Position numbers and translations under genes: made by a program
Part shown: positions 1 to 64,000 of the stretch, piece by piece
Layout of the letters: the number at the start of each line of letters is the position of its first letter
Position numbering within the stretch: position 1 is the stretch's first letter
Assembly: GCA_964478725.1 (NCBI GenBank)
Contig: CAYZKS010000001.1
Location: 2,903-66,902 of the forward strand
DNA: 64,000 nt
Reading direction: 5' to 3'
DNA from: an uncultured Anaerolineales bacterium
GTDB taxonomy: Bacteria > Chloroflexota > Anaerolineae > UBA2200
The notes under the pieces: generated by a model
Database searches by the model: none
What the model was told of the DNA's origin: nothing
The model's input: the letters and a program-made list of their open reading frames with translations, nothing else

Positions 1-967
1 CGATTCCCAGGCCTGTCAGCTCGCGATGAAATGCCATGACTCGCTGCCGGCTCGAAGGCCGGTATTCGCACTCTGCGGTAGGGTTCACTGGGATGAGGTT
101 CACATGGCACAGCAAGTCGCCCAAGATCTCTGCCAGCTCTCTGGCTTGCGCTCGTTCATCGTTGAGCCCTTCGATCAGCGCATATTCAAAGGTGACGCGC
201 CGGCCGCTGCTCTGTGCGTAGGCGCGACAGGACTCGATCAGCTCTGCAATGGGGTAGCGCTTGTTGACCGGAACCAGACGGTTGCGCAGGGCGTCGCTGG
301 GAGCGTGCAGCGAAACCGCCAGACCCACCGCAAGGTTCTCGCTGGTCATGCGTCGGATGCCTGGCACTAGCCCGGCGGTGGAGATGGTGAAGCGCCGAGC
401 CCCCAATCCCATACCACGAGCGTCGTTCAAAACCCGGATCGCCTGCCAAGTGGCCTCATAGTTGGCCAATGGCTCGCCCATGCCCATGAATACCAGGTTG
501 GTGACTGCTTTGCCTTGGCTCTGGAGCTGACGAGCGAAATGCAGCACTTGCGCCACGATCTCACCACTGCTCAGGTTTCTTCTGAATCCACTCTGGCCAG
601 TGGCACAAAAGGGACAGCCGATTGCGCAGCCCACCTGTGTCGAGACGCACACAGTCTGGCGCCCTTCGTACCGCATTAGCACGGCCTCGATGGTCTCACC
701 ATCGCTCAGCTCGAACAAAGTCTTCACCGTCAGCGCGTCCGCCGACGTGCTGCTTTCCAGAGGCGTCAAAGACTGGATGAACGCAGTCTCGGCCAGCTTC
801 TGGCGAAAGGCCGTGGGCAGGTTCTTCATGTCTGCGAAGTCGTGGGCCAGCGAACGGTAGATCCAGGCAAAGAGCTGTTGCGCTCGGAACGTCGGCTCTC
901 CTTGTCCTTCGACCCATGCCAGCATCTCATCGTACGATAGATCCGTCAGCGCAAGCTTGTCAAGCAT
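1..967 (-). CDS. rlmN: 23S rRNA (adenine2503-C2)-methyltransferase RlmN, radical SAM; C-terminus runs off the window start
   Basis: Reverse-strand reading frame is open from ATG at 967..965 to position 1. N-terminus reads MLDKLALTDLSYDEMLAWVEGQGEPTFRAQQLF; radical-SAM motif CxxxCxxC (VGCAIGCPFCATGQ); GMGEPL and ISTAG motifs typical of RlmN/Cfr. Absent from the ORF table because it has no stop inside the window. Confidence 0.85.
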   Translation of the reverse strand, partial: MLDKLALTDLSYDEMLAWVEGQGEPTFRAQQLFAWIYRSLAHDFADMKNLPTAFRQKLAETAFIQSLTPLESSTSADALTVKTLFELSDGETIEAVLMRYEGRQTVCVSTQVGCAIGCPFCATGQSGFRRNLSSGEIVAQVLHFARQLQSQGKAVTNLVFMGMGEPLANYEATWQAIRVLNDARGMGLGARRFTISTAGLVPGIRRMTSENLAVGLAVSLHAPSDALRNRLVPVNKRYPIAELIESCRAYAQSSGRRVTFEYALIEGLNDERAQARELAEILGDLLCHVNLIPVNPTAECEYRPSSRQRVMAFHRELTGLGI

Positions 968-1826
968 ATCGAGTGTCTCCAGCGTCTGTCCGGGAATTGT
1001 TCCCCCTAGTCACGCCATGCTTCTGCCAGGCCTTCAGCCAAGCGCGGTGCAGAGCTGAGATGTCCGCGTACACTAGATCGGGTTTTGGGGCCGATTCGAC
1101 CAACTGTGCAGCCTCCGTGACGCCGCTGAGCAGCAGTATGGTGAAAAGGCCAGCCCTTCGTCCGCCTAGCACGTCAGTGTACAAGCCATCCCCGATGACG
1201 GCCGTTGTCTGCGGTGTGGCCCCCAATCTGTCCAACGCCAGCTCAAAGATGGCCCTCTCTGGCTTGCCAATTACCAGCGGCGCGACGTCCGTGGCGGCCT
1301 CGAGCGCAGCCAGGGTGGCTCCTGCTCCAGGTTCCAGCCCGGTTTCACTTGGAAAAGTCCGGTCTGGGTTGCTTCCGATCAGCCGGGCGCCATTCCGAAC
1401 GGCACGCATTGCTGCGTTCAGCTTGGCGTAGGTGAGCTGGCGATCCAGTCCGACTACCACATACTCGGCGTCCGCTGTGTCAGTCAGCACAAAACCGCTC
1501 TTCAAGAGCTCAGAGCGGATGCCTTCCTCCCCAATCAGGTACACACGACTCCCAGGCGGTGCGATCCTAGTCAGATAGGCCGCAGTCGCTACTGCCGAAG
1601 TAAGAAGGGCCTCCTGGGTTGTCTCGATACCCATGCGCCGCAGCTTGCCTACAAACTGTGCCAGCGTGAGGGTTGAGTTGTTGGTCAACAGCACGAAGCG
1701 CACACCAGCTTCACCCAAGAACGCAAGGAACTCCTTGCCGCCAGCGATTGCCTCGTTGCCATGGTAGAGGACGCCGTCCATATCAACTATGGCATGCTGG
1801 ATCCGCGAGAGGCTCATGGCATCCAT
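960..1826 (-). CDS. HAD-IIA family hydrolase (NagD-like sugar phosphatase)
   Basis: DMDGVLY at the N-terminus, LTNNS and GKP motifs, and a distal GDxxxTD motif (IGDGLYTDV), all characteristic of HAD-IIA. The stop lies 2 nt from the rlmN start. Confidence 0.8.
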   Translation of the reverse strand: MDAMSLSRIQHAIVDMDGVLYHGNEAIAGGKEFLAFLGEAGVRFVLLTNNSTLTLAQFVGKLRRMGIETTQEALLTSAVATAAYLTRIAPPGSRVYLIGEEGIRSELLKSGFVLTDTADAEYVVVGLDRQLTYAKLNAAMRAVRNGARLIGSNPDRTFPSETGLEPGAGATLAALEAATDVAPLVIGKPERAIFELALDRLGATPQTTAVIGDGLYTDVLGGRRAGLFTILLLSGVTEAAQLVESAPKPDLVYADISALHRAWLKAWQKHGVTRGNNSRTDAGDTRYA

Positions 1827-1828
1827 AC

Positions 1829-3190
1829 CTACTCCTCAGAAGCGTACGGCTGCGTTCTCGAGTATGTTTCATAGTCTGACGGCGTGTCGATGTCCACAAG
1901 GGATTGACTCTTCTCGAGATTGACCTCGAGCACACACTCCGGGTGACTCCGGATGACAATGCGGCCGCCCACGTCACCCTGAAGCGTCCACAAGGCTTCA
2001 AAATGGCGACGATCGAACAGCGCGGGCGAGCCGCGATGTGCTTGCCACACGGGAACAACGATGCTCTTGTCGCTGCCGTAGTAGGCCAGCACGATGCGCT
2101 CCAGGTCTTCCTGGGTTAGCTGTGGCTGATCTGCCAGCACGAATAGCGCCGCCTCGATCGCAGGGGCCAGGACGGAGAGTCCTGCGCGAATAGATGAACT
2201 GATGCCAGAAGCCCAATCTGTGTTCACGATGACCTGAACGCCTGTGGGAACGTGCGGCGCAATCTCTTCAGCATGGCTTCCAAGTACCGCCACAACCTGC
2301 TTCAGGTTAGCGTTCAGGACCGTGCGCAATACGTGCTCAACCATGCTGACCTGCCCTACGGGCAGAAGCTGTTTGGGACGCCCGAACCGCCTGGACCCGC
2401 CCGCCGCCAGCACTACCGCAGCCACCCGGCGCCAGTTCTCCAGCACTGGTCTCTCGCTCCCCGCTGCCCCAATCAGCACGCGATCCACGCTTGGGTTGTT
2501 CCGCACCCTGGCGGCGATCAGGCGCGCCGCCGCGAGCAAGCCTCCGTCATCTACCTGGTTGATGAGCGGTACGACGCGAGCTTGGGCAGGGGCACCCTTT
2601 AAGCCACCCAACGGATGTAACAGCACCCGGGCAATGGCCTCGCCCGTAATCGGTTCGTTGTACGCCAGTCCGGTGAGCTTTGCCACCAGGTCAGGGCGAT
2701 GAACGGCATTGGATGATAGCGGCTGGCCCAAGGCGGAAATTCCGCACACAGGAATGAGCAGTGTTGTCTCCTCTGGCACGACAGGTTCGTAAGCGGCAGG
2801 AGCTTTGAGCGGCAATCCTCGGGATCCATCCGCTTCGATAATCACCACGTCGGCCCGCAGCTTCAGCTGTTGTACCCACGCTAGCTCTATGCCCTTCAAC
2901 TTGTTCTCAGCCGTGATCCGCTTCGAAGCCAGAGTGACCGGACTTCGGAGCGGTAGAACTTTGCTGAGCAGCCTCAGCACCTGATCGAGTCTGTCTTCCA
3001 CGATGAGTTCTTGGGTCTGCTGCGAGGACGGAGGGCGGATCATGGTGGTGGTGGTTGTGATAACACGCCAACCTTGGCTGGCCAATTCGGTGGCAAGGCG
3101 GTACATAGCCGTGGTCTTGCCTCCCGCGCCGGTTAGAGAGATGATCTCGCCCTTGTGCACGCCGAGTGCTTCAGACAGTTGCACTGCCAA
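1829..3190 (-). CDS. Fusion protein: YqeC-like P-loop accessory protein (selenium-dependent molybdenum hydroxylase maturation) fused to a MocA/MobA-like molybdenum-cofactor nucleotidyltransferase domain
   Basis: N-terminal half carries SLTGAGGKTT, the P-loop typical of the YqeC family. C-terminal half carries VLAAGGSRRFGRPKQLL, the MobA/MocA NTP-transferase signature. 453 aa in a single ORF. Confidence 0.65.
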   Translation of the reverse strand: MAVQLSEALGVHKGEIISLTGAGGKTTAMYRLATELASQGWRVITTTTTMIRPPSSQQTQELIVEDRLDQVLRLLSKVLPLRSPVTLASKRITAENKLKGIELAWVQQLKLRADVVIIEADGSRGLPLKAPAAYEPVVPEETTLLIPVCGISALGQPLSSNAVHRPDLVAKLTGLAYNEPITGEAIARVLLHPLGGLKGAPAQARVVPLINQVDDGGLLAAARLIAARVRNNPSVDRVLIGAAGSERPVLENWRRVAAVVLAAGGSRRFGRPKQLLPVGQVSMVEHVLRTVLNANLKQVVAVLGSHAEEIAPHVPTGVQVIVNTDWASGISSSIRAGLSVLAPAIEAALFVLADQPQLTQEDLERIVLAYYGSDKSIVVPVWQAHRGSPALFDRRHFEALWTLQGDVGGRIVIRSHPECVLEVNLEKSQSLVDIDTPSDYETYSRTQPYASEE

Positions 3191-3310
3191 CTCCAGCCAC
3201 GCGCTGCCAGAGGGGCCTACGCGGGCACACTCGGCGCCTGAGCGATGTGGTAGCAGCCCTGAGGTCCAAGGTGGGGGAGGAAAACCAGCCTGTGGGTATT
3301 GACTCGGAGC

Positions 3311-3631
3311 TCAGGCATCCTTATCGTCCCTGGATGCGACGTCTTCTTCCACCTGGACTACTGCAGTCGCGATGGCCCAGCTCACCAGACCCCAGATACC
3401 TCCACAGAGCACGACCGCCAGCAGGACGTTGCGGGCCGACAGATTGTTGGCGCGCCCCAGCCCTACCAGGGTTAGCACAATGGCAACGACGGCAAAGACG
3501 CACCCCACGATCACTGGGCCGTCGGGTCGAGACCGGTCTTTTTTCTGGTTTGACGCTGAGGATGGTGTGCCTGAGGTTTTCATCGTTCGACAACCAGCTT
3601 TCTGCACGTCAGCCCGTGCTATTCCTTTCAC
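3311..3631 (-). CDS. Hypothetical small membrane protein (2-3 TM helices)
   Basis: Hydrophobic stretches (VIVGCVFAVVAIVLTLVGL; VLLAVVLCGGIWGLVSWAIA). GTG start overlaps the stop of the upstream MBL gene by 4 nt (GTGA). Alternative ATG start at 3583. Confidence 0.4.
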   Translation of the reverse strand: MKGIARADVQKAGCRTMKTSGTPSSASNQKKDRSRPDGPVIVGCVFAVVAIVLTLVGLGRANNLSARNVLLAVVLCGGIWGLVSWAIATAVVQVEEDVASRDDKDA

Positions 3632-4524
3632 GCAGACCGCAACTGACCTGCGTCAGGAAGGCACCAGAGCAAGCGCTGCTCCCTGACGATATGCGTGATC
3701 TCCCCGCTGTTGCTCAGGTGGCTCAGATGAGCGTGAAGGGTGGGATACAACAGGTAATACTCCTTGACAGTGCGCACTTGAATGCACAGCTGCTTACAAA
3801 TGGCCTGAAACAGTTGGCTGGCCTCGGACGGCCCCTGTGCCAGAAAGGCCTTGATCATGTCCAGAACCTTGGTGACTTGGGCGATGTTGCGATCGATGAG
3901 AGCATCGACATCGTACTGGATATCGCCGTGCCCTAGCACGTAGCGCGCACAGGAGTATCCTCTCAGTTTCTCCAGACTCTGGAGTCGCTGCGTGATGCTG
4001 TAGGCATACGAGATGGCGGCATTGTTCAGTTCCGTATCCCCTGCCAGTATGTCCCCTGTGAAGAACACATCCTGCGGGGCTTGGGGGCTGGCGGGACTCT
4101 CGGAGTGGATGATGTAACCGGTATGTGATGCAGTGTGGCCAGGCAATGGCACAGCCTGAACCTTCACCCCAGCCACGTCCAGCGTGCCTTCTGTCACCGA
4201 GACGTCGGCCTTGCAGGGCTGGGCGGCGAAGCGCGGCGTGCGCAGCTCGTTGAGAGGATCAGCGCCGCCGAACATGCACAGTGTGCCCCACAAGGGGTAC
4301 TCCAGCACCACCGCGTCATAGACCGGCGCGTAGATGCGCGCTCCTGTGTGTTGAACAAGGTATGCATTCCCGCCGACATGGTCCCCGTGCGCGTGCGTAT
4401 TCAGAATGGCAGCCAGGCGCAGATCCTGTTGCTCCAGCATCTGTAGCAACTGGCGGCCTGAACGCTGTCCGACGCCAGTGTCAATCAGGATAGCCTGGCG
4501 ATCTTCGCCAATGACCAGTCCCAC
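3628..4524 (-). CDS. MBL-fold metallo-hydrolase
   Basis: HAHGDHVGG metal-binding motif (HxHxDH) and downstream His residues; about 298 aa. Confidence 0.75.
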   Translation of the reverse strand: MGLVIGEDRQAILIDTGVGQRSGRQLLQMLEQQDLRLAAILNTHAHGDHVGGNAYLVQHTGARIYAPVYDAVVLEYPLWGTLCMFGGADPLNELRTPRFAAQPCKADVSVTEGTLDVAGVKVQAVPLPGHTASHTGYIIHSESPASPQAPQDVFFTGDILAGDTELNNAAISYAYSITQRLQSLEKLRGYSCARYVLGHGDIQYDVDALIDRNIAQVTKVLDMIKAFLAQGPSEASQLFQAICKQLCIQVRTVKEYYLLYPTLHAHLSHLSNSGEITHIVREQRLLWCLPDAGQLRSA

Positions 4525-4652
4525 GTTGCTAGCGCCGGGCAGATAGTAGACATTGTTAACGATGTGTTGAAGGGACAGGAACCGCCTCCTCGCGGTGACG
4601 TTCTTAGCACATCATACCGGAGAGCACACCAAACGCCAAAGTCACTCTGCCT

Positions 4653-4681
4653 TTGTCTTTTCCTCCGAAGGATGATATACT
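4653..4681 (+). promoter_or_regulatory. Putative sigma-70 promoter for the PIG-L/spermidine-synthase operon (TTGTCT-17-TATACT)
   Basis: -35 TTGTCT at 4653..4658, 17-nt spacer, -10 TATACT at 4676..4681; lies 33 nt upstream of the ATG at 4715. Confidence 0.4.
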
Positions 4682-4714
4682 GGGCGGCTGGCACGTTGAT
4701 TCTGGAGCAGGCCT

Positions 4715-5500
4715 ATGCCCAAGCCTCCCATTCAACCGGTCTATCTTTCGCCGCACCTCGACGACGCAGCGCTCTCCTGTGGAGGGCTCATCCATCAGCA
4801 GGCTTGTCGCGGGCAGCGGCCACAAGTAATCACCTTACTGGCAGGGCTGCCGGACTATGCCGAGCTATCCCCCTTTGCCGCGGACATGCATCTTCGCTGG
4901 GGACAGCCGGTTGATCCCGTGTCAGTGCGCCGCTGTGAGGATGCGCTCGCCATGGCCTATCTGGGAGCAGAATACCAGCACTGGGACTACCTGGACTGTA
5001 TCTACCGGCGCGATCCAGATGGCGCGAGCTTCCTCTACACCAGCGAATCAGCCTTGTTTGGCGCGATCCAGCATGAGGAACTGGCCCTGGTCCGTGACCT
5101 GACCGCCCGTCTTCAGAGCAGTTTCTCACCAGCAATGACTCGCTTCTACGCCCCTCTGTTTGGCAAGCACGTAGACCACCGCATTGCGCTCCAGGCTGCT
5201 CTTGCTCTGCGCCGCACAGGCTTCGAAGTTGAGTTCTACAGTGACTACCCCTACGCAGAAGATCCTGATGTGGTCAGGCACGCGCTCTCGGAATGGACTA
5301 CCTTGCCCTTGGCGCGTCTGGTGACGCTCAGCGTCGAAGACCTGAAGTCCAGGATTGGGGCGATCCTGCAGTACCGCTCACAGCTTGACGTGTTGTTCGG
5401 AAGTGAATCAAACGTACAGGCACGAGTCACGGCTTATGCGTGCTCGTTAGGCAGAGGCGGGACCCCCAAGGAGAAGTACTGGCGGGGAGGTGAGCTGTGA
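4715..5500 (+). CDS. PIG-L/LmbE family N-acetylglucosaminyl deacetylase
   Basis: N-terminal LSPHLDDAALSCGG, the zinc-binding HxDD signature of PIG-L/LmbE deacetylases. Confidence 0.7.
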   Translation: MPKPPIQPVYLSPHLDDAALSCGGLIHQQACRGQRPQVITLLAGLPDYAELSPFAADMHLRWGQPVDPVSVRRCEDALAMAYLGAEYQHWDYLDCIYRRDPDGASFLYTSESALFGAIQHEELALVRDLTARLQSSFSPAMTRFYAPLFGKHVDHRIALQAALALRRTGFEVEFYSDYPYAEDPDVVRHALSEWTTLPLARLVTLSVEDLKSRIGAILQYRSQLDVLFGSESNVQARVTAYACSLGRGGTPKEKYWRGGEL

Positions 5501-7073
5501 CCGGCTGGGCCTGCGGGGAGTGTCGCTAGTGCGTGGGCAGCGTTTTTTGCTCCACTTGCTCGTTCTGGCGGGTGGCGCGGCGACTATGAGCGTCGAGATG
5601 TGCGCCTCGCGCCTGCTGGCGCCCCATTTCGGCAATTCGCTGCCCGTGTGGGGCCTCTTGATTGGCCTGTTGTTGGCATACCTCGCTGTGGGCTACACCC
5701 TGGGAGGCAGGCTGGCAGATCGGACTCCGCTCACGAGCCTGCTCTACCAGTTGGCGGGTTGGGCGGGGTTCTTGATCGGCCTCATCCCTGTTGTGTCCCT
5801 GCCCATCTTGCGCTACTCCGCAAGAGGTTTCGCAGGCTATGAGGCTGGCCCCGTGTTAGGTGCGCTTCTCGCTGTGCTGGTCCTATTCGCAGCGCCCGTT
5901 GTTTTGCTTGGCTGCATCTCGCCGTTTGCCGTGCGTCTGAGTGTGCGGGAGTCAGGCTCTGCAGGAAGTGTGGCTGGGCGCGTGTATGCCCTGTCGACGC
6001 TAGGCAGTCTGCTCGGTACGTTCGTGCCCGTGTTCTTGCTGATCCCCACTTGGGGAACCCGGCGCAGCATTCTTGGCACCTCTCTGATGCTGTTGATCGT
6101 GGCGATAGCGGGCCTGTGGCAGGTTGCGCGACGAAGAGCCCTATGGTATATGCTGCTGCTGGCTTTGGTTGTAGGGCTATGCCTCCTGCCACCAGGGGAG
6201 ATCAAGGCCGCACAGGGACTGGTGTACGAGCGGGACTCGGCGTACAACTATATCCAGGTGCTGCACAACGACGATGAGTGGGTACTCAAGCTGAACGAAG
6301 GCGAAGGCATCCAGTCGGCGTACGCCTCGAGGCAGGTGTTGACCGGCTATGTCTATGACTATTTCCTGCTAGCCCCGTTGTTCCGCGCCGAACTGCGGTC
6401 GCTGCCGGTGGACAACCTTTGCTTGATTGGCCTGGCTGCTGGCACGATGGCCAGGCAATACAGCGCAGTGTTTGGACCACTTCCCATAGATGGTGTGGAA
6501 ATCGATCCTGCCGTGGTAGAGGCAGGCCAGCGCTTCATGGGCTTGGACTTGCCCAACCTGCGGGTGATCGTGGAGGACGGTCGCTATTTCCTGGCCCATA
6601 CTGAGGCGCGATACGATGTGATCATCGTGGATGCCTATCGCCCTCCCTACATACCGTTCCAGCTTACTACCGTCGAGTTCTTCCAACAGGTTCATGACCA
6701 TCTGACTCAGGACGGTGTCGTCGCGGTGAATGTGGCCCGTACCGAGGAAGACCGCACGCTGGTGGATGCCATCGCCAGCACCCTCAAAGCGGTTTACCCC
6801 AGCGTCTATGTCATGGATACACAGGGCGACGTCAACAGTATCGTGCTTGCCACCCGCCAACCCACGCGATTGGCAGTGGCCCTAGAGCGCATCGCTGGTG
6901 CCAGTGACCCGCTGCTGCGAGCGGTAGGGGGCCGCGCGCAAGGCCGCATCCAGGAGTATGAATCCATTCAGCGCAAGGTATTGACGGATGATTGCGCTCC
7001 TATAGAACACATCGTGCACGCCATGGTGGCGCGCTATCTTCTGCGGCAGAACGCTTCAGAGGTGAATCCGTGA
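5490..7073 (+). CDS. Fused MFS-like membrane domain / spermidine synthase (polyamine aminopropyltransferase family) protein
   Basis: N-terminal polytopic membrane region with a conserved SRLLAPxFG motif. C-terminal SpeE-like methyltransferase fold (GVEIDPAVVEAGQRF, IVEDGRYFL, YDVIIVDAY). Start is uncertain: GTG at 5490 has no spacing to its RBS; alternative ATG at 5586. Confidence 0.75.
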   Translation: MSCDRLGLRGVSLVRGQRFLLHLLVLAGGAATMSVEMCASRLLAPHFGNSLPVWGLLIGLLLAYLAVGYTLGGRLADRTPLTSLLYQLAGWAGFLIGLIPVVSLPILRYSARGFAGYEAGPVLGALLAVLVLFAAPVVLLGCISPFAVRLSVRESGSAGSVAGRVYALSTLGSLLGTFVPVFLLIPTWGTRRSILGTSLMLLIVAIAGLWQVARRRALWYMLLLALVVGLCLLPPGEIKAAQGLVYERDSAYNYIQVLHNDDEWVLKLNEGEGIQSAYASRQVLTGYVYDYFLLAPLFRAELRSLPVDNLCLIGLAAGTMARQYSAVFGPLPIDGVEIDPAVVEAGQRFMGLDLPNLRVIVEDGRYFLAHTEARYDVIIVDAYRPPYIPFQLTTVEFFQQVHDHLTQDGVVAVNVARTEEDRTLVDAIASTLKAVYPSVYVMDTQGDVNSIVLATRQPTRLAVALERIAGASDPLLRAVGGRAQGRIQEYESIQRKVLTDDCAPIEHIVHAMVARYLLRQNASEVNP

Positions 7074-7744
7074 GGCAACCCGCAATCGTGGGCACCGCCC
7101 GCATCGTGCTGTTGGTCTGCACGCCGTTGCTGCTGCTGCTTTCAAACCTGTACCTGGTGGCTACCCCGGCTTTTATCCGCCACGAGTATGGCAAGGCGGG
7201 CTTTCCACCTGCCGATGTATTCAGCCGGGCCGAGCGCCAAGCTCTGGCCGAGGCTACACTTCACTACCTCAGATCCAACCAGAGCCCTGAATACCTGGCT
7301 AGCCTGTCGGCTGAGGGCAGGAGCGTCTACAACGAGCGCGAGGTCAAGCACTTGGTGGATGTAGAGGCCGTGATGCGCGGAGCCTTCCTGGTGCAGGGCT
7401 TCTGCCTTGTGCTGGCCCTACTAGCGCTATTGCTCTCCTGGAGACTGGGGTTCTGCAGTATCGCACTGCGATCGGTGTGCGAGGGTTGCTGCATTCTAAT
7501 CGTCGGCCTTGCCGTCATCGGTTTTGCGGCTTACTTCAGCTTCGACCTGTTCTTCACGGCCTTTCACCGCATCTTCTTCTCGGGCGATTCCTGGCTGTTT
7601 GCCTTCTCCGACACCCTTATCCAACTCTTTCCGGTCGCCTTCTGGATGGATGCTACCTGGACGTTGGCCTTGCTCGCCGTGGCCGAGAGCATAGCTCTCG
7701 GATGCGTCGCCTGCCTGTTCTACCGGCGAGGGCTGGTGCAATGA
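7070..7744 (+). CDS. DUF1461/TIGR01906 integral membrane protein (Lit-type lipoprotein intramolecular transacylase family)
   Basis: Multi-TM protein with a conserved FHxxFFxxxxWxF motif (AFHRIFFSGDSWLF). GTG start overlaps the upstream stop (GTGA). The ORF-table start at 6992 would overlap the upstream gene by 80 nt. Confidence 0.5.
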   Translation: MRQPAIVGTARIVLLVCTPLLLLLSNLYLVATPAFIRHEYGKAGFPPADVFSRAERQALAEATLHYLRSNQSPEYLASLSAEGRSVYNEREVKHLVDVEAVMRGAFLVQGFCLVLALLALLLSWRLGFCSIALRSVCEGCCILIVGLAVIGFAAYFSFDLFFTAFHRIFFSGDSWLFAFSDTLIQLFPVAFWMDATWTLALLAVAESIALGCVACLFYRRGLVQ

Positions 7745-8379
7745 TCACGATCGAGGAGGCTCGCGCCTACTATCCTGGAGAGGACGCAGCGCACGATTTT
7801 GACCACGTGCTGCGGGTTCTGAACCTGGCGGAGCGCATTGGTACAGCGGAAGGTGCTGACATGCAGGTCCTGCGCGCTGCGGTCCTGCTACACGATGTGG
7901 CGCGCGCAGACGAGGACTGCGGCGGGTGCTGCCACGCTCAAGTCGGTGCGATTCGCGCACGTACCATCCTTGCAGGGCACCCGCCGGACAAAATCGAGGC
8001 TGTTGCCCGTGCCATTGCCACGCATCGCTTCCGTAACGCGGGGGCGCCCGAGACACTGGAGGCGCGCATCTTGTACGACGCCGACAAGCTGGACGCGATT
8101 GGTGCGATCGGGATCGCGCGCGCTTATGCCATCGCCGGCCGTCGCGCTCAGCGCTTGTGGGCAAGTGTCCCGGCCGAGTATGCGCAACGCAGCGTCGTTG
8201 ACGGACGCCATGACCTCGCTGACTCGGAGCACACGCCGGTGCATGAGTTCGTGTTCAAGCTGTCTCGGCTGCACGATACCTTGTTCACCCCAACAGCGAG
8301 GGCCATTGCCGCCCAACGGCATGCCTACATGGTTCAGTTTTTCCACAGGCTTGAGCAGGAAATAGCCGGCGAGCGCTGA
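7741..8379 (+). CDS. HD-domain phosphohydrolase
   Basis: HDFDH...LLHDVAR...YDADKLD, the HD-domain metal-binding signature. ATG overlaps the upstream stop (ATGA). The ORF-table start at 7477 is an unlikely N-terminal extension. Confidence 0.8.
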   Translation: MITIEEARAYYPGEDAAHDFDHVLRVLNLAERIGTAEGADMQVLRAAVLLHDVARADEDCGGCCHAQVGAIRARTILAGHPPDKIEAVARAIATHRFRNAGAPETLEARILYDADKLDAIGAIGIARAYAIAGRRAQRLWASVPAEYAQRSVVDGRHDLADSEHTPVHEFVFKLSRLHDTLFTPTARAIAAQRHAYMVQFFHRLEQEIAGER

Positions 8380-8442
8380 GCCCTGGCGGGGCAACCTCGG
8401 GACTGTGCCGAGCCTCGCCTGCCTGGCGTCGCGGGCGTTGGC

Positions 8443-8471
8443 TTGACAAGCGTTCCAAAGAGTGCTATGAT
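8443..8471 (+). promoter_or_regulatory. Near-consensus sigma-70 promoter (TTGACA-17-TATGAT) for the Rrf2-iscS-mnmA operon
   Basis: TTGACA at 8443..8448, 17-nt spacer, TATGAT at 8466..8471; 36 nt upstream of the Rrf2 ATG. Confidence 0.55.
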
Positions 8472-8495
8472 AATTCCTAGTATTCACTAGGAATT
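8472..8495. promoter_or_regulatory. Perfect 24-bp palindromic operator (AATTCCTAGT-ATTC-ACTAGGAATT), putative Rrf2 autoregulatory site
   Basis: 10-bp perfect inverted arms around a 4-bp centre, immediately downstream of the -10 element and overlapping the predicted transcription start, directly upstream of the Rrf2 regulator gene. Confidence 0.5.
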
Positions 8496-8506
8496 GCGAG
8501 GCTGGC

Positions 8507-8911
8507 ATGAAGTTCTCGGCCAAAGAGCAGTATGGATTGCGTGCCATGGTAGAGCTGGCGAAGCGCTACGGGCAAGGTCCGGTGTCGCTTGGCACCGTAG
8601 CCCAGAGCCAGGCCATCTCTCTGGCCTTTCTGGAGCAGGTGGTCATGCCGCTGCGCGCGGCCGGTCTCCTGGATAGCACCAGAGGGGCGAATGGCGGATA
8701 CGCGCTCACGCGCAATCCCGGATCTGTCACGGTGGCAGAGATATTGCGGGCGCTTGAGGGTGATGTGGTGTCCTTCTCCTGTGTCAGCAATGCGGCCGAT
8801 GCACCCTGCAAACGCGGAGAGGGCGCTTGTGGGGCCAGACAAGTGTGGGAGCGCGTGCAGGGAAGGCTTACCGAAGCCCTGGATGCCACCACGCTGGCTG
8901 ACCTGTGCTAA
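8507..8911 (+). CDS. Rrf2 family transcriptional regulator (CymR/IscR-like)
   Basis: N-terminal winged-helix region (KEQYGLRAMVELA...ISLAFLEQVV). Its position directly upstream of iscS and mnmA mirrors the Bacillus cymR-yrvO-mnmA arrangement. Confidence 0.85.
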   Translation: MKFSAKEQYGLRAMVELAKRYGQGPVSLGTVAQSQAISLAFLEQVVMPLRAAGLLDSTRGANGGYALTRNPGSVTVAEILRALEGDVVSFSCVSNAADAPCKRGEGACGARQVWERVQGRLTEALDATTLADLC

Positions 8912-8943
8912 TGGTCAGGCGAGCGCAGAATAAGTACTGAAAG

Positions 8944-10128
8944 GTGTCAAACATGCAGAAGCGTGCACGATTTGTCTATCTTGATCATGCTGCGACGACC
9001 GCAGTGGACCCTCGCGTGGTCGACGCGATGTTGCCCTACTTCACAGAGAAATATGGGAATGCTTCCAGCATCTATTCCAAGGGACGCGAGGCTCACCAAA
9101 GCATGGAGACTGCGCGCCAGACCGTGGCTGACTTGATGCACGCGGATGCAAAAGAGATCATCTTTACCAGTTGTGGGTCAGAAAGCGACAACCTGGCGAT
9201 TCGTGGTGTGAGCTTCGCCAGTCGCGACAAAGGCAATCACATCATCACCACGCCCATCGAGCATCACGCGGTGAGCCATACCTGCGAGCAATTGCACAGG
9301 GAGTTCGGTTTTGAAATCACGTACTTGCCGGTGGACAAGTACGGCGTAGTGGACCCGGACGATGTGGGACGCGCGATTACGGACAGGACGGTGCTCATCA
9401 CCATCATGTATGCCAACAACGAAGTGGGTACGATCGAGCCTATCGCTGAGATAGGCAAGATCGCCCGCGCCAAAGGCGTGGCGTTCCACACCGATGCAGT
9501 GCAGGCGGGTGGGACTCTGGACCTTGACGTCCAGACACTCAATGTGGACCTGCTCTCTCTTTCGGCGCACAAATTCTACGGACCCAAAGGGGTGGGTGTG
9601 CTCTTCCAGCGACGCGGTACACCGCTACTGCCGATGCAGACTGGCGGTGACCATGAACGCGGACGGCGTGCGGGGACCGAGAACGTTCCCTACATGGTTG
9701 GGCTGGCCACGGCCCTCCAACTGGCCTATGAGCATCGTGATGCGAATAACTCGCGCATTGCGGCGTTGCGCGATCAACTCGTCAAGGGGGTGCTAGAGGC
9801 GATTCCGGATTGCCATCTGAACGGCCACCCGGCCAACCGCCTTCCCAACAACGCGAATTTTGCCTTCTCAGGCATAGAAGGCGAATCAATCGTGCTGAAT
9901 CTAGACCTGATGGGCATCGCTGCCAGCTCTGGGTCGGCATGTTCGTCTGCATCCATGGAACCATCGCACGTGCTCGTGGCGCTGGGCCTGCCAGCAGAAC
10001 TTTGCCACGGCAGCTTGCGGCTCAGCCTGGGGAACGAGAACACGGAAGAGGACGTGAACTATGTGCTGTCGGTTCTTCCGGGTATCGTGAGCAAATTGCG
10101 GGCTATGTCCCCAGTCTACAAGGCATGA
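8944..10128 (+). CDS. iscS: Cysteine desulfurase (NifS/IscS family, PLP-dependent)
   Basis: LDHAATT, the PLP-lysine region SAHKFYGPKGVG, and the active-site loop SSGSACSS; 394 aa. Confidence 0.9.
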   Translation: MSNMQKRARFVYLDHAATTAVDPRVVDAMLPYFTEKYGNASSIYSKGREAHQSMETARQTVADLMHADAKEIIFTSCGSESDNLAIRGVSFASRDKGNHIITTPIEHHAVSHTCEQLHREFGFEITYLPVDKYGVVDPDDVGRAITDRTVLITIMYANNEVGTIEPIAEIGKIARAKGVAFHTDAVQAGGTLDLDVQTLNVDLLSLSAHKFYGPKGVGVLFQRRGTPLLPMQTGGDHERGRRAGTENVPYMVGLATALQLAYEHRDANNSRIAALRDQLVKGVLEAIPDCHLNGHPANRLPNNANFAFSGIEGESIVLNLDLMGIAASSGSACSSASMEPSHVLVALGLPAELCHGSLRLSLGNENTEEDVNYVLSVLPGIVSKLRAMSPVYKA

Positions 10129-11240
10129 CCGAAGCGCAGCTCGCAACACCAAAGCGAGTCGTGGTTGCTCTCAGCGGAGGCGTGGACAGTTCGGTAGCGG
10201 CAGCGCTCTTGGTGCAGCAAGGGTATGCTGTCTCGGGGATCATGTTGCGGCTGTGGACGACCACCAGCAATGAGTACACCGGCAATGACCGCTTTTCCGA
10301 GGTTGATATCGCGGACGCGCGCCGCGTCTGCGCGATGCTAAACATCCCGTTTCGTCTGGTGAATGTGGATGCAGAGTTCAAGTCACGCGTGGTGGACTAC
10401 TTCTGCGACGGCTACGCCCGTGGTCAGACGCCCAATCCATGTTTGGCCTGCAACCTGCATATCAAGTTTGGCGTGCTTCTGCGTCTGGCTATTGAGGCTG
10501 GTGCTGACTATCTGGCTACTGGGCACTATGCGCGTGTCCTGTCGCGGGAAGGGCAGCACTTTCTGCTGAAGGGCCTGGATAGATCCAAAGATCAATCATA
10601 TGTCCTGTACATGCTGGGTCAGCAGCAATTGGGGCACGTGCTCTTCCCCGTGGGTGGCTTGACCAAGCACCAAGTGCGTGCGCTGGCATCCAAGCACGGC
10701 CTACCCACTGCTGCGCGCTCGGCAAGCCAAGACGCCTGTTTTGTGGGCGCGACTGACTATCGCGCCTTTGTAGCACGAGCCCGACCGGAAACCGTGCGCG
10801 CGGGTCCGATTCTGGATCAGGATGGCCGTGTGTTGGGAGAGCACCACGGCGTGGCTTTTTACACCGTCGGCCAGCGTCAGGGAATGGGGATCGCGGCAGC
10901 GCATCCCCTGTACGTGCTGGCTGTGGACGCTGCGCGTAATGCCATCATCGTCGGGCCGAGATCTGCGCTCTTGCAGCGCGAGCTGCTCGCCGAGCAGGTG
11001 CGCTTTGTTGCCGACAGCGCGCCAGAGTCGGCGATATGCATCTCCGCCAAGATTCGCTACAAGGCGCCGGAGGCGCTGGCGACGTTGATCCCTTTACCTG
11101 GCAAGAGAGCGCGTGTAGTGTTTGCCGAACCGCAAATAGCGATCACGCCGGGGCAAGGCGTGGTTTTCTACGCCGGCGAAGCAGTGCTCGGTGGAGGAAT
11201 TATCGCCGGCTCTTCGCCCAGTGAGGTGCCATGTGCCTAA
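10125..11240 (+). CDS. mnmA: tRNA-specific 2-thiouridylase MnmA
   Basis: PP-loop SGGVDSS, catalytic PNPxLxCN region, C-terminal MnmA domains. ATG overlaps the iscS stop (ATGA). The ORF-table start at 9810 is an artefactual N-terminal extension inside iscS. Confidence 0.9.
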   Translation: MTEAQLATPKRVVVALSGGVDSSVAAALLVQQGYAVSGIMLRLWTTTSNEYTGNDRFSEVDIADARRVCAMLNIPFRLVNVDAEFKSRVVDYFCDGYARGQTPNPCLACNLHIKFGVLLRLAIEAGADYLATGHYARVLSREGQHFLLKGLDRSKDQSYVLYMLGQQQLGHVLFPVGGLTKHQVRALASKHGLPTAARSASQDACFVGATDYRAFVARARPETVRAGPILDQDGRVLGEHHGVAFYTVGQRQGMGIAAAHPLYVLAVDAARNAIIVGPRSALLQRELLAEQVRFVADSAPESAICISAKIRYKAPEALATLIPLPGKRARVVFAEPQIAITPGQGVVFYAGEAVLGGGIIAGSSPSEVPCA

Positions 11241-11487
11241 CCTTCTCACAGTAGTCTTGTCGCTGGCCATCGCCACTCTCCATGCCGCTCTCTTTCACCT
11301 GTTCTGGGGGAAGTCTCTGAAGGAGTTGCTTGGGCACTGGTTGGCTGCTTTGCTGGGCTTCGGCGCCGGGCAGCTGCTGGCTTCTGAGCTGAGCTGGGGC
11401 GACGTACGCATTGGCGAGTTGCACGTATTGAGCGCTTCGATGTTCTGCTGGCTCTGTATGTTCCTTGCGCGGCGGATCAAGTTGTGA
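11191..11487 (+). CDS. Hypothetical small membrane protein (start uncertain, possibly GTG near 11229)
   Basis: Two predicted TM helices (LLTVVLSLAIATLHAALF; WLAALLGFGAGQLLA). No recognisable family. Confidence 0.3.
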   Translation: MEELSPALRPVRCHVPNLLTVVLSLAIATLHAALFHLFWGKSLKELLGHWLAALLGFGAGQLLASELSWGDVRIGELHVLSASMFCWLCMFLARRIKL

Positions 11488-11510
11488 TATAATCGAGGCG
11501 GGAGCGGAAC

Positions 11511-11810
11511 ATGCAAATCGTGGCCGTACGCGACATTGCCATTATCGTCCTGGCGCTGGAATCAATCGTCATTGGCGTCTTGCTTGCACTACTGCTCTGG
11601 CAGGTGCGTGGCTTGGCCAGGATGCTGCAGGACGAAGTCAAGCCCATCCTGGATGATGCACGCAAGACTGCAGGTGCCGTCAAAGGCACCACCAAACTGG
11701 TAAGTGAGACCATCGTCACTCCGGCTGTCCAGCTCAGCAGTCTTGCGACTGGCATCCGCCGGACTGTGGACTTGATTCTGGGTTTGTCGCCGCGGTCTCG
11801 GCAGGAGTGA
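11511..11810 (+). CDS. DUF948-like membrane-anchored protein (YtxG-like)
   Basis: N-terminal TM helix followed by a charged or coiled region; lies directly upstream of a YtxH-family gene, as in the Bacillus ytxGH arrangement. Confidence 0.45.
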   Translation: MQIVAVRDIAIIVLALESIVIGVLLALLLWQVRGLARMLQDEVKPILDDARKTAGAVKGTTKLVSETIVTPAVQLSSLATGIRRTVDLILGLSPRSRQE

Positions 11811-11877
11811 GCATAGGCCGCGTGCTCTCGGTCAATACAAGGCGTCGGATCAAAGACCTTAAGGAAGGGGTGCATTC

Positions 11878-12225
11878 ATGAGCGATCAAAGAGGTGCTGG
11901 GGAATTCTTGGCGGGTGTGCTGATTGGCGGTCTTTTGGGGGCAGCGGTTGGGGCTAGTGTGGCCCTCTTGATGGCTCCGCAGCCTGGCGAGGAGACGAGA
12001 GCTCAACTCCGTCAGAAAGGCATCGAGTTGAAGGAGCGCGCCTTTGAGCTCAGCGAAGAGGCACGCAAGAGGGCTGGTGAGTGGCAGGAAGAAGGCCGCA
12101 CGGCCATTGAGTCTCAGAAGACGCGTGTGGTAGAAGCGGTTGAGGAAGGCAAGAAGGCTGCGACAAGGAAGAAGAAAGAACTATTGCAGCAACTGGAAGA
12201 GGAAAGCGGCCAGACCGAGGCCTAG
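11878..12225 (+). CDS. YtxH domain protein
   Basis: FLAGVLIGGLLGAAVG...APQPGEETR, the YtxH N-terminal signature, followed by a Lys/Glu-rich helical tail. Confidence 0.7.
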   Translation: MSDQRGAGEFLAGVLIGGLLGAAVGASVALLMAPQPGEETRAQLRQKGIELKERAFELSEEARKRAGEWQEEGRTAIESQKTRVVEAVEEGKKAATRKKKELLQQLEEESGQTEA

Positions 12226-12260
12226 CCTGGGCCGTTGAGACTCAGCAAAAGCCAATGTAT

Positions 12261-12288
12261 GAAGGGGCGTGCGCGGAGCCGCCCCTTC
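12261..12288. terminator. GC-rich hairpin (9-bp stem GAAGGGGCG / CGCCCCTTC, 10-nt loop); putative bidirectional intrinsic terminator between convergent genes
   Basis: Perfect 9-bp stem seen in the sequence. Flanked by T/C-rich tracts on both strands; sits between the ytxH-like gene (+) and maoC-like gene (-) 3' ends. Confidence 0.5.
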
Positions 12289-12338
12289 TTCCTCTGTACG
12301 CGACGTGCTGAGGGCTGTGGGGGCTACTGGATAATGCA

Positions 12339-12848
12339 CTAAGGAGTGGTTGCTCGGCTCTTCAGCAGTAGTGTCCACTGCCCTTCCTGCGTCACCTCAT
12401 CCTTTTGATTCCTCAGTTCGGCCTGAATGAAGACCAACCCAGCGCTCAGGCGCTTGACCTCTCTCTTGGCGACTACCTTGGCACGCAATTGCACCGTGTC
12501 GCCAATCAAGATTGGCGCCTTGAACTTCCATTCCAGACCCATGAACGCCTCGGCTGTCCCTTCCATGAAGCCCAGCCGAGCCGCCAACCCGGACGCCACA
12601 GCCAGACCCAGCAGTCCGTGCGCGATCCGGCGACCGAAGCGGCGCTGCCGGGCGTACTCCTCATTGCTGTGGAGCTCGTTGTAGTCACCTGAAAGCCCGC
12701 AGAAGTTGACCAGATCGGTCTCGGTAATGGTACGGCCTGGAGTGACCATCGTGTCGCCCACCTGCAAATCCTCGAAGTAGAGCCCTTTGACTCGATACTC
12801 AGTGTTGGTCACTGTTGTGTGCCCTCCTGCATTTGTCAGTGCTTCCAC
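12339..12848 (-). CDS. MaoC-like (R)-specific enoyl-CoA hydratase / hotdog-fold dehydratase
   Basis: Hotdog-fold pattern with the conserved GDxNxxH catalytic motif (GDYNELHSN) and IAHGLL. Confidence 0.75.
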   Translation of the reverse strand: MEALTNAGGHTTVTNTEYRVKGLYFEDLQVGDTMVTPGRTITETDLVNFCGLSGDYNELHSNEEYARQRRFGRRIAHGLLGLAVASGLAARLGFMEGTAEAFMGLEWKFKAPILIGDTVQLRAKVVAKREVKRLSAGLVFIQAELRNQKDEVTQEGQWTLLLKSRATTP

Positions 12849-13615
12849 TTGGCTAGCACCGATTCAAGGGCCTCGGCCAGGGCTTCTGGCTTCTCCGTCA
12901 TCACCATGTGACCGGAACCCTCGATCAGTTTCAGTTCAGCTCCGACGATCTTTTCCTGGAGGAACGTGGAGTACTTGACTGGTGTGAGGCGATCCTCCGT
13001 GCCACACACGACCAGCGTTGGAAAGCGCATCTCCTGCAGGCGATCCATCACATCAAAGGCGTTGCAGGCGGCAAAGTCGTCATGGATCGTTTGCGGGGCG
13101 ACTTTCAGCATTTGTAGCTGTCCCTGCCGTACCAGTTCACGTGGCGTCCAGGCCGAGTAGGCGGTGGCGCAGATCAACTCGATCGTAGCAGCCGGGTCGG
13201 AGAGCATGCCATCCAGTATCGCGCGCAATACGCGCAGCCGAGCGCCGCTTCCTACCAGTATCAGTCCCGAGACCCGCTCCGGATAGCTCAGAGACGCCTG
13301 CATGGCGATGGCGCCCCCCATCGAGTGCCCCGCAAGGAACGCACGCTCAATCCCCAGGGCATCCAGGAACTGCCGGACGCGGGAAGCATAGTCCGTGATG
13401 GAAGTGAGACCGGACCCGCCGGAGCGGCCGTGACCCGGGAGATCCAACGCATAGACGTTGGCGGCGCGCAGCTTACGTACTGCGCCGCCCCAGTGCTGAT
13501 GGTTCCCGCCTGCGCCATGTATCAGTATCAGATGGGGTGCGTCTGGCAGGCTGCTGCGATGGAAGGCGTAGAAGATTCTCTCACCACCTGCTATCGCATA
13601 GGGCATGGGCGCCAT
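12836..13615 (-). CDS. Alpha/beta-hydrolase fold protein
   Basis: HGAGG oxyanion region, GHSMGG nucleophile elbow, catalytic-triad spacing; 259 aa. Confidence 0.8.
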   Translation of the reverse strand: MAPMPYAIAGGERIFYAFHRSSLPDAPHLILIHGAGGNHQHWGGAVRKLRAANVYALDLPGHGRSGGSGLTSITDYASRVRQFLDALGIERAFLAGHSMGGAIAMQASLSYPERVSGLILVGSGARLRVLRAILDGMLSDPAATIELICATAYSAWTPRELVRQGQLQMLKVAPQTIHDDFAACNAFDVMDRLQEMRFPTLVVCGTEDRLTPVKYSTFLQEKIVGAELKLIEGSGHMVMTEKPEALAEALESVLAKWKH

Positions 13616-13680
13616 CCTTTCACGCGAAAGGACGAGGTCGCCAACACCTCGCCCTTCCTGATCGCTGTGATGCTTCGTCG

Positions 13681-13899
13681 CTAGGCTGGTTGTTGAGCGT
13701 CAGCTGGCTTTGAGACCGCTTCGTTCAGGTCTTTGACCAGCGCGTCCACGTCAATCCCATGCGCTGCCGCGCCTTGCTCAATATCCTCAAAGCGTGCGAT
13801 GGCGCATCCGAAACACATCAGCCCGTGGTGCAGAAATACCGGGATGGTCTCTGGGTGCTTCTCCACCACCTCGCCGATGGGCATGTTCTTGGTGATCAT
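13681..13899 (-). CDS. DUF1858 small redox-disulfide domain protein
   Basis: 72-aa protein with the CxxC pair MCFGCAI and a HPETIPVF motif typical of DUF1858 domains; lies immediately downstream of trxB on the same strand. Confidence 0.55.
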   Translation of the reverse strand: MITKNMPIGEVVEKHPETIPVFLHHGLMCFGCAIARFEDIEQGAAAHGIDVDALVKDLNEAVSKPADAQQPA

Positions 13900-13951
13900 C
13901 GTGTAATGTCTCCTTCTTTGGATTCGGTTTCGTCCATGCTTGCATGCCTAA

Positions 13952-14893
13952 TCACGCCTGGCGCTGCGGATAGGCGTGTCCTTCCATTTCTGCAATGAAC
14001 TCCTCGGCTTGCATGGCCGCGATGGCGCCACTGCCCACTGCGGTCGCGACCTGCTTCAGAGCCCGTTCCTGCACATCGCCGGCTGCGAAAACTCCTGGTA
14101 CGCTAGTGTGCATGGCACGATCAGTGATGATATAGCCCTGATCGTCCAAGGCAAGCTGCCCTTTGAACAACTGCGTGTTCGGTATATTCCCCACATAGGA
14201 GAACATGCCCTCGGCGTTCAACACAGAATCTTCTCCCGTCTTGACGTTGTGGATGCGGATGCCGGTGACTGCCTGGTCGCCCAGAACCTCCGTCACGACG
14301 GAATTCCAAACTGGCTCGATCCTGGAATTACCCAACAGCCTTTCCTGTGCGATCTTTTGCGCTCGCAGTTGGTCGCGACGATGCACAATGTATACCTTGC
14401 TCGCAAAGCGGGTCAGGTACAGGGCCTCGTTCACGGCAGAGTCCCCACCGCCCACCACCACAACCGTCTTGTCCCTGTAGAAGAATCCATCGCAGGTAGC
14501 GCAATAGGATACACCGCGGCCCTTGAACTTGGCTTCGCCAGGTACGTTCAGCAGGCGAGGCGAGACGCCGGTAGCGATCACCAGCGTTTTGGTTTCGTAT
14601 GCAGCGGCGGATGCGGTGATCAGAAAAGGGTGCTGCTGCAACTGCACCTGCTGTACGTCGTCCATCTCGATGCGTGCGCCAAAACGCTCTGCTTGTTGTT
14701 GCATGCTTTGCATCAGCTCGAGACCGCTGATGCCCTGGGGGAAGCCAGGGTAGTTCTCGATTTCGCTCGAACTGGCCGCCTGCCCGCCCAGTGCATAGCC
14801 GCTAATCACAAGAGGAGATAGCTGAGATCGGCCGGCATAGATGGCAGCCGTCATTCCTGCCGGTCCTGAACCAAGAATCACGATTTGTTCCAT
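13952..14893 (-). CDS. trxB: Thioredoxin-disulfide reductase
   Basis: N-terminal FAD motif GSGPAG, redox-active CATCDG, NADPH motif GGGDSA; 313 aa. Confidence 0.9.
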   Translation of the reverse strand: MEQIVILGSGPAGMTAAIYAGRSQLSPLVISGYALGGQAASSSEIENYPGFPQGISGLELMQSMQQQAERFGARIEMDDVQQVQLQQHPFLITASAAAYETKTLVIATGVSPRLLNVPGEAKFKGRGVSYCATCDGFFYRDKTVVVVGGGDSAVNEALYLTRFASKVYIVHRRDQLRAQKIAQERLLGNSRIEPVWNSVVTEVLGDQAVTGIRIHNVKTGEDSVLNAEGMFSYVGNIPNTQLFKGQLALDDQGYIITDRAMHTSVPGVFAAGDVQERALKQVATAVGSGAIAAMQAEEFIAEMEGHAYPQRQA

Positions 14894-15111
14894 GCTGGCG
14901 TTGCTCCCCTGGAATCCGTTGCGGCGGGTATTCTACCCTCGATTCCGCCAACTGGCAAGAGCACTCGAGGCAGGCAATCAAGATGGGGTTGGGTGGCCAC
15001 AGCAGCCGATTGGGAATAGGGGGACCTGGCCAGGATCGGATGGCGCCTTGCCCATACTTGGCCTTTTCACACTCTTCCGGTAACATTGCGCAACGAGACG
15101 AAACCACAGTG

Positions 15112-15906
15112 ATGAAAGCAGGTCATTGCTCCGTGAGCGGCGAGACCAAGCAGCCCGAACCCCGTGATGCGCAGTCGAGAGCGATCACCTTGGGTCATCC
15201 CAGCTACGTGTGGCGTTTCGGCCAGGATCGCCGACTGGAACTGATTCGATACTACGCCCCGCTTGAAGACAAACGCATCCTGGACGTCGGTTGTGGCCTG
15301 GGTGCCTATGTGCGCAAGATGCGGGCCTTCAGTTCTCAAGTCTACGGTGTGGATATAGACCAGGATAAGGTGGCGCAGACGCAGCAAGAACTGGGCCACA
15401 TTTTCCTTGCACCTGCCGAGGAACTGCCCTTCTCGGACGAGTACTTTGACGTCGTGTTGTTGCACGAAGTGCTTGAACATGTGCGGGACGATGCCCAGGC
15501 CGTGCGCGAGGCGTATCGCGTCTTGAAGACGGGCGGTCGCATTGTGGTCTTTGCGCCAAATCGCCTGTATCCTTTTGAGACGCACGGTGTCTACTGGCGG
15601 GGCAAGTATCACTTTGGCAACATCCCGCTGGTCGGCTATTTGCCATCCGCCTTGCGCCAGCGCCTGTGCCCGCACGTGCGCGCCTACACTCGCGGCAGTC
15701 TGCAAAGCCTATTTACCGGACTGACGCACAGTATTGTCGTCCTCACAGAGATCTACCCGGGATTTGACAAGGTTGCACACAGCCGCCCCAGGGTAGCTCG
15801 AGCATTCAGAGATCTGTTCTATGCACTGGAACGCACTCCACTGCGCATCTTCGGGCTGTCTCACTTGATGGTGGTGGAGAGAACTGCGACTGAACAGGGG
15901 CCGTAG
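15112..15906 (+). CDS. Class I SAM-dependent methyltransferase
   Basis: SAM-binding motif ILDVGCGLG and a Methyltransf_11-like core. The ORF-table start at 14983 is a likely extension; the ATG at 15112 is preferred. Confidence 0.7.
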   Translation: MKAGHCSVSGETKQPEPRDAQSRAITLGHPSYVWRFGQDRRLELIRYYAPLEDKRILDVGCGLGAYVRKMRAFSSQVYGVDIDQDKVAQTQQELGHIFLAPAEELPFSDEYFDVVLLHEVLEHVRDDAQAVREAYRVLKTGGRIVVFAPNRLYPFETHGVYWRGKYHFGNIPLVGYLPSALRQRLCPHVRAYTRGSLQSLFTGLTHSIVVLTEIYPGFDKVAHSRPRVARAFRDLFYALERTPLRIFGLSHLMVVERTATEQGP

Positions 15907-15973
15907 CGTGCTGTGCGAGCAGGTGTTATGATACGCAGGCGCAGCCGAACCTGATTTGTGAGGGAGGTCAAGC

Positions 15974-17218
15974 ATGAGAAACAGGGTCGTGGTCACTGGA
16001 ATGGGAGCCATTACTCCAGTGGGGATTGGTCTGGAAGCCACGTGGAAGGCGCTGCTGGTGGGGCAATCCGGGGTCAGGAGTATCACGAGCTTTGATGTCA
16101 GCGGCTTTCCTACCCAGTTCGCGGCTACGGTGGAGGGCTTTGATCCCACGCAGTACTTGGATTTCAAAGAAGCCAAACGTATGGCGCGCTTCTCGCAGTT
16201 TGCCACTGTGGCGACTATGGAAGCGCTGAAGCATGCCATGCTGGACCTGTCCAAAGAAGACCCGACGCGTGTTGGCCTGGAAATAGGCACCGCTATCGGT
16301 GGCATCAACATCATCGAAGAGCAGGCCCACACGTTCCGCGAACGCGGGCCTGGACGAGTCAATCCGACACTCGTTCCGGTGATTATTGCCAACGCAGCGG
16401 CGTGCCACATTGCCATCATGTTGGGGATCAAGGGACCGACCAATTCACCCGTGGCCGCGTGCGCGACCGGCACTATGGCCGTTGGGCAGGCGCTGCGCCA
16501 ATTGCAGTGGGGCTATGCAGACGTTATGATTGCAGGAGGCACTGAGGCCGCCATCACGCCACTCGCGCTGGCGGCCTTTAGCCGTCTGGGAGCACTATCC
16601 ACACTCAACGCAGAACCGCAGAAAGCCTGCCGTCCCTTTGATGCCAAGCGTGATGGCACTGTGATGGGCGAAGGGGCAGTCGTCATGGTGTTGGAGACGC
16701 TGGAGCATGCGCACCGCCGTGGCGCACCCGTGTTGGCCGAGGTAACCGGCTATGGCCTCACCGAGGATGCCTACCATATTGCAGCCCCGGATCCGACCGG
16801 GGACGGTCCTGCGCGTGCCATGCGCCTCGCGTTGAGCGATGCAGGTGTCTCACCGCAAGAAGTGGGCTTGATCATACCGCACGGCACTGGCACACCGTTG
16901 AACGACGTGTCCGAGACCAGGGCGTGCAAGACCGTGTTTGGCGAACGAGCGTACTGCATTCCGATCAGTTCCAACAAGTCGATGGTCGGCCATCTGCTCG
17001 GCGCGGCAGGGGCCGTTTCCGCTATGGTAGCTGTGCTGGCCATGCACAACAACCAGGTGCCACCGACCATCAACCTGGAGAACCCGGACCCAGAGTGCGA
17101 CTTGGACTATGTCCCGAATCAGGCCCGCGATGTGCACGTCGACACGGCGATTGCCAACGCCTTCGGCTTTGGAGGCCAGAATGCCACTGTGGTGTTGCGA
17201 CGTGTCCCGCCGGAATAG
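15974..17218 (+). CDS. fabF: Beta-ketoacyl-ACP synthase II
   Basis: Active-site Cys in ACATG, the His-His catalytic pair (HGTGT; GHLLGAAG), and C-terminal GFGGxN; 414 aa. GAGGGAGG RBS upstream. Confidence 0.9.
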   Translation: MRNRVVVTGMGAITPVGIGLEATWKALLVGQSGVRSITSFDVSGFPTQFAATVEGFDPTQYLDFKEAKRMARFSQFATVATMEALKHAMLDLSKEDPTRVGLEIGTAIGGINIIEEQAHTFRERGPGRVNPTLVPVIIANAAACHIAIMLGIKGPTNSPVAACATGTMAVGQALRQLQWGYADVMIAGGTEAAITPLALAAFSRLGALSTLNAEPQKACRPFDAKRDGTVMGEGAVVMVLETLEHAHRRGAPVLAEVTGYGLTEDAYHIAAPDPTGDGPARAMRLALSDAGVSPQEVGLIIPHGTGTPLNDVSETRACKTVFGERAYCIPISSNKSMVGHLLGAAGAVSAMVAVLAMHNNQVPPTINLENPDPECDLDYVPNQARDVHVDTAIANAFGFGGQNATVVLRRVPPE

Positions 17219-17278
17219 CCTTCCATGACCCGCGAGGGCCAGTCCAGCTTGTTGGTCTGGCCCAATGGGCTCACAGCA

Positions 17279-17307
17279 CTTGTCACCACTCATGTTTTGT
17301 GCTACAC
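17279..17307 (+). promoter_or_regulatory. Putative sigma-70 promoter (TTGTCA-17-TACACT) upstream of the secreted-protein gene
   Basis: Hexamers with 17-nt spacing, about 45 nt upstream of the ATG at 17352. Confidence 0.35.
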
Positions 17308-17351
17308 TGCAACGCGGTGGTTCGAGGGGTATCTAGAGTGCAGAGGCGCAG

Positions 17352-18002
17352 ATGAAGAGAGCGATTGTGCTTGGTATGGCGCTGCTCACAGCTCTGAGCA
17401 TAGCCTGGGTGGCTTCAGCTCAGCCACTCGCGCAGGGCCCATCCAAGATCAACCAGCCCGCGGAGAACGGCGTAGTGAGAGGCACCGTACCCATTGTGGG
17501 CACGGCCGTCGATGCTGACTTTTGGAAGTACGAAGTCTACTACGCGACTGAGCCCAATCCCAGCAACCAGTGGATCTTCATCGGCGAGGTGCATGCGAAG
17601 CAAGTCACGGAAGGCCTGCTGGAGACCTGGTACACGGAAACCGTCCCGGATGGCAAGTACAGCCTGCGTTTGCGCGTGGTCAACCGTACTGGCAACTATC
17701 GGGATATCGAGACCCATGGCATTCTCGTTGCGAACACTACGCCTACTGATACGCCCGTGCCGACCAGCACTCCGGAGCCAACCGCGACGATCACACCTGC
17801 CGCCACGCCCACCTTCATCATCCCGACGTCGCCGCTGTCCCAACCAACCGTGACGCCTACCTTGGCGCGTCCAAGTCGGTCTACCTTGCCGGATGCGCTG
17901 GATCTGGACTCCTGGAGACGCTCTCTGATTCTGGGTGCAGAGTGGATGGCTGGCATCATAGCCGTCATTGGTCTTATTCTCCTCGTGCGGCGAAGGTTCT
18001 AG
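17352..18002 (+). CDS. Secreted/anchored hypothetical protein: signal peptide, beta-sandwich-like domain, Pro/Thr-rich linker, C-terminal TM helix with RRRF tail
   Basis: Cleavable signal peptide (MKRAIVLGMALLTALSIAWVASAQP). Domain with alternating beta-strand patterning. Pro/Thr-rich linker (TPTDTPVPTSTPEPTATITPAATPT). C-terminal hydrophobic helix plus basic cluster. Confidence 0.5.
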   Translation: MKRAIVLGMALLTALSIAWVASAQPLAQGPSKINQPAENGVVRGTVPIVGTAVDADFWKYEVYYATEPNPSNQWIFIGEVHAKQVTEGLLETWYTETVPDGKYSLRLRVVNRTGNYRDIETHGILVANTTPTDTPVPTSTPEPTATITPAATPTFIIPTSPLSQPTVTPTLARPSRSTLPDALDLDSWRRSLILGAEWMAGIIAVIGLILLVRRRF

Positions 18003-18121
18003 AGCCGCAGGGCTGCCCGGTTCACGGCGCGCCTGCTGGTTGCGCGCCGGGTCGAGAAACTGATCCATGAGCGTGGCTCGCGCTTGCAGGGGCTGGTCAA
18101 ACTGACTAGCCCCTAGTTGGC

Positions 18122-18745
18122 TTGGAAGAGAGGCAGAGATTGAAGCTCATCGTTGGTCTCGGTAACCCTGGCTCACGCTATGCCAAGAACCGCCATAATG
18201 TGGGCTACCAATGCCTGGAGCTGCTGGCGCAACGCATGCGCCTGGGCCCTGGCAGGGTCATGTTCAAGGCGAACGTTGTAGGAGCCCGCATGGGCGAGAC
18301 CAAGATCGTGCTCGCCCGGCCGCTCACGTTCATGAACCTGAGCGGGCAGTCCGTGGGACCACTGCTACGCTGGTACCACGCTCAAATGGCGGATCTGCTT
18401 GTGATCTGTGACGATTTAGACCTGCCGCTGGGGCGCGTGCGCCTGCGAGCGTATGGAGGGGCTGGTGGGCACAAGGGCATGCTCTCCATCATTGAAACCC
18501 TGGGCACGCAGCGGTTCGCCCGCTTGCGCGTGGGCATCGGACGGCCGACACACGGGGATCCGGAGGACTATGTGCTGGATGACTTTGCCTTGGACGAGGC
18601 GATTGTGATGCAAGGCGCATACGAGCGAGCTGCTCAGGCTGTAGAAGTGTTTGTCACGCAGGGAATTGAGGCAGCCATGAACCAGTTCAACCCGCCTGAC
18701 TCTCAGGCCAAGTCCAACGGCCGGGCGGATGAGAAAGGAACATGA
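18122..18745 (+). CDS. pth: Peptidyl-tRNA hydrolase
   Basis: LIVGLGNPG N-terminal motif, catalytic His (NRHNVG), Pth fold. Start ambiguous between TTG at 18122 and TTG at 18140. Confidence 0.9.
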   Translation: MEERQRLKLIVGLGNPGSRYAKNRHNVGYQCLELLAQRMRLGPGRVMFKANVVGARMGETKIVLARPLTFMNLSGQSVGPLLRWYHAQMADLLVICDDLDLPLGRVRLRAYGGAGGHKGMLSIIETLGTQRFARLRVGIGRPTHGDPEDYVLDDFALDEAIVMQGAYERAAQAVEVFVTQGIEAAMNQFNPPDSQAKSNGRADEKGT

Positions 18746-21700
18746 ACCTCAGTGGCCTGCTGACGGCTGTGCGTGAAGGCGCCAGCTATCGCGACATGCT
18801 GAGTCGTCTGAAGGAACCGCCTGGCTTCACTCCCGGAGGATTCCACTGGGCGCTTCTGGATGCCGCCCGTCCCGCCGTGTTGGCGGCCGTGCAACAGGAC
18901 TGGCAAGGACCTATCCTGGTGCTGACCGCCCAACCGGAGCGAGCTCACTATCTCCGGGAACAGGTTGCTCTGTGGTCCCCTGGCTCTGCGGCTGAAAGGT
19001 ACTTCCCCGCGCCGGATGCGTTGTTCTATGACTCTACTCCTTGGGACGGAGAGACCGTCCGCGGACGAGTGACGCTCCTGTCTGCCTTGGCAGCAAGAGA
19101 TCCAGGGGCCTGCTCGAGCATGATCTTCAGTTCTGTATGGGCGCTCATGACTCGGACTTTGTCGCCGCAGATCTTGCTCCCCGGCATCCGAAACCTGAAG
19201 GTTGGGCAGAGCTTCCGGCTGAAGGAGTGGCTTGACCATCTGGTCGCATACGCGTATCAGCCGGTCAGCGTGGTGGAAGAACCAGGTACGTTCGGCCAGC
19301 GTGGCGGGATTCTGGACGTGTATCCATCGCATGCGACACAGCCTGTGCGCATTGAGCTGCTGGGGGAGCAGATTGAGAGCATGCGCGCGTTCGATCCGGC
19401 CAGCCAGCGTTCCCTGCAGCGGGTAGAGTCCATAACGCTGTACCCTGCCAGCGAGGCCCTGCCCTTGCACGGCCAGATGGTTGAACAGCGCCTGCCAGAT
19501 TTGGGTGGTGGGTCAGATGCCTTTGGCGCGATGCGTATGCAACGTGACCGCGAAAGACTCAGCAGGGGTGAGTACTTCCGTGGCATGGAATTCTACGTTC
19601 CTTGCCTGTATCCGAGCCTCGCGACACTGCTTGATTACCTTCCAGCAAACACCTTGGTTGTCGTCGATGCTCCCGAAGGCATCGAAGCTGCGGCCAGGAC
19701 GCTCGATGCGCAAGCCACCGAGTTGCGTACAGAGCTCGTGCAGGAAGGAACGCTGCCCGAGCATTTCCCCGTGCCCTACCTGGATTGGAGCGATCTGGAG
19801 CGGGGCTTGTGCTCCTACTCCACGCTGAGCCTGGGGTATCGAGCCGCCTCTGTGGCAGAGACTGGCGCCCAGGTTGAGTGTTCGGGGCTGGAGCGTGCGA
19901 CTGGATTCCACAGCCCGCCGGGCTACGGGGGGCGCATCGAGGATGCGCTGGCTGCCTGCCGTCGCCTCCAATCTGAAGGAAAGACAGTCATCATCGCTTC
20001 CAGGCAAGCCCCGCGCTTATCCAACCTGTTCGAGGAAACCGGAGCGCCGGTGGCGTGGGTCGACGAATTGCTGGAGCCACCTCCCGAGGCCAGCCTGATG
20101 CTGACGGAAGGATCGCTCGCAGAAGGTTGGGTGTTGCAGGGCGGTACTCCGGGTGAGCCTTGCCTGGTGCTTCTCACGGATGCAGAGATCTTTGGCTGGG
20201 CCAGACAGAAGCGCCGTTCCTTCACTCGCAGGAAGGCGACATCTCCCGAGTCTTTCTTTGCCGATCTGCACGAGGGCGATCTGGTGGTGCACATCGAGCA
20301 CGGCATCGGCATCTACCGCGGGCTGGTCCATAAGGAGATGGATGGCACGCGCCGCGAATACCTCGACCTGGAGTATGCCGCTGGCGACCGGCTGTACGTG
20401 CCGGTCAGCCAGATGGATCGCATCACACGCTATGTCGGTAGCAGTGATCATGCCCCGGTCATTCATCGCCTCGGTTCGGCCGACTGGGCCTCTGTGCGTG
20501 CGCGGGCCAAGAAGGCAGTGCAGGACATCGCCAAGGAGCTGCTTGAGCTGTACGCCACGCGCGAAGTGGTGGACGGGCATGCTTTTCCCAAGGACACGGT
20601 CTGGCAGGAGGAGCTGGAAGCTTCGTTCTCCTACGAAGAGACGGACGATCAGGTCCGAGCTGTCTCTGAGGTCAAGGCCGACATGGAAAGCCCGCGCCCG
20701 ATGGACCGCCTCATCTGCGGTGATGTGGGATATGGCAAGACGGAGGTTGCGGTGCGGGCTGCCTTCAAGGCCGTGATGGGAGGCAAGCAGGTAGCCGTGC
20801 TTGTACCGACCACGGTTTTGGCGCAGCAACACCTGCTCACATTCAGGCAACGCCTGGCAGCTTTTCCAGTTGAAGTTGGCATGCTCTCCCGGTTCTGCTC
20901 ACCTCTTGAACAGAGAGAGACGTTGCGGCGGTTGCAGGAAGGCAAGCTGGATATGGTGGTTGGAACGCACCGGCTCCTGCAGAAAGACGTGGCCTTCAAG
21001 GAACTGGGCCTCTTGATCGTTGATGAAGAGCAGCGTTTCGGTGTGCGCCACAAGGAGTGGCTCAAGCGCATGCGTCGCCAGATCGATGTCATGACCATGA
21101 CCGCCACCCCCATCCCACGCACGCTATATATGGCTATGAGTGGCGTTCGGGACATGAGCACGATTGACACGCCACCCGAAGCGCGACTGCCCATTCGCAC
21201 GCAGGTGGCCGAATTCGACGAAGGACTGATTCGCCGGGCGGTCTTGCGAGAGCTCAACCGCGATGGGCAGGTCTACTTTGTGCACAATCGTGTGCAGGGC
21301 ATCCGGCAGGTGGCACAGCGCCTGCAAGCAATCGTACCGGAGGCCAGCATCGCCATCGGCCACGGCCAGATGCCGGAGGACAAACTCTCATCGGTCATGC
21401 TCGACTTCGCCACAGGCAAGTACGACGTGCTTGTGTGCACCTCAATCATTGAAAGCGGCCTGGACATTCCGAACGTCAACACCATCATCATCAACCGTGC
21501 CGATTGTTTTGGCCTGGCGCAGCTCTATCAGTTGCGCGGGCGCGTGGGGCGCAGCGTTGTGCAGGCTCACTGCCATCTGCTCTACCCCAAGCACCTGCGG
21601 CTCTCGGAGGTAGCCCGGCGTCGCCTGGAAGCCATCCTCGAGTCCAGCGAGCTGGGCGCGGGCTTTCGAATTGCCATGCGCGATCTCGAGATTCGTGGCG

Positions 21701-22302
21701 CGGGCGAGATTCTCGGCGCCCGGCAGCACGGCCACATCGTGGCGATTGGCTTCGAGCTGTACACTCGCTTGCTGGCTCAAGCGGTGCAGCAGCTCAAGGC
21801 AGGCGGAGCAGCAGAGACCGCCTCCAAGGCGGAGGTTGAGCTTACGCCGCTGATAGAACTGCCGCTGCAGGCCCATCTGCCAGACGATTATGTCCCCGAC
21901 GAGGCGTTGCGGATCAAGCTCTACCAAAGATTGGCCGCAGTCCAGGACGAAGACGAACTGGACGACCTTGGGCGCGAGCTGGAGGACCGCTTCGGGCTGC
22001 TTCCCCAGCCTGCAAGGGACCTCCTGTACGTGCTGAGAGTTCGCTTGTTGGCTACCCGCGCTGACGTGCAGTCAGTTGGACGGGAGGAGAACGTGCTGGT
22101 GCTCAAGCTCTCAGCCCGTGCTCAGTCTCTGGCGTCTGAAGTGGTGCGGCCGTTCGGGCAGCGCGCCTGGGTGGGCCGCGGGCAACTCTGGCTTGATCTG
22201 GCCAAGGATGGAGGCAACTGGAGGACTCTGCTGGTGGCTCTGTTGTTATCCTTGGGCCAGAGGGCAGGAGCCCGTGAAGAACGCAGCGAGACCGTGCGGT
22301 GA
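18742..22302 (+). CDS. mfd: Transcription-repair coupling factor
   Basis: 1186 aa; UvrB-homology N-terminal domains, RNAP-interacting domain, superfamily-2 helicase motifs (GDVGYGKTEVA, DEEQRFGV, TATPIPRT), and TRG motif. ATG overlaps the pth stop (ATGA). Confidence 0.95.
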   Translation: MNLSGLLTAVREGASYRDMLSRLKEPPGFTPGGFHWALLDAARPAVLAAVQQDWQGPILVLTAQPERAHYLREQVALWSPGSAAERYFPAPDALFYDSTPWDGETVRGRVTLLSALAARDPGACSSMIFSSVWALMTRTLSPQILLPGIRNLKVGQSFRLKEWLDHLVAYAYQPVSVVEEPGTFGQRGGILDVYPSHATQPVRIELLGEQIESMRAFDPASQRSLQRVESITLYPASEALPLHGQMVEQRLPDLGGGSDAFGAMRMQRDRERLSRGEYFRGMEFYVPCLYPSLATLLDYLPANTLVVVDAPEGIEAAARTLDAQATELRTELVQEGTLPEHFPVPYLDWSDLERGLCSYSTLSLGYRAASVAETGAQVECSGLERATGFHSPPGYGGRIEDALAACRRLQSEGKTVIIASRQAPRLSNLFEETGAPVAWVDELLEPPPEASLMLTEGSLAEGWVLQGGTPGEPCLVLLTDAEIFGWARQKRRSFTRRKATSPESFFADLHEGDLVVHIEHGIGIYRGLVHKEMDGTRREYLDLEYAAGDRLYVPVSQMDRITRYVGSSDHAPVIHRLGSADWASVRARAKKAVQDIAKELLELYATREVVDGHAFPKDTVWQEELEASFSYEETDDQVRAVSEVKADMESPRPMDRLICGDVGYGKTEVAVRAAFKAVMGGKQVAVLVPTTVLAQQHLLTFRQRLAAFPVEVGMLSRFCSPLEQRETLRRLQEGKLDMVVGTHRLLQKDVAFKELGLLIVDEEQRFGVRHKEWLKRMRRQIDVMTMTATPIPRTLYMAMSGVRDMSTIDTPPEARLPIRTQVAEFDEGLIRRAVLRELNRDGQVYFVHNRVQGIRQVAQRLQAIVPEASIAIGHGQMPEDKLSSVMLDFATGKYDVLVCTSIIESGLDIPNVNTIIINRADCFGLAQLYQLRGRVGRSVVQAHCHLLYPKHLRLSEVARRRLEAILESSELGAGFRIAMRDLEIRGAGEILGARQHGHIVAIGFELYTRLLAQAVQQLKAGGAAETASKAEVELTPLIELPLQAHLPDDYVPDEALRIKLYQRLAAVQDEDELDDLGRELEDRFGLLPQPARDLLYVLRVRLLATRADVQSVGREENVLVLKLSARAQSLASEVVRPFGQRAWVGRGQLWLDLAKDGGNWRTLLVALLLSLGQRAGAREERSETVR

Positions 22303-22853
22303 AGAACGTCGTCGTGACTGGCAGTGTGCACGTGGGCAAGTCCACTGTGTGCCTGAAGGTAGTGCAGTGGGCGCGATGCCAGGGCTACCAGGTCCGAGGC
22401 ATTGTCACCACGCCGCTGTACGACCCGGCGGGAGGCCGTCAGGGCTTTGAGATACACGACCTGGGATGCGACGAACACCGCATTCTGGCGCGAGTGGATT
22501 GTGACTGGAAAGGCCCTCAGGCAGGCCCGTTCCACTTTGATCCTGCTGCACTGCGTTGGGGAGAGCAAATCGTAGAACGAGCGTTGGGCGAAGGCTGTGA
22601 GCTACTGGTTGTGGATGAGATTGGACGCCTGGAGCTGGAGCAGGAAGCTGGATTCCAGCGCCTACTGCCGCTGCTGGCATCCGCTGTTGTCCCGCACAAG
22701 CTGATCGTCGTGCGCGACACTCTACTGGATGCATTTCGCAAGCGGGTTCCCACGAACCATTTCTCGGCCTTTGATGTCACCGCGGAGAATCGAGATTCTG
22801 TTCCTGGTGAGATCATCGACTTTCTGTTTGCCTCAACCTTGTCGCGGCACTGA
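22299..22853 (+). CDS. THEP1-like nucleoside-triphosphatase (NTPase_1 family P-loop protein)
   Basis: Walker A (VTGSVHVGKST) and Walker B (LLVVDEIG). About 180 aa, typical of THEP1-type NTPases. GTG start overlaps the mfd stop (GTGA). Confidence 0.55.
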   Translation: MKNVVVTGSVHVGKSTVCLKVVQWARCQGYQVRGIVTTPLYDPAGGRQGFEIHDLGCDEHRILARVDCDWKGPQAGPFHFDPAALRWGEQIVERALGEGCELLVVDEIGRLELEQEAGFQRLLPLLASAVVPHKLIVVRDTLLDAFRKRVPTNHFSAFDVTAENRDSVPGEIIDFLFASTLSRH

Positions 22854-22978
22854 AGCGGGAGCGCTCGACTGAGCTCATTATGCCTTTCGATGCCGCTAGG
22901 ACGAGACCAACGGAATCTGCTTTGTCATCCTGAGCGCATGGCTTTGCGCCAGAAAGAACAAGATGCGAAGGAGGTCAG

Positions 22979-23803
22979 ATGTTTGGAATCCGCTGCCTGG
23001 TGGACAATTCGGTTCTGGCGTCTTCTGGGTACTGGGGCGAGCATGGCCTGGCGTTGCTTGTCGAGACGGATGACGGGCGCGCTTTGCTGGATACCGGTCG
23101 AAGCGGTACCGTGCTTTTGCACAATCTCAAAGAAGCCGGGGTGGATCCTAACAGTATTACAGCGCTGGCGCTTAGCCATGCCCACAATGACCACACTGGC
23201 GGCCTGGCAGCACTGTTGCCACTCACGGGCCGCATCCCCGTGTACGCCCATCCCGACCTCTTCCGCGAGCGTTTTGCGCGTCATGGGCGGCACGTGGACC
23301 GGATCGGTCCCGCCCTCAAGCGTGAGGACATGGAGCAACTAGTGGAGCTGCACCTCAGCACAGAACCGCAGCAGATCCTGCCGGGGGTCTTCACTTCCGG
23401 TGAGATCCGCAGCCGTGACGAGCTTGAAGGACGCAGTCCCAACCATCTCGTTCGCGACGGCGAGGGCTGGACTGCGGACCCCTACCGCGATGACCTGTCA
23501 CTGGTGCTCCAGTCTTCATCTGGCCTGGCTCTTGTGTGCGGGTGCTGCCACGCCGGCCTGCTTAACACCCTGCTGCAGATGAGCAACACCTTTTCTGGAG
23601 CCGTGCATACGATCATTGGCGGCACACACCTGGGCAGCCTGGACGCGACCCAGATGGAGCACATTCTGCAGGTTTTGCGTGGCTATGGTGAGATGGAGAT
23701 CTACCCCAACCATTGCACGGGACTGCCCGCCTACGTCGCACTCGCCCAGGCCTTTGGTGTGCGCGTCCATCCTTTCCCGGCTGGCGCAGAGGTCAAGTTC
23801 TAG
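22979..23803 (+). CDS. MBL-fold metallo-hydrolase
   Basis: HAHNDHTGG metal-binding motif and a downstream conserved His (GGTHLG). Confidence 0.7.
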   Translation: MFGIRCLVDNSVLASSGYWGEHGLALLVETDDGRALLDTGRSGTVLLHNLKEAGVDPNSITALALSHAHNDHTGGLAALLPLTGRIPVYAHPDLFRERFARHGRHVDRIGPALKREDMEQLVELHLSTEPQQILPGVFTSGEIRSRDELEGRSPNHLVRDGEGWTADPYRDDLSLVLQSSSGLALVCGCCHAGLLNTLLQMSNTFSGAVHTIIGGTHLGSLDATQMEHILQVLRGYGEMEIYPNHCTGLPAYVALAQAFGVRVHPFPAGAEVKF

Positions 23804-23886
23804 GGCAGGTGCTTGTAGCGGCATACATCGTGTGCTATACTTGGCACGTTGGTGTGGAGCACACACGTGATCGAGTGGAGGGGAAC

Positions 23887-24897
23887 ATGAAGGTTCTTGT
23901 GGACGCGATGGGCAGCGACCACTACCCGCAGCCGGATGTGGCCGGAGCGGTCCAGGCAGCTCGGGAGTACGGCGTAGAGGTTGTGCTGGTGGGCAACAGA
24001 GACGTCGTCGAACCCGAACTGGCCAAACACGATCTTGGCGGGCTGCACGTTTCCCTGGTGCATGCGAGCCAGATGATCGAGATGCGCGAGCACCCGGCGG
24101 TGGCTGTCAAGACCAAGACGGACTCCTCAATGGTTCTAGGCATGCGCATGCTGCGTCAAGGTCAGGTGGATGCCTTCGTGTCAGCCGGCAATTCAGGTGG
24201 CGTTCTGGCTGCAGCGCTGTTCAATCTCCATCGTATCCGTGGCGTCAAGCGCCCGGCGCTTTCGAGCGTTTTCCCCACGCGCAAGGGCCGCTGTTTCGCT
24301 CTGGATCTGGGAGCTAATACCGACTGCAAGCCAGAATACCTGCTTCAATTCGCGATCATGGGCGCTGTCTACGCAGAGCGCGTGCTGGGGGTCCCGAATC
24401 CAAGCGTGGCCATCGTGTCGAACGGCGAGGAAGAAGGCAAAGGCAGCATGCTCGTGCAGGAAGCCTATCCTCTGCTCAAAGCCAGTGGCCTCAATTTCGT
24501 TGGCAACGCCGAGGGCAAGGACGTGCCCGCGGGTCTGGCAGATGTCATCGTGACGGATGGCTTCACGGGAAACGTCATTGTCAAGCTCTCCGAGGGGATT
24601 GTGGCGTTTCTTTTGGACATCATCAAGGAGGAGATCAAGAGCCGGCCGCTCGCCTCTTTGGGCGGTCTGTTGGCGAAGCCCGCTTTTGCCCAAGTCAAGA
24701 AGCGCCTGGATTGGCGTGAGTACGGCGGAGGGCCATTGCTGGGGGTGGACGGGGTTGTGATTGTGGCGCATGGCAAGTCAGATGCCCTTGCCATCAAGAA
24801 TGCGGTGCGCGTGGCCAAACAGGCCGTGGCGGAGGGCATGTTGGATGCCATTCGCGATGGCATTGCTCACAGCGCCCTATCATCGACTGAGGAGTGA
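23887..24897 (+). CDS. plsX: Phosphate acyltransferase PlsX
   Basis: Full-length PlsX pattern (VDAMGSD, SAGNSGG, TDGFTGN, GHGKSD). ATG at 23887 with a GGAGGGG RBS. The ORF-table start at 23713 is an extension. Confidence 0.9.
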   Translation: MKVLVDAMGSDHYPQPDVAGAVQAAREYGVEVVLVGNRDVVEPELAKHDLGGLHVSLVHASQMIEMREHPAVAVKTKTDSSMVLGMRMLRQGQVDAFVSAGNSGGVLAAALFNLHRIRGVKRPALSSVFPTRKGRCFALDLGANTDCKPEYLLQFAIMGAVYAERVLGVPNPSVAIVSNGEEEGKGSMLVQEAYPLLKASGLNFVGNAEGKDVPAGLADVIVTDGFTGNVIVKLSEGIVAFLLDIIKEEIKSRPLASLGGLLAKPAFAQVKKRLDWREYGGGPLLGVDGVVIVAHGKSDALAIKNAVRVAKQAVAEGMLDAIRDGIAHSALSSTEE

Positions 24898-24904
24898 GCA
24901 CTGC

Positions 24905-25588
24905 ATGCGTGTCGTCACCAATGAGGATCTGATCAAGAAGAAGGCTTCCATGGTTCGCAATGTATTGACCGCAGGGTTCATACTGATGGCGATGGCCGCC
25001 GGCATGGCCTTCTTCCAGAGTTACATCGCATATGCCTATGTTTGCTTGCTGGTTAGCCTTCCGATGGTGAGCTGGAGTGCCAGGGGGGCCAACAGATGGC
25101 TGCAATCTCCCCGACCTGACCAGGTGTTGGCCAAAGCACTCAAGGGCTTGGATCGCAGCTACCAGTTGTACAGCTATACACTTCCCATCGAACACGCTTT
25201 GCTCTGCCCCAAGGGCCTGTTCGCATTGCATGTGAAGACGACGAGAGGAAGTATCACCTGTCGCGGGGGCCGCTGGCGCCGCAAATTCGAGCTATCGCAC
25301 CTGTGGGGGTGGTTGACGGATGAGGGGCTGGGGAATCCGGGCAAGCAAGCGCAGGCCGCAGCAAGAAAGCTGAGCGAATTTGTCGCAGCCCAACTTCCCG
25401 AGGCACAGGTCTCTGTGCAACCGTTGGTCGTGTTTGTGGACCCCGCGGTCAAGCTAGAGGTTTCAGAGCCAACGGTGCCGGCCATGCTGGTGGGCAACTT
25501 GAAGGCACACTTGCGCGACGTGACCATCTCGTTGGCCCCCAGCACCCTCAAGGACCTGGGTAAGCTTCTCGATGAGAAATCGAACTGA
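24905..25588 (+). CDS. NERD-domain membrane protein (nuclease-related domain, N-terminal TM helices)
   Basis: Two N-terminal TM helices followed by a region fitting the NERD pattern (LPIEHALLCPKGLFALHVKT...). 8 nt after the plsX stop. Confidence 0.4.
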   Translation: MRVVTNEDLIKKKASMVRNVLTAGFILMAMAAGMAFFQSYIAYAYVCLLVSLPMVSWSARGANRWLQSPRPDQVLAKALKGLDRSYQLYSYTLPIEHALLCPKGLFALHVKTTRGSITCRGGRWRRKFELSHLWGWLTDEGLGNPGKQAQAAARKLSEFVAAQLPEAQVSVQPLVVFVDPAVKLEVSEPTVPAMLVGNLKAHLRDVTISLAPSTLKDLGKLLDEKSN

Positions 25589-28004
25589 GACGGCTCGCCC
25601 CGGTTCTGGCCAACTGAGACACCTCCTGGCGCTAGTCGCGATCCTCCTGACCGCGTTCGCCTTGCGCATCTGGCTGCTCGGCGACCAGAATCTATGGTGG
25701 GACGAAGGCCTGGCCATCTGGGCCGTGCGTCAGAGTCCGCTCGAGATGACTCTCTGGACCGCAGGCGACGTGCATCCACCCCTCTTCTTCTGGCTTCTGC
25801 AGTTTTTCGTGCGCTTGGGGGGCGAGAGCGAGTTCTCAGCGCGCTTCCTCTCGCTGGCATGTGGTACTTGCACGGTGGCCGCCCTATATGCTCTCGGCAG
25901 GTCGCTTTTCAACCGCAGCATTGCTCTGTGGGGAGCTCTGCTGCTGGCCGTAGCGCGCTTTCACGTGTGGTGGTCCCAAGAGATGCGCATGTACATCGTA
26001 GCCACGCTATGGGGCGTGCTCTCCCTCTATGCGTTTGTGCGTTGGTTGCAGGTCGAGGGCCTACTGAGGCTTCCGCCAGACCGCTCTGAGGGCGGTCCAA
26101 AGAACTGGGCCCGTGTGGCGGGGCTCCTCGTGCTTGCCACGACTGCCGGAATGTACAGCTTGTACCTGTTTGTCACAGTCATTCTGATTGAGAACTTCTT
26201 CTTCCTGGTCGTGCTCTTCAGATGGCAAGGCAGGCGCCTGAGAAGCTTGATGCGCTGGATCGGACTTCAACTGACCGCAGGGCTGCTCTTCCTGCCCTGG
26301 CTCGTACTAGCTCTCTCGCGCATGCGCTCCTGGTCAGTAGCCGAGCCCTTTGACTTCAAGATCTTCCTGCAGTTGTATGGCACCCTGCTTGCCCTTGGCA
26401 TCTCCACCTACGTTGAACGCTATCTGCTGCTCGTCTTGCCCTTCTTCCTTGTGGTAGGGGGGGCGCTGTGGTCCATTGGGCGCGGTCGCAAGTGCGAACA
26501 AGCCGTTACAGCCTCTCTACGTCGAGACGTGCCCGCGGCCCTGTTGCTCGTGCTCTTTTTGGTTCTCCCACCCGCGGTGGTGTATGCCCTCACACGCCCT
26601 AGGGGCCTGTTCTATGCGCCGCGTGTTGAGGCGCGGTATCTGGTGCTGTTTGCGCCGGCTTTCTACCTCTTGCTGTCCTTTAGCCTGGCAGTGCTGTACC
26701 GCAAGCATAGATGGGTGTCTCTGGTGGCAACAGCGTTTGTGGCCGCGGTTTTTGCGTGGAGTCTCCCGGGCCACTATTCGGGACGCTACCTGCGAGACGA
26801 GCATCAGACCATGGTGCGCATTATCTCTGCGTACGCAGAGCCTGGCGACGCCGTTTTGCTGGTGTCGGGAAACCGCTATCCCATCTTCGGATACTATTAC
26901 GGCAGGCTTCCGGCCGAGGCCTCACGGCCGCCAGTGTACAACCTGCCGCAACATGCCTCTGAGATCTCGCCAGAAAACGTGGAGACAGAGGTGGCCGCCC
27001 TGGCCTCTGATCACAGGCGCCTGTGGTTGGCTCAGGTCAATGCACCCATGCAGGACCCGCAGGGACTCGTGCCGCACTGGCTGGATCAACGCTATGCAAA
27101 GCTGGTCAGCTTCGGCTTTGACCACAATTCCCTTACCCTGTATGGCCCCAGTGGGGCAGCAGCTCAGGTGCGTCTTGAGAACATTGACCCACAGCATGCG
27201 CTCGACAGCACATCAGTAGCGAACGTGGGCCTTTTGGGCTATGACCTGCCTACGCAGCGTTTCCGGCCTGGGGACACCGTACGCCTGGCCCTCTATTATT
27301 CCACTCCAGTTGAGGCGCAGCTTGAGGTGCGCTTGACAGACCAGTCTGGACGCGTACTGGAGCAGCGTGATCTCACGCTGGCTACGGCCGAGCCCGTGGG
27401 CCGCCATCAGCTCGATTTTGCGGTATACGCACGCACTCCTGGAGGGCTTTATCACTTTGAAGCCCGGGCTGAACATCCTCCTGACTACTGCTCTTTCGGG
27501 GCTCTTCGTATTGAAGGCACCGTTTCTGCCAAGGAGGCGCCTTCACCTGAAGTCACCGTCCATGCGTCTCTTGAGGACGGTATCGAGTTGCTCGGATTCA
27601 CACTCCGAGGCCCTGATGGTTCAGCCATGAACAGCATCCGTGCAGGAGAGGCTTTGACGTTGGATTTGTACTGGCGCGCCAAGAGCAAGACCAGTCGCAG
27701 CTACACGGTCTTCACTCATTTGGTGGGTCATGCCTACAATCCGGCCACCGCAGGACCGGTCTGGGCGGGGCACGACTCCATGCCGCAGGCGGGAGGACGG
27801 CCCACCCTGCAATGGTTTGTGGACGAGACGGTGCTGGATCGTCACATCTTGAATGTAGACCCACAAGCTCCTGAGGGTGAATATGAGCTTGAGGTGGGAA
27901 TGTATCTCCTAGAGAGCATGAAACGCCTTTCTAGCATTGATGCGCAAGGCCAGGTGCTGGGAGATCGCCTGGTGCTGGGGCGCTACCGAGTGGTACGGCC
28001 TTGA
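25572..28004 (+). CDS. GT-C glycosyltransferase, family 39 / ArnT-PMT-like (polyprenyl-phosphate-sugar dependent), with a large extracytoplasmic C-terminal domain
   Basis: N-terminal polytopic domain with the loop-1 motif LWWDEG (DE acidic pair), 11-13 TM helices, and a ~350-aa C-terminal soluble domain. 810 aa. Overlaps the NERD gene end by 17 nt. Confidence 0.7.
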   Translation: MRNRTETARPGSGQLRHLLALVAILLTAFALRIWLLGDQNLWWDEGLAIWAVRQSPLEMTLWTAGDVHPPLFFWLLQFFVRLGGESEFSARFLSLACGTCTVAALYALGRSLFNRSIALWGALLLAVARFHVWWSQEMRMYIVATLWGVLSLYAFVRWLQVEGLLRLPPDRSEGGPKNWARVAGLLVLATTAGMYSLYLFVTVILIENFFFLVVLFRWQGRRLRSLMRWIGLQLTAGLLFLPWLVLALSRMRSWSVAEPFDFKIFLQLYGTLLALGISTYVERYLLLVLPFFLVVGGALWSIGRGRKCEQAVTASLRRDVPAALLLVLFLVLPPAVVYALTRPRGLFYAPRVEARYLVLFAPAFYLLLSFSLAVLYRKHRWVSLVATAFVAAVFAWSLPGHYSGRYLRDEHQTMVRIISAYAEPGDAVLLVSGNRYPIFGYYYGRLPAEASRPPVYNLPQHASEISPENVETEVAALASDHRRLWLAQVNAPMQDPQGLVPHWLDQRYAKLVSFGFDHNSLTLYGPSGAAAQVRLENIDPQHALDSTSVANVGLLGYDLPTQRFRPGDTVRLALYYSTPVEAQLEVRLTDQSGRVLEQRDLTLATAEPVGRHQLDFAVYARTPGGLYHFEARAEHPPDYCSFGALRIEGTVSAKEAPSPEVTVHASLEDGIELLGFTLRGPDGSAMNSIRAGEALTLDLYWRAKSKTSRSYTVFTHLVGHAYNPATAGPVWAGHDSMPQAGGRPTLQWFVDETVLDRHILNVDPQAPEGEYELEVGMYLLESMKRLSSIDAQGQVLGDRLVLGRYRVVRP

Positions 28005-28017
28005 GAGATCGGAGGAA

Positions 28018-30396
28018 ATGAGCATGCTGGCCCTGGTCCTGGCCTGGCTCTTCACAGCAGGCGTGCTCTGGTGGCTATACCGTCGCAAGCGCGTCGGCCA
28101 TGATTACTACAATGACGTGTTGGCTCTGGGCGCTCTGGCTTTGGCCGCCTGTGGCTTCTTCTGGCGCCTGCTCTTCACCTCTCAGGTATGGATGCCCATT
28201 GGTGGTGGCGATCTGGTCTCTTTTCTCTACCCGCTCTACAGCTTCTCCGCACGCAACCTGAGGGCGGGAACGATCCCGCTCTGGAATCCGTACCTCTATG
28301 GCGGCGCACCCTTTGCGGCCGATAACCAATCGGGCCTGTTCTATCCAATCAATCTACTGTTCTTCCTGTCACAGTCTAGCCTTGACTATCGAGCGATGGA
28401 ATTGCTAGCGGTAGCCCATGTCTACCTGGCCGGAGCCTGCGCCTACTTCGGACTGCGCTTCGTTGAACGCAGGCCGCTGAAACGATGGGCGGCTCTGGCT
28501 GGAGCTGCAGCGTTCATGTTCTCGGACCTGTTCGTGACGCACTTGGGGAACCTGAACATGATTGCGTGTGCGGCTTGGTTGCCACTGGTCTTTTGCTTGT
28601 TCCGTCGTGCACTGGATGAGGCTCGCCCCAAACTGGCAGCGGTTTCGGGCATCTTCCTGGGGTTTGCGGCCTTGGCGGGTCACGTTCAGCCCCTGCTCTT
28701 CATTGTGTTGGCCTTGGCACTGTACTTCTCGTGCCACTTGTATGGCCAACGTAGGGATGGCTGGCGTGCGCTCGCCAGGTCGGCAGTGGTTTGCTTGGTG
28801 GCCTTCGGGGTCGCCTTTGGAGTTGCCGCTCCGGGGCTTCTGCCCTCCTTTGAGATGTCAGGTCTGACCGTGCGCGCCGACCTCACCTACGAGGAAGCGA
28901 GCATGTACTCCCTGCCACCCGTGGCGCTGGTCGGCCTTCTGGTTCCGGGCATCTTTGGGCGGGGACCAGGAGGTTACTGGGGGCCGTGGCCGCGCGTGGA
29001 AGTGGGTTATGTTGGCATACTGCCATTGCTCTTGGCCTTGCTAGCTGTGCTGTTGCGCCGCGACAAGCTGACTCGCTTCATGACCCTGCTGGCTGTGGTT
29101 TCGCTCTTTCTGGCAATGGGCAACGCTTCCATATTGCATGGTTGGCTGTACCGTTTTGTGCCAGGGTTCAACATGGTGCGCGCGCCGGCGCGGTTCATCT
29201 ACCTCTTGGATTTCGCGTTGGCCATCCTGGCAGCATTGGGATTGGACAGCTTGTTGCGACCCATTCACCGTGGAGCGAGACGAATCTGGGCCCAGACGCT
29301 GAAGTTCCTGCCCATCGCGCTCGTAGGCACGTGCCTGGCAACTCTTCCACTGGCCTATGCTGTCACTGTCTTCAGTCAGGACAAGGCTCCGGAGGTCTTT
29401 TCTCGCACTCTCTCGGGCACGGGTGGAGTGGTCTTGGCGCTCTTGCTGCTGGGTTGTAGCGTGCTGCTTCTGTGCGCGCGGCAGAGGCGCTGGTTGCGGC
29501 GCTCAACCCTTGGGTTATTGGTCGTGGGGCTGATCGTGTTCGATCTGGCCAGTCTGGGTGCCAGCACCGAGATCGAACTGAACGATCCCACCGTTGGCTT
29601 TCAGCATGCGGCAGCCCTCTCCTTTCTCAAAAGCGACACGGAGTTCTATCGCATAGACACGCGCACCGAAGTCTGGAACGTCTGGCAGCCTGATCTCAGC
29701 CTGATGCATGATGTCTTTGATGTCTGGGGTATCTACAACCCACTGGTCCTGGCCAGCTTTCATCGTTATTGGGAGGGCCTCGGCAGCCGCTCTACCCGCC
29801 TGTACGATTTTCTGAACGCCAAGTACGTCATTGCGCACAAAGACGTCGTGTTGGACTGGGCCAAGTTCGAACTGGCTTTCGATGGCGACCCGCAGGTGAA
29901 CATCTATCGTAACACGCAGGTGCTGCCGCGGGCCTATATGGTTCACAAAGCCCTGCCGGCTGCAGATGCCGAGCAAGCTTTTGCGATGATCCACAGCCCG
30001 GATTTTGACCCGGCCAGCATGGTGGTCATTCAGGGTTCGATTGCACCTACTGCGGAGGGGGCCGAGCCGTCTGATGTGCGCATCACATCGTATACCAACA
30101 ACGCGATCACGCTCGAAGCCTCCACGCCGGCGGCAGGATACCTGGTACTGAGTGAGGTAGATTACCCGGGTTGGAGGGTTGAGGTGGATGGACGCGCCGC
30201 CGAGCTCAAGCGCGCGAACTATACTTTCCGCGCCGTCTGGTTGCCCGCGGGGTCCCATCAAGTACAGTTCCGCTTTGAGCCCATGAGCTGGAGGCTGGGC
30301 CTTTCTTTGTGCCTCTTGACATGCTTCGTGCTGGCCGCCATGGGGTTGCGCTCGTTGGTGCGCTGTAGGGCTGTGCACCGAGCATCAAGCGCCTAA
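28018..30396 (+). CDS. YfhO-family membrane glycosyltransferase-like protein (GT-C fold)
   Basis: About 790 aa polytopic protein. Conserved YfhO-like N-terminal motif LWNPYLYGGAPFAADNQSGLFYPINLLFF. C-terminal beta-rich extracytoplasmic domain. Start is ATG 28018 or 28024, after a GGAGG RBS. Confidence 0.6.
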   Translation: MSMLALVLAWLFTAGVLWWLYRRKRVGHDYYNDVLALGALALAACGFFWRLLFTSQVWMPIGGGDLVSFLYPLYSFSARNLRAGTIPLWNPYLYGGAPFAADNQSGLFYPINLLFFLSQSSLDYRAMELLAVAHVYLAGACAYFGLRFVERRPLKRWAALAGAAAFMFSDLFVTHLGNLNMIACAAWLPLVFCLFRRALDEARPKLAAVSGIFLGFAALAGHVQPLLFIVLALALYFSCHLYGQRRDGWRALARSAVVCLVAFGVAFGVAAPGLLPSFEMSGLTVRADLTYEEASMYSLPPVALVGLLVPGIFGRGPGGYWGPWPRVEVGYVGILPLLLALLAVLLRRDKLTRFMTLLAVVSLFLAMGNASILHGWLYRFVPGFNMVRAPARFIYLLDFALAILAALGLDSLLRPIHRGARRIWAQTLKFLPIALVGTCLATLPLAYAVTVFSQDKAPEVFSRTLSGTGGVVLALLLLGCSVLLLCARQRRWLRRSTLGLLVVGLIVFDLASLGASTEIELNDPTVGFQHAAALSFLKSDTEFYRIDTRTEVWNVWQPDLSLMHDVFDVWGIYNPLVLASFHRYWEGLGSRSTRLYDFLNAKYVIAHKDVVLDWAKFELAFDGDPQVNIYRNTQVLPRAYMVHKALPAADAEQAFAMIHSPDFDPASMVVIQGSIAPTAEGAEPSDVRITSYTNNAITLEASTPAAGYLVLSEVDYPGWRVEVDGRAAELKRANYTFRAVWLPAGSHQVQFRFEPMSWRLGLSLCLLTCFVLAAMGLRSLVRCRAVHRASSA

Positions 30397-30532
30397 CCTG
30401 AGTACATCCCTGCCTGCACGTGCATTTCGCCGCCCAACCCGGTTGCGCTATAATCGCTTTGGACCCACGGCATCGACCTGCAGTGTGTTGCAGGAAGCAT
30501 ACCCTTTCTAGAATAGGGAAGGAGGAAGTGCT

Positions 30533-31825
30533 ATGGAGCTGAAGGATTTCCCACGGCCCGCTGATAACAGCCGCCGGGGCATTCACTGGTCCGCCTCGGT
30601 GTTCCACCCCAGTGGCTCTTCCCTCGATTGGTGGGTGAACGAACTCCTGGCCATGAACATCAAGTGGGTCAAACTGATGGACAGCGGCTCAGGTTCATGC
30701 AAGCATGTGTGTCAGAAGCTGTTGGCGAACCAGATCATCCCCGTAGTGCGCATCTTCCGGGGTGCGCCCAACCCTGGGCATTTGGGCGCGCAGGAACTGC
30801 AGACGGTCGCGGAACTCGTAGCCCTTGGCGTCAGATACCTGGAAAGCAACAACGAACCCAACCTGGCGATTGAATGGCAGCCCGGTCAATGGCAGAGTGG
30901 CGGCAGGCCAGAGCTGGTCATGCAGCACTGGCTTCAGGATGCCAAAGCGATCATCAACCTTGGCGGCTATCCCGCCTTCCCGGCCCTGGCGCAGTGCGGG
31001 CGCCAAGCGGAAAACGGCAGCATTGACTGGTACACGAATGCTTTCAAATGGCTCGATGAGAAGGCGCACGCGGATGCGGTGGACGTGTTCACTCACGGAG
31101 CCTGGATAGCGGTTCACGACGCAGCGTTGAACCATTGCTACAAGGATAGTGATGGAGCGTGGCATTTTGAGTACCCTCTGGATCCGATCTGTCAGAAGGA
31201 TCAGCCGGGGAAGACGATTATGGATGATGACAACTCCATCATCGGCCATCGTGTTCCTGCCCAGTTGCTCAAACAGCATTTTGACCTGACTGTACCTGTG
31301 ATCTCTACTGAGGGTGGCGTGTTTGTGCCCGCCAATGGATGGCAACAATGGGACACGCGCTATCCTGGCTATGACTACAATGGGCAAGCAGAGCGCACCG
31401 TGGCCATGTTCCAATGGCTACGCACTAACGCGGAGGATTACTTCTTTGGCATGTGTCCCTGGTTAATTGCTAACGAGCGCATGGGGCACGTGGATCCCGC
31501 GTGGACCGAAAACGCGTGGTATCGCATGGACCGCGAGCTGCCGGTGGTTAGTGCAGTGAAGTCTATGGGACCAGAGCCAACACCTCCCCCTGTTCTGCCA
31601 CTGGAAGAGACTTTGCGGAACGCTTCGTGGAACCGACGTGGACTGGCTTATAATGCCGAATTGGCCTTCCCACAATACGCACGCCGCAGCAAGTTTGGGT
31701 CGCCCCTGACGCCTGAATTCGACGTCATCTGGCAAGGGAAGACCTACCGCGTGCAGGGATTCACTGGCGCCATCGTCTACGCAGAAGTGGGGGACTGGGG
31801 AAACATCAAGAACGTAAGCTGGTAG
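30533..31825 (+). CDS. Clan GH-A (GH5-like) glycoside hydrolase, TIM-barrel
   Basis: Acid/base motif SNNEPN and nucleophile motif ISTEGG in the expected order and spacing for clan GH-A. GAAGGAGG RBS. An extended -10-like TATAAT at 30467. Confidence 0.55.
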   Translation: MELKDFPRPADNSRRGIHWSASVFHPSGSSLDWWVNELLAMNIKWVKLMDSGSGSCKHVCQKLLANQIIPVVRIFRGAPNPGHLGAQELQTVAELVALGVRYLESNNEPNLAIEWQPGQWQSGGRPELVMQHWLQDAKAIINLGGYPAFPALAQCGRQAENGSIDWYTNAFKWLDEKAHADAVDVFTHGAWIAVHDAALNHCYKDSDGAWHFEYPLDPICQKDQPGKTIMDDDNSIIGHRVPAQLLKQHFDLTVPVISTEGGVFVPANGWQQWDTRYPGYDYNGQAERTVAMFQWLRTNAEDYFFGMCPWLIANERMGHVDPAWTENAWYRMDRELPVVSAVKSMGPEPTPPPVLPLEETLRNASWNRRGLAYNAELAFPQYARRSKFGSPLTPEFDVIWQGKTYRVQGFTGAIVYAEVGDWGNIKNVSW

Positions 31826-31833
31826 CAGCAGAC

Positions 31834-33426
31834 TCAGAGCTTGCGTCCTGCGCGCTGCGGCTGGTCCACAGGGTTTCCGAGCCGCTGTGCGTGCGCTTTC
31901 AGCGCACGAGTGACGGAATCGGGCAGCTTGTGGTGTGTGACACGTCGCAGGAATGCCAGGACTTGATCGATGTCTATGCCCTGGCGGAGACAGATGCGCA
32001 CGGATGAGGCATCCAGTACATAGCGTGCGAAGCCTGGGTCTTCATCCACCCAGCGTGCAAACCTCTCCAACAAGAAACGGTCGTACCAACTCGCGTTGTG
32101 CGGCACGATGACGTGTCCATCTGTCTGCACCAGGAACGGGTGCGCCGCAGTTGCCTCTTCCTCGAGCAAACCCAGGACCGCCGCACCCATGCGGGTCAGC
32201 ATGAACCGGTCGGCCGCCATCTCCTTCTGAGGAAAGCCGAGCGCGATCAGGCCCAACCAACACAACGGAGCGCTCAGAATGTACCGGATCACGGCGCCTT
32301 CGACTTTGTGCCAGTTGGAGAACCCAGTCAGGTACTGCTGCGTCTCGACATCTCGAATGTACCAAGACGAATAGTCCCCATCGGGCCGCATGAAATCGGG
32401 ATCGAAGTCGTAGATGAACTCCACAAACGAATCGATCCCCAGCCATGTCTCTGTTGGGCATTGTCCCAGACGGGCCAGCACGCCCGTGCGAGCGAGCAGA
32501 GGGTCGTTGCGCCAGCCAGTTTCCTCACAGTGCACGCTCGGCATCATCCAGAGCTCGTTCCAGGTCGCGTCTTCAAGCCATGCGTGATACAGCTGGATCT
32601 GCCTGCCCAGCGCGCTTTTCTTGAGCCAATGTGCTGCCTTGAGCGTTGGCTTCCACAATCCATCCTGCACGCGCAGCCAACCAGTTCTCTCGGCCACGTG
32701 CTGGAGGAAGCGCAGGCGTTGTGCCTGCTCTGCAGTGGTCATTTGCAGGACGGGACGCAGTCTTCTCCCCAGCACGGCCAGCTCGCGTGATGGCAGTGTA
32801 CCTTTTTGGGGACGAACCTCTGTGTTGCGGCAGTGACTCAGAAGTGCAAGCACACCGCGGGCGAGCGCGTCCGTCTCGTCCCGGATGACGGCGGGGGTCG
32901 ACAGGGGCATTGCCTCGAACTTGGGTGCGGGCACCGCTACGGGCGGGAGGATAGCGCGGATTTCGCGAGGTACAAAGAACACCTGGCCATGGAATTGGCC
33001 AGCCTTGGCATAACCTACGTGCAGTAGCCCCAGAAACCACAGCCGTTCAATGGCCGAGGCGGGCTGGCGCCAGCTTCTCTTCCATTCCAGTGAGCCAGGG
33101 CCAAAGCGCCGCAGGTCGCCGTATTTGCGCACGACCACGTACGCCCGTGTTTCGCCTCTGGCCGCTACGAAGGACAGCGCCTCGCGTTCGATCTCGCTCA
33201 AACGTTGGAGAGTGGATTGCAGGTTGGCAGGGGTGCTCATCTCTGCGACAAGCCTGTCCACCATCTCTGGGGTCTGCTCGTCTGTGAAAACTATGTGCCA
33301 GCCTTCAGCAATGGCCTCCAGCATCACAGGAGGATATTCCGCTAGGCAGTCCTTGAGGTCGCGCATTCCAACCACGATTATACTCCTTTTTGCGCGGAGG
33401 CAGCGTGAGCCTACAATGGGGAGCAT
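31834..33426 (-). CDS. Hypothetical protein, about 510-530 aa (possible helicase-associated-domain family); function unknown
   Basis: Long uninterrupted ORF, Trp-rich, no catalytic motif recognised. Alternative ATG start at 33366. Confidence 0.45.
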   Translation of the reverse strand: MLPIVGSRCLRAKRSIIVVGMRDLKDCLAEYPPVMLEAIAEGWHIVFTDEQTPEMVDRLVAEMSTPANLQSTLQRLSEIEREALSFVAARGETRAYVVVRKYGDLRRFGPGSLEWKRSWRQPASAIERLWFLGLLHVGYAKAGQFHGQVFFVPREIRAILPPVAVPAPKFEAMPLSTPAVIRDETDALARGVLALLSHCRNTEVRPQKGTLPSRELAVLGRRLRPVLQMTTAEQAQRLRFLQHVAERTGWLRVQDGLWKPTLKAAHWLKKSALGRQIQLYHAWLEDATWNELWMMPSVHCEETGWRNDPLLARTGVLARLGQCPTETWLGIDSFVEFIYDFDPDFMRPDGDYSSWYIRDVETQQYLTGFSNWHKVEGAVIRYILSAPLCWLGLIALGFPQKEMAADRFMLTRMGAAVLGLLEEEATAAHPFLVQTDGHVIVPHNASWYDRFLLERFARWVDEDPGFARYVLDASSVRICLRQGIDIDQVLAFLRRVTHHKLPDSVTRALKAHAQRLGNPVDQPQRAGRKL

Positions 33427-33446
33427 AATGGGCCGAGGCTGAGTGA

Positions 33447-34844
33447 GTGGGCAGTTTCAAGGCTGTGCGTTTTGTTCTCATCTATACCATGTTTCTGAAC
33501 TTGGTGGCTACGGCAGCCAAGCTCATAGTTGGATTTCTGACTGGCTCCCTCAGCCTCATCGCGGACGGCTTTGACTCGCTGTTCGATTCCATCAGCAACG
33601 TCATCGGGCTGATCGCGATCTACATAGCAAGGCGTCCGCCCGATGAAGACCACCCCTACGGGCATCGGCGCTACGAGATCCTGCTGACGATGCTTATCTC
33701 GCTGCTTCTGTTCTTCACCTGCTTCGAGCTTCTCAGGAGCGCGTACGAGCGCTTCCTGAATCCAGTGGTTCCGCAAATCACAGTCTGGAGCTTTGCCTCT
33801 CTGCTGCTGAGCATTGCAGTGCACGTATACGTAGCCATCTATGAGAAGCGCAAGGGTGAGGAGTTAAGGAGCGAGTTTCTGATTGCGGACGCCATGCATA
33901 CGCGTGCAGACATCTTTGTCTCTGTGGGCGTAATGCTTGGGTTGATCGTCGTGCGCGCGGGATATCCCATTCTGGATGTGGTACTGGCAGTGGTGATCGC
34001 GGTGCTGATCGCCAAGATCGGTTTTGAAATCGTTGCCAACAGTACGCGCATTCTGACCGATGCCAGAGCGGTGGATGTGGACAAGGTCGCTGCCATAATT
34101 CAGCAGGTGCCTGGAGTGACCAGTAGCCACCACATTCGCAGCCGCGGCCAGGAGGATGACATCCATCTCGACCTGCATATTCGCGTACCAGCGCGGATGC
34201 CGGTAGCGCAGGCGCACATGGTTGCTCACCAGGTTCAGCGCAAGCTTTTGGAATCCATTCCGGGGACTCGCGACGTCCTGGTGCACATCGAACCGCAACC
34301 CAGCGGTGGGCATGCATCCGGCAGTGACACTCTGGCAGGCATTCGAAAGGCAGCTCAGGAATCAGGGGAGGCCATCCACCACCTGATTGGTGACGAAATC
34401 GGCGGCAAGTACTTTGTGGACTTGCACCTGGAAGTCCCTGATGACCTGACCTTGGGCCAGGCTCACGCCCGGGCCAGCCGCCTGGAAGAGCGCATCAAGA
34501 CGGGATGGCCGGAGATTGACCAAGTCAGCATTCACATTGAGCCGGCCGTGCCTGCAATCCGAGTATGCGAGCAATTGGGGGAAGCCGAGCTCCAACGTAT
34601 GATCAGCGCAGTCACGCACAGCGTGCCGGGAGTCTTCGAATGCGAAGCAACTCAAGCTCACTGGATGGAGGGCAAGCTGTTCTTGGCCGTGCGCTGCATC
34701 CTGGACGAGACTTTGCCCGTTGCCCAAGCCCATGACATAGCCACGGCCATCGAGGACCGCTTGAGGAGATGGTGCCCCGAAATCGCCTATGTGTCTGTGC
34801 ACATGGAGCCGGCCTGCAGAGACAACCCATCTGCTGGGGGCTAG
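33447..34844 (+). CDS. Cation diffusion facilitator (CDF) family metal efflux transporter with three tandem C-terminal cytoplasmic domains
   Basis: 6-TM CDF core with metal-site motifs (ADGFDSLFDSIS; HxxxD). Followed by three successive CTD-like repeats, each ending in an I/VHxEP motif (VLVHIEP, VSIHIEP, VSVHMEP). Confidence 0.75.
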   Translation: MGSFKAVRFVLIYTMFLNLVATAAKLIVGFLTGSLSLIADGFDSLFDSISNVIGLIAIYIARRPPDEDHPYGHRRYEILLTMLISLLLFFTCFELLRSAYERFLNPVVPQITVWSFASLLLSIAVHVYVAIYEKRKGEELRSEFLIADAMHTRADIFVSVGVMLGLIVVRAGYPILDVVLAVVIAVLIAKIGFEIVANSTRILTDARAVDVDKVAAIIQQVPGVTSSHHIRSRGQEDDIHLDLHIRVPARMPVAQAHMVAHQVQRKLLESIPGTRDVLVHIEPQPSGGHASGSDTLAGIRKAAQESGEAIHHLIGDEIGGKYFVDLHLEVPDDLTLGQAHARASRLEERIKTGWPEIDQVSIHIEPAVPAIRVCEQLGEAELQRMISAVTHSVPGVFECEATQAHWMEGKLFLAVRCILDETLPVAQAHDIATAIEDRLRRWCPEIAYVSVHMEPACRDNPSAGG

Positions 34845-34855
34845 AGGGAGCCTCG

Positions 34856-35485
34856 ATGGGACGCTGGCTTGAGGAGCATCGGGAGGCTTTCCTAGCGTCC
34901 TCCATTGTAGCGCTGGTCTGCACAATCATACTGGGAGCAGTGGTCTTCGGGCTGCGCCGTCCGCCTGTGACGCCCATCGTGATTCGAGCGATCACACCCC
35001 TGCCTACGTCCACACGGCCTCCCACGGCCACACCTGGTCCCATTCAGGTCTACGTTTCGGGGGCAGTGACTCGTCCTGGCGTGTATACGCTGCCCTGGGA
35101 TAGCCGCGTGGAGCAGGCCGTGGCGGCAGCGGGCGGTGCTCTGGCCGAGGCCGATTTGGTGCAAGTGAACCTGGCCCAGCGCGTGCAAGACGAGGACCAG
35201 ATCTATGTCCCGACCAGGGGTGAAAGTGCGACGCCCGTTGTACACATGCCGGCACCAGTCAGAGTCGCGACGACAGCTCCGCTGTCTCCCGCGAGAATCA
35301 ATCTCAACTCAGCCACGTTGAGCGAGCTGGATGCGCTGCCCGGGATTGGGCCTGTCCTGGGGCAGCGCATTCTCGATTACCGCGAGGCCAATGGACCTTT
35401 CCAGCAGATCGAGGATATCACCAAGGTGAAAGGCATTGGTGACAGCATCTTTGGTGAGATCAAAGATCTGATCTACGTGGAATGA
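34856..35485 (+). CDS. comEA: ComEA-like competence protein (SLBB domain plus helix-hairpin-helix DNA-binding domain)
   Basis: N-terminal TM anchor, SLBB-like region (VYVSGAVTRPGVYTL), C-terminal tandem HhH (INLNSATLSELDALPGIGPVLGQRILDYREANGPF...ITKVKGIG). GAGGGAG RBS. Confidence 0.8.
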   Translation: MGRWLEEHREAFLASSIVALVCTIILGAVVFGLRRPPVTPIVIRAITPLPTSTRPPTATPGPIQVYVSGAVTRPGVYTLPWDSRVEQAVAAAGGALAEADLVQVNLAQRVQDEDQIYVPTRGESATPVVHMPAPVRVATTAPLSPARINLNSATLSELDALPGIGPVLGQRILDYREANGPFQQIEDITKVKGIGDSIFGEIKDLIYVE

Positions 35486-35486
35486 G

Positions 35487-35520
35487 CATAGCCCCGGCTC
35501 CACCGAGGGCCGAGGCTATG
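35487..35520. terminator. Hairpin (about 12-bp stem with one mismatch) between the convergent comEA and thrS 3' ends; candidate bidirectional terminator
   Basis: CATAGCCCCGGC ... GCCGAGGCTATG inverted repeat seen in the sequence; lacks a strong U-tract. Confidence 0.3.
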
Positions 35521-35537
35521 AAGGATCAACTGACCGC

Positions 35538-37331
35538 CTAGGCGTTGGCTTTGTCTTCCACCGCTTTGAGCGCCATGGCGATGAACTCGTCCAGCGGCTT
35601 GGCTCCCAGGTTCTCCTCGCTGCGTAGACGCACCGACACCGTCCCGGATGCCGCCTCTTTGTCGCCCACGATCAACATGTATGGGATCTTCTGCAGCTGG
35701 GCGTTGCGCACCTTGGCGTTCATGCGCTCGGCACTGTCGTCCATCTTGGCCCGCAAATTGGCCGCCTCCAGCTTCTTCAGCACAGATGCAGCGTATTCGC
35801 GGTGTCGATCCGCGATGGGGATGATCTGCACCTGCACAGGTGCAAGCCACACCGGGAAGGCCCCTGCATAGTGCTCGATCAAGCCTCCCACGAAACGCTC
35901 CATGCTCCCTAGCACCGTGCGGTGTACCATAACCGGGCGGTGTTCCTTGCCGTCCTCGCCCACAAAGTTGAGGTCAAAGCTATTTGGGAAGTTAAAGTCA
36001 ACCTGGATGGTTGGCCCCTGCCATCCACGACCGAGCGCGTCGCGCATCTTGATATCAATGGCTGGGCCGTAGAACTTGGCTTCTCCAGGCATCACCTTGT
36101 ACTCAACCTCGCGCAGCCGCAGCGCCCCGGCCAGAGCAGCCTCCGCGTTCTCCCAGATGTTGTCATCGCCAATGTACTTTTTCTTGCCGGCCGGATCGCG
36201 CACCGAAAGCTCAACATCGAATTCCTGATAGCCGAACGTGCGCAGCATGAAGAACGACAGGTCCAGCACACCCACGACCTCGTCTAGCAGTTGGTCGGGC
36301 CGGCAGAAGATGTGGGCGTCATCCTGCGTGAAGCCGCGCACCCGCAGCATGCCGTGCAGTACTCCGCTCTTTTCATAGCGGTAAACCGTCCCGAGCTCTG
36401 CCCAGCGCAGTGGTAGGTCTCTGTATGAGCGCGTCTGGGTCTTGTACATCAGCACCGCAAAGGGGCAGTTCATCGGTTTGAGCAGGTATTGTATTCCATC
36501 GATGTCCATGGGCGAATACATGCTCTCGCGATAAAAGTCCCAGTGACCGCTGATCTTCCACAGATCCACGCGGCCGATGTGCGGGCTGTAGACGATATCG
36601 TAGCCGCGCTTGCGGTGCTCCTGCCGCCAAAAGTTCTCGATGATCTCGCGAATCAGCGCTCCCTTGGGGTGCCAGTAGATCAGTCCGGCACCGCCGATGT
36701 CGTGAGTGCTGAACAGGTCCAGCTCCTTGCCCAGCTTGCGGTGGTCGCGTCGTTCGATCTCTGCTAGCCTTTGCATATAGGCGTCGAGCTGAGCCTTGTC
36801 GGGCCAGACCGTGCCATAGATGCGCTGCAGCATTTGGCGACGCTCGTCACCACGCCAGTAGGCTCCGGCCGTGCGCAGCAGTTTCAGCCCCCCAGGGTTG
36901 ATCTCATTCGTGTTGGCCACGTGTGGTCCACGGCACAAGTCAACGAAAGGTCCGCTCTGGTAGATGCTCAGCTTGGGTGGTCCCTCGGCCTTCTCTCCGT
37001 CTGCGTCCTGACCACCGGCCAGGATGCCCTCAATCAGCTCCAGCTTGTAGGGCTGATCCGCGAAGATCTTGCGCGCTTCTGCCTCAGAGACTTCACGATA
37101 TTCGAACGGGTGATTCTCTTTGACGATCTCGCGCATGCGGGCCTCGAGCTCGATCAAGTCCTCGGGCGTCAGTGAGCGCGGAAGGTCGAAATCGTAGTAG
37201 AAGCCGTCCTCAATGGCCGGGCCGATTGCGACTTTGCCCTCTGGGAACTTTTCCAGGACGGCCTGAGCCATGACGTGTGAGGCCGAGTGGCGTAGTTTGT
37301 GCAGTTGTTCCCCTGCGTGTTTCTCAGACAT
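35538..37331 (-). CDS. thrS: Threonine--tRNA ligase (lacks the N-terminal TGS domain)
   Basis: 597 aa. Begins in the editing domain (HSASHVMAQAV...GFYYDFD). Class II aaRS motifs 1-3 present, with a C-terminal anticodon-binding domain. Confidence 0.95.
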   Translation of the reverse strand: MSEKHAGEQLHKLRHSASHVMAQAVLEKFPEGKVAIGPAIEDGFYYDFDLPRSLTPEDLIELEARMREIVKENHPFEYREVSEAEARKIFADQPYKLELIEGILAGGQDADGEKAEGPPKLSIYQSGPFVDLCRGPHVANTNEINPGGLKLLRTAGAYWRGDERRQMLQRIYGTVWPDKAQLDAYMQRLAEIERRDHRKLGKELDLFSTHDIGGAGLIYWHPKGALIREIIENFWRQEHRKRGYDIVYSPHIGRVDLWKISGHWDFYRESMYSPMDIDGIQYLLKPMNCPFAVLMYKTQTRSYRDLPLRWAELGTVYRYEKSGVLHGMLRVRGFTQDDAHIFCRPDQLLDEVVGVLDLSFFMLRTFGYQEFDVELSVRDPAGKKKYIGDDNIWENAEAALAGALRLREVEYKVMPGEAKFYGPAIDIKMRDALGRGWQGPTIQVDFNFPNSFDLNFVGEDGKEHRPVMVHRTVLGSMERFVGGLIEHYAGAFPVWLAPVQVQIIPIADRHREYAASVLKKLEAANLRAKMDDSAERMNAKVRNAQLQKIPYMLIVGDKEAASGTVSVRLRSEENLGAKPLDEFIAMALKAVEDKANA

Positions 37332-37439
37332 GGTCTCTCTCCTTGTTACTCAAGATCGAGCGCGCGAGCCATCGGGCCGCACGCTCAGCGGCTTGTCTGT
37401 GTGCCAGTGTCGTCTTCAGTCATGCTTGTCATCTCCCTT

Positions 37440-37752
37440 CGCCGAAAAAAGCAAACCTCGCACCCACCCTGGGGCGCGAGGTTCCTCACGCGGTTCCACC
37501 CAACTTGGCCACGAAAGGGCGAACCATTCCGCGGCAACTCGTTGTAGCTGATAACGGGAGCACCCGGGTCTCTATACTCTGCCCTTGCCGGGCATTTCCA
37601 GGACCAGCTATCAGGTGGTTTTCGCCGGATTCGCATCAAGCGGGCTTGCAGTCAGCGGCCCACTCTCCCTGTGACTGCTCTACCGGCTACTCGTCCTGAT
37701 CCAAGCCGATGAAATAGGCCCACGCACGTACCGTGGGCCCCATTGCCTTGTG
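37440..37752 (-). promoter_or_regulatory. T-box riboswitch leader (tRNA-Thr sensing) with terminator/antiterminator, upstream of thrS
   Basis: On the minus strand: conserved T-box sequence GGGTGGAACCGCG (37505..37487). Terminator hairpin CCTCGCGCCCCAGGGTGGGTGCGAGG followed by the T-tract TTTGCTTTTTTCGGC. An ACC-containing candidate specifier region lies upstream. About 300-nt leader before the thrS ATG. Confidence 0.7.
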
Positions 37753-37757
37753 GGTTT

Positions 37758-37786
37758 ATCATATCACAATGTGGCCGTTCCTGCAA
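37758..37786 (-). promoter_or_regulatory. Sigma-70 promoter (TTGCAG-17-TATGAT) driving the thrS T-box leader
   Basis: Minus strand: -35 TTGCAG (37786..37781), 17-nt spacer, -10 TATGAT (37763..37758); begins 10 nt after the upstream gene stop. Confidence 0.5.
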
Positions 37787-37796
37787 ATCGCCGCAC

Positions 37797-38840
37797 CTAC
37801 CTCTCGAAGCCCACTCCGTACAGTCTCTCTTGTTTGCCAAGCAGAAAGCCGGCGGGGAACGGGTCCGTCGGGTCCAGCACGAACTGTTGGATGCCCATGA
37901 TCCAAGCACTCCCGCGGATGGTGGGCACTGCGGCCTTGAATTGGCCGACCCTCGTCTCCTCCACCAGCTGTCCGTAGAACAGGCTGCCGATGATGCTCTC
38001 ATGCACGAATTCCTGGTTGAGCTTGAGCTCACCTTTGGCCCATAGTGTGGCCATCTTGGCGCTGGTGCCGGTACCACAAGGAGAGCGGTCCATGCCTGCC
38101 GGGGGCACCACCACCGCATTCTTCATGCTCGCGGCAGGGTGCGTGGCTGGGGCGGAGAACTCCACGTAGTTGACACAGTCGATTTCAGGGTACTCGGGAT
38201 GGTGGATCTCCACCTGGTCGTTCACTGCCTTCCAGATCTTCGCTCCGCAGTTGATGATCTCGGCCGCGTGCTCGGGCGCAATCACCAAGCCCACGCTCGC
38301 AGCTGGCAGGATCGCGTAAAAGTTGCCTCCGTAGGCGATGTCTACTGTCACCTGCCCCAAGTCGGGCACATCCACATTGACAGCAGTTTTGTACAGAAAG
38401 GATGGCACATTGCGAATAGTCACCGACTCAGCCTTGTCATCCTTGACGTGAACCTCGGCACGCACCACGCCAGCCGGGGTGTCGAGGACGATCTCTGTCA
38501 GTGGCTCCCTGGCGGGGACGATGCCAGTCTCCACCAGAACGGTGCAGATGGCAATGGTTCCGTGACCACACATCGTGGCATAGCCGCCAGGCTCCAGGTA
38601 GAGGACTCCGAAGTGCGCTTCCTTGGCGGTGGGTGGGGTGATCAGCGAGGCATACATGTTGTTGTGGCCGCGCGGCTCGTGCACCAAGAAGGTGCGCAAG
38701 TAGTCCATGTGGTCGCGCACGTGCTTGAGCTTGGCCAACATGCTCTCGCCAGGGATTTCGGGCAGGCCGCCCGTTACCACTCTCTCTGCATTCCCTCCGG
38801 TGTGGGAATCCACCACGGTGAGCATACGACAAAACTTCAT
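37797..38840 (-). CDS. Proline racemase family enzyme, Cys/Cys type (proline racemase or 4-hydroxyproline 2-epimerase)
   Basis: Catalytic motifs MCGHGTI and SPCGTGTSA (both catalytic positions Cys); about 347 aa, typical of the family. Confidence 0.85.
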   Translation of the reverse strand: MKFCRMLTVVDSHTGGNAERVVTGGLPEIPGESMLAKLKHVRDHMDYLRTFLVHEPRGHNNMYASLITPPTAKEAHFGVLYLEPGGYATMCGHGTIAICTVLVETGIVPAREPLTEIVLDTPAGVVRAEVHVKDDKAESVTIRNVPSFLYKTAVNVDVPDLGQVTVDIAYGGNFYAILPAASVGLVIAPEHAAEIINCGAKIWKAVNDQVEIHHPEYPEIDCVNYVEFSAPATHPAASMKNAVVVPPAGMDRSPCGTGTSAKMATLWAKGELKLNQEFVHESIIGSLFYGQLVEETRVGQFKAAVPTIRGSAWIMGIQQFVLDPTDPFPAGFLLGKQERLYGVGFER

Positions 38841-38876
38841 GCTACGAACCTCCCATGCCGTATCTGGAGCGGAATC

Positions 38877-40205
38877 CTAGTACCCCAGCTCTTTGAGCGC
38901 TTCTCGCACAGCCGTCAAAGTCTGATCCACGTCTTCCTCCGTATGCGCCAGCGAGGCCACCGAGTGCAGGCAGGCAGAGGGTGACATGTAGACGCCGTGC
39001 TTGAACAGGGCCAGCGCGAACTGCTGGTACTTGGCTCGATCCACAAAGGCGCAGAACTCACGATAATCCTGGATCGCAGGGCGCGCGGTGAACATGATTT
39101 GCAGCATGGGCCCCACGGCCTGCACGATGGCCTGAATTCCGCTTTCTGCGAAAAGGCTGCGCAAGCCTTGAGTGAGCCTTTCTCCGATGCGCCAAACGTG
39201 GCGGAAGCCGGCGCCGCCGTCATGGGCGAGCTCCTTGAGGCTGGCGCGAGCGGCAAACAGCCCGATGCGTGAGGCGTTCTGCGTACCATAGTGCAGGACG
39301 CCTCCCCATGTCAGTGCTTGCATGATGCCCGCTCGCCCCACGAGCGCAGCCACGGGCAATCCGGCGCCAAGCGCTTTGCCGAACGTAGCTATGTCGGGAT
39401 GGAGGCCATAGTACTCCTGGCAGCCCCCCGCCGCTACCCGAAACCCTGTCACGGTCTCGTCTAGGATGAAAAGGATGCCGTTCTCGCGGCACAACTTGCC
39501 TAGCCCCTGAAGGTAGCCTGGTTCAGGGGGAATCACGCCCATGTTGGCCATGATGCCCTCAGTGATCACCGCCGCGATCTGGCCCCGATTCGCGTCTATC
39601 GCGCGCTCCACGGCCGGCAGATCGTTCCAGGCCACCAGAATGGTATCGTCCAAGGCGCGCCGGTTCAAACCGGAGCTGTCGGGGATTCTGATGGGATCGT
39701 TGCGCCAGCCCAGCGCGGCGGGCAATTGCGGGTGCGCGCTCACCAGGAAGTCATCGTACCAGCCATGATAGTGCCCTTCGAACTTGATGAACCTGGGCCT
39801 CCCGGTGAAACCACGAGCCAGGCGGATGGCGGCCATGGTGGCCTCGGTACCCGTATTGGCAAAGCGTACGCGTTCGGCGCACGGCACCATCTGCTGAATG
39901 AGCTCGGCTACCTCAATCTCGATTTCCGTGGCGGCTGCGAACAGCGTCCCGGTGACGGCTGCCTGCTGCACAGCTTCGACGATGCGCGGATGAGCGTGTC
40001 CCAACGGCAAAGCGCCATATGCCATCATCCAGTCTATATAGCGGTTGCCGTCCGCATCATAGATGTGAGAGCCATCGCCGCGCTCAACAAAAACGGGGCA
40101 CTCGCCGTAGTTGGCGGGCCCCCGCGACGGTGAGCTGCCACCTTCGATCAGCACCCCCAGTGCTCTCCGAAAGAGCTGCTCGGATCGCTTGTTTACATAC
40201 GACAC
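38877..40205 (-). CDS. Class III PLP-dependent aminotransferase (glutamate-1-semialdehyde aminomutase-like)
   Basis: GSA-AT-like N-terminus (VSYVNKRSEQLFRRA...GGSSPSR), PLP lysine region (ATFGKALGAG), DETVTGFR. GTG start at 40205 preceded by an AGGAGG RBS. The ORF-table start at 40328 is an extension. Confidence 0.8.
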   Translation of the reverse strand: MSYVNKRSEQLFRRALGVLIEGGSSPSRGPANYGECPVFVERGDGSHIYDADGNRYIDWMMAYGALPLGHAHPRIVEAVQQAAVTGTLFAAATEIEIEVAELIQQMVPCAERVRFANTGTEATMAAIRLARGFTGRPRFIKFEGHYHGWYDDFLVSAHPQLPAALGWRNDPIRIPDSSGLNRRALDDTILVAWNDLPAVERAIDANRGQIAAVITEGIMANMGVIPPEPGYLQGLGKLCRENGILFILDETVTGFRVAAGGCQEYYGLHPDIATFGKALGAGLPVAALVGRAGIMQALTWGGVLHYGTQNASRIGLFAARASLKELAHDGGAGFRHVWRIGERLTQGLRSLFAESGIQAIVQAVGPMLQIMFTARPAIQDYREFCAFVDRAKYQQFALALFKHGVYMSPSACLHSVASLAHTEEDVDQTLTAVREALKELGY

Positions 40206-40339
40206 TGATGTGCCTCCTGGCAGACCGCAATGTCGGCTGTCTCGACTCTCCCTGACTCGCGCAGGGAGAGCCATCAGCCAAACGTCTGCATGACGTGGGA
40301 GGGCGCGGAGAGCACCTCCTTGTTGCACATGCTCGGCCC

Positions 40340-41074
40340 TTAGGTAGCGCAGACTTGTCTGGCCGCGCCACCCAGGTAGGCTTTCTGCACTCCTTCGTTC
40401 TGAAGCAACTCCTGCCCAGTCCCTTCCAGCACAATGTTGCCAACTTCCAGCACATAGGCTCGATCGGCCATGGACAGAGCCGCACGCGCGTTCTGCTCGA
40501 CCAGCAGGATTGTGGTGCCTTGGTCGTTAATCTGCTTGGTGGTGTCAAGAACGGCCTCTACCAGCTTTGGCGCCAATCCCAGGCCAGGCTCATCCAGCAT
40601 CAGGAGTTTCGGCTTGGCCATCAGCGCCCGGCCGATGGCCAGCATCTGTCGTTCTCCTCCACTCAGCGTGCCACTGGACTGATGAATACGCTCCTGCAGA
40701 ACCGGGAATAGCTCGCACACCCGCTGCATCGCTTCGGAGGGATTGCCATCTTTGCGACGACTGTAGTAGCCCAGCAACAGGTTCTCTTCCACGGTCATCG
40801 TGGCAAACAACCTGCGTCCTTCCGGGCACTGCATGATCCCCAGGTCCACGATCTGATGAGAGGGCATCGCCTGGATCTCTCTGCCATCGAAGATGATCTT
40901 GCCGCTGGTCGGCTTCAGTGCTCCGCATATCGTCATCAATGTGGTGGATTTCCCCGCCCCATTCGCACCAATCAAAGCTACAATCTCGCCTTCCTTCACT
41001 TCAAACGAGATCCCCTTGAGCGCAGGGATTTCGCCGTACTTGGTTACCAGGTTCTCAACTTTGAGCAAGCTCAT
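40340..41074 (-). CDS. livF: Branched-chain amino acid ABC transporter ATP-binding protein (LivF-like)
   Basis: Walker A GANGAGKST, signature LSGGERQ, Walker B LLMLDEP. ATG at 41074 with a GAAGGTGG RBS. Confidence 0.85.
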   Translation of the reverse strand: MSLLKVENLVTKYGEIPALKGISFEVKEGEIVALIGANGAGKSTTLMTICGALKPTSGKIIFDGREIQAMPSHQIVDLGIMQCPEGRRLFATMTVEENLLLGYYSRRKDGNPSEAMQRVCELFPVLQERIHQSSGTLSGGERQMLAIGRALMAKPKLLMLDEPGLGLAPKLVEAVLDTTKQINDQGTTILLVEQNARAALSMADRAYVLEVGNIVLEGTGQELLQNEGVQKAYLGGAARQVCAT

Positions 41075-41891
41075 GCCGCCACCTTCCCAGGTATGCTTCA
41101 ATGACAGTCTCGTTGCACTGTATTTCTGCTGGAGTGCCCTCAGCAATCTTCACTCCATGGTCCAGAACCGTGATCCAGTCCGAGACTCCCATTACCACGT
41201 TCATATCATGCTCAACCAGAATGACGGTAACGCCCTGATCTCTGATGGTATAGATCAGGGAGATCATGGCGTCTTTCTCCGAAGGGTTCATGCCCGCCGT
41301 AGGCTCATCCAACAGCAAGAGCTTGGGATCCGCGGCCAGCGCTCTGGCTATTTCCAGGCGCCTCTGATGGCCGAAGGTTAGGGTACCCGCAAGCTTGTTT
41401 CGATGCTCGCCTATGCCGACAAAGCGCAGCAACTCCAGAGCACGATCGCGGCTCCATTGCTCCTCGCGCCGTGCCCTTGGGCCCCGTAAGATCGCATTGA
41501 AGACCCCGTTCTTGGTGCGGCAGTGCGCGCCAACCTGGACGTTTTCGAGCGCGCTCATGTTCTTGAACACGCGGATCAGCTGATACGTGCGAGCGATCCC
41601 TAGATCGGCTACCTTATGTGCTGGCAAGCCCAGAATCTTTCGCCCAAAGTAGGAAACCTCACCGGCCGAAGCAGGTAGGGTGCCGGTGATCAGGTTGAAG
41701 GTGGTGGTCTTGCCGGCGCCGTTGGGTCCGATCAGCGAGAAGATCTGCCCTTGACGTATCCGAAAACTGACCTCATTCACTGCCCTGAGCGCCCCAAAGT
41801 CTTTCGACAGCCCCTTTACTACGAGTAAGTCGTCGCCGCTCCCAGCGGGACGGTTGTGTTCGGTTGGATCGCTAATGGCTGAAGCCATCAC
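41055..41891 (-). CDS. livG: Branched-chain amino acid ABC transporter ATP-binding protein (LivG-like)
   Basis: Walker A GPNGAGKTT, signature-like LTFGHQRRLE, Walker B LLLDEP, plus the LivG-specific insert. Confidence 0.85.
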   Translation of the reverse strand: MMASAISDPTEHNRPAGSGDDLLVVKGLSKDFGALRAVNEVSFRIRQGQIFSLIGPNGAGKTTTFNLITGTLPASAGEVSYFGRKILGLPAHKVADLGIARTYQLIRVFKNMSALENVQVGAHCRTKNGVFNAILRGPRARREEQWSRDRALELLRFVGIGEHRNKLAGTLTFGHQRRLEIARALAADPKLLLLDEPTAGMNPSEKDAMISLIYTIRDQGVTVILVEHDMNVVMGVSDWITVLDHGVKIAEGTPAEIQCNETVIEAYLGRWRHELAQS

Positions 41892-41947
41892 ACAGACCTC
41901 CGTCTTGAGATATCCCTATGTCTCTTCCTGACCAGAGGCTTCCCACG

Positions 41948-42997
41948 TCAGATCTTCTGCTCCGCTTCGTCTTTCTCTGTCCCTTGACGCCTCGGCAACA
42001 GACCCTGAGGGCGGAAAAGCGAGAAGATGATCAATAGCAGCCCATAGAAGAGAATTCTGGCGCTCTCCAAGGGTGTTCCTCTGAGCGGCTCTGGCAAAAG
42101 GGTCAGCAGAATCGCGCCCAGGACTGCGCCGTCAGCATTGCCAAGGCCACCCACAATCGCCATGGCGATGATTAGCCAGGTCTCTCTGGAGGTGAAACTT
42201 TCCGGGCTAACAAAGGTCTGCATGCTGGCAAAGATTGCACCTGCCAGCCCTACCGGAGCTACGCCAATGGCGCATGCCAACAACTTCATGCCTCGGGTAT
42301 CCACCCCCGCTGTCGTGGCGGCCTCTTCATCGTTGCGGATGGCCATCCAGGCCCTTCCGATCCTCGATTGCTCCAAGCGCTTGATGACGAAATACACCGC
42401 AACGCATAGCAGCAGGATCAGGTAGTAGTAGTCTCTCACCGTTCGCAAAGCGAAGAAGGGCAAGCGAATGGGATCAATGTTCATGATCCCGTAGGAGGCA
42501 TTGGTGAACTTTAGGTTATTGACCAGAATCCTGAGGATTTCCGCAAAGGCCAAGGTCACCAGTCCCAGATAGTCGCCAACGAGCCGTATGGAGGGTATAC
42601 CCAGCAGATAGGATGCCAGAGAAGCCAAGGCTACTGCCACGGGGAGTACAATGACAAAAGCCAGGTGCATGCCATGGAGCGGTGAGGCAAGCATCGCATA
42701 GGTGTACGCTCCGATGGCGAAATAGGCCGCGAACCCCAGGTTGAAGAGGCCCGTATAGCCAAACATCAGGTTGTATCCCAAGGCCATCATCACGTACAAC
42801 CCCGCGATGTCAATAACGCGCATCCAGTAGCCACTGGATATCAATCGGGGTAGAGCCAGCAACAGGACGGCCATCACGACCAGTGTGACCTGCTTCAATC
42901 GTGTGCTGCCTGCAAGCGCACGCCAGCCTTGCGAGGGTTTGTTTGAACCAGAGCCTTGTGGGCCAGAAGTGGCTTTGTCACTTTGGTAGCTAGACAC
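41948..42997 (-). CDS. livM: Branched-chain amino acid ABC transporter permease (LivM-like)
   Basis: Polytopic permease with a LivM-type architecture and an N-terminal extension. Confidence 0.8.
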   Translation of the reverse strand: MSSYQSDKATSGPQGSGSNKPSQGWRALAGSTRLKQVTLVVMAVLLLALPRLISSGYWMRVIDIAGLYVMMALGYNLMFGYTGLFNLGFAAYFAIGAYTYAMLASPLHGMHLAFVIVLPVAVALASLASYLLGIPSIRLVGDYLGLVTLAFAEILRILVNNLKFTNASYGIMNIDPIRLPFFALRTVRDYYYLILLLCVAVYFVIKRLEQSRIGRAWMAIRNDEEAATTAGVDTRGMKLLACAIGVAPVGLAGAIFASMQTFVSPESFTSRETWLIIAMAIVGGLGNADGAVLGAILLTLLPEPLRGTPLESARILFYGLLLIIFSLFRPQGLLPRRQGTEKDEAEQKI

Positions 42998-43029
42998 TGG
43001 TATCTCCTTCCTGGACCTAGATAGTCACC

Positions 43030-43992
43030 TCAGGCCTTCACAATAACCTCAGGCTTACCAAGGATTCCCCCGGGTTTCAGGGCAAGCGTAATGATGAGCG
43101 CGAGGAAGACAAAGATGCGCCTGTAGTCAGCCCCAAGGAGTCCGCCGGTCAGTATGGGGAGGTAGCCGCCGCCCACAGCCTCCAGCAAGCCAATCAAGAG
43201 CCCGGCGATCACGCAACCGCGCATGTCGCCAATTCCACCGATGACAGCAGAAGCCCACCCCAGGATCATGAGCTGATAGCCCGTGAGGTAGTAGGTTTGC
43301 CCGTAGTACATGGCATGGGATATTCCGGCGACAGCCCCCAGGGACGCACCGAGGGCGAATACGGCCACGATGGTTCTGTTCACGTCAATCCCCAGCAGGC
43401 CAGCCATGCCCTTATCCTCGGCCACCGCCCGGATGCACCTTCCCAGAGTGGTTTTGTTCACGAGATAGAACAGTGCCATCAGCAGGATGACGGTCAAGAT
43501 GGCGATAGCGACCTGCAGGTTGGAGTACGTGGCGCCCAAGATCGTAAAGTACGACTTTTTGAGCAGGGACGGAAAGGCCTTCATTTCGCGCCCGAAGACA
43601 AGCATCATCAGGTTCTCCAGAGAGATCGAAACCCCCAGGGCGCTGATCAAGATCGTCAAAATGGAGGCTTTTCTTAGCGGGCGGTAGACGAACCTTTCTA
43701 TGATCAGGGCAGTGATAGCGGAGCAGAGCATGCCGCCCAGGAATACCATCAGCAGCACCAACAGCAGTCTTGCGCCCGTCAATGGGACCTCGATGATATT
43801 GAGGCGGCCCTTGGTAATGCCGGTGGCCTTGAGCAAGGTCAGGGAGAACATGGCGCCCAAGACGCACAGGTCCCCATGTGCAAAGTTCACCATCTTGAGA
43901 ACGCCGTAAACCATGGAGTAACCCAGGGCTATCAGCGAATAGATCATACCGATAGTCAAACCATTCAGGGACTGTTGAACAAAGGTAGTCAT
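43030..43992 (-). CDS. livH: Branched-chain amino acid ABC transporter permease (LivH-like)
   Basis: LivH-type polytopic permease. ATG at 43992 preceded by an AGGAGGGGGA RBS. The ORF-table start at 44067 is an extension. Confidence 0.8.
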   Translation of the reverse strand: MTTFVQQSLNGLTIGMIYSLIALGYSMVYGVLKMVNFAHGDLCVLGAMFSLTLLKATGITKGRLNIIEVPLTGARLLLVLLMVFLGGMLCSAITALIIERFVYRPLRKASILTILISALGVSISLENLMMLVFGREMKAFPSLLKKSYFTILGATYSNLQVAIAILTVILLMALFYLVNKTTLGRCIRAVAEDKGMAGLLGIDVNRTIVAVFALGASLGAVAGISHAMYYGQTYYLTGYQLMILGWASAVIGGIGDMRGCVIAGLLIGLLEAVGGGYLPILTGGLLGADYRRIFVFLALIITLALKPGGILGKPEVIVKA

Positions 43993-44087
43993 GACGGCGC
44001 TCCCCCTCCTAGAATCAGTCCTGCGTGCACACGATGTGTGAGCTTGGTTGGCCAGTCTCCTCGCCAACCAAGCTCACTTCTAAGCTG

Positions 44088-45392
44088 CTAGGTTCCCAAC
44101 AGCTGTACGACTAGGGCCTTGTACTCATCATACGACATGGTTTGGTAGGGTGGCGTGCCCTGCCAGACGTACACGACTTCCATCTTCAAGCTGGGCTTGA
44201 GTTCCCACACAAAGGCCACGGGGTGCTTGGGCTCTCCGATGGCATCCCATGACAAGCCAGCCGGACTGATGATGCTGGGGACCTCGATCTCGTGCAGGGC
44301 CTTGCGGATGGCCTCCCTCTCAGCCTTCCCGGCATGCTTGATGGCAGCCGCGACCGCGTAGACGATATCATAGTACACAGGAGACCATTCCTCGGGCTCC
44401 TTGCCCCACCTGGCCATGAAATCGGCGGTGAACTTTCTGGTTTCCGGCCTAAAGTCAATCGGCGGAGCAGCGGTGGGGGCCAGCGTGCCGACGCCCTTCT
44501 CCTTCACGGCGTCGACGTATTCTGAACTGGTGGCTTCAGCCGCGATGTAGTGCTGCGTCATCCCCAGGTCCTTCATCTGGTTGCAGATCAGAGCGGCCTC
44601 AGAATAGCCGGCAAAGTACACCGCCTCGGGCTTCTCAGCGTTGACCTTGGTGAGCGTGGGGGTAAAGTCCACAGCGTTCTGGTCCACACCCTGGAAGCTG
44701 GTTGTCTTCACGCCCAGCTCCTCACACCTCTTCACGAACACCGTCGCCACGGCCTCGCCGAACATGGTCTTGTTGTGGATGACCGCCACGGACTTGATGC
44801 CCAGTTTCTCGACCGCATAGTCCGCACCGGCGTAGCCAGTGATCAGGTCGTTAGCGCAGGTGATGCGGAACACATGGTCGTAACCCTGGATGGTGATCCT
44901 GGGGTTGCTGCCAAGTTCGAGCTGAGGCATGCCAGCCTCTTTGTAGACAGGCATGGTGGGGATCGTGGTGCCGCTGAAGGTGTGACCAATCACGGCCACG
45001 ATCTCCGGGTCCTCGCACAGCTTGTGCGCCACGGCCACGGCCGTCGCCGCGTCCCCGGCGTCATCCATGACGACCAGTTCCAGCGGCCTGCCCAGAACGC
45101 CGCCCGCCGCGTTGATCTGTTCTACCGCCAGGATTGAGGCATCCCTCACCATCTCGCCGAACACATAGGTGTCTGCCCCGGTCAGAATCACCGGCAGGCC
45201 GATCTTGATGGACTTGGCCGCTGGCGGTGGCACGGCTGTGACTTCCTTTACTACTTCCTTCTCCACCTCCACGACCTTGGTCTCTACTTTGGTGATCACC
45301 TGTGGAACAGGTGTCGCAGCAGGAGCGCACGCGGAAACGAGTACGCTCAAAGCCAAGACCACCAACACGATTGTCTGAAGCTTCCTATGCAT
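44088..45392 (-). CDS. ABC transporter substrate-binding protein, Leu/Ile/Val-binding (LivJ/K) family, lipoprotein-type signal
   Basis: Signal peptide with a lipobox-like LVSAC, a Pro/Val/Glu-rich linker, then a type I periplasmic binding fold. Confidence 0.8.
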   Translation of the reverse strand: MHRKLQTIVLVVLALSVLVSACAPAATPVPQVITKVETKVVEVEKEVVKEVTAVPPPAAKSIKIGLPVILTGADTYVFGEMVRDASILAVEQINAAGGVLGRPLELVVMDDAGDAATAVAVAHKLCEDPEIVAVIGHTFSGTTIPTMPVYKEAGMPQLELGSNPRITIQGYDHVFRITCANDLITGYAGADYAVEKLGIKSVAVIHNKTMFGEAVATVFVKRCEELGVKTTSFQGVDQNAVDFTPTLTKVNAEKPEAVYFAGYSEAALICNQMKDLGMTQHYIAAEATSSEYVDAVKEKGVGTLAPTAAPPIDFRPETRKFTADFMARWGKEPEEWSPVYYDIVYAVAAAIKHAGKAEREAIRKALHEIEVPSIISPAGLSWDAIGEPKHPVAFVWELKPSLKMEVVYVWQGTPPYQTMSYDEYKALVVQLLGT

Positions 45393-45576
45393 TTGTATCC
45401 CTCCTCCTAGTTGTCTGGACTATCCACGGATACGCACCGGACTGGCTTCGTTCCACTTCTTGGCATCTGCGCCCAGATCACCTCCTTTCGTCGGCGGCCG
45501 CACTGCCTGTGCAATTGTGTGCAGCGACGATTCATCATAGTGCCAGGTCGGCGAGTGCTGCACTGTCCTGGGCCGA

Positions 45577-46485
45577 CTATTCGAGTTTGGCAAACTCTCT
45601 CAGGTATTTCTCCAGCACCTTGCGCGTCTTCGCGTCCAGTGGCTGATACGGCGACCTTGGTCGACCGGCCTTCTGCCCAGCAAGCTCGGCTGTGGCCTTG
45701 AGGAATGCAACTTCGTTATCCGACGTGATATAGCTGCAGAGCTGGGTGAACTTGCGATAGAGGGGGATAGCCTTGTCCAGATCTCGACGCATGCAGGCAT
45801 CGTAGAGTGCAAGCACGGCCTTGGGCACGGCAATGCCGAACAACGACACGATACCCTTCCCGCCCAATAGCACGTCGCTGAACAGCCAGCCTTCACCGCC
45901 GGAGAAGACGTTGACTCTGTCTGCTATCTTGGTGAGCACATTGGCACGGTGCCACACGTCGCCGTTCGACTCCTTGACTGCCTTGATGTGTTCGAGTTCA
46001 AGCAGCTTGTCCCAGAACACGGGAGTCATATTGAAGCCGCGAGGCAGTGGTGGGTAATTGTAACACATGATCTGGATTTCGTCCACCGCCGCGTTGATGG
46101 CTGCATAGTATTCCAACACGTCAGCGGCAGTGGGGGTAATGACGTACGGTGGCGCGATCATGACCCCATCCGCGCCAGCCTTTTCTGCGTATGCGGTGCG
46201 GCGGAGGCACTCCTTCAGGTTCTGGAACGTGGCGCCAAATACCACTGCCAGCCTGCCCGCCGCTGCCTGAACCGCCACGTCGACCACCTGGTTGAACTCC
46301 TGCTCACTGGGCGCATAGAACTCGCCCATGCATCCGAAGGCGATGAGGCCTGGCACTCCGGAGCGGGCCAGGAAATCCACATTGTGCGCCAGCCCATCCA
46401 GGTCGATTTCCTGGTTCTCCTTGATGGCAAATGGAACCAGGGGGAAGACACCCTGCAGCGGTTTTCTCGCTCGCGCTTTGACCAT
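45577..46485 (-). CDS. DapA/dihydrodipicolinate synthase-family lyase (candidate Pyr4H2C deaminase or KDG-type aldolase of hydroxyproline catabolism)
   Basis: DHDPS-family TIM barrel (GCMGEFYAPS; Schiff-base Lys region). ATG at 46485 with an AAGGAG RBS. Confidence 0.7.
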   Translation of the reverse strand: MVKARARKPLQGVFPLVPFAIKENQEIDLDGLAHNVDFLARSGVPGLIAFGCMGEFYAPSEQEFNQVVDVAVQAAAGRLAVVFGATFQNLKECLRRTAYAEKAGADGVMIAPPYVITPTAADVLEYYAAINAAVDEIQIMCYNYPPLPRGFNMTPVFWDKLLELEHIKAVKESNGDVWHRANVLTKIADRVNVFSGGEGWLFSDVLLGGKGIVSLFGIAVPKAVLALYDACMRRDLDKAIPLYRKFTQLCSYITSDNEVAFLKATAELAGQKAGRPRSPYQPLDAKTRKVLEKYLREFAKLE

Positions 46486-46556
46486 AAAACTCCTTTCAAC
46501 GACTGTCATGATGATGCACACCCCTCCCGGCTCCCAAGCTCAGAGAGGCGAATGCC

Positions 46557-47591
46557 CTAGAACTCTGTGCCCCACTTGCTGCGTGGGCCGAGGTAGAAGC
46601 CGCGCGGATAGGGGTCTCTCGGGTCGAGAACGAACTGCTGTATGCCGGTGATGTAGGCACTGCCACGGATCGTCGGGTAGATGGCTGGCAACTCACCCAC
46701 TTGAGTCTCTTCGACGGCCTTGCCTGTGAATCTGCTGCCAATGATGCTCTCGCTGACAAACTCCTGATTGAGCTTGAGCTCGCCTTTGGCATAACGCATG
46801 GCCACCTCAGCCGACGTTCCAGTACCACAGGGCGAGCGGTCAATGGCCTCAGCGCTGAAGAACACGGCGTTGCGCATGTGCACTCCCGGGCTCTGCGCCG
46901 GTGCGACAAAGCGTACGTGGGTACAACGATTGATCGCGGGGTTCAGTGGGTGCACTACCTCGACTTGTTCAAAAACAGCCTCGCGGATCTTGCTGCCAAT
47001 GGCTACGATGTCTGCGCTTCTCTGGGGGATCAGCTCCAGGCCAACGCTCTCGGCCGGCACAATGGCGTAGAAGTTGCCGCCCCAGGCAATGTCGAGGCGC
47101 AGCTTGCCGATGGTTGGTACATCCACGACGAGGTCACGCTTGTAAAGGAAGGCTGGCACGTTGCGGAACGTGACGCTCTTGGCGATGCCATCCTCTACCT
47201 CCACCTCCGCGGTCACCAGGCCCGCAGGCGTATCCAGCACGATCTTCGTGCTGGGCTCTTTGACCTGCACCATGCCTGTCTCGACCAGGACGGTGCTTGT
47301 GGCGATGGTCATATGGCCGCACATCGGTAGAAAGCCGCTGACCTCTATGAATAGCACGCCAATATCTGCTTGCGGTGATGCCGGAGCCGTGATGATGCTC
47401 CCCGACTGGAAACTGTTCCCGCGAGGTTCGAACATGAGCATGGTGCGCAGCTCATCCAGGTTCTTCTGGGCCCATAACCACTTCTCTGCCATGGTGTTGC
47501 CAGGAATCGCGGGTACTCCGCCGGTGACGACTCTGGCATACATGCCTTCCGTATGCGCATCCACCGCTGTCACTAGTCGTTTGAACCTCAT
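46557..47591 (-). CDS. Proline racemase family enzyme, second paralog, Cys/Cys type
   Basis: MCGHMTI and SPCGTGTSA motifs; clearly homologous to the 37797..38840 product along its full length. Confidence 0.85.
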   Translation of the reverse strand: MRFKRLVTAVDAHTEGMYARVVTGGVPAIPGNTMAEKWLWAQKNLDELRTMLMFEPRGNSFQSGSIITAPASPQADIGVLFIEVSGFLPMCGHMTIATSTVLVETGMVQVKEPSTKIVLDTPAGLVTAEVEVEDGIAKSVTFRNVPAFLYKRDLVVDVPTIGKLRLDIAWGGNFYAIVPAESVGLELIPQRSADIVAIGSKIREAVFEQVEVVHPLNPAINRCTHVRFVAPAQSPGVHMRNAVFFSAEAIDRSPCGTGTSAEVAMRYAKGELKLNQEFVSESIIGSRFTGKAVEETQVGELPAIYPTIRGSAYITGIQQFVLDPRDPYPRGFYLGPRSKWGTEF

Positions 47592-47664
47592 TGTTTCCTA
47601 TCCCCTTTCTCTTGATCGAGTTGCCGTTTATGGTCCAACGCCATGGCTTCCTTTCGTGCTGACG

Positions 47665-48828
47665 CTAGTTCTGCAGGAAACGCGCTGGCGAGAACCCCTC
47701 CATGGGCAGCTCAAGGCTCTGTCCTGTAATCATCTGCATGATGAGCTTGCCCGTGATGGGGCCCAAGGCGATACCCGTGCCCTCGTGGCCGGTGGCCACG
47801 TAGAAGCCCTTCACCCCGTCGGCCTCGCCGATGATCGGTATGTGGTCAGGTGGGAATGGGCGTAGGCCAGCGTACGTGCGAATGGCGTGAATGCCTTGCA
47901 GACACGGGAAGAAACGGATAGCGCGCGTGACGATCCTTTGTACGGCCGCCAGGTTCACTGAGCGATCGAACCCAACGAACTGCCGACTGCTACCGAGCAG
48001 AATGTTGCCGCTGGCCGTGTGTTCCACCACCGTGGCGATCTGGAGGCCGCGCTCGTCACTCTCCACGGTCTGTGTGTATGCCGCCTCCATCATCTTGCGA
48101 TGCACAACGTCCGCCACTGGCTCGGTGACCACGATTTGGCCTTGACGCGGCAGCACGGGCACATTCACTCCAGCCATCTCGCCGATCTGCTTGCTCCAGG
48201 CCCCCGCCGCGTTCACAACCGCAGAAGTGTGGATGCGGCCAGCGCTCGTCTCCACGGCCTCGACATGGCCATCAGAGATGGTGATGCTTTTGACCTCTGT
48301 ATAAGGCTGGATCATGGCTCCGTTGTCTGCGGCTGCCTGTCCGAGGGCCAGCACAGCCAGCATGGGCTGTACCTGAGCGTCCTCCGGGAAAACGGCACCC
48401 CCGCCCAGGTCTTCGGCCAGGTTCGGCTCCAACTGGCGCAACGCTTGCAAGCTCAAGAGTTGGCAGGGCACTCCTGCCTCTTGCATAGACCGGACGAATG
48501 CTTCGGCTGCAGCCATGTCCTCCGGCTGCTCGACTACCAGAATGCTGCCTTTTTCCTGGTACTCTATGCTGAACGGCAGACGTGGCACAACCTCACGGTA
48601 GAGTCCAGCCCCGATCTTGGAGAGTTCAAGCAGAATCCCGGGTGGCTTGTCCCACAGCAGGATGTTGCCCTCACAGGCTCCCGAAGCGCCACTGGCGAGC
48701 GACCCGCTGTCCAACAGGTGAACCTTGACGCCGGCTTGCGCCAGGTAGTAGGCGCAAGAGACACCGACGATGCCGCCCCCGATGACCACGACGTCGGGTG
48801 ACACTCTAAGCCTCACCCATGGACGCAA
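47665..48828 (-). CDS. FAD-dependent oxidoreductase, DAO family (candidate D-hydroxyproline/D-proline dehydrogenase)
   Basis: N-terminal dinucleotide-binding motif VVVIGGGIVG. DAO-family length and a C-terminal GHEGTG region. Confidence 0.8.
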   Translation of the reverse strand: MRPWVRLRVSPDVVVIGGGIVGVSCAYYLAQAGVKVHLLDSGSLASGASGACEGNILLWDKPPGILLELSKIGAGLYREVVPRLPFSIEYQEKGSILVVEQPEDMAAAEAFVRSMQEAGVPCQLLSLQALRQLEPNLAEDLGGGAVFPEDAQVQPMLAVLALGQAAADNGAMIQPYTEVKSITISDGHVEAVETSAGRIHTSAVVNAAGAWSKQIGEMAGVNVPVLPRQGQIVVTEPVADVVHRKMMEAAYTQTVESDERGLQIATVVEHTASGNILLGSSRQFVGFDRSVNLAAVQRIVTRAIRFFPCLQGIHAIRTYAGLRPFPPDHIPIIGEADGVKGFYVATGHEGTGIALGPITGKLIMQMITGQSLELPMEGFSPARFLQN

Positions 48829-48865
48829 TTGCGCTCGTGCGCGGATTCACGTTCTTCGCCAGGCT

Positions 48866-49675
48866 TCATGGGCCCTTTTGTAAGGCATTGGCCTTGCCAG
48901 CACCGGGCAGTGTGAGCCCTGCAGGATTGAGATTGGATGGATTGACCACGCTGGAAGCGGGAATCAATTCGACTTCGATCATGAACCTCTCGACGCTCTC
49001 GAGGTGTCTCCTCATACGGGTCGCTGCTGCGTCTGCGTCTTGCCTCTCAATGGCTTCACAGATCTCGCGGTGCATTACCCCGTACTGTCGTAGCCGGTCC
49101 GGTGCGGAGGCCGTCGCGTCCCTCAACAACAGCCACAGTCTCTGCCCCATCAATTCGTACACGGTGGACATCATGCTTACCAGCACCGGGTTCTCGGTGG
49201 CCTCCGCCACCGCCAAATGGAAGCGGCGATCCCCCTCGCTCGACAGATATGTGCCGTCTGGATCGCCGTCGGCCAGCCCCTGGATCTCGGACAGGCGCCG
49301 CAAGGATTCCTCGGATCTCTGTGTGGCAGCGAGGGCGGCGATGCCGGGTTCCACTGCCAGACGGGCTTGGAGGATGGCAAAGGGGCTTTCCAGGTCGCGG
49401 TAGAGCAGGGAGGCATCTAGTCGCAGGATCTTGGAGGGAGCATCGGCGCAGACAAACGTACCTTGTCCGGATCTGGTTTCCACCAGACCCAGCAACTGCA
49501 GAGCGCTGAGCGCCTCTCGCAGGGACGCACGACTGATTCGCAATTGCTCCGCAAGATCGCGCTCAGAGGGCAACTGGGACTCTGCGGCGAACTCGCCCTT
49601 TCTCACCAAATCGATGATCTGGTCCACGACATACATGTAGACCCTTTTGGTCCGCACCGGGGCGAAACTCGTCAT
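48866..49675 (-). CDS. GntR family transcriptional regulator, FadR subfamily (FCD ligand-binding domain)
   Basis: N-terminal winged HTH (LPSERDLAEQLRISRASLREAL), C-terminal all-helical FCD domain. ATG at 49675; the ORF-table start at 49762 is an extension. Confidence 0.85.
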   Translation of the reverse strand: MTSFAPVRTKRVYMYVVDQIIDLVRKGEFAAESQLPSERDLAEQLRISRASLREALSALQLLGLVETRSGQGTFVCADAPSKILRLDASLLYRDLESPFAILQARLAVEPGIAALAATQRSEESLRRLSEIQGLADGDPDGTYLSSEGDRRFHLAVAEATENPVLVSMMSTVYELMGQRLWLLLRDATASAPDRLRQYGVMHREICEAIERQDADAAATRMRRHLESVERFMIEVELIPASSVVNPSNLNPAGLTLPGAGKANALQKGP

Positions 49676-49918
49676 GTGCGCATTCCTTGCGAATTCTCGC
49701 CTTCGTGGATCGCTGCCGTGAGAGACGTGGACTGAGCGCATACGGAGCTTGGCGCATTGCACTTGCTCGCTGCGATGCTCCGGTTCAATGGCCTGCTGGT
49801 CAGTCCACGCACAGTATACCCCAATAGGCCGGGAATGTCAACCATCAGGTACTGCAAAAGCGAGTGAACCAGAATCAATGCGGGAACGTAAGCTAGTATG
49901 ATGCCATGGGATGCTCCA

Positions 49919-49935
49919 GCGTTTGGCCCAAACGC
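49919..49935. promoter_or_regulatory. 17-bp perfect palindrome GCGTTTGG-C-CCAAACGC in the divergent GntR/lipoprotein intergenic region; candidate GntR-type operator
   Basis: Seen in the sequence. Fits the loose GntR operator pattern (GT...AC around a dyad axis). Located between divergently transcribed genes. Confidence 0.3.
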
Positions 49936-50000
49936 CAGAGCTCTGACTGGTAAGCGCGAAGCGCATGGCGCCAACGGGCCGGGTCTCGGATGCACGATGG

Positions 50001-50029
50001 CCATGCGCGCTTGGTTTCCGAGATTGGGT
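50001..50029 (+). promoter_or_regulatory. Sigma-70 promoter (TTGGTT-17-TATAAT) for the lipoprotein gene
   Basis: Consensus -10 with 17-nt spacing, about 35 nt upstream of the ATG at 50064. AAAGGAAGGGA RBS. Confidence 0.45.
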
Positions 50030-50063
50030 GTACTATAATGCGGGCGCAAAGGAAGGGAGCAGA

Positions 50064-51812
50064 ATGTCCAGAACCAAAGTCACGCTTGGCGTTCTTTGTC
50101 TGGCATTGTTGCTTGCTGGCTGTCAAGCTGCCACACCGAAGACTCGAAAAGTGCTATCAGAATGGAGCCGCGGCCAACAGCTGGGCATCAGCGGAATCAA
50201 CCAAAGCGTGGAGATGCTGTCAACCCAGGACGCACTGCATCTCGTTTGGGTGGCTGCCGAGGGCAGGACTCTGCATTACACGCGCCTTGACCGGGCAGGC
50301 CAAGTTCAAGTCAGCACGGATTTGGTGCTAGGTAGCGCGCATCCTACTTCACCAAACCTGTCGATGAGCACAGACGGTGTGCTGCGCCTCCTGTGGACTG
50401 ACAACCCACGCATTCCTCGTGGGTTGTTCTTTGCCAGACTCACCCCCGAAGGTCAACTACTGGGTGAGCCTCAACTCGTGAGCGAAGATGAGGTGAGGGT
50501 TTCAGAGTACGATGTGGCCTGCAACTCAGACGGCACCCTCGACATTTTCTGGGCGACGGAGGTTCCTAGCGAGGGTGGCATCTACCATCTGCGCATCCTG
50601 GCAGATGATCAGGTTGGCGAGGCCAACCGTCTATTGGTGGGCGGTGCAGGCAAGCCCAGCTTGCAGGTCGACCGCAACGGCACAATCCACCTGGTTTGGG
50701 TGGAGGGTGCGACCCCCCAGGAGAACACAATCTACTATGCGAGGTATGATCCATCGACGGGACAGCTCGAAGACAAGACGCGCGTGGGCTTCTACCGTTC
50801 GGGAACCGGAATGGTTGCCCATCCACCCGTTCTGGGATTAGACAGAGCAACAGCCTACGTATTCTGGTCTTCAGAAGGACGTGGAGGAGCCCAGGCAGGC
50901 GAAGCACAGACCTTCATGACCTCCTTCCCTCCTGGAAGGCCCGCGTTGAACGAGGCAGAACCCGTGGAGATCCCGGCCACGGTCAAGCCAGAATATGAGA
51001 GGGTGACTGGAAACTTGCCTTACCAGCAACTTGCCTCCGTGGCGACGGGATGGCCGACGGGCTACCTGTACGCGCCAGCCGTTCTTGAGGGCCAGAATGA
51101 CGAACTGGGCCTTTTCCTGGTGGGCCAATTCTCTTCGCGTAACCGGACCACTACCGAGGTAGCCTGGGCGATCCTGACCGATGGTGCGGTGAAGGGCTAT
51201 CAACTGCCAACAAGCTTGGACGGCAGTGCGCGTCCCATGGGAGTGCTGGATGGGGGTGGCGATGCGCACCTTGTCTGGTTGAGCGCGGCTGGATTCGGTC
51301 GCTACGATGTCTACTATGCCAGCACATCTGAGTCGGTCAGGGCGAACCTGGATCGGGTCACCGTACAAGATGTAGCTTCGGACGTTCTGGGGACGTTGTG
51401 GAACCTGGCACCTGCGCTTGGGTTCTTCCCACCTGTGTTCCTGCTATGGACCATACTCTCTTTCATCTGGGTGGTTGGCTTCTACATCGTCAAGGTCGAG
51501 GGTGATTTGGAGCGACGGGCGTCCCAGGTTGCGCTGGTGATTGCTGTCCTGCTCTACCTGGGATCCAAGCTGTTTCTGATGCCCCCGAGCATGCTGTTGT
51601 ACGCTCCCTTTGTGGATCGTTTCCCTGGAAGTCTACAGTTCATACCGGTAGTTGGCACCCTGCTGTTCACGACACTGATTGCTCTGGGAGCGGTAGCGGT
51701 ATACTTTAGGAAGAGGCAGTACAGATCCCTGTTGGCAGTATACCTGATTTTCGTGGTCACAGATGCCCTGATCGCCTTGATTCTCTACATCCCAGGCGTC
51801 ATTGGGCCATAG
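50064..51812 (+). CDS. Lipoprotein with repeated beta-propeller/BNR-like blades and a C-terminal polytopic membrane domain; function unknown
   Basis: Signal peptide plus lipobox (LLLAGC). Six or more repeats of a hydrophobic-W motif (LHLVWVAAEG, LRLLWTDN, LDIFWATE, IHLVWVEG, AYVFWSSEG, AHLVWLSA). About 4 TM helices at the C-terminus. Confidence 0.5.
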   Translation: MSRTKVTLGVLCLALLLAGCQAATPKTRKVLSEWSRGQQLGISGINQSVEMLSTQDALHLVWVAAEGRTLHYTRLDRAGQVQVSTDLVLGSAHPTSPNLSMSTDGVLRLLWTDNPRIPRGLFFARLTPEGQLLGEPQLVSEDEVRVSEYDVACNSDGTLDIFWATEVPSEGGIYHLRILADDQVGEANRLLVGGAGKPSLQVDRNGTIHLVWVEGATPQENTIYYARYDPSTGQLEDKTRVGFYRSGTGMVAHPPVLGLDRATAYVFWSSEGRGGAQAGEAQTFMTSFPPGRPALNEAEPVEIPATVKPEYERVTGNLPYQQLASVATGWPTGYLYAPAVLEGQNDELGLFLVGQFSSRNRTTTEVAWAILTDGAVKGYQLPTSLDGSARPMGVLDGGGDAHLVWLSAAGFGRYDVYYASTSESVRANLDRVTVQDVASDVLGTLWNLAPALGFFPPVFLLWTILSFIWVVGFYIVKVEGDLERRASQVALVIAVLLYLGSKLFLMPPSMLLYAPFVDRFPGSLQFIPVVGTLLFTTLIALGAVAVYFRKRQYRSLLAVYLIFVVTDALIALILYIPGVIGP

Positions 51813-51835
51813 GCCAGGATAGGCAGAAGGATCGC

Positions 51836-52801
51836 ATGACCAGAACCGGACGCAATGACCTCTGCCCCTGTGGGAGCGGCAAGAAATACAAGAACTGCTG
51901 TTTGAACAAGGACCGCATTGCGCACCTGCGGGATACCTCCTGGATACGGGACGAACAGGCCACCGTACAGAAGCTGCTTGCATTTGCGCAGCGGCCAGCC
52001 TTTCACTCGCAGATGGTGGTGGCCTCCAATTTGTTCTGGAACGGCAACTATGGCGCTGCAGGCCTTGAAGCCATTGAGCGGGATGAAGCCCTACGCTTTG
52101 CGGATTGGTACGTGTTTGACTATCGGATGGAAGGGCTGGGCAAGCGTGCTGTTGATTTGTTTGCTGAAGAGATGGGGCCAACGCTCCTGCCGGAGGAAAG
52201 GGAGCGGGTGCGTATCTGGCAGGACTCGTACTTGAGCCTGTACATGATCGCTGGTTCCTCCGATTCAGGTCTCTTGCCGGTGCTTGATCTCCTGCAGGAA
52301 CGTGGGAGTTCCGTCTCTGGTGGCGAGCTGGGGCGGCTGGGGCTGCGTGGGGATGTGGTGTTGGGCCGCATTCTGCGTTCGCCCAACCCGGAGCATTTCT
52401 CGTGGGGCGCGGTCTTGCTGCCCGGCACGCTCAAAGCAGGGCTGATGGACGTGGCCAGGCGGGCTTTCACGGAGTATGGACAGACCCATGCTGAGGGGCA
52501 GTGGGCGAAGTTTCTTTCTGCTTATGGCTATATCTTCAATCACGCTCTGCTAAAGATGGCCACAGAGGCAGGTGGACCGCGCCGCGCCTCGCCGGCCTAC
52601 TATGACGGCTTCCGCACCATGGAAAGGCTCAGGGAAGTGGAAAGGCGCCTGCGTGAGCAGGCTGCCAAGGAATGGCAGAAACAACGCCTGGCACAGGAGA
52701 GACAGACAGAAAAGCAGGAAGAGCCAGTGCACCAAACGCGAGGGGGAATCCTACTACCGAAACATGTGCAGTACAGAGGCAGCCGCAAGGTCAAAGCATA
52801 G
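51836..52801 (+). CDS. SEC-C motif domain protein
   Basis: N-terminal RNDLCPCGSGKKYKNCC, the canonical SEC-C zinc-binding motif; the remainder is unannotated. Confidence 0.65.
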   Translation: MTRTGRNDLCPCGSGKKYKNCCLNKDRIAHLRDTSWIRDEQATVQKLLAFAQRPAFHSQMVVASNLFWNGNYGAAGLEAIERDEALRFADWYVFDYRMEGLGKRAVDLFAEEMGPTLLPEERERVRIWQDSYLSLYMIAGSSDSGLLPVLDLLQERGSSVSGGELGRLGLRGDVVLGRILRSPNPEHFSWGAVLLPGTLKAGLMDVARRAFTEYGQTHAEGQWAKFLSAYGYIFNHALLKMATEAGGPRRASPAYYDGFRTMERLREVERRLREQAAKEWQKQRLAQERQTEKQEEPVHQTRGGILLPKHVQYRGSRKVKA

Positions 52802-52818
52802 GACGCAATCACAAGGAG

Positions 52819-53271
52819 TTATAGAACCTCGCTGGCGGGTTGCTCTCCCTCTCCACAATAGGGGCAGATGTCCCAGTTCAGACTTAGCACACGGCCACAG
52901 GAAGGGCACTTTTTGCGTAGTTCTCTGTGACAGTGTGGGCATAGCATAAAGTCGCCTTCCACCTTGCGTTTGCAGCCAGGGCAGATGTAACGCTCCTCGA
53001 TGTCCTGTAAAAGTGCCTCTTGGCTCAATGCGTGTTCGTATGCATCGGCCAATGTCTCGCGCGGGCGCAAGACAAAGTACAGTATCAGCCCGGGAACATT
53101 GAACACGAGCACCAACAAGATAGCCAGTATCTGTACAAACACGTCTCGCGTGCGCGAGCGGATGTCTCGGAAAGTCCAGATCGTGATGGCGACGAGAAAG
53201 AGAACGGCATAGGCTCCCAGCAGGGCTAGGATGAACCCAACGATTGCCGTGATGTTGGTCGGCAGCTGCAT
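52819..53271 (-). CDS. Membrane-anchored double zinc-ribbon protein
   Basis: Two TM helices followed by CPGC...CPHC...CPSC...CPYC (four CxxC pairs). ATG at 53271 with a GGAGGA RBS. Confidence 0.5.
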   Translation of the reverse strand: MQLPTNITAIVGFILALLGAYAVLFLVAITIWTFRDIRSRTRDVFVQILAILLVLVFNVPGLILYFVLRPRETLADAYEHALSQEALLQDIEERYICPGCKRKVEGDFMLCPHCHRELRKKCPSCGRVLSLNWDICPYCGEGEQPASEVL

Positions 53272-53321
53272 TTGCTCTGCTCCTCCGCACGATGTCAGGT
53301 AAGTATAGCGCAACTCGCCGT

Positions 53322-53351
53322 TTTACACAATCGGGCACCCCCATGTATAAT
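53322..53351 (+). promoter_or_regulatory. Sigma-70 promoter (TTTACA-18-TATAAT) for the nuclease-dnaB-dnaD-dnaI operon
   Basis: Hexamers seen in the sequence about 80 nt upstream of the ATG at 53432. Confidence 0.4.
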
Positions 53352-53431
53352 CGCATTCAGGATGCGTACGGCGTCTGTATCCACCCCTGTGTCTGCTTCC
53401 AAGCGCCAACGGGTCTTGGGGAGGTTCCACC

Positions 53432-53929
53432 ATGATTGCCACGACCGTTCACAGTATCCGAGTTAGTCTACTGTCTCACCATCGCGTTGTCCTGCTCAAG
53501 GACGTGCAGGCCGATCGCTACCTGCCAATCTGGGTGGGGCCTTTCGAGGCCGACTCGATTGCCATGTTCCTGCAGCATGTGGAGACACCCCGGCCTATGA
53601 CCCACGACTTGCTCCGCAACGTGATTGGCGAATTGGGTGGGAGCGTCTCGCATGTTCTGATCAATGCGCTCTCAGACAACACCTTTCACGCCCGCATCGT
53701 GCTGGATGTAGCGGGTCGACACGTGGAGGTGGATTCGCGTCCCAGCGATGCCATGGCGTTGGCCGTGCGTTGCGCGGTGCCGATCTACGTTTCTGAGGAT
53801 GTGATGGATCAGGCGAGCATCGTGGTCAGTCCAGAATTGGAGCACGTCTCGGCCGAGGAAGAACAGCACCTGGCCGCCTTCCGTGACTTTGTCAACACCC
53901 TGAATCTGGAAGAACCGAAGGACAACTAG
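53432..53929 (+). CDS. Bifunctional nuclease (BFN/DUF151) family protein
   Basis: LPIWVGPFEADSIA and RPMTHDLL motifs characteristic of the BFN domain; about 165 aa. Confidence 0.65.
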   Translation: MIATTVHSIRVSLLSHHRVVLLKDVQADRYLPIWVGPFEADSIAMFLQHVETPRPMTHDLLRNVIGELGGSVSHVLINALSDNTFHARIVLDVAGRHVEVDSRPSDAMALAVRCAVPIYVSEDVMDQASIVVSPELEHVSAEEEQHLAAFRDFVNTLNLEEPKDN

Positions 53930-53932
53930 CGC

Positions 53933-55291
53933 ATGAGCCTGGAAAGACTGCCGCCGCAAAACGTCGAAGCCGAGCAATCGGTTCTGGGGAGTCTGCTGAT
54001 TGACCGTGACGCTATTGTCCGCATCGCGCCCTTTTTGAAAGCCGAGGATTTCTATCGCGAAGCGCACGGTCAGATCTATGCTGCCGTCCTGAATCTGCAC
54101 GAGCGGCGCGAGCCGGCGGATTTCGTCACGCTCAGCGATGAGCTGGAACGGCAGGGCATCTTGGAGTCTATCGGCGGAGCCGCGTACCTGACCTCGCTGA
54201 TCAATACTGTGCCCACCTCTATCCACGTTGAGCACTATGCGCACATCGTGGAACGCACGGCTACTCTCCGCCGCCTGATTGAGGCCGCTGGCAAGATTGC
54301 CGGTCTGGCCTACGAGGAGGCAGAAGATGTAGATGTCGTCGTGGATCGGGCTGAACAGATCCTGTTCGAGGTCTCGCAGCGCCGTGCTACCCGCGGCCTG
54401 ACTCCGATACGGCGCCTTCTGACCGAATACTACGATCGCATCGAATACCTTCACCAGCATCAAGGGGAGATGGTGGGCCTGCCCACGGGGTTTGTGGACC
54501 TGGATAGACTGCTGGGAGGTTTGCAGCGCTCCGATCTCATCATTGTGGCTGGACGGCCCGGGATGGGCAAGAGTAGCCTGGGCATGACCATGGCCCACAA
54601 AGCCGCACTCAAACACCAGGCAGTGGTAGCCTTTTTCAGCCTTGAGATGTCCGCCGAGCAGGTCGTGCAGCGCTTGATCGCTGGTGAGACAGGCATCAGT
54701 TCGCAGCGCCTGCGCGTTGGCGATATCCGTGACATCGAATGGGACAAATTCGCCAAGGCCAGTGGTGCTTTGGCGGAGACTGAGATCTTTATTGACGATA
54801 CGCCCTCGGCCTCGCCCATGGAAATCCGCACCAAGTGCCGCCGTCTGGCCGCCGAGTGCGGCCTGAATCTGGTCATCGTCGATTACTTGCAGCTTATGCA
54901 GGGCGGGACGCGCTCCGAAAACCGTGTGCAAGAAATCTCGTACATTTCACGCGCACTGAAAGGCCTCGCGCGCGAGTTGAACGTCCCGGTGGTGGCCATG
55001 TCGCAACTCTCTCGGGCGGTCGAGTCACGGCAAGACAAGCGTCCCATCTTGTCCGATCTGCGCGAATCCGGCAGTATTGAGCAGGACGCGGATGTGGTCA
55101 TGTTCATCTATCGCGACGATATGTACAATGAGAGTAGCGACCGCAAGAACGTCGCAGACATCATCGTTGCCAAACACCGCAATGGGCCCACTGGCCAGGT
55201 GATGCTGCGTTTCGTGGCCGAAGAGACCAAGTTCGTTGATCTCGACACGTACCACGAAGACATCGGCTTTGCCGAGTCGGAGGCAAGGTGA
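53933..55291 (+). CDS. dnaB: Replicative DNA helicase DnaB
   Basis: N-terminal primase-interaction domain ([12 protein letters not shown]). RecA-like C-terminal domain with Walker [10 protein letters not shown], Walker B IVDYLQLM, and arginine finger; 452 aa. Confidence 0.95.
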
Positions 55292-55986
55292 GCAAGTTTG
55301 CCGGGTTTCCAGGGGGCCAACTCAAGTACACGCCACTCCCGGACCTGTTCTTCAGCGAGCTACTGCCGCAGATAGACAGCCTGGCCGAATTGAAGGTTAC
55401 GCTGCACGTGTTGTGGCTGCTCTACCGCAAGCAGGGCACCCCGCGTTATGTGACGTTTGCCGAACTGCAGCGAGACAGCACGCTGTTGCGCGGCTTGGCG
55501 GGTCTTTCAGAATCGCCCGTGCAGGCCCTCAGAGAAGGCCTGCAGCAAGCCGTCGTGCGTGGCACGTTGTTGCGCCTGGCCAGCTCCGGTGCGGACGGTG
55601 AGCAGTTCTACTTTGCGAATAGCGCCCAGGGCCGGAAGGGCGTTGAGAAGGTGCGATCGGGCGAGTTGCAGTTGACACCATCTGCTGCATTGGATGAAGC
55701 CACGGGAGTGAAGGAGCCTCCCAATATCTTTGTTCTGTACGAGCAGAACATTGGTTTGCTGCAGCCTTTGATTGCAGATGAGCTGAAAGAGGCAGAGGCA
55801 GAGTTCCCCGCGGAATGGATTGAGGATGCTTTTCGCATTGCCGTGGAACAGAACGTGCGCAACTGGAAGTATATTCGACGCATCCTGGAGCGATGGCGAA
55901 CAGAAGGCAAGGGCAATGGCAAAGGCGAAACGCGCGACAGAACCTGGTACACAGACGAAGAGTCCCGCAGATTTATCCGACGCTAG
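55288..55986 (+). CDS. DnaD-domain protein (DnaD/DnaB_2-type replication initiation/helicase-loading factor)
   Basis: C-terminal DnaD-like domain ([15 protein letters not shown]...[29 protein letters not shown]). GTG or ATG start overlaps the dnaB stop (4-nt overlap). Confidence 0.6.
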
Positions 55987-57361
55987 GCTGAGTCCTGTAG
56001 AGCCGTGCCAAATCTGCCACGGCGCGGGCTACCTGCGACGCGACGTGCCGCCAGGCCATCCAGATTTTGGCCGTCCCGTGCCGTGTCAGTGCAAGCTGCT
56101 GGAGCGTCAACTGCGACGTCAGCAGGACCTGCGCCAAACCAGCAACTTGGGACAGCTTGAGCGCATGACGTTCGATACCTTCTTGGCCGCCGGACATGGT
56201 TTGAATCCCGAGTTGCAGGCCAACCTGAAAAAGGCCTTTGACAAAGCGCGAGAGTATGCGCAACAGCCAAGTGGCTGGCTGGTGCTAAAAGGCGGATATG
56301 GCTGCGGCAAGACTCACCTGGCAGCTGCCATCGCCAACCATCAGGTGGAGCGGAGCAAGCCGGTGCTTTTTGTGGTGGTGCCGGACCTGTTAGACTACCT
56401 GCGCACCACCTATGCCCCCAACAGTCCAGTCAGCTTTGATCAACGCTTCGACGCGGTGCGCACCGCCCCTTTGCTGATCCTGGATGATCTGGGTTCACAG
56501 AGCAGCACTCCTTGGGCCCAGGAGAAGCTGTATCAGATCTTGAATTACCGCTACAATGCACAGTTGCCAACGGTGATCACCACCAATTCCGAAATCGAGG
56601 ACCTGGACCCCAGAATTCACTCCCGCATGGTCGAGCTGGACTGGTCCGCGATGGTGCACATCCTGGCCCCCGACTATCGCGAGGGCGCCGATGCAAGGCA
56701 ATCAGAGCTGAGCAGTCTGGGCTTGCACTCTGATCAGACGTTTGAGAGCTTTGATCTGCGCGACGATGAAACCGACCTCGCGCCACCCCAGCGGGCGAAC
56801 CTCAGGCGCTCACTCAACATGGCCAAGGCATTTGCTGAAGATCCTCAAGGCTGGCTGGTGATCACTGGCGACTATGGATGCGGAAAGACCCACCTGGCAG
56901 CGGCCATTGCCAACTGCCGCTTCTACCAGAACTACCCTGTGCTGTTTGTGGTCGTCCCCGACTTACTGGACCACCTGCGGGCAACCTTCAGCCCGCAGAG
57001 CACAGTTGGCTTTGATCGCCGTTTTGAAGAGATCCGCAACAGCCCGCTGCTGGTTCTGGATGATCTGGGGACACACAGCGCAACGCCTTGGGCCCAAGAG
57101 AAGCTGTTCCAGATCTTTGACCATCGCTACAACGCGCGCCTGCCCACCGTCATTACCATGACGCGAGATGTCGAAATCGACCCGCGATTGAAGACGCGCA
57201 TTCTGGATACCCGTTTGTGCCAGGTCTGGGAGATCACGGCGCCAAGCTATCGAGGTCGGTTGGACGTCCGTGAGTCAGGGCGGACACAAAGAGGCCATGG
57301 CTCGCGTCCCTTGGCGTCGGGCTCAGAGCCACGTAGAAGGGGCATAGGTGCCCCTGGTTGA
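55916..57361 (+). CDS. DnaC/DnaI-like helicase loader (IstB-type AAA+) with an internally duplicated AAA+ module and an N-terminal Cys-rich region
   Basis: Two complete copies of Walker A (GGYGCGKTHLAAAIAN / GDYGCGKTHLAAAIAN), Walker B (LLILDDLG / LLVLDDLG), sensor-1 (TVITTN / TVITMT) and the box (WAQEKLYQILNYRYNAQLP / WAQEKLFQIFDHRYNARLP). N-terminal CQICHGAGY...CQC. ATG at 55916 with a GAAGG RBS; overlaps the DnaD-like gene by 71 nt. Confidence 0.7.
   Translation: MAKAKRATEPGTQTKSPADLSDARLSPVEPCQICHGAGYLRRDVPPGHPDFGRPVPCQCKLLERQLRRQQDLRQTSNLGQLERMTFDTFLAAGHGLNPELQANLKKAFDKAREYAQQPSGWLVLKGGYGCGKTHLAAAIANHQVERSKPVLFVVVPDLLDYLRTTYAPNSPVSFDQRFDAVRTAPLLILDDLGSQSSTPWAQEKLYQILNYRYNAQLPTVITTNSEIEDLDPRIHSRMVELDWSAMVHILAPDYREGADARQSELSSLGLHSDQTFESFDLRDDETDLAPPQRANLRRSLNMAKAFAEDPQGWLVITGDYGCGKTHLAAAIANCRFYQNYPVLFVVVPDLLDHLRATFSPQSTVGFDRRFEEIRNSPLLVLDDLGTHSATPWAQEKLFQIFDHRYNARLPTVITMTRDVEIDPRLKTRILDTRLCQVWEITAPSYRGRLDVRESGRTQRGHGSRPLASGSEPRRRGIGAPG
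56225..57260 (+). repeat. Intragenic tandem duplication (two copies of about 0.5 kb, roughly 75% nucleotide identity) encoding the duplicated AAA+ module of the DnaI-like protein
   Basis: Copy 1 is about 56225..56700, copy 2 about 56815..57260; long collinear runs of identical codons are seen by eye (e.g. GGCTGCGGCAAGACTCACCTGGCAGC vs GGATGCGGAAAGACCCACCTGGCAGC). Confidence 0.7.
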
Positions 57362-59039
57362 TGATGGGACTCTCCACAGGTCGGTCTTGCCCATGACTCG
57401 TGCTCGCGGCCCCCAATCCACACGCCATCGCGCTACTGCGGCCCTGTCTCTGGCATTGATGGCCATTCTAGTGCTTGTGCTGACCGCTCTGCTGGCACGA
57501 GCTCCGATCATGGCGTATCTCAATAGCGTGACTGGTGAGGAAGATGCGTGGGAGCAGGTCAAGGGCTTTGGACGGCTGCTCGTCCTACGCCTGACCGGTC
57601 CTGCGCTGCAGTTGGCCGCCGAGACACCGATGCAGCACGCGGGTGTGAACCCCTTCGGAGTCAACACCTTCCTCGAGCAGGAAGTGGAGCCCCAGAAGGT
57701 TGAGCTTGCGCTGCAAATGATTCGCGATGCCGGCTTTCGCTGGATTCGCCAGGAGTTCCCCTGGGAGGACATCGAACACAGCGGACGTGGCGACTTCTGG
57801 GACCACAAGTGGGACAAGAGCGCCTGGGAGAAATACGACCGTATCGTCGAGATCGCTAACCGATACGGCGTGCAAGTGATTGCCCGCCTGGATCATCCCC
57901 CTGCCTGGACGCGTGCAGACGGCGATGCCCGTGGCACACGCTGCCCTCCCGACGACTTCCATGACTTTGGCAACTTTGTTTTCGCCGTAGTCAGTCGCTA
58001 CAGGGGCCAGGTGCGCTATTACCAGATCTGGAACGAGCCCAACATCTACCCCGAATGGGGCGAGCAAGCGGTGGATGCCGCCGGCTACGTGCGCTTGCTG
58101 CAGATTGCCTACCGTCGGACCAAGGAGGCGGACCCCGAGTGCGTCATCCTCTGCGCAGGCCTGGCTCAAACGGTGGAGACGGGGCCCAAGAACCTCAGCG
58201 ACTTGATCTACCTGCAGCAAATGTACGACGCCGGGGTCAGGGGCTACTTCGATATCATGGGCGTGATGGCCTATGGCTTGTGGACTGGGCCTACCGATCG
58301 CCGCGCCAGCCCAGAACTTGCCAATTTCAGCCGACCGCAGCTAATCCGTAACATCATGGTGCGCAATGGCGACGCGGACAAACCACTGTGGGCCACGGAG
58401 GTAGGCTGGAATGCAGTGCCGCTCGACTTCGAGGGGCCTGCGGTTTACGGCCGGGTTACCCTGGAGCGACAGGCGCGCTATGCCGTGCAGGCCTACCAGC
58501 GCGCACAGCAGGAATGGCCCTGGATGGGCGTGATGAACTACTGGTTCTTCAAGCGCGCCACGGACACGGAAATGGACCAGGCCTTCTACTATTTCCGCAT
58601 GGTCGAGCCTGACTTCACTCCATTGCCAGTCTATGAAGTCATGAGAGAGTATGCCAACCAAGGGCCGTGCGTCTACCCGGGCTACCATCAGGAAGACCAC
58701 TGGGCCCTGCAATGGCATGGCGACTGGCAAGCCGTCAGAGACGAGCAGGCTGTCTTGGGTAGACTCCGCCGCAGCGTGCGTCCAGGCGATGCTCTGCACT
58801 TCACCTTCGTCGGCACGGAGCTGAGGCTGGTGGTCTACAAGGGCCCCAATGCAGGTTCTCTACAATGCGTCATAGATGGCGGAAAGCCGATCGCCCTTGC
58901 CCTCACGGACAGCGTGCCGCAATACGGCGTGGAACCTGTGCTGGCGAGGGGTCTTGGCCGCACCGGGCACAAGGTGGAGATCGTCATCCAGGGCGAGCTG
59001 GGGACGCAGGTGCTCATCGATGGTTTGGTAGTCCGGTGA
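57348..59039 (+). CDS. Membrane-anchored clan GH-A glycoside hydrolase (GH5/GH39-like) with a C-terminal beta-sandwich domain
   Basis: N-terminal TM anchor. Acid/base motif IWNEPN and nucleophile motif WATEVGW in clan-A order. C-terminal beta-sandwich-like domain of about 130 aa. GTG start with a GAAGGGG RBS. Confidence 0.55.
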   Translation: MPLVDDGTLHRSVLPMTRARGPQSTRHRATAALSLALMAILVLVLTALLARAPIMAYLNSVTGEEDAWEQVKGFGRLLVLRLTGPALQLAAETPMQHAGVNPFGVNTFLEQEVEPQKVELALQMIRDAGFRWIRQEFPWEDIEHSGRGDFWDHKWDKSAWEKYDRIVEIANRYGVQVIARLDHPPAWTRADGDARGTRCPPDDFHDFGNFVFAVVSRYRGQVRYYQIWNEPNIYPEWGEQAVDAAGYVRLLQIAYRRTKEADPECVILCAGLAQTVETGPKNLSDLIYLQQMYDAGVRGYFDIMGVMAYGLWTGPTDRRASPELANFSRPQLIRNIMVRNGDADKPLWATEVGWNAVPLDFEGPAVYGRVTLERQARYAVQAYQRAQQEWPWMGVMNYWFFKRATDTEMDQAFYYFRMVEPDFTPLPVYEVMREYANQGPCVYPGYHQEDHWALQWHGDWQAVRDEQAVLGRLRRSVRPGDALHFTFVGTELRLVVYKGPNAGSLQCVIDGGKPIALALTDSVPQYGVEPVLARGLGRTGHKVEIVIQGELGTQVLIDGLVVR

Positions 59040-59114
59040 AAGCGAGCTGCGCCCCTGCTCTACGAACCCCCAAGACCTCATCGGCAGCGGCGACAGGATA
59101 GACCAGGAGGCGAC

Positions 59115-59978
59115 ATGTCAGAGAGCAGGACCCGCACCTCGCTGCTGCTCGCCTTTTTTCATCTCCTCAGACTGAATCGCAGCATGGTGGTCGCCATGCT
59201 CACCGGGGCGGCAGCCTTCTCTGCTGGTGCTGGCACAGTACGGAGCCTGTGGATGACCCTGGCGGGATGGTGTCTGGCCGTGGGTGGCTTCTCCCTGGAT
59301 TTCTACGCCGATCAGGACCTTGATATGGAAGGCCCGCGTTCTGTGTTGCGTCACAATCCGATCGCCGATGGCTCGATTTTGCCACGAGTGAGCCTTGCCT
59401 TTTCAGTGACCTTTGTCGCGGCGAGCCTTGCACTGGTGCTTTGGCTTGCCATGCGGGCATTGGTTCCTTGGTTTGCCATCCTGGCCGTCATTATAGGCCT
59501 GGCTCTACACTGGTTTGAGACCCCCATCGCTCGCGCGCTGACACTGGGGCTGCTGCAAGGGCTGTATGTGCTCATGGGTAGCTTGGCTGGCCGTCTCAGC
59601 CCTGCGCTGATGCTACTGGCTGCGATGTTCTTCTTTGCTATGTTCGGCGGGCGGGGCATGATCGACATCCGCGACTATCCCCAGGATGTGCCAACGCGCG
59701 TGCAAACGCTGCCCAAGCGCTACGGTCTCCATCGTACGGCCCAGTTCACGTTCGTCTGTCTACTGATTGCTTATGCCCTGAGTTTCCTGGCCTATCTGAC
59801 CGGCGAGTTCAACACGCTCTACTTGTACCTTGATCTGGCATTCATCGGGGTGGGCATCGTCGGTGCTTGCTGGTTTGTGGCGCGACCCACCCCGCGCCTC
59901 GCCCACGTCCTGACCTTGGTGTTCATGGTTGGCGCAGGCTTTATCATGTGCTTGGCCATGATCGTTGGGAAGCTATGA
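59115..59978 (+). CDS. UbiA-superfamily polyprenyl (phospho)transferase
   Basis: 8-9 TM helices with two Asp-rich motifs (YADQDLD and DIRDYPQD) at the canonical UbiA positions. Confidence 0.7.
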   Translation: MSESRTRTSLLLAFFHLLRLNRSMVVAMLTGAAAFSAGAGTVRSLWMTLAGWCLAVGGFSLDFYADQDLDMEGPRSVLRHNPIADGSILPRVSLAFSVTFVAASLALVLWLAMRALVPWFAILAVIIGLALHWFETPIARALTLGLLQGLYVLMGSLAGRLSPALMLLAAMFFFAMFGGRGMIDIRDYPQDVPTRVQTLPKRYGLHRTAQFTFVCLLIAYALSFLAYLTGEFNTLYLYLDLAFIGVGIVGACWFVARPTPRLAHVLTLVFMVGAGFIMCLAMIVGKL

Positions 59979-60123
59979 GGCCATCATGCTGCAGCGCAGA
60001 GAACGCATCACGGGAAGAATAACGGCGGGGACAGCATGTTGAAACGATTGCTCGCTGCGTTCATGTTGCTGCCTATCGTCAGCGCCGCAGCTTGCGGAGA
60101 GGACGGAAGATCGCACACGTGTC

Positions 60124-61674
60124 ATGCTTGAGCTGGCGCATGCGCAGTCCGAGTCCTGGCGGCCAGGCATGAGGAAGCCGCTGGTCCTGCATCCATTCCT
60201 GTATGCCGCCGAGCCTGTCCTGGCGCTCTTCGCCCAGAACGCCGGCATTGTCGCGGTTCATGAGCTTGGCGTATGCCTGGCGGTCACCTGCGCATTGGCG
60301 GCTGCAGCCTGGTTCGTGGCATCGCGACTGGTCAGAGACAGCCTCACTGGAGCAGCCGTCGCATCGTGGATGGTGTTGCTGCTCTTCTCCTTTGGCCGAC
60401 TGCTGGCAATGGTGGGCGTGCAGAGCGCAAGGTTCTCCCGTGCGACCTGGTTCAGCCTGTGGCTGATCCTGCTTCTGCTAGGGCTTGCGCTCGTTGCCAG
60501 GCTCCGGTCGCGCTCCCGACAGGTGAACGTCTGGCTGAACGTGCTCGCGATTGGATGGAGCCTCTTGCCCTTGCTGCAGGTAACACTTGATCTGGCCACG
60601 CGCCTGGCCGTGAGCCGTACGTTCCAGCCTGTGTCGGCTCCGAGCTCAGCCTCTGTCTGGCAAGGACCAGTGCCGGACATCTACTACATCATCCTTGACG
60701 GCTATGCTAGGAATGACGTCCTGAAAGCCATATACGACTATGACAATCAGGCGTTCCTGGATCGCCTGACCCAGAAAGGGTTTTTCGTCGCCACTTCCAG
60801 TCGGACCAACTACTCGCAGACCATCCCGTCCCTGGCTTCGTCGCTCAACATGACCTACTTGGATGATGTGGCTCGACAGATGAGCGCAGCGCCTCACAAC
60901 CGCTGGCCCGCGGTGCAGATGATCCATGACAGCGCCGTTGTGCGCTTTCTGAAACAGCGTGGCTACCAGTTCGTCGCGGTCGCTTCTGCCTATTCCGGCA
61001 CGGAGTTCCAGAGCGCAGATGTCTGCGCGCAGCCTCCGGCCAGCTTGACCTACTTCCAGAACATGCTTCTGGGTGCGACCCCGCTGGTCACGCTATTCCC
61101 CAACCTGCAGTACGACATTCACCGTGATCGGATTCTGTTTTCGTTTCGCTTTCTGCAGGAGTTTCAGCCCGGGGAAGCACCTGTGTTCCTCTTGGCCCAC
61201 ATTGTGAGTCCCCACCCGCCGTTTGTGTTCGAAGAAGATGGCAGCTCGCTCTACCCATTGCGGCCCTTCTCGTTAATTGATGGGAGCCATTACTTGCGCT
61301 CGAGTGCTCGAGAGGAGTACAGGCAAGGGTACATCAGGCAACTTCTCCACGTGAGCCAACTGATCGAGGAAACTGTTGACATCATCTTGGCAAGTTCGCA
61401 AGAGCCGCCGGTGATCATCCTGCAGGCCGATCACGGACCGGGCTCCATGCTGGATTGGGAAAACGTCGACAACACCAACTTGCAGGAGCGGCTGAGCATT
61501 CTCAACGCGTACTACCTTCCGCAAGGCAAACAGACTCTCTACGACACAATCAGCCCTGTGAACACGTTTCGCGTGGTCCTCAATGCTTGCCTCGGGACGC
61601 ACCTGGTCCTGCTACCGGACACCAGTCACTTCTCGACAGCCAGCCATCCATACGAGTTTGTGGCGTGTCCGTGA
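60124..61674 (+). CDS. Membrane-anchored alkaline-phosphatase-superfamily enzyme (LtaS/sulfatase/phosphoethanolamine-transferase-like)
   Basis: About 5 N-terminal TM helices, then a catalytic domain with an N-terminal metal/nucleophile region (YYIILDGYAR) and a distal DHG motif (ILQADHGPG). Confidence 0.5.
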   Translation: MLELAHAQSESWRPGMRKPLVLHPFLYAAEPVLALFAQNAGIVAVHELGVCLAVTCALAAAAWFVASRLVRDSLTGAAVASWMVLLLFSFGRLLAMVGVQSARFSRATWFSLWLILLLLGLALVARLRSRSRQVNVWLNVLAIGWSLLPLLQVTLDLATRLAVSRTFQPVSAPSSASVWQGPVPDIYYIILDGYARNDVLKAIYDYDNQAFLDRLTQKGFFVATSSRTNYSQTIPSLASSLNMTYLDDVARQMSAAPHNRWPAVQMIHDSAVVRFLKQRGYQFVAVASAYSGTEFQSADVCAQPPASLTYFQNMLLGATPLVTLFPNLQYDIHRDRILFSFRFLQEFQPGEAPVFLLAHIVSPHPPFVFEEDGSSLYPLRPFSLIDGSHYLRSSAREEYRQGYIRQLLHVSQLIEETVDIILASSQEPPVIILQADHGPGSMLDWENVDNTNLQERLSILNAYYLPQGKQTLYDTISPVNTFRVVLNACLGTHLVLLPDTSHFSTASHPYEFVACP

Positions 61675-61752
61675 GGGCGGTGCATGCTGACGTTCAGCGG
61701 CAGTCCGGAAACTTGGGATCTGCCGCTGGCCCTATACCGAGAAGGAATCACG

Positions 61753-63441
61753 ATGAGACTCAACCGATGGAACATGGTTATGCTAGCTGCCCTGACTTTG
61801 ACCGCATTGGCCTTGGCAGCATGGCTGGGATGGAGTACGTACAACTATCGTCCTGCTTATCACCAGCCACAGGAGATGGGTCCAGCCCTCCCCGTCCTGA
61901 GCGGTAGGGTGGCGCTAGTTCTGATAGATGGCTTGCCGTACCACCTCGCGACACAGATGCCGTGTCTGCAGCCGCTGATCGGGCGTGCGGCAACTGCCAA
62001 ATCGCTCAGTGTGCTACCCACGATGTCACAAGCGACGTGGACTGCGCTCCTGTCGGGAGCGCGGCCGGAAATCAGCGGGGCGGCATTGTTCAACGCCGAG
62101 TATGACGCTCTGCAGCCCATCCAGGTGGATCATCTGTTCGCACTCGCCAAAGACGCCGGCATGAGCACTGCCATCGCAGGCCACAAGTGGTGGAAGAAGA
62201 TGATCCCGGCCCAGTTCGTCGACCGGTCACACTATGTGGCGGCATTTGATGCGGCGGGTGACCTGGAGGCGACTCAGGCAGCCATCGGCTTCTTGCATGA
62301 CCCGACAATCGATCTGCTGCTCGTTTATCTCGGTGAATACGACGAAATGAGTGACATTCACGGTCCGAGCAGCCAGATCGGTAGCGAAGCGCTACGCAAT
62401 ACCAACGAACGCGTGTGCGAGCTCCTGGCAGAGATTGACCTGGGTAGTACCGTGCTCGCCATCACCGCGGACCATGGCCAACTCCCGCAGGGTGGACATG
62501 GCGGTGACGACAAGCCGGTCCGGGAAACGTTGTTTCTGCTAGCTGGTCCGCACGTACGACCCGGGGAATACCAGAGCATCGAGCAACCGGACATCGCCCT
62601 GACGCTAGCGGCCTTGCTGGGCCTGCCTTTACCGCGTTCGGGTCAGGGCCGCATTCTGCATGGGCTTCTGGAAGCAACGCCTGCCGTGAAGATGCGCTGG
62701 CAAGCGGCGCTGGCTATTCAGAGCATGGCCCAGGCAGATGCATACCTGGAGTCAATCAAGGCAGCCAAGTTGCCAACGGCTCTGCATGACCAGGTGACCA
62801 AGCTGGAGGAGGCGTTGCAGGTCGAGAGTCTCGAAGAGGCGGAACGGTTGTCGAGCACATTGCTGGACCAGACAGCACTGTTCCTGACGCGTGAGCGGGC
62901 CGCCAAGATCAGCCGCAGTCGCCTGACGCGTGTGCCCATAGCCCTTGGTGGGCTGGCCTTGATTGTGCTGCTGTTTCTGGACAACTGGCGTCGTGGTCAC
63001 AGGGCAGCGATGTTGCTGGCATTGTTGAGCGCAGTAGCCTATCAGGCATTGTGGATGGCACGCGGTCACGTATTCTCGTTGAGTACACTGAGCAGTCCGG
63101 GTAGTCCGGTGAGTCTGCTCGTGACGCTTGTCGGTGGGGCAATGGCCGTTCTCGTGCTGGGCTGGTTTCTACTGTGGCTGCCGTCCTTTCTGCGCCGAGA
63201 CGGTACGAAGCCTCCGCTCTCATCCGCGCGGGCTTTCAGCACTGGGGTGGTGGGCATCCTGTTCCTGCTGGGACTGGCTGCATTCACCGTCAATGGCAGC
63301 CTCGGATCCTGGCAGCTGGTCGTGCCCAGCCTGGCCTTTGTGGTGCTGCTCGCCTGGGTGCAGGCTGCGTTGGTTGGGAGCTTGTCCCTGCTGGGGTTTG
63401 GCCTTGTGAAACTGGTACAGCGCATATTCAGAAGGAGGTAG
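61753..63441 (+). CDS. Alkaline phosphatase family protein (type I phosphodiesterase/nucleotide pyrophosphatase-like) with a C-terminal polytopic membrane domain
   Basis: N-terminal signal/anchor. Phosphodiesterase-type motifs (ALVLIDGLPY, PTMSQATW nucleophile region, TADHGQ, DEMSDIHG). About 5 C-terminal TM helices. ATG at 61753 with a GAAGGA RBS. Confidence 0.65.
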   Translation: MRLNRWNMVMLAALTLTALALAAWLGWSTYNYRPAYHQPQEMGPALPVLSGRVALVLIDGLPYHLATQMPCLQPLIGRAATAKSLSVLPTMSQATWTALLSGARPEISGAALFNAEYDALQPIQVDHLFALAKDAGMSTAIAGHKWWKKMIPAQFVDRSHYVAAFDAAGDLEATQAAIGFLHDPTIDLLLVYLGEYDEMSDIHGPSSQIGSEALRNTNERVCELLAEIDLGSTVLAITADHGQLPQGGHGGDDKPVRETLFLLAGPHVRPGEYQSIEQPDIALTLAALLGLPLPRSGQGRILHGLLEATPAVKMRWQAALAIQSMAQADAYLESIKAAKLPTALHDQVTKLEEALQVESLEEAERLSSTLLDQTALFLTRERAAKISRSRLTRVPIALGGLALIVLLFLDNWRRGHRAAMLLALLSAVAYQALWMARGHVFSLSTLSSPGSPVSLLVTLVGGAMAVLVLGWFLLWLPSFLRRDGTKPPLSSARAFSTGVVGILFLLGLAAFTVNGSLGSWQLVVPSLAFVVLLAWVQAALVGSLSLLGFGLVKLVQRIFRRR

Positions 63442-63443
63442 TC

Positions 63444-64000
63444 ATGAGCTCTGCACTCAATTCGCATTCGATCCAGGACGTAACAGGCTTGCCCGTCTAT
63501 GCCAACTCAGTGACGCCATTTGACGGAGGGACACTGTTTCTTGCGCGCACGCCAAGTGGTCGGCGTCTGGGCATCCTGGCCCCACGCGAGAGCGCTTGCC
63601 ATTCGCGCTTTGCAGGGGACGTGACAGAGAGGGGAGAGCAACTTCTTGGCGTGTGCCCATTGACTCACGCCAACGCCCTGGCTCTGCGTGAAGCCTTGTC
63701 CTGGTTGCAGCCAAGACTGCTGGGAATGCAGACTTCCGCTGGCTGTGGAGACCGGCTGGGGTTGGCCACTCCAGGCCATGTGCGCGCTGCGCGTCAAGTT
63801 CAGGAGCATTTCAGGGAACCTGTGCTTGGCATGATCTTTGCGCAACAGTCCATTCGCGAAATGGGGCGCACAGCGCGTACGCCAGACGAGGTGCTTGACG
63901 ATGCAACCTGGGGCACCTTCCAGGAGGGGTGGCGCGCGGGTGTAGGTGCGGATGCCGATCATCTGAAGACGCTTGCCGACCTTGAGCGCTGTGCTGCGGT
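63444..64000 (+). CDS. Hypothetical protein, N-terminal 185 aa only (runs off the window end); family not confidently assigned
   Basis: ATG at 63444 preceded by a GAAGGAGG RBS. Open frame to the end of the window. Confidence 0.5.
   Translation, partial: MSSALNSHSIQDVTGLPVYANSVTPFDGGTLFLARTPSGRRLGILAPRESACHSRFAGDVTERGEQLLGVCPLTHANALALREALSWLQPRLLGMQTSAGCGDRLGLATPGHVRAARQVQEHFREPVLGMIFAQQSIREMGRTARTPDEVLDDATWGTFQEGWRAGVGADADHLKTLADLERCAA

Follow-up and report, generated by a model that had tools for sequence, protein, structure and literature searches.

The fusion gene and its surroundings

On the minus strand of the 64,000-nucleotide stretch of DNA analysed here (the window), positions 1829..3190 hold a complete open reading frame of 453 aa, read from a TTG codon at 3190, in which a YqeC domain is fused to a MocA-like nucleotidyltransferase domain. 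The original prediction described a single ORF of this length carrying SLTGAGGKTT and the C-half motif VLAAGGSRRFGRPKQLL, and the ORF listing shows exactly that, the second motif being present from nt 2410. The true start is probably the GTG codon at 3184, because homologues of the fusion begin MRL... and this matches the GTG; the protein would then be 451 aa long. The protein encoded on a JGI metagenome contig (P0001) is identical to that of the window apart from the start codon, and it was called as 451 aa.

The N-terminal domain (aa 1-250; 2441..3190, minus strand) and the C-terminal domain (aa 258-442; 1865..2419, minus strand) meet in a short, structured and conserved junction (aa 241-256; 2423..2470, minus strand) from which any intergenic remnant is absent; hhalign matches YqeC up to about aa 246 and MocA from about aa 257. 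Among 65 aligned homologues E251 is invariant and P248, W253 and V256 are nearly so, and over its whole length the window protein keeps all 48 invariant and nearly all near-invariant positions. Modelling of the full-length protein gave a confident single-unit model (pLDDT 95.5, pTM 0.92), with beta strands predicted in the junction at a pLDDT of 96-98, so that the fusion is predicted to be a rigid two-domain protein. A frameshift or assembly join is ruled out because the junction is conserved in the 65 aligned homologues, and the same architecture recurs in many homologues; the gene is a genuine single gene, as had been proposed, and not two genes joined by error.

A gene for a HAD-IIA family hydrolase (960..1826, minus strand) starts 2 nt past the fusion stop codon and is probably co-transcribed with the fusion; this tightly coupled downstream gene was overlooked in the original prediction. 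On the other side lies a 120-nt spacer (3191..3310) with no recognisable remnant and no Rfam match, where relatives have ygfK or a PreA-like gene at the same position. It is followed by a gene for a 106-aa small membrane protein without family assignment (3311..3631, minus strand), which is the orthologue of the small protein after ssnA in relatives (65-67% identity to small ORFs of loci L008 and L007), and by a gene for an MBL-fold hydrolase (3628..4524, minus strand). The stop of the MBL gene and the start of the gene for the small membrane protein overlap, and relatives have a syntenic MBL gene upstream of ssnA. Genes for PIG-L (4715-5500), a spermidine-synthase-like protein (5490-7073), Lit (6992-7744) and an HD protein (7477-8379) come next, all colinear with relatives, and beyond the HAD gene the matching contig L001 continues with RlmN, Rpe and Asp23. 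The remainder of the 64 kb encodes housekeeping functions or unrelated catabolism.

Neither a Pfam search of the whole window nor tblastn with E. coli XdhA/B/C/D, YgfM, YqeB and SelD found a molybdenum hydroxylase, yqeB, selD, xdhC or moa/moe gene in the 64 kb, in agreement with the earlier statement that no molybdenum hydroxylase or selD is visible here. The client hydroxylase, together with any yqeB or selD, must thus be encoded outside the window. An Rfam scan of the whole window gave 0 matches, so there is no Moco riboswitch or other RNA element upstream of the fusion, and a tRNA scan of the window found none. A promoter and terminator scan of positions 800-4900 gave weak consensus matches only, one of them upstream of the MBL gene, and is not decisive on operon structure.

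The N-terminal half is a YqeC domain with a SIMIBI-class fold

The N-terminal half scores 193.4 bits on the NCBIfam model TIGR03172 (YqeC), far above its curated cutoff of 73.05 and over essentially the full model (aa 16-230, model positions 1-207 of 209), which places it within the YqeC equivalog; Pfam likewise assigns PF19842 (YqeC) to aa 17-167 with 150 bits against a threshold of 27.6. E. coli YqeC (b2876; TIGR03172/PF19842, "selenium cofactor biosynthesis protein YqeC") is homologous to it over the whole domain, with 36% identity by tblastn and an hhalign probability of 99.9% (E 2e-33, 226 columns). The two share the motifs GAGGKT[TS], TTTT, IEADGSRGxPLKAP...EP, HR, HPxGxxK and (I/L)N. 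In the window protein the Walker A motif or P-loop GAGGKTT spans G21-T27 (3110..3130, minus strand), with G21, G23, G24 and K25 invariant in the 65 homologues, and a Walker-B-like EADG motif (E119-G122; 2825..2836, minus strand) is followed by a conserved K129-P131-E135-P136-P139 stretch. E. coli YqeC differs in being a stand-alone protein of 256 aa, encoded beside yqeB and divergently from mocA, whereas the window YqeC is joined to its transferase and has no yqeB, xdh or selD gene near it.

The original prediction had named MobB or some other P-loop protein as the identification of this half that would overturn it. Against MobB the hhalign probability is 13.9%, with the P-loop alone aligning, compared with 99.9% for E. 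coli YqeC, and similarity to MobB does not go beyond the P-loop; other known P-loop families were rejected on the NCBIfam, hhalign and fold searches. The assignment to YqeC that had been made for this half therefore holds.

A sequence search of the PDB with the N-terminal domain returned insignificant FtsY P-loop matches and nothing else. In a fold search with the model of the domain the top matches are the GTPase/ATPase switches FtsY, SRP54, MinD and MeaB, and cofactor-insertion GTPases are among the matches. By fold similarity to SRP/FtsY, MinD/ParA, G3E and BioD proteins, the modelled domain can be assigned confidently to the SIMIBI class of P-loop NTPases. No specific SIMIBI subfamily is assignable from the model, because SRP GTPases and MinD/ParA ATPases score as well as or better than MeaB, UreG, HypB and CooC; these delivery NTPases of the SIMIBI/G3E type (MeaB/MMAA, UreG, HypB, CooC) match YqeC with low TM-scores (0.3-0.47) and 11-18% identity. 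Nor does the fold search tell whether YqeC is a gating NTPase or, like BioD, an ATP-dependent enzyme.

The C-terminal half is a MocA-like nucleotidyltransferase

Pfam identifies aa 258-417 as NTP_transf_3 (PF12804; 128.7 bits against a gathering threshold of 27, positions 1-158 of 160), and the top NCBIfam model for the C-terminal half is TIGR03310 (MocA), with 165.9 bits over aa 258-442. The nucleotide-binding motif LAAGGSRRFGRPKQLL occupies aa 261-276 (2363..2410, minus strand). E. coli MocA/YgfJ (b2877; TIGR03310, CTP:molybdopterin cytidylyltransferase) represents the best-matching family and has the same fold, and it shares with the C-domain the motif layout xAAGxSxRxG...K..LP, D-x-P and DIDTPxD. 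The domain resembles MocA more than it does the GTP-specific MobA, since MobA models give it 31.9-36.9 bits, and hhalign gives 99.1% (score 118) for E. coli MocA against 94.2% (score 53) for E. coli MobA. Its relatives in the PDB (3d5n, 2waw and 2we9, from Sulfolobus and Mycobacterium) are all MobA/MocA-related.

At 165.9 bits, however, the C-domain is 20 bits under the TIGR03310 cutoff of 186.45, which leaves it outside the MocA equivalog (EC 2.7.7.76). E. coli MocA, at 23% identity and not fused to YqeC, scores 214.2 bits on the same model, and one fusion relative (P0168) scores 195.2 bits. An uncharacterised family (DVU_1551) gives the C-domain 125 bits, and PucB/NboR-type models score substantially. 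Thus the claim that this half is a MobA/MocA-type transferase stands as to family, with MocA as the best model, and does not extend to membership of the MocA equivalog. The first motif reads LAAG in the C-domain, TAAG in E. coli MocA and LAGG in E. coli MobA. As motifs that determine CTP specificity, Neumann et al. 2011 reportedly described TAAG in MocA and LAGG in MobA. The C-domain may be specific for CTP, and we put this no more strongly because it lies below the MocA equivalog cutoff and its LAAG stands between TAAG and LAGG.

The fusion is a widespread family

Searching 5.8 billion proteins at E<=1e-10 gave 1,139 matches, the 120 best of which all carry both Pfam domains at 44-99% identity, nearly all covering about 97% of the query and a few being partial sequences. 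A scan of species-representative genomes confirmed 426 relatives, and the best 80 are all fusions, of which 79 are full length and the other is truncated by the end of its contig; most of these 80 are from Chloroflexota, the others from Acidobacteriota and Desulfobacterota. Within the Chloroflexota the fusion occurs in Anaerolineae, Ardenticatenales, Aggregatilineales, Chloroflexia, Ca. Amarolinea and Ca. Flexifilum. Finally, a search of 1.84 billion 50%-identity representatives found 1,033 that score at E<=1e-30; the best 150 (>=229 bits) are, with few exceptions, about 440-480 aa long and match in a single stretch, the exceptions being shorter partials or variant fusions. The survey of fusion frequency that had been called for thus finds it in at least 3 phyla and at least 80 species-level genomes. 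The fusion is a large, already annotated family and the window gene an ordinary member of it, so the notion that it is unusual has to be given up. The public YqeC::NTP_transf_3 fusions are like the window copy in architecture and length (about 440-480 aa), at 35-70% identity. Among the matches listed, JGI uses the name "molybdenum cofactor cytidylyltransferase" and NCBI "selenium cofactor biosynthesis protein YqeC", and because public annotation names one half only of these proteins, the link between YqeC and MocA has been hidden. A literature search, which was not exhaustive, found no paper that mentions the fusion or the SIMIBI fold of YqeC.

Among the 50%-identity representatives the family also includes variants. 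In at least five proteins (P0168, P0179, P0182, P0212 and P0260) the order is reversed, NTP_transf_3 preceding YqeC, and P0168 passes both cutoffs (195 bits on TIGR03310 and 172 bits on TIGR03172). At least three others (P0131, P0145 and P0160) combine YqeC with two transferase domains; P0131, like P0168, passes the MocA cutoff. A 726-aa protein from one MAG contig (P0199) is a YqeB::YqeC::MocA-like triple fusion, with 286 bits on TIGR03309 (YqeB) and 47% identity to residues 270-524 of E. coli YqeB. The contigs of the reverse-order P0179 and of the triple fusion, short or uninformative as they are, add nothing on gene context. The use of the fusion as Rosetta-stone evidence was legitimate, and it is backed by its presence in at least 3 phyla, by the reverse-order fusions, by the triple fusion and by a yqeB gene directly upstream of the fusion in 31 of the 83 loci described below.

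Gene neighbourhoods of the relatives

We surveyed the flanks (<=10 kb) of 83 fusion loci by tblastn with the proteins of the E. coli K-12 xdhA-to-xdhD region and SelD; many of the MAG contigs are truncated and E. coli queries may overlook divergent hydroxylases, so the counts are to be read accordingly. A gene for the YqeB C-domain lies within 1 kb of the fusion in 31 loci, and a gene for an XDH-family large subunit within 10 kb in 30, so the molybdenum-hydroxylase neighbourhood expected of an SDMH accessory protein is found in more than a third of the loci and is absent from the window. FAD subunits and Fe-S subunits were found in 25 loci each, and an XdhC/CoxI-like gene in 12 of the 83. Among the more distant relatives (35-44% identity), 39 loci have an XDH-family large subunit and/or yqeB, most commonly in the arrangement xdhB-xdhC(FeS)-xdhA-yqeB-fusion. 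The selD gene was not found within 10 kb of the fusion in any of the 83 loci. 

The clade to which the window belongs (24 loci, mostly 44-58% identity) has a different order, [PIG-L][MBL]-ssnA-small membrane protein-ygfK (or PreA-like gene)-fusion-HAD, in which SsnA (TIGR03314, 538-565 bits) and YgfK (TIGR03315, 1,023 bits) are bona fide members of their families. The two contexts, xdh/yqeB and ssnA/ygfK, are combined in 2 of the 83 loci; in 22 loci the genes of neither context lie near the fusion, and the neighbours that were spot-checked there are unrelated. SsnA and YgfK have been characterised as acting in the anaerobic 2,8-dioxopurine pathway, by which uric acid is degraded (bioRxiv 10.1101/2025.04.24.650524); they are purine-catabolic enzymes and not maturation factors. 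In E. coli, yqeB-yqeC is divergent from mocA-ygfK-ssnA-ygfM-xdhD, with ygfK and ssnA directly beside mocA.

The window is colinear with its closest relatives but lacks ssnA and ygfK, and no remnant of either was detected in region 3150-3700 at E<=5. Unlike most public fusions, the window copy therefore has neither the ssnA-ygfK neighbours of its own clade nor the xdh-yqeB neighbours of the more distant one. The MBL-fold hydrolase and the small membrane protein had been put forward as possible additional maturation factors. They accompany the fusion in just 7 and 12 of the 83 loci, respectively, and in the closest relatives their positions flank ssnA and ygfK. Because these counts are so low, and because the synteny of the clade extends through unrelated housekeeping genes, the pair is better read as leftovers of the ssnA/ygfK neighbourhood. 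A homologue of the HAD-IIA gene follows the fusion within 1 kb in 20 of the 83 loci, all of them in the window's own clade; this gene is a tighter local partner of the fusion than either, yet a clade-specific one.

A possible role for YqeC in MCD cofactor maturation

YqeB, YqeC and YgfJ/MocA were proposed as co-clustered SDMH accessory proteins by Haft & Self 2008, and yqeC-mocA adjacency has been known since (PMC2276186). As a marker of the selenium-cofactor trait, YqeC is expected in genomes that also encode YqeB and SelD (Zhang 2008 via PMC5029168; PMC2276186). Later surveys take YqeB and YqeC jointly as the marker, noting that either on its own may have a part in processes unrelated to selenium (PMC5029168). 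[quoted passage not shown]

The explanation that we favour, with a little better than even confidence, is that the fusion is a two-domain accessory protein that matures the molybdopterin-cytosine-dinucleotide (MCD) form of the molybdenum cofactor for hydroxylases of the xanthine-oxidase family, with YqeC as the gate. The C-domain would convert Mo-MPT and CTP to MCD and PPi, as in the established MocA reaction. By analogy with MeaB, UreG, HypB, CooC and MobB, the YqeC domain would use nucleotide binding or hydrolysis to control when the cofactor is passed on, and the route would run from the transferase through a YqeB/XdhC-type chaperone to the xanthine-oxidase-family apo-enzyme. The fold class, together with the fusions and the gene neighbourhoods, suggests the gate step. 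The bis-MGD branch offers a parallel of the same logic in MobA and MobB (with natural MobA/MobB fusions, NF011056), where a Moco nucleotidyltransferase has a small SIMIBI-class P-loop protein as its pair or its fusion partner. The original prediction that YqeC acts at the maturation or insertion step of the MCD cofactor thus retains its domain assignments and its Rosetta-stone logic, and loses the supposed rarity of the fusion and the MBL and membrane factors. Against this explanation we count the lack of a client within 64 kb, the score of the C-domain under the MocA cutoff, its LAAG motif, the C. difficile yqeC deletion and the fold search, which leaves room for a BioD-type enzyme.

A broader form of the idea is that YqeC is the dedicated SIMIBI NTPase of the MCD branch and not selenium-specific, forming one complex with MocA (and with YqeB where present) and serving selenium-independent MCD enzymes where the fusion occurs without local yqeB, xdh, ssnA/ygfK or selD. 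We think this possible, though we would sooner bet against it than for it. With a selenium-independent role of this kind, the weak phenotype of yqeC in C. difficile would be accounted for as well.

The YqeC domain might instead be an ATP-dependent catalyst, akin to dethiobiotin synthetase or to kinases or ligases, that chemically modifies the cofactor and, for instance, activates it so that the labile selenium or sulfur ligand can be inserted, with MocA acting before or after. We consider this unlikely, though not far-fetched: the top fold matches are the switches FtsY, SRP54, MinD and MeaB, such an enzyme has no known substrate, and selD, which could speak to a link to selenium, is absent from all 83 loci and from the window. 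A doubt of another kind attaches to the transferase, which may use another acceptor or nucleotide and so place the fusion outside MCD synthesis. The shortfall on TIGR03310 (165.9 bits against 186.45), the DVU_1551 and PucB/NboR-type scores, and the 22 of 83 loci without a molybdenum-related neighbour all speak for this. We nonetheless judge it improbable, given that the MocA model outscores those of MobA by far (166 bits against 32-37; hhalign scores of 118 and 53), that the closest solved proteins are MobA/MocA-related, that fusion relatives directly adjoin xdh genes and yqeB, and that some fusion members (P0168 and P0131 among them) pass the MocA cutoff.

Two further explanations concern the window gene itself. 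It could be a functionless relic, left after the lineage lost the adjacent ssnA-ygfK module from a locus that is otherwise colinear with its relatives and has no client enzyme within view; the chance of this seems slim, the ORF being intact with every one of the 48 invariant positions retained, an identical protein being present on an independent metagenome contig, and intact family members being often found in orphan contexts (22 of 83). That the single ORF is an artefact of two genes joined by a sequencing or assembly error has a negligible probability: the full-length architecture is found in at least 120 clusters at 44-99% identity and in the best 80 of the 426 genome relatives, nearly all of the best 150 50%-identity representatives share it, and the junction is conserved and structured.

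Ever since selenium-dependent molybdenum hydroxylases were discovered, it has been an open question how their labile selenium/MCD cofactor is put together. The window gene by itself adds little here, since databases already contain hundreds of such fusions; what is of value is the pattern across the family, with both fusion orders, the triple fusion, xdh/yqeB adjacency and the SIMIBI fold. This fusion family yields a testable model in which YqeC would be a SIMIBI-class NTPase that works physically with MocA, as both fusion orders suggest, and with YqeB, to which the triple fusion and the adjacent yqeB gene in 31 of 83 loci point. The fusion proteins are handy single-polypeptide reagents for the biochemistry of this system.

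Variation around and within the fusion gene

The interval between the gene for the MBL-fold hydrolase (window 3628-4524) and the YqeC::MocA-like fusion gene (window 1829-3190) is evolutionarily variable among relatives. In the closest of these (loci L007, L008 and L028) it holds about 5 kb with ssnA and ygfK, bona fide genes of the 2,8-dioxopurine pathway, which are missing from the window (window 3191-4524 versus L008 3575-9806). The gene for the 106-aa small membrane protein (window 3311-3631), which in relatives usually stands after ssnA, is retained in the window. That the slot varies follows from other relatives as well, since in some of them a PreA-like DHO_dh+Fer4 gene takes the position of ygfK, and the relative L013 lacks ssnA. 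Three relatives (L009, at 6010-6630, L020 and L029) have a small gene of the sulfite-oxidase family (Oxidored_molyb) at a distance of about 3.4-4.1 kb from the fusion gene; this proximity is probably coincidental, because the product belongs to the Mo-MPT enzymes rather than to those of the molybdopterin-cytosine-dinucleotide (MCD) type.

The fusion itself also occurs in other architectures among the homologous proteins. The domain order is reversed (MocA::YqeC) in P0168, P0179, P0182, P0212 and P0260, and two tandem NTP_transf_3 domains accompany YqeC in P0131, P0145 and P0160 (628-672 aa); the first transferase copy of P0131 also matched TIGR02665, a model for MobA, with a score of 75.8 bits, below the cutoff of 151.85. 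A putative triple fusion, YqeB(C-domain)::YqeC::MocA-like (P0199, 726 aa), comes from one contig (L093 123-2303, MAG GCA_041579715.1).

Other genes of the window

Consecutive genes for an Rrf2-family regulator, a cysteine desulfurase (Aminotran_5) and the tRNA 2-thiouridylase MnmA (window 8507-11240) form a sulfur-relay cluster without relation to the fusion; sulfuration of the molybdenum cofactor in xanthine-oxidase-family enzymes is likewise done by a NifS-like desulfurase. No Pfam family was found in four ORFs of the window, three of them conserved on matching metagenome contigs (17352-18002, 216 aa; 30533-31825, 430 aa; 49965-51812, 615 aa, adjoined by a SEC-C/DUF7986 protein gene at 51836-52801) and the fourth of 200 aa (52754-53356). 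In a replication cluster (window 53933-57361), the genes for DnaB helicase and a DnaD/DnaB_2-like protein are accompanied by an ORF of 513 aa that contains two AAA modules, one Bac_DnaA/AAA-type (aa 115-270) and one IstB/DnaC-like (aa 302-480). This ORF, whose listed start overlaps the gene before it and whose real start may be later, may be a duplicated helicase-loader. Finally, a minus-strand cluster (window 38877-49762) runs from a GntR regulator through a DAO-type oxidase, a proline racemase/4-hydroxyproline epimerase-like gene and a DHDPS-like gene to an ABC transporter of the branched-chain type (a binding protein and two each of permeases and ATPases) and an aminotransferase, and a second Pro_racemase gene is next after it (window 37797-38840); the cluster looks like a catabolic operon for hydroxyproline or a proline derivative.

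Follow-up and report, generated by a model that had tools for sequence, protein, structure and literature searches.

The window, by which we mean the whole stretch of 64,000 nucleotides that was analysed, carries an open reading frame for a protein with two AAA+ modules in a single chain. Judging from its sequence and its neighbours, we put at about 70% the probability that this protein is the resident chromosomal replicative-helicase loader of an Anaerolineae bacterium, that its gene shares a transcript with dnaB and the gene of a DnaD-type co-loader, that it belongs to the DnaC/DnaI/IstB branch of the AAA+ initiator clade, and that its two modules go back to an ancient duplication of a 192-aa unit within the gene. 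Two AAA+ modules per chain seem to be an undescribed layout for bacterial helicase loaders, as an earlier note on this DNA had supposed; indeed, our literature search found no paper on a tandem-AAA+ bacterial helicase loader.

The gene belongs to a tight operon, in the order BFN-dnaB-dnaD-loader, whose features are collected in Table 1. Only 3 nt separate the end of the bifunctional-nuclease-domain gene from the start of dnaB, the DnaD-domain frame starts with a GTG and overlaps the dnaB stop by 4 nt, and the loader frame in turn overlaps the DnaD frame by 71 nt. The ATG of the loader is the sole canonical start between a TTG at 55820 and the conserved cysteine motif. The helicase is a DnaB replicative helicase according to TIGR00665 (582.6 bits, cutoff 385), and both of its domains are matched (PF00772, DnaB, and PF03796, DnaB_C). 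The next protein is a member of the DnaD family, with 45.7 bits against TIGR01446 (cutoff 24.95) and 34.4 bits against PF07261 (cutoff 22), and it also matches the PHROG family annotated as a DnaD-like helicase loader. The open reading frames and profile matches thus agree with the earlier reading of one operon holding dnaB, a DnaD-domain gene and a tandem DnaC/DnaI-type AAA+ gene. That reading had also called the grouping of the helicase with both loader components atypical, which holds in comparison with Bacillus, but the grouping is the conserved state across the Chloroflexota.

Table 1. Features of the operon and of the tandem-AAA+ protein (positions in the window; aa, residues of the protein concerned)
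Feature	Position	Strand	Description
Promoter-like site TTTACA-18-TATAAT	53322..53351	+	Predicted; 11 of 12 consensus matches; about 80 nt 5' of the first gene of the cluster
Bifunctional-nuclease-domain (BFN) gene, 165 aa	53432..53929	+	Pfam BFN_dom, 142 bits; opens the cluster
dnaB, replicative DNA helicase, 452 aa	53933..55291	+	TIGR00665 equivalog and Pfam match; without intein
DnaD-domain protein, 232 aa	55288..55986	+	DnaD/DnaB_2 (DDBH2) domain at aa 149-207
Tandem-AAA+ helicase loader (probable), 481 aa	55916..57361	+	Order: zinc motif, module 1, module 2, disordered Arg/Gly-rich tail
N-terminal 4-Cys motif	56006..56092	+	Conserved C31, C34, C57, C59; presumed zinc ribbon
AAA+ unit 1, aa 70-261	56123..56698	+	Canonical: Walker A K132, Walker B D190/D191, sensor I N224, box VII R233/R237, sensor II R255
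Nucleotide repeat, copy 1	56273..56572	+	Best-conserved stretch; repeat search
AAA+ unit 2, aa 262-453	56699..57274	+	Walker A K324, Walker B D382/D383, box VII R424/R428, sensor II R446 kept; sensor I is T416
Nucleotide repeat, copy 2	56849..57148	+	Best-conserved stretch; 72% identical to copy 1 over 300 nt
C-terminal Arg/Gly-rich tail, aa 454-481	57275..57358	+	Without consensus in homologues; predicted disordered

The two modules correspond to an internal direct repeat, which had been noticed earlier and is recovered by our repeat search with an offset of 576 nt, or 192 codons, between the copies. The level of identity depends on the stretch that is compared. The figure of about 65% amino acid identity first given for the copies describes the core (aa 118-231, 65.5%) and falls to 52% for the whole units over 189 aligned codons; likewise, the nucleotide identity of about 75% is approached only by the best 300 nt, and it is 60% over the same 189 codons and 42% at third codon positions. 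The motif strings first quoted for the modules are found in both, except at the sensor position, which reads TTN in module 1 and TMT in module 2. When the domains are counted with profiles, both Pfam IstB_IS21 and NCBIfam PRK08116 match the protein in two separate stretches. The window probably comes from a metagenome-assembled contig, and repeats do lead to mis-assembly or deletion in this family, as is indicated by a single-module protein on a 2.8-kb contig (P0225), which resembles the zinc domain joined to a module-2-type unit. The idea that mis-assembly expanded a single-module gene is nevertheless effectively refuted. With mismatches at 40% of nucleotides and at 58% of third positions, the copies cannot be confused by assemblers. 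Several independent sources also have a record of the identical protein, and hundreds of independent assemblies show the two-module form again, among them a polished contig of 10.4 Mb, a scaffold of 5.2 Mb and a chromosome-level record.

The modules are preceded, as first described, by a cysteine-rich N-terminus, with the spacing C31-x2-C34 ... C57-x-C59. Across 85 homologues, C57 is invariant and each of the three others is conserved in at least 90%. The AlphaFold2 (AF2) model places a beta-hairpin in this region (39-41 / 54-56, pLDDT 86-89), and a PDB sequence search with the N-terminal 92 aa of the loader gave no significant match. This domain would bind zinc and would also be the one that contacts the helicase DnaB. 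At the other end, pLDDT is below 50 for aa 453-481. The model as a whole has a pLDDT of 84 and a pTM of only 0.58, a value at which the relative orientation of modules 1 and 2 is not confidently predicted. The public model for exactly this protein is truncated at its N-terminus, where half of the cysteine motif is missing.

The tandem form is widespread, and both its architecture and its synteny are conserved across hundreds of species. It accounts for 301 of the 363 related proteins and for every one of the 119 matches in the Dehalococcoidia, and essentially every related Anaerolineae genome examined has a two-module loader after dnaB-dnaD. The surroundings are equally stable: the loader adjoins a DnaD gene in 75/75 GTDB loci with enough upstream DNA, dnaB is a neighbour in 65/66 related loci, the BFN gene lies 5' of dnaB in unchanged order in 62 of 80, and the order in Dehalococcoidia/SAR202 is rplI-dnaB-dnaD-loader. 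The earlier view of an old and selected duplication is upheld by this distribution and synteny. Between species, module 1 resembles module 1 (identity 0.67) and module 2 resembles module 2 (0.645) more than module 1 resembles module 2 (0.54); at the level of sequence, both modules are under near-equal purifying conservation. Orthologues are thus not universally single-domain, and the number of modules varies at this locus: single-module orthologues with the same zinc domain occupy the same dnaB-dnaD-loader position in some Chloroflexota (P0245, P0252, P0264), and one related lineage has a protein of four modules there (P0004).

Another explanation would make the cluster a mobile-element module, either a prophage DnaB/DnaD/DnaC cassette or a helper of the IS21 IstB type. 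In its favour, PHROGs and Pfam models of phage DnaC-like loaders and of IstB do match, and phage genes are the proposed ancestors of the DnaC/DnaI family (PMC5109545). Against this, no phage structural, transposase, integrase or IS gene was found among the genes flanking the cluster, which are housekeeping or metabolic. The dnaB gene passes the chromosomal equivalog and stays below the phage-DnaB exception model (432.6 bits, cutoff 498.65), and synteny is kept across two classes, with rplI adjoining in the Dehalococcoidia. An IS21 IstB helper was rejected on the score of NF038214 (137.3 bits, cutoff 200) and on the neighbours, which are dnaB, dnaD and a glycosyl-hydrolase-like gene. Finally, among the matching phage (320) and plasmid (376) records, none covers at least 80% of the query and none has the tandem copy, the hits being to single modules only. 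We consider a mobile-element module highly improbable.

The family membership of the protein is clear. It scores 109.9 bits against PF01695 (cutoff 24.1, two stretches), which places it in the DnaC/DnaI/IstB AAA+ family, and 230.3 bits against PRK08116 (cutoff 189), a score summed over two stretches, the best of which aligns aa 64-261 with profile positions 61-258 of 269. Its top PDB sequence matches are DnaC 6QEL, DnaI 2W58 and 4M4W, and Aquifex DnaC 3ECC. With Foldseek, the AF2 model finds the loader fold, with DnaC 6QEM_G at TMt 0.68 and rmsd 2.8 Å, DnaI 2W58 at TMt 0.70 and 3.4 Å, and 3ECC at TMt 0.73, the three spanning 2.8-4.4 Å. In both modules, the PDLLDxLR helix, which is the initiator-specific helical insert, is invariant and aligns with DnaC K143/F146. 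The protein is, however, neither an E. coli-type DnaC orthologue (PRK07952 equivalog, 123.6 bits, cutoff 357) nor a Bacillus-type DnaI orthologue (PRK08939 equivalog, 136.6 bits, cutoff 228; no DnaI_N in the Pfam search), and nothing in the PDB is detectably related in sequence to its zinc domain, so the label DnaI/DnaC-like in the earlier note does not extend to orthology. A type II tandem AAA+ protein of the p97/NSF/ClpB kind was also rejected: the modules are of the initiator clade and the low-rmsd matches are DnaC, DnaI and IstB, whereas p97/NVL, although Foldseek aligns the whole model with them in sequential order, superpose at 12-18 Å only.

The same AAA+ fold could in principle belong to a DnaA/Hda-like regulator or to a replication-restart factor rather than to the primary loader, and the DnaA and Hda models do give weak sub-threshold matches. 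But the DnaC/DnaI/IstB matches are much stronger than those to DnaA, no DnaA domain IV is present in the protein, and in all lineages examined its gene shows translational coupling to dnaB-dnaD. Moreover, for the Chloroflexi genomes taken from the survey of Brezellec et al. 2016, a single resident dna[CI] and no dciA is given in each, apart from Herpetosiphon with its three dna[CI] (PMC5109545), and these genomes offer no other candidate outside that genus. A regulator or restart factor is therefore very unlikely.

The two modules are not equivalent. Two collinear AAA+ modules are indeed present, as described earlier, and Walker A/B and the box VII arginine are intact in both, but the second is not complete: the full catalytic set, whose residues are 87-100% conserved, is found in module 1, and module 2 has all of it but the sensor-I Asn. 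In the Anaerolineae (n=213), module 1 has Asn at sensor I and Arg at the finger and at sensor II in 100%; in module 2 the finger is Arg in 100% and sensor II is Arg in 89%, and sensor I is Ala in 40%, Thr in 26% and Ser in 10%. Over 295 tandem proteins, sensor I of module 2 is Asn in only 7% and Ala in 33-40%. In the Dehalococcoidia it is module 1 that has lost the finger (His in 82%) and sensor II, while module 2 keeps both, with Cys in place of the sensor-I Asn. Of the modules of the four-module protein, the first three are canonical and the last alone is degenerate, and the canonical Asn is present in 26 of 28 single-module relatives. The rule common to these proteins is that, where modules are joined, the site of the last one loses sensor I and its finger is always kept.

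The loss of sensor I may be taken as a sign that module 2 is a decayed duplicate, a dead pseudo-ATPase scaffold in an otherwise ordinary one-site loader. We find this unlikely, although less so than the readings above. Indeed, module 2 keeps the Walker A Lys (100%), the Walker B Asp-Asp (99-100%), the box VII Arg (99-100%), the sensor II Arg (80-89%) and the R/F/T/W residues of the ISM and of the ssDNA contacts (85-100%), and its conservation between species nearly equals that of module 1. Such a pattern speaks for a module that binds nucleotide and donates its arginine finger, and against a dead domain.

How such a chain would work on the helicase can be sketched from these asymmetries. The chain would amount to two neighbouring loader subunits in covalent linkage: module 2 would bind ATP and give its arginine finger to the catalytic site of module 1, and the site of module 2 itself would be slow or non-hydrolysing, a "glue/cap" like the terminal subunits of clamp loaders and ORC. 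Thr or Ser at sensor I can, however, support hydrolysis in some AAA+ proteins, and module 2 of the window loader, with T416, may thus still be active. Because both arginine fingers are retained in the Anaerolineae, chains probably still join head-to-tail on DnaB; a purely intramolecular one-site model does not predict the 100% conservation of the module-1 finger in this class. Three chains on DnaB would then supply six modules and only three helicase-binding N-domains. The stoichiometry raised in the earlier note is complicated by the orthologues with one or four modules in the same dnaB-dnaD operon, with which the system does not require a strict "3 x 2 = 6" rule. More broadly, it is conceivable, and we put it forward tentatively and at well below even odds, that the Chloroflexota have a distinct loader class, in which one, two or four modules are polymerised in-chain at the same locus, the last being a non-hydrolysing, finger-donating cap, and which acts on DnaB as a short pre-assembled open spiral rather than as six subunits recruited separately, the two-module form with three chains and three N-domains per hexamer.

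The assembly may also be a different one, with six chains per DnaB hexamer, one N-domain per DnaB subunit and twelve AAA+ modules, arranged in two tiers or leaving one module per chain free for regulation, for instance to contact DnaD, DnaA or primase. Solved loader-helicase complexes (6QEL/6QEM, 4M4W) are 6:6, with one N-domain per helicase subunit, and the single-module orthologues with the same zinc domain presumably bind 6:6 as well; four modules do not divide into six, and the sequential, if distant, alignment to the two-tier p97/NVL goes in the same direction. On the other hand, the ISM of the initiator clade favours open spirals over stacked closed rings and is conserved in both modules, as are the ssDNA-contact residues, which suggests that both modules line the same DNA path. 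We hold the six-chain arrangement to be rather doubtful.

DnaC and DnaI are ATP-dependent spirals of six identical subunits, and the roles of single ATP sites are hard to separate in them because all six are identical. The tandem family is a natural tethered dimer, or tetramer in one lineage, with diverged sites, and it offers a built-in view of how ATP sites divide their work. It displays what evolution keeps: ATP binding and the arginine finger everywhere, and sensor I in non-terminal modules only. It makes it possible to ask what number of hydrolysing sites is enough for a loader, whether a single helicase-binding domain can serve two ATPase modules, and whether loader spirals have to be hexameric. 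If the in-chain spiral is real, these loaders would depart from the E. coli and Bacillus paradigms in their loading stoichiometry and in how many of their sites hydrolyse. The genes are at present annotated only as "ATP-binding protein" or "DnaC". The family spans a large and environmentally abundant phylum (Anaerolineae, Dehalococcoidia, SAR202), and we know of no experimental study of replication initiation in the Chloroflexota.

Among the closest known systems are two helicase loaders of the initiator clade, DnaC of E. coli and Aquifex and DnaI of Bacillus. Each module of the window loader has their fold and their layout of Walker A/B, sensor I, box VII Arg and sensor II, save for the sensor-I Asn that module 2 lacks, and the counterparts of DnaC K143, F146, S177 and Y179 are conserved. 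As the gene adjoins the helicase and a DnaD-type co-loader, its expected job is the same. It differs from them in having two modules per chain instead of one, with one N-domain per two modules, and in a 4-Cys N-domain whose sequence cannot be detectably linked to the N-domain of DnaI or to the N-terminal hairpin of DnaC. The PRK08116-type "DnaC-like" proteins, with a zinc motif and one AAA+ module, include the single-module Chloroflexota orthologues described above; they share the CxxCxGxG...CxC motif and the TFxxF linker, and in the AAA+ unit they have about 50-55% identity with module 1. All their motifs are canonical, whereas the window loader adds a second, sensor-I-degenerate module.

The other likenesses are more distant. 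IS21 IstB is of the same Pfam family and similar fold (8Q3W, 5BQ5), and since it assembles from dimers it gives a precedent for a paired unit within the DnaC/DnaI/IstB clade; the window gene, in contrast, is chromosomal and syntenic with dnaB, pairs its modules covalently and has no IstA transposase nearby. p97/Cdc48, NSF and ClpB likewise have two AAA+ modules per polypeptide, often one catalytic and one mainly nucleotide-binding or structural, but they belong to another AAA+ clade (classical or HCLR) and form closed stacked hexameric rings that thread protein substrates; what they have in common with the window loader is the order of the domains and not their arrangement. Clamp loaders and ORC-Cdc6 are open spirals in which an end subunit binds nucleotide or donates a finger without hydrolysis, and the window loader may follow a similar logic. 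This is an analogy only, as they are hetero-oligomers of separate chains, act on other cargo and are related to it in sequence through the AAA+ fold alone.

Three tightly packed genes of the forward strand, namely dnaB, a DnaD-domain ORF and the loader ORF, were found in the ORF table of the window. The earlier note had proposed a duplicated AAA+ loader behind dnaB and a DnaD gene, and this is borne out by the ORF table, by the internal repeat, by the TIGR00665 and DnaD models for the two neighbours, and by Pfam IstB_IS21 and NCBIfam PRK08116, which each match the loader in two stretches, so that counting its IstB_IS21 domains gives two. The start proposed in that note, ATG 55916, is the likely one, since no other ATG, GTG or TTG was found between it and the first conserved Cys codon. 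It creates a 71-nt overlap with the DnaD ORF. In public data the identical protein (P0001) has a 427-aa model that begins at residue 55, without the part encoded at 55916-56078, and drops C31 and C34, two of the four conserved cysteines of the zinc motif (C31, C34, C57, C59); the start of that model was probably mis-called. The loader is translationally coupled to dnaB and dnaD. A promoter-like site lies 5' of the BFN gene, and no convincing terminator was found inside the cluster.

Features of the window, and of loci of relatives in their own coordinates
Feature	Location	Strand	Remarks
Five-gene cluster	44088-49762	-	periplasmic binding protein, DHDPS-family enzyme, proline-racemase-family enzyme, FAD-dependent (DAO) oxidoreductase, GntR/FCD regulator
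615-aa ORF	49965-51812	+	hydrophobic C-terminal region
321-aa protein	51836-52801	+	N-terminal SEC-C zinc motif
Small membrane protein	52819-53313	-	C-terminal double zinc ribbon
BFN gene	53432-53929	+	bifunctional-nuclease domain (PF02577); 3 nt upstream of dnaB
dnaB	53933..55291	+	452 aa; passes TIGR00665 equivalog; no intein
DnaD-domain ORF	55288..55986	+	232 aa; 4-nt overlap with dnaB; passes DnaD-domain model
Loader	55916..57361	+	ATG 55916, stop 57361, 481 aa; frame open from 55820
Direct repeat	56273-56572 / 56849-57148		offset 576 nt, exactly 192 codons
GH5/cellulase-like ORF	57348-59039	+	563 aa; 14-nt overlap with loader stop if GTG 57348 is used
Single-module orthologues, dnaB-dnaD context	L087 5001-6194; L088 5001-5822; L086 1153-1983		
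P0004	L081 6001-8484		827 aa; zinc motif, three canonical modules, one degenerate terminal module
P0225	L084 120-956		278 aa
Interrupted dnaB	L081 3433-5259; L087 1672-4302		

Several neighbours deserve a mention of their own. The BFN gene, which encodes a nuclease-fold protein kept in a helicase-loading operon, holds its position upstream of dnaB in 62 of 80 Anaerolineae loci, and rplI (ribosomal protein L9) takes its place in Dehalococcoidia and in the single-module lineages. The gene for the small membrane protein lies next to the dnaB cluster, a short way upstream of its promoter-like site. The GH5/cellulase-like gene also comes after the loader in the closest relatives (loci L001-L005); its true start is probably further downstream, because homologues align only from residue 17-51 onward. 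On the far side, the five-gene cluster resembles a hydroxyproline or amino-acid catabolic operon, the 615-aa ORF gave no Pfam or PHROG match, and the SEC-C motif is the sole recognisable feature of the protein that follows it.

The two copies of the direct repeat, as delimited by a repeat search, are 72% identical. In a global alignment, the 192-aa units (module 1, aa 70-261; module 2, aa 262-453) share 52% amino acid identity overall and 65.5% in the core, with a nucleotide identity of 60% overall and of only 42% at third codon positions. The earlier note had given about 65% for amino acids, which holds for the core, and about 75% for nucleotides, which needs a small correction to 72% in the best repeat and 60% overall. 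It had also argued against an assembly artefact, and rightly so: this explanation is ruled out by the divergence between the copies and by the recurrence of the two-module form in hundreds of assemblies. A prophage or IS module is likewise ruled out by the gene context, by the model thresholds and by phage and plasmid searches. The neighbours in the window, which the earlier note had advised checking for phage genes, are metabolic or housekeeping and carry no phage or transposase signatures; a tblastn search of 50,697 phage and 72,556 plasmid records returned single-module matches only, and no place covers at least 80% of the query.

Among 5.8 billion proteins, at least 120 clusters were found at 56-81% identity to the loader, most of them 390-490 aa long and covering 80-100% of the query, and their named members are Chloroflexota/Anaerolineae. 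With one genome scanned for each GTDB species, at least 575 loci encoding a relative were found. The best 80 of these, among them a 10.4-Mb polished contig, a 5.2-Mb scaffold and a chromosome-level record, all match across both modules; their sources are Anaerolineales, Ardenticatenales, Caldilineae, Promineifilaceae and Thermoflexia. Within these best 80, a DnaD-domain gene is directly upstream of the loader in all 75 loci with enough sequence, dnaB is upstream in 65 of 66, and the complete BFN-dnaB-dnaD-loader order is present in 62. Applied to 363 related proteins, an HMM of the 192-aa unit counted two full units in 301 and a single unit in 56, many of which are fragments; one protein has three units and another has four. 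Universally single-domain orthologues, which the earlier note had named as a refutation, are thus not what was found. When the search was seeded with an apparent single-module protein, all of the Dehalococcoidia proteins returned (119/119) had two modules. One of these loaders lies in the order rplI-dnaB-dnaD-loader on a 228-kb contig, and SAR202 and other Dehalococcoidia contribute more divergent two-module representatives, at 33-42% identity. Two modules are the common state in Anaerolineae and Dehalococcoidia, and the two-module loader is conserved in hundreds of species of Chloroflexota.

A 70-kb contig, a 1.29-Mb contig and a Chloroflexota MAG carry genuine single-module orthologues, which share the zinc motif and have the same place after dnaB-dnaD. 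The four-module protein P0004 directly follows an intein-bearing dnaB and dnaD on a 64-kb contig, and its modules are 38-65% identical to one another. The number of modules at this locus is thus one, two or four. The three-module protein P0134 was not relied on, being known from a single 5.7-kb contig with two of its modules 84% identical. P0225, from a 2.8-kb contig, has a zinc domain of the Dehalococcoidia type that is followed at once by a module-2-type unit with a sensor I Cys, and resembles a deletion or an assembly collapse between two repeats. In some relatives (P0250 and P0281, 593-644 aa), the zinc motif is preceded by a low-complexity N-terminal extension, which measures about 370-420 aa in these two.

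The dnaB genes of many relatives are interrupted (L009, L012, L015, L021, L025, L030, L035, L045, L050, L053, L057, L064, L070 and others, and also L081 and L087). The DnaB region exceeds 1.9 kb in 17 of 80 loci, and two of the interrupted genes have Pfam Intein_splicing/LAGLIDADG matches; DnaB inteins are therefore common in this lineage.

The unit HMM served to align the modules with each other and with segments of E. coli DnaC, A. aeolicus DnaC and DnaI from PDB alignments. In the Anaerolineae and Dehalococcoidia sets alike, 99-100% of proteins have the Walker A Lys and the Walker B Asp-Asp in both modules, and the counterparts (R/F(Y)/T/W) of the DnaC ssDNA-contact residues K143, F146, S177 and Y179 are conserved in both modules.

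Motif residues by module (percentage of proteins in each set)
Set and module	Sensor I	Box VII Arg finger position	Sensor II
213 Anaerolineae, module 1	Asn 100	Arg 100	Arg 100
213 Anaerolineae, module 2	Ala 40 / Thr 26 / Ser 10	Arg 100	Arg 89
119 Dehalococcoidia, module 1	Asp 97	His 82	Arg absent
119 Dehalococcoidia, module 2	Cys 97	Arg 100	Arg 100
P0004, modules 1-3	Asn	Arg	Arg
P0004, module 4	Thr	Arg	Gln

As read from these alignments, one rule is common to the sets: the last module has an ATP site devoid of the sensor-I Asn and always keeps its putative arginine finger. The canonical Asn is found in 26 of 28 single-module relatives. The earlier description of two complete AAA+ modules thus stands for Walker A/B and the box VII Arg, and fails for the sensor-I Asn of module 2, where the window protein has T416. 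The conserved 'SR' arginine was aligned by HMMER to R216 of E. coli DnaC and not to R220, the residue named as the arginine finger of DnaC. R237/R428 is nevertheless the likely finger, because a profile alignment to Aquifex DnaC puts the conserved arginine in 'LASRL' ('SRL') and because DnaA box VII and DnaC have an R-x3-R spacing in common.

An AlphaFold2 model built with 85 homologues (mean pLDDT 84) predicts two well-formed alpha/beta AAA+ modules and a small beta-hairpin around the Cys motif; the linker (aa 251-267) is modelled less confidently, and the termini are predicted to be disordered. With a pTM of 0.58, the relative orientation of the modules (the cis interface) is not confidently predicted. 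Foldseek against the PDB gave low-rmsd single-module matches to DnaC (6QEM_G, 2.8 Å), DnaI (2W58), Aquifex DnaC (3ECC) and IstB, and sequential matches to two-module AAA+ proteins such as p97, NVL and NSF at 12-18 Å rmsd. The N-terminal 92 residues had no significant sequence match in the PDB.

Across species of the closer Anaerolineae set, identity is 0.67 between modules 1, 0.645 between modules 2 and 0.54 between module 1 and module 2. The duplication therefore predates that radiation, and the two same-module values indicate that both modules are under similar constraint. In a neighbour-joining tree of 234 modules, the module-2 sequences fall in two large groups and not in one, and module 2 of the Dehalococcoidia resembles modules 1 and 2 of the Anaerolineae about equally, so the tandem form may go back to one ancient duplication or to several.

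In AAA+ spirals, the arginine finger of a neighbour completes each ATP site. Within a tandem chain, each module's site could be completed in cis by the next module, and the last site, deprived of a cis partner, would be relaxed for hydrolysis and still bind ATP. The observed pattern fits such a chain, as the non-terminal sites are canonical, the terminal site is without sensor I and the terminal finger is always kept. Chains may still join one another head-to-tail, at an interface that binds ATP and hydrolyses it slowly, as suggested by the module-1 finger and the module-2 Walker A/B that Anaerolineae keep. Three chains would then provide six modules and only three N-domains per DnaB hexamer; alternatively, six chains would bring twelve modules to the hexamer. 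Since one- and four-module orthologues exist, the system does not seem to depend on an exact count of six. The family shows an informative module asymmetry and a natural series of one, two and four modules.

The gene encodes a DnaC/DnaI-clade AAA+ protein with two modules, which scores above the thresholds of PF01695 and of the PRK08116 subfamily. It is very probably the replicative helicase loader, because the Chloroflexi rows retrieved from Brezellec et al. 2016 (PMC5109545), which include Anaerolinea thermophila and Dehalococcoides, show a single resident dna[CI] gene, except for Herpetosiphon with three, and are without dciA; a tandem architecture is not mentioned by these authors. The earlier note had called such a loader undescribed, and indeed the searchable full-text literature yielded no account of tandem AAA+ modules in a helicase loader, which is not proof of absence; the sequences are public and labelled only 'ATP-binding protein' or 'DnaC'. 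The tandem loader is real and phylum-scale, an apparently unreported variation on the architecture of a well-studied machine. It is neither an IstB helper nor one of the type II AAA+ unfoldases. Unlike both DnaC and DnaI, it fails the two equivalog tests and has a different N-domain, which rules out orthology to either, but it is predicted to work as they do.
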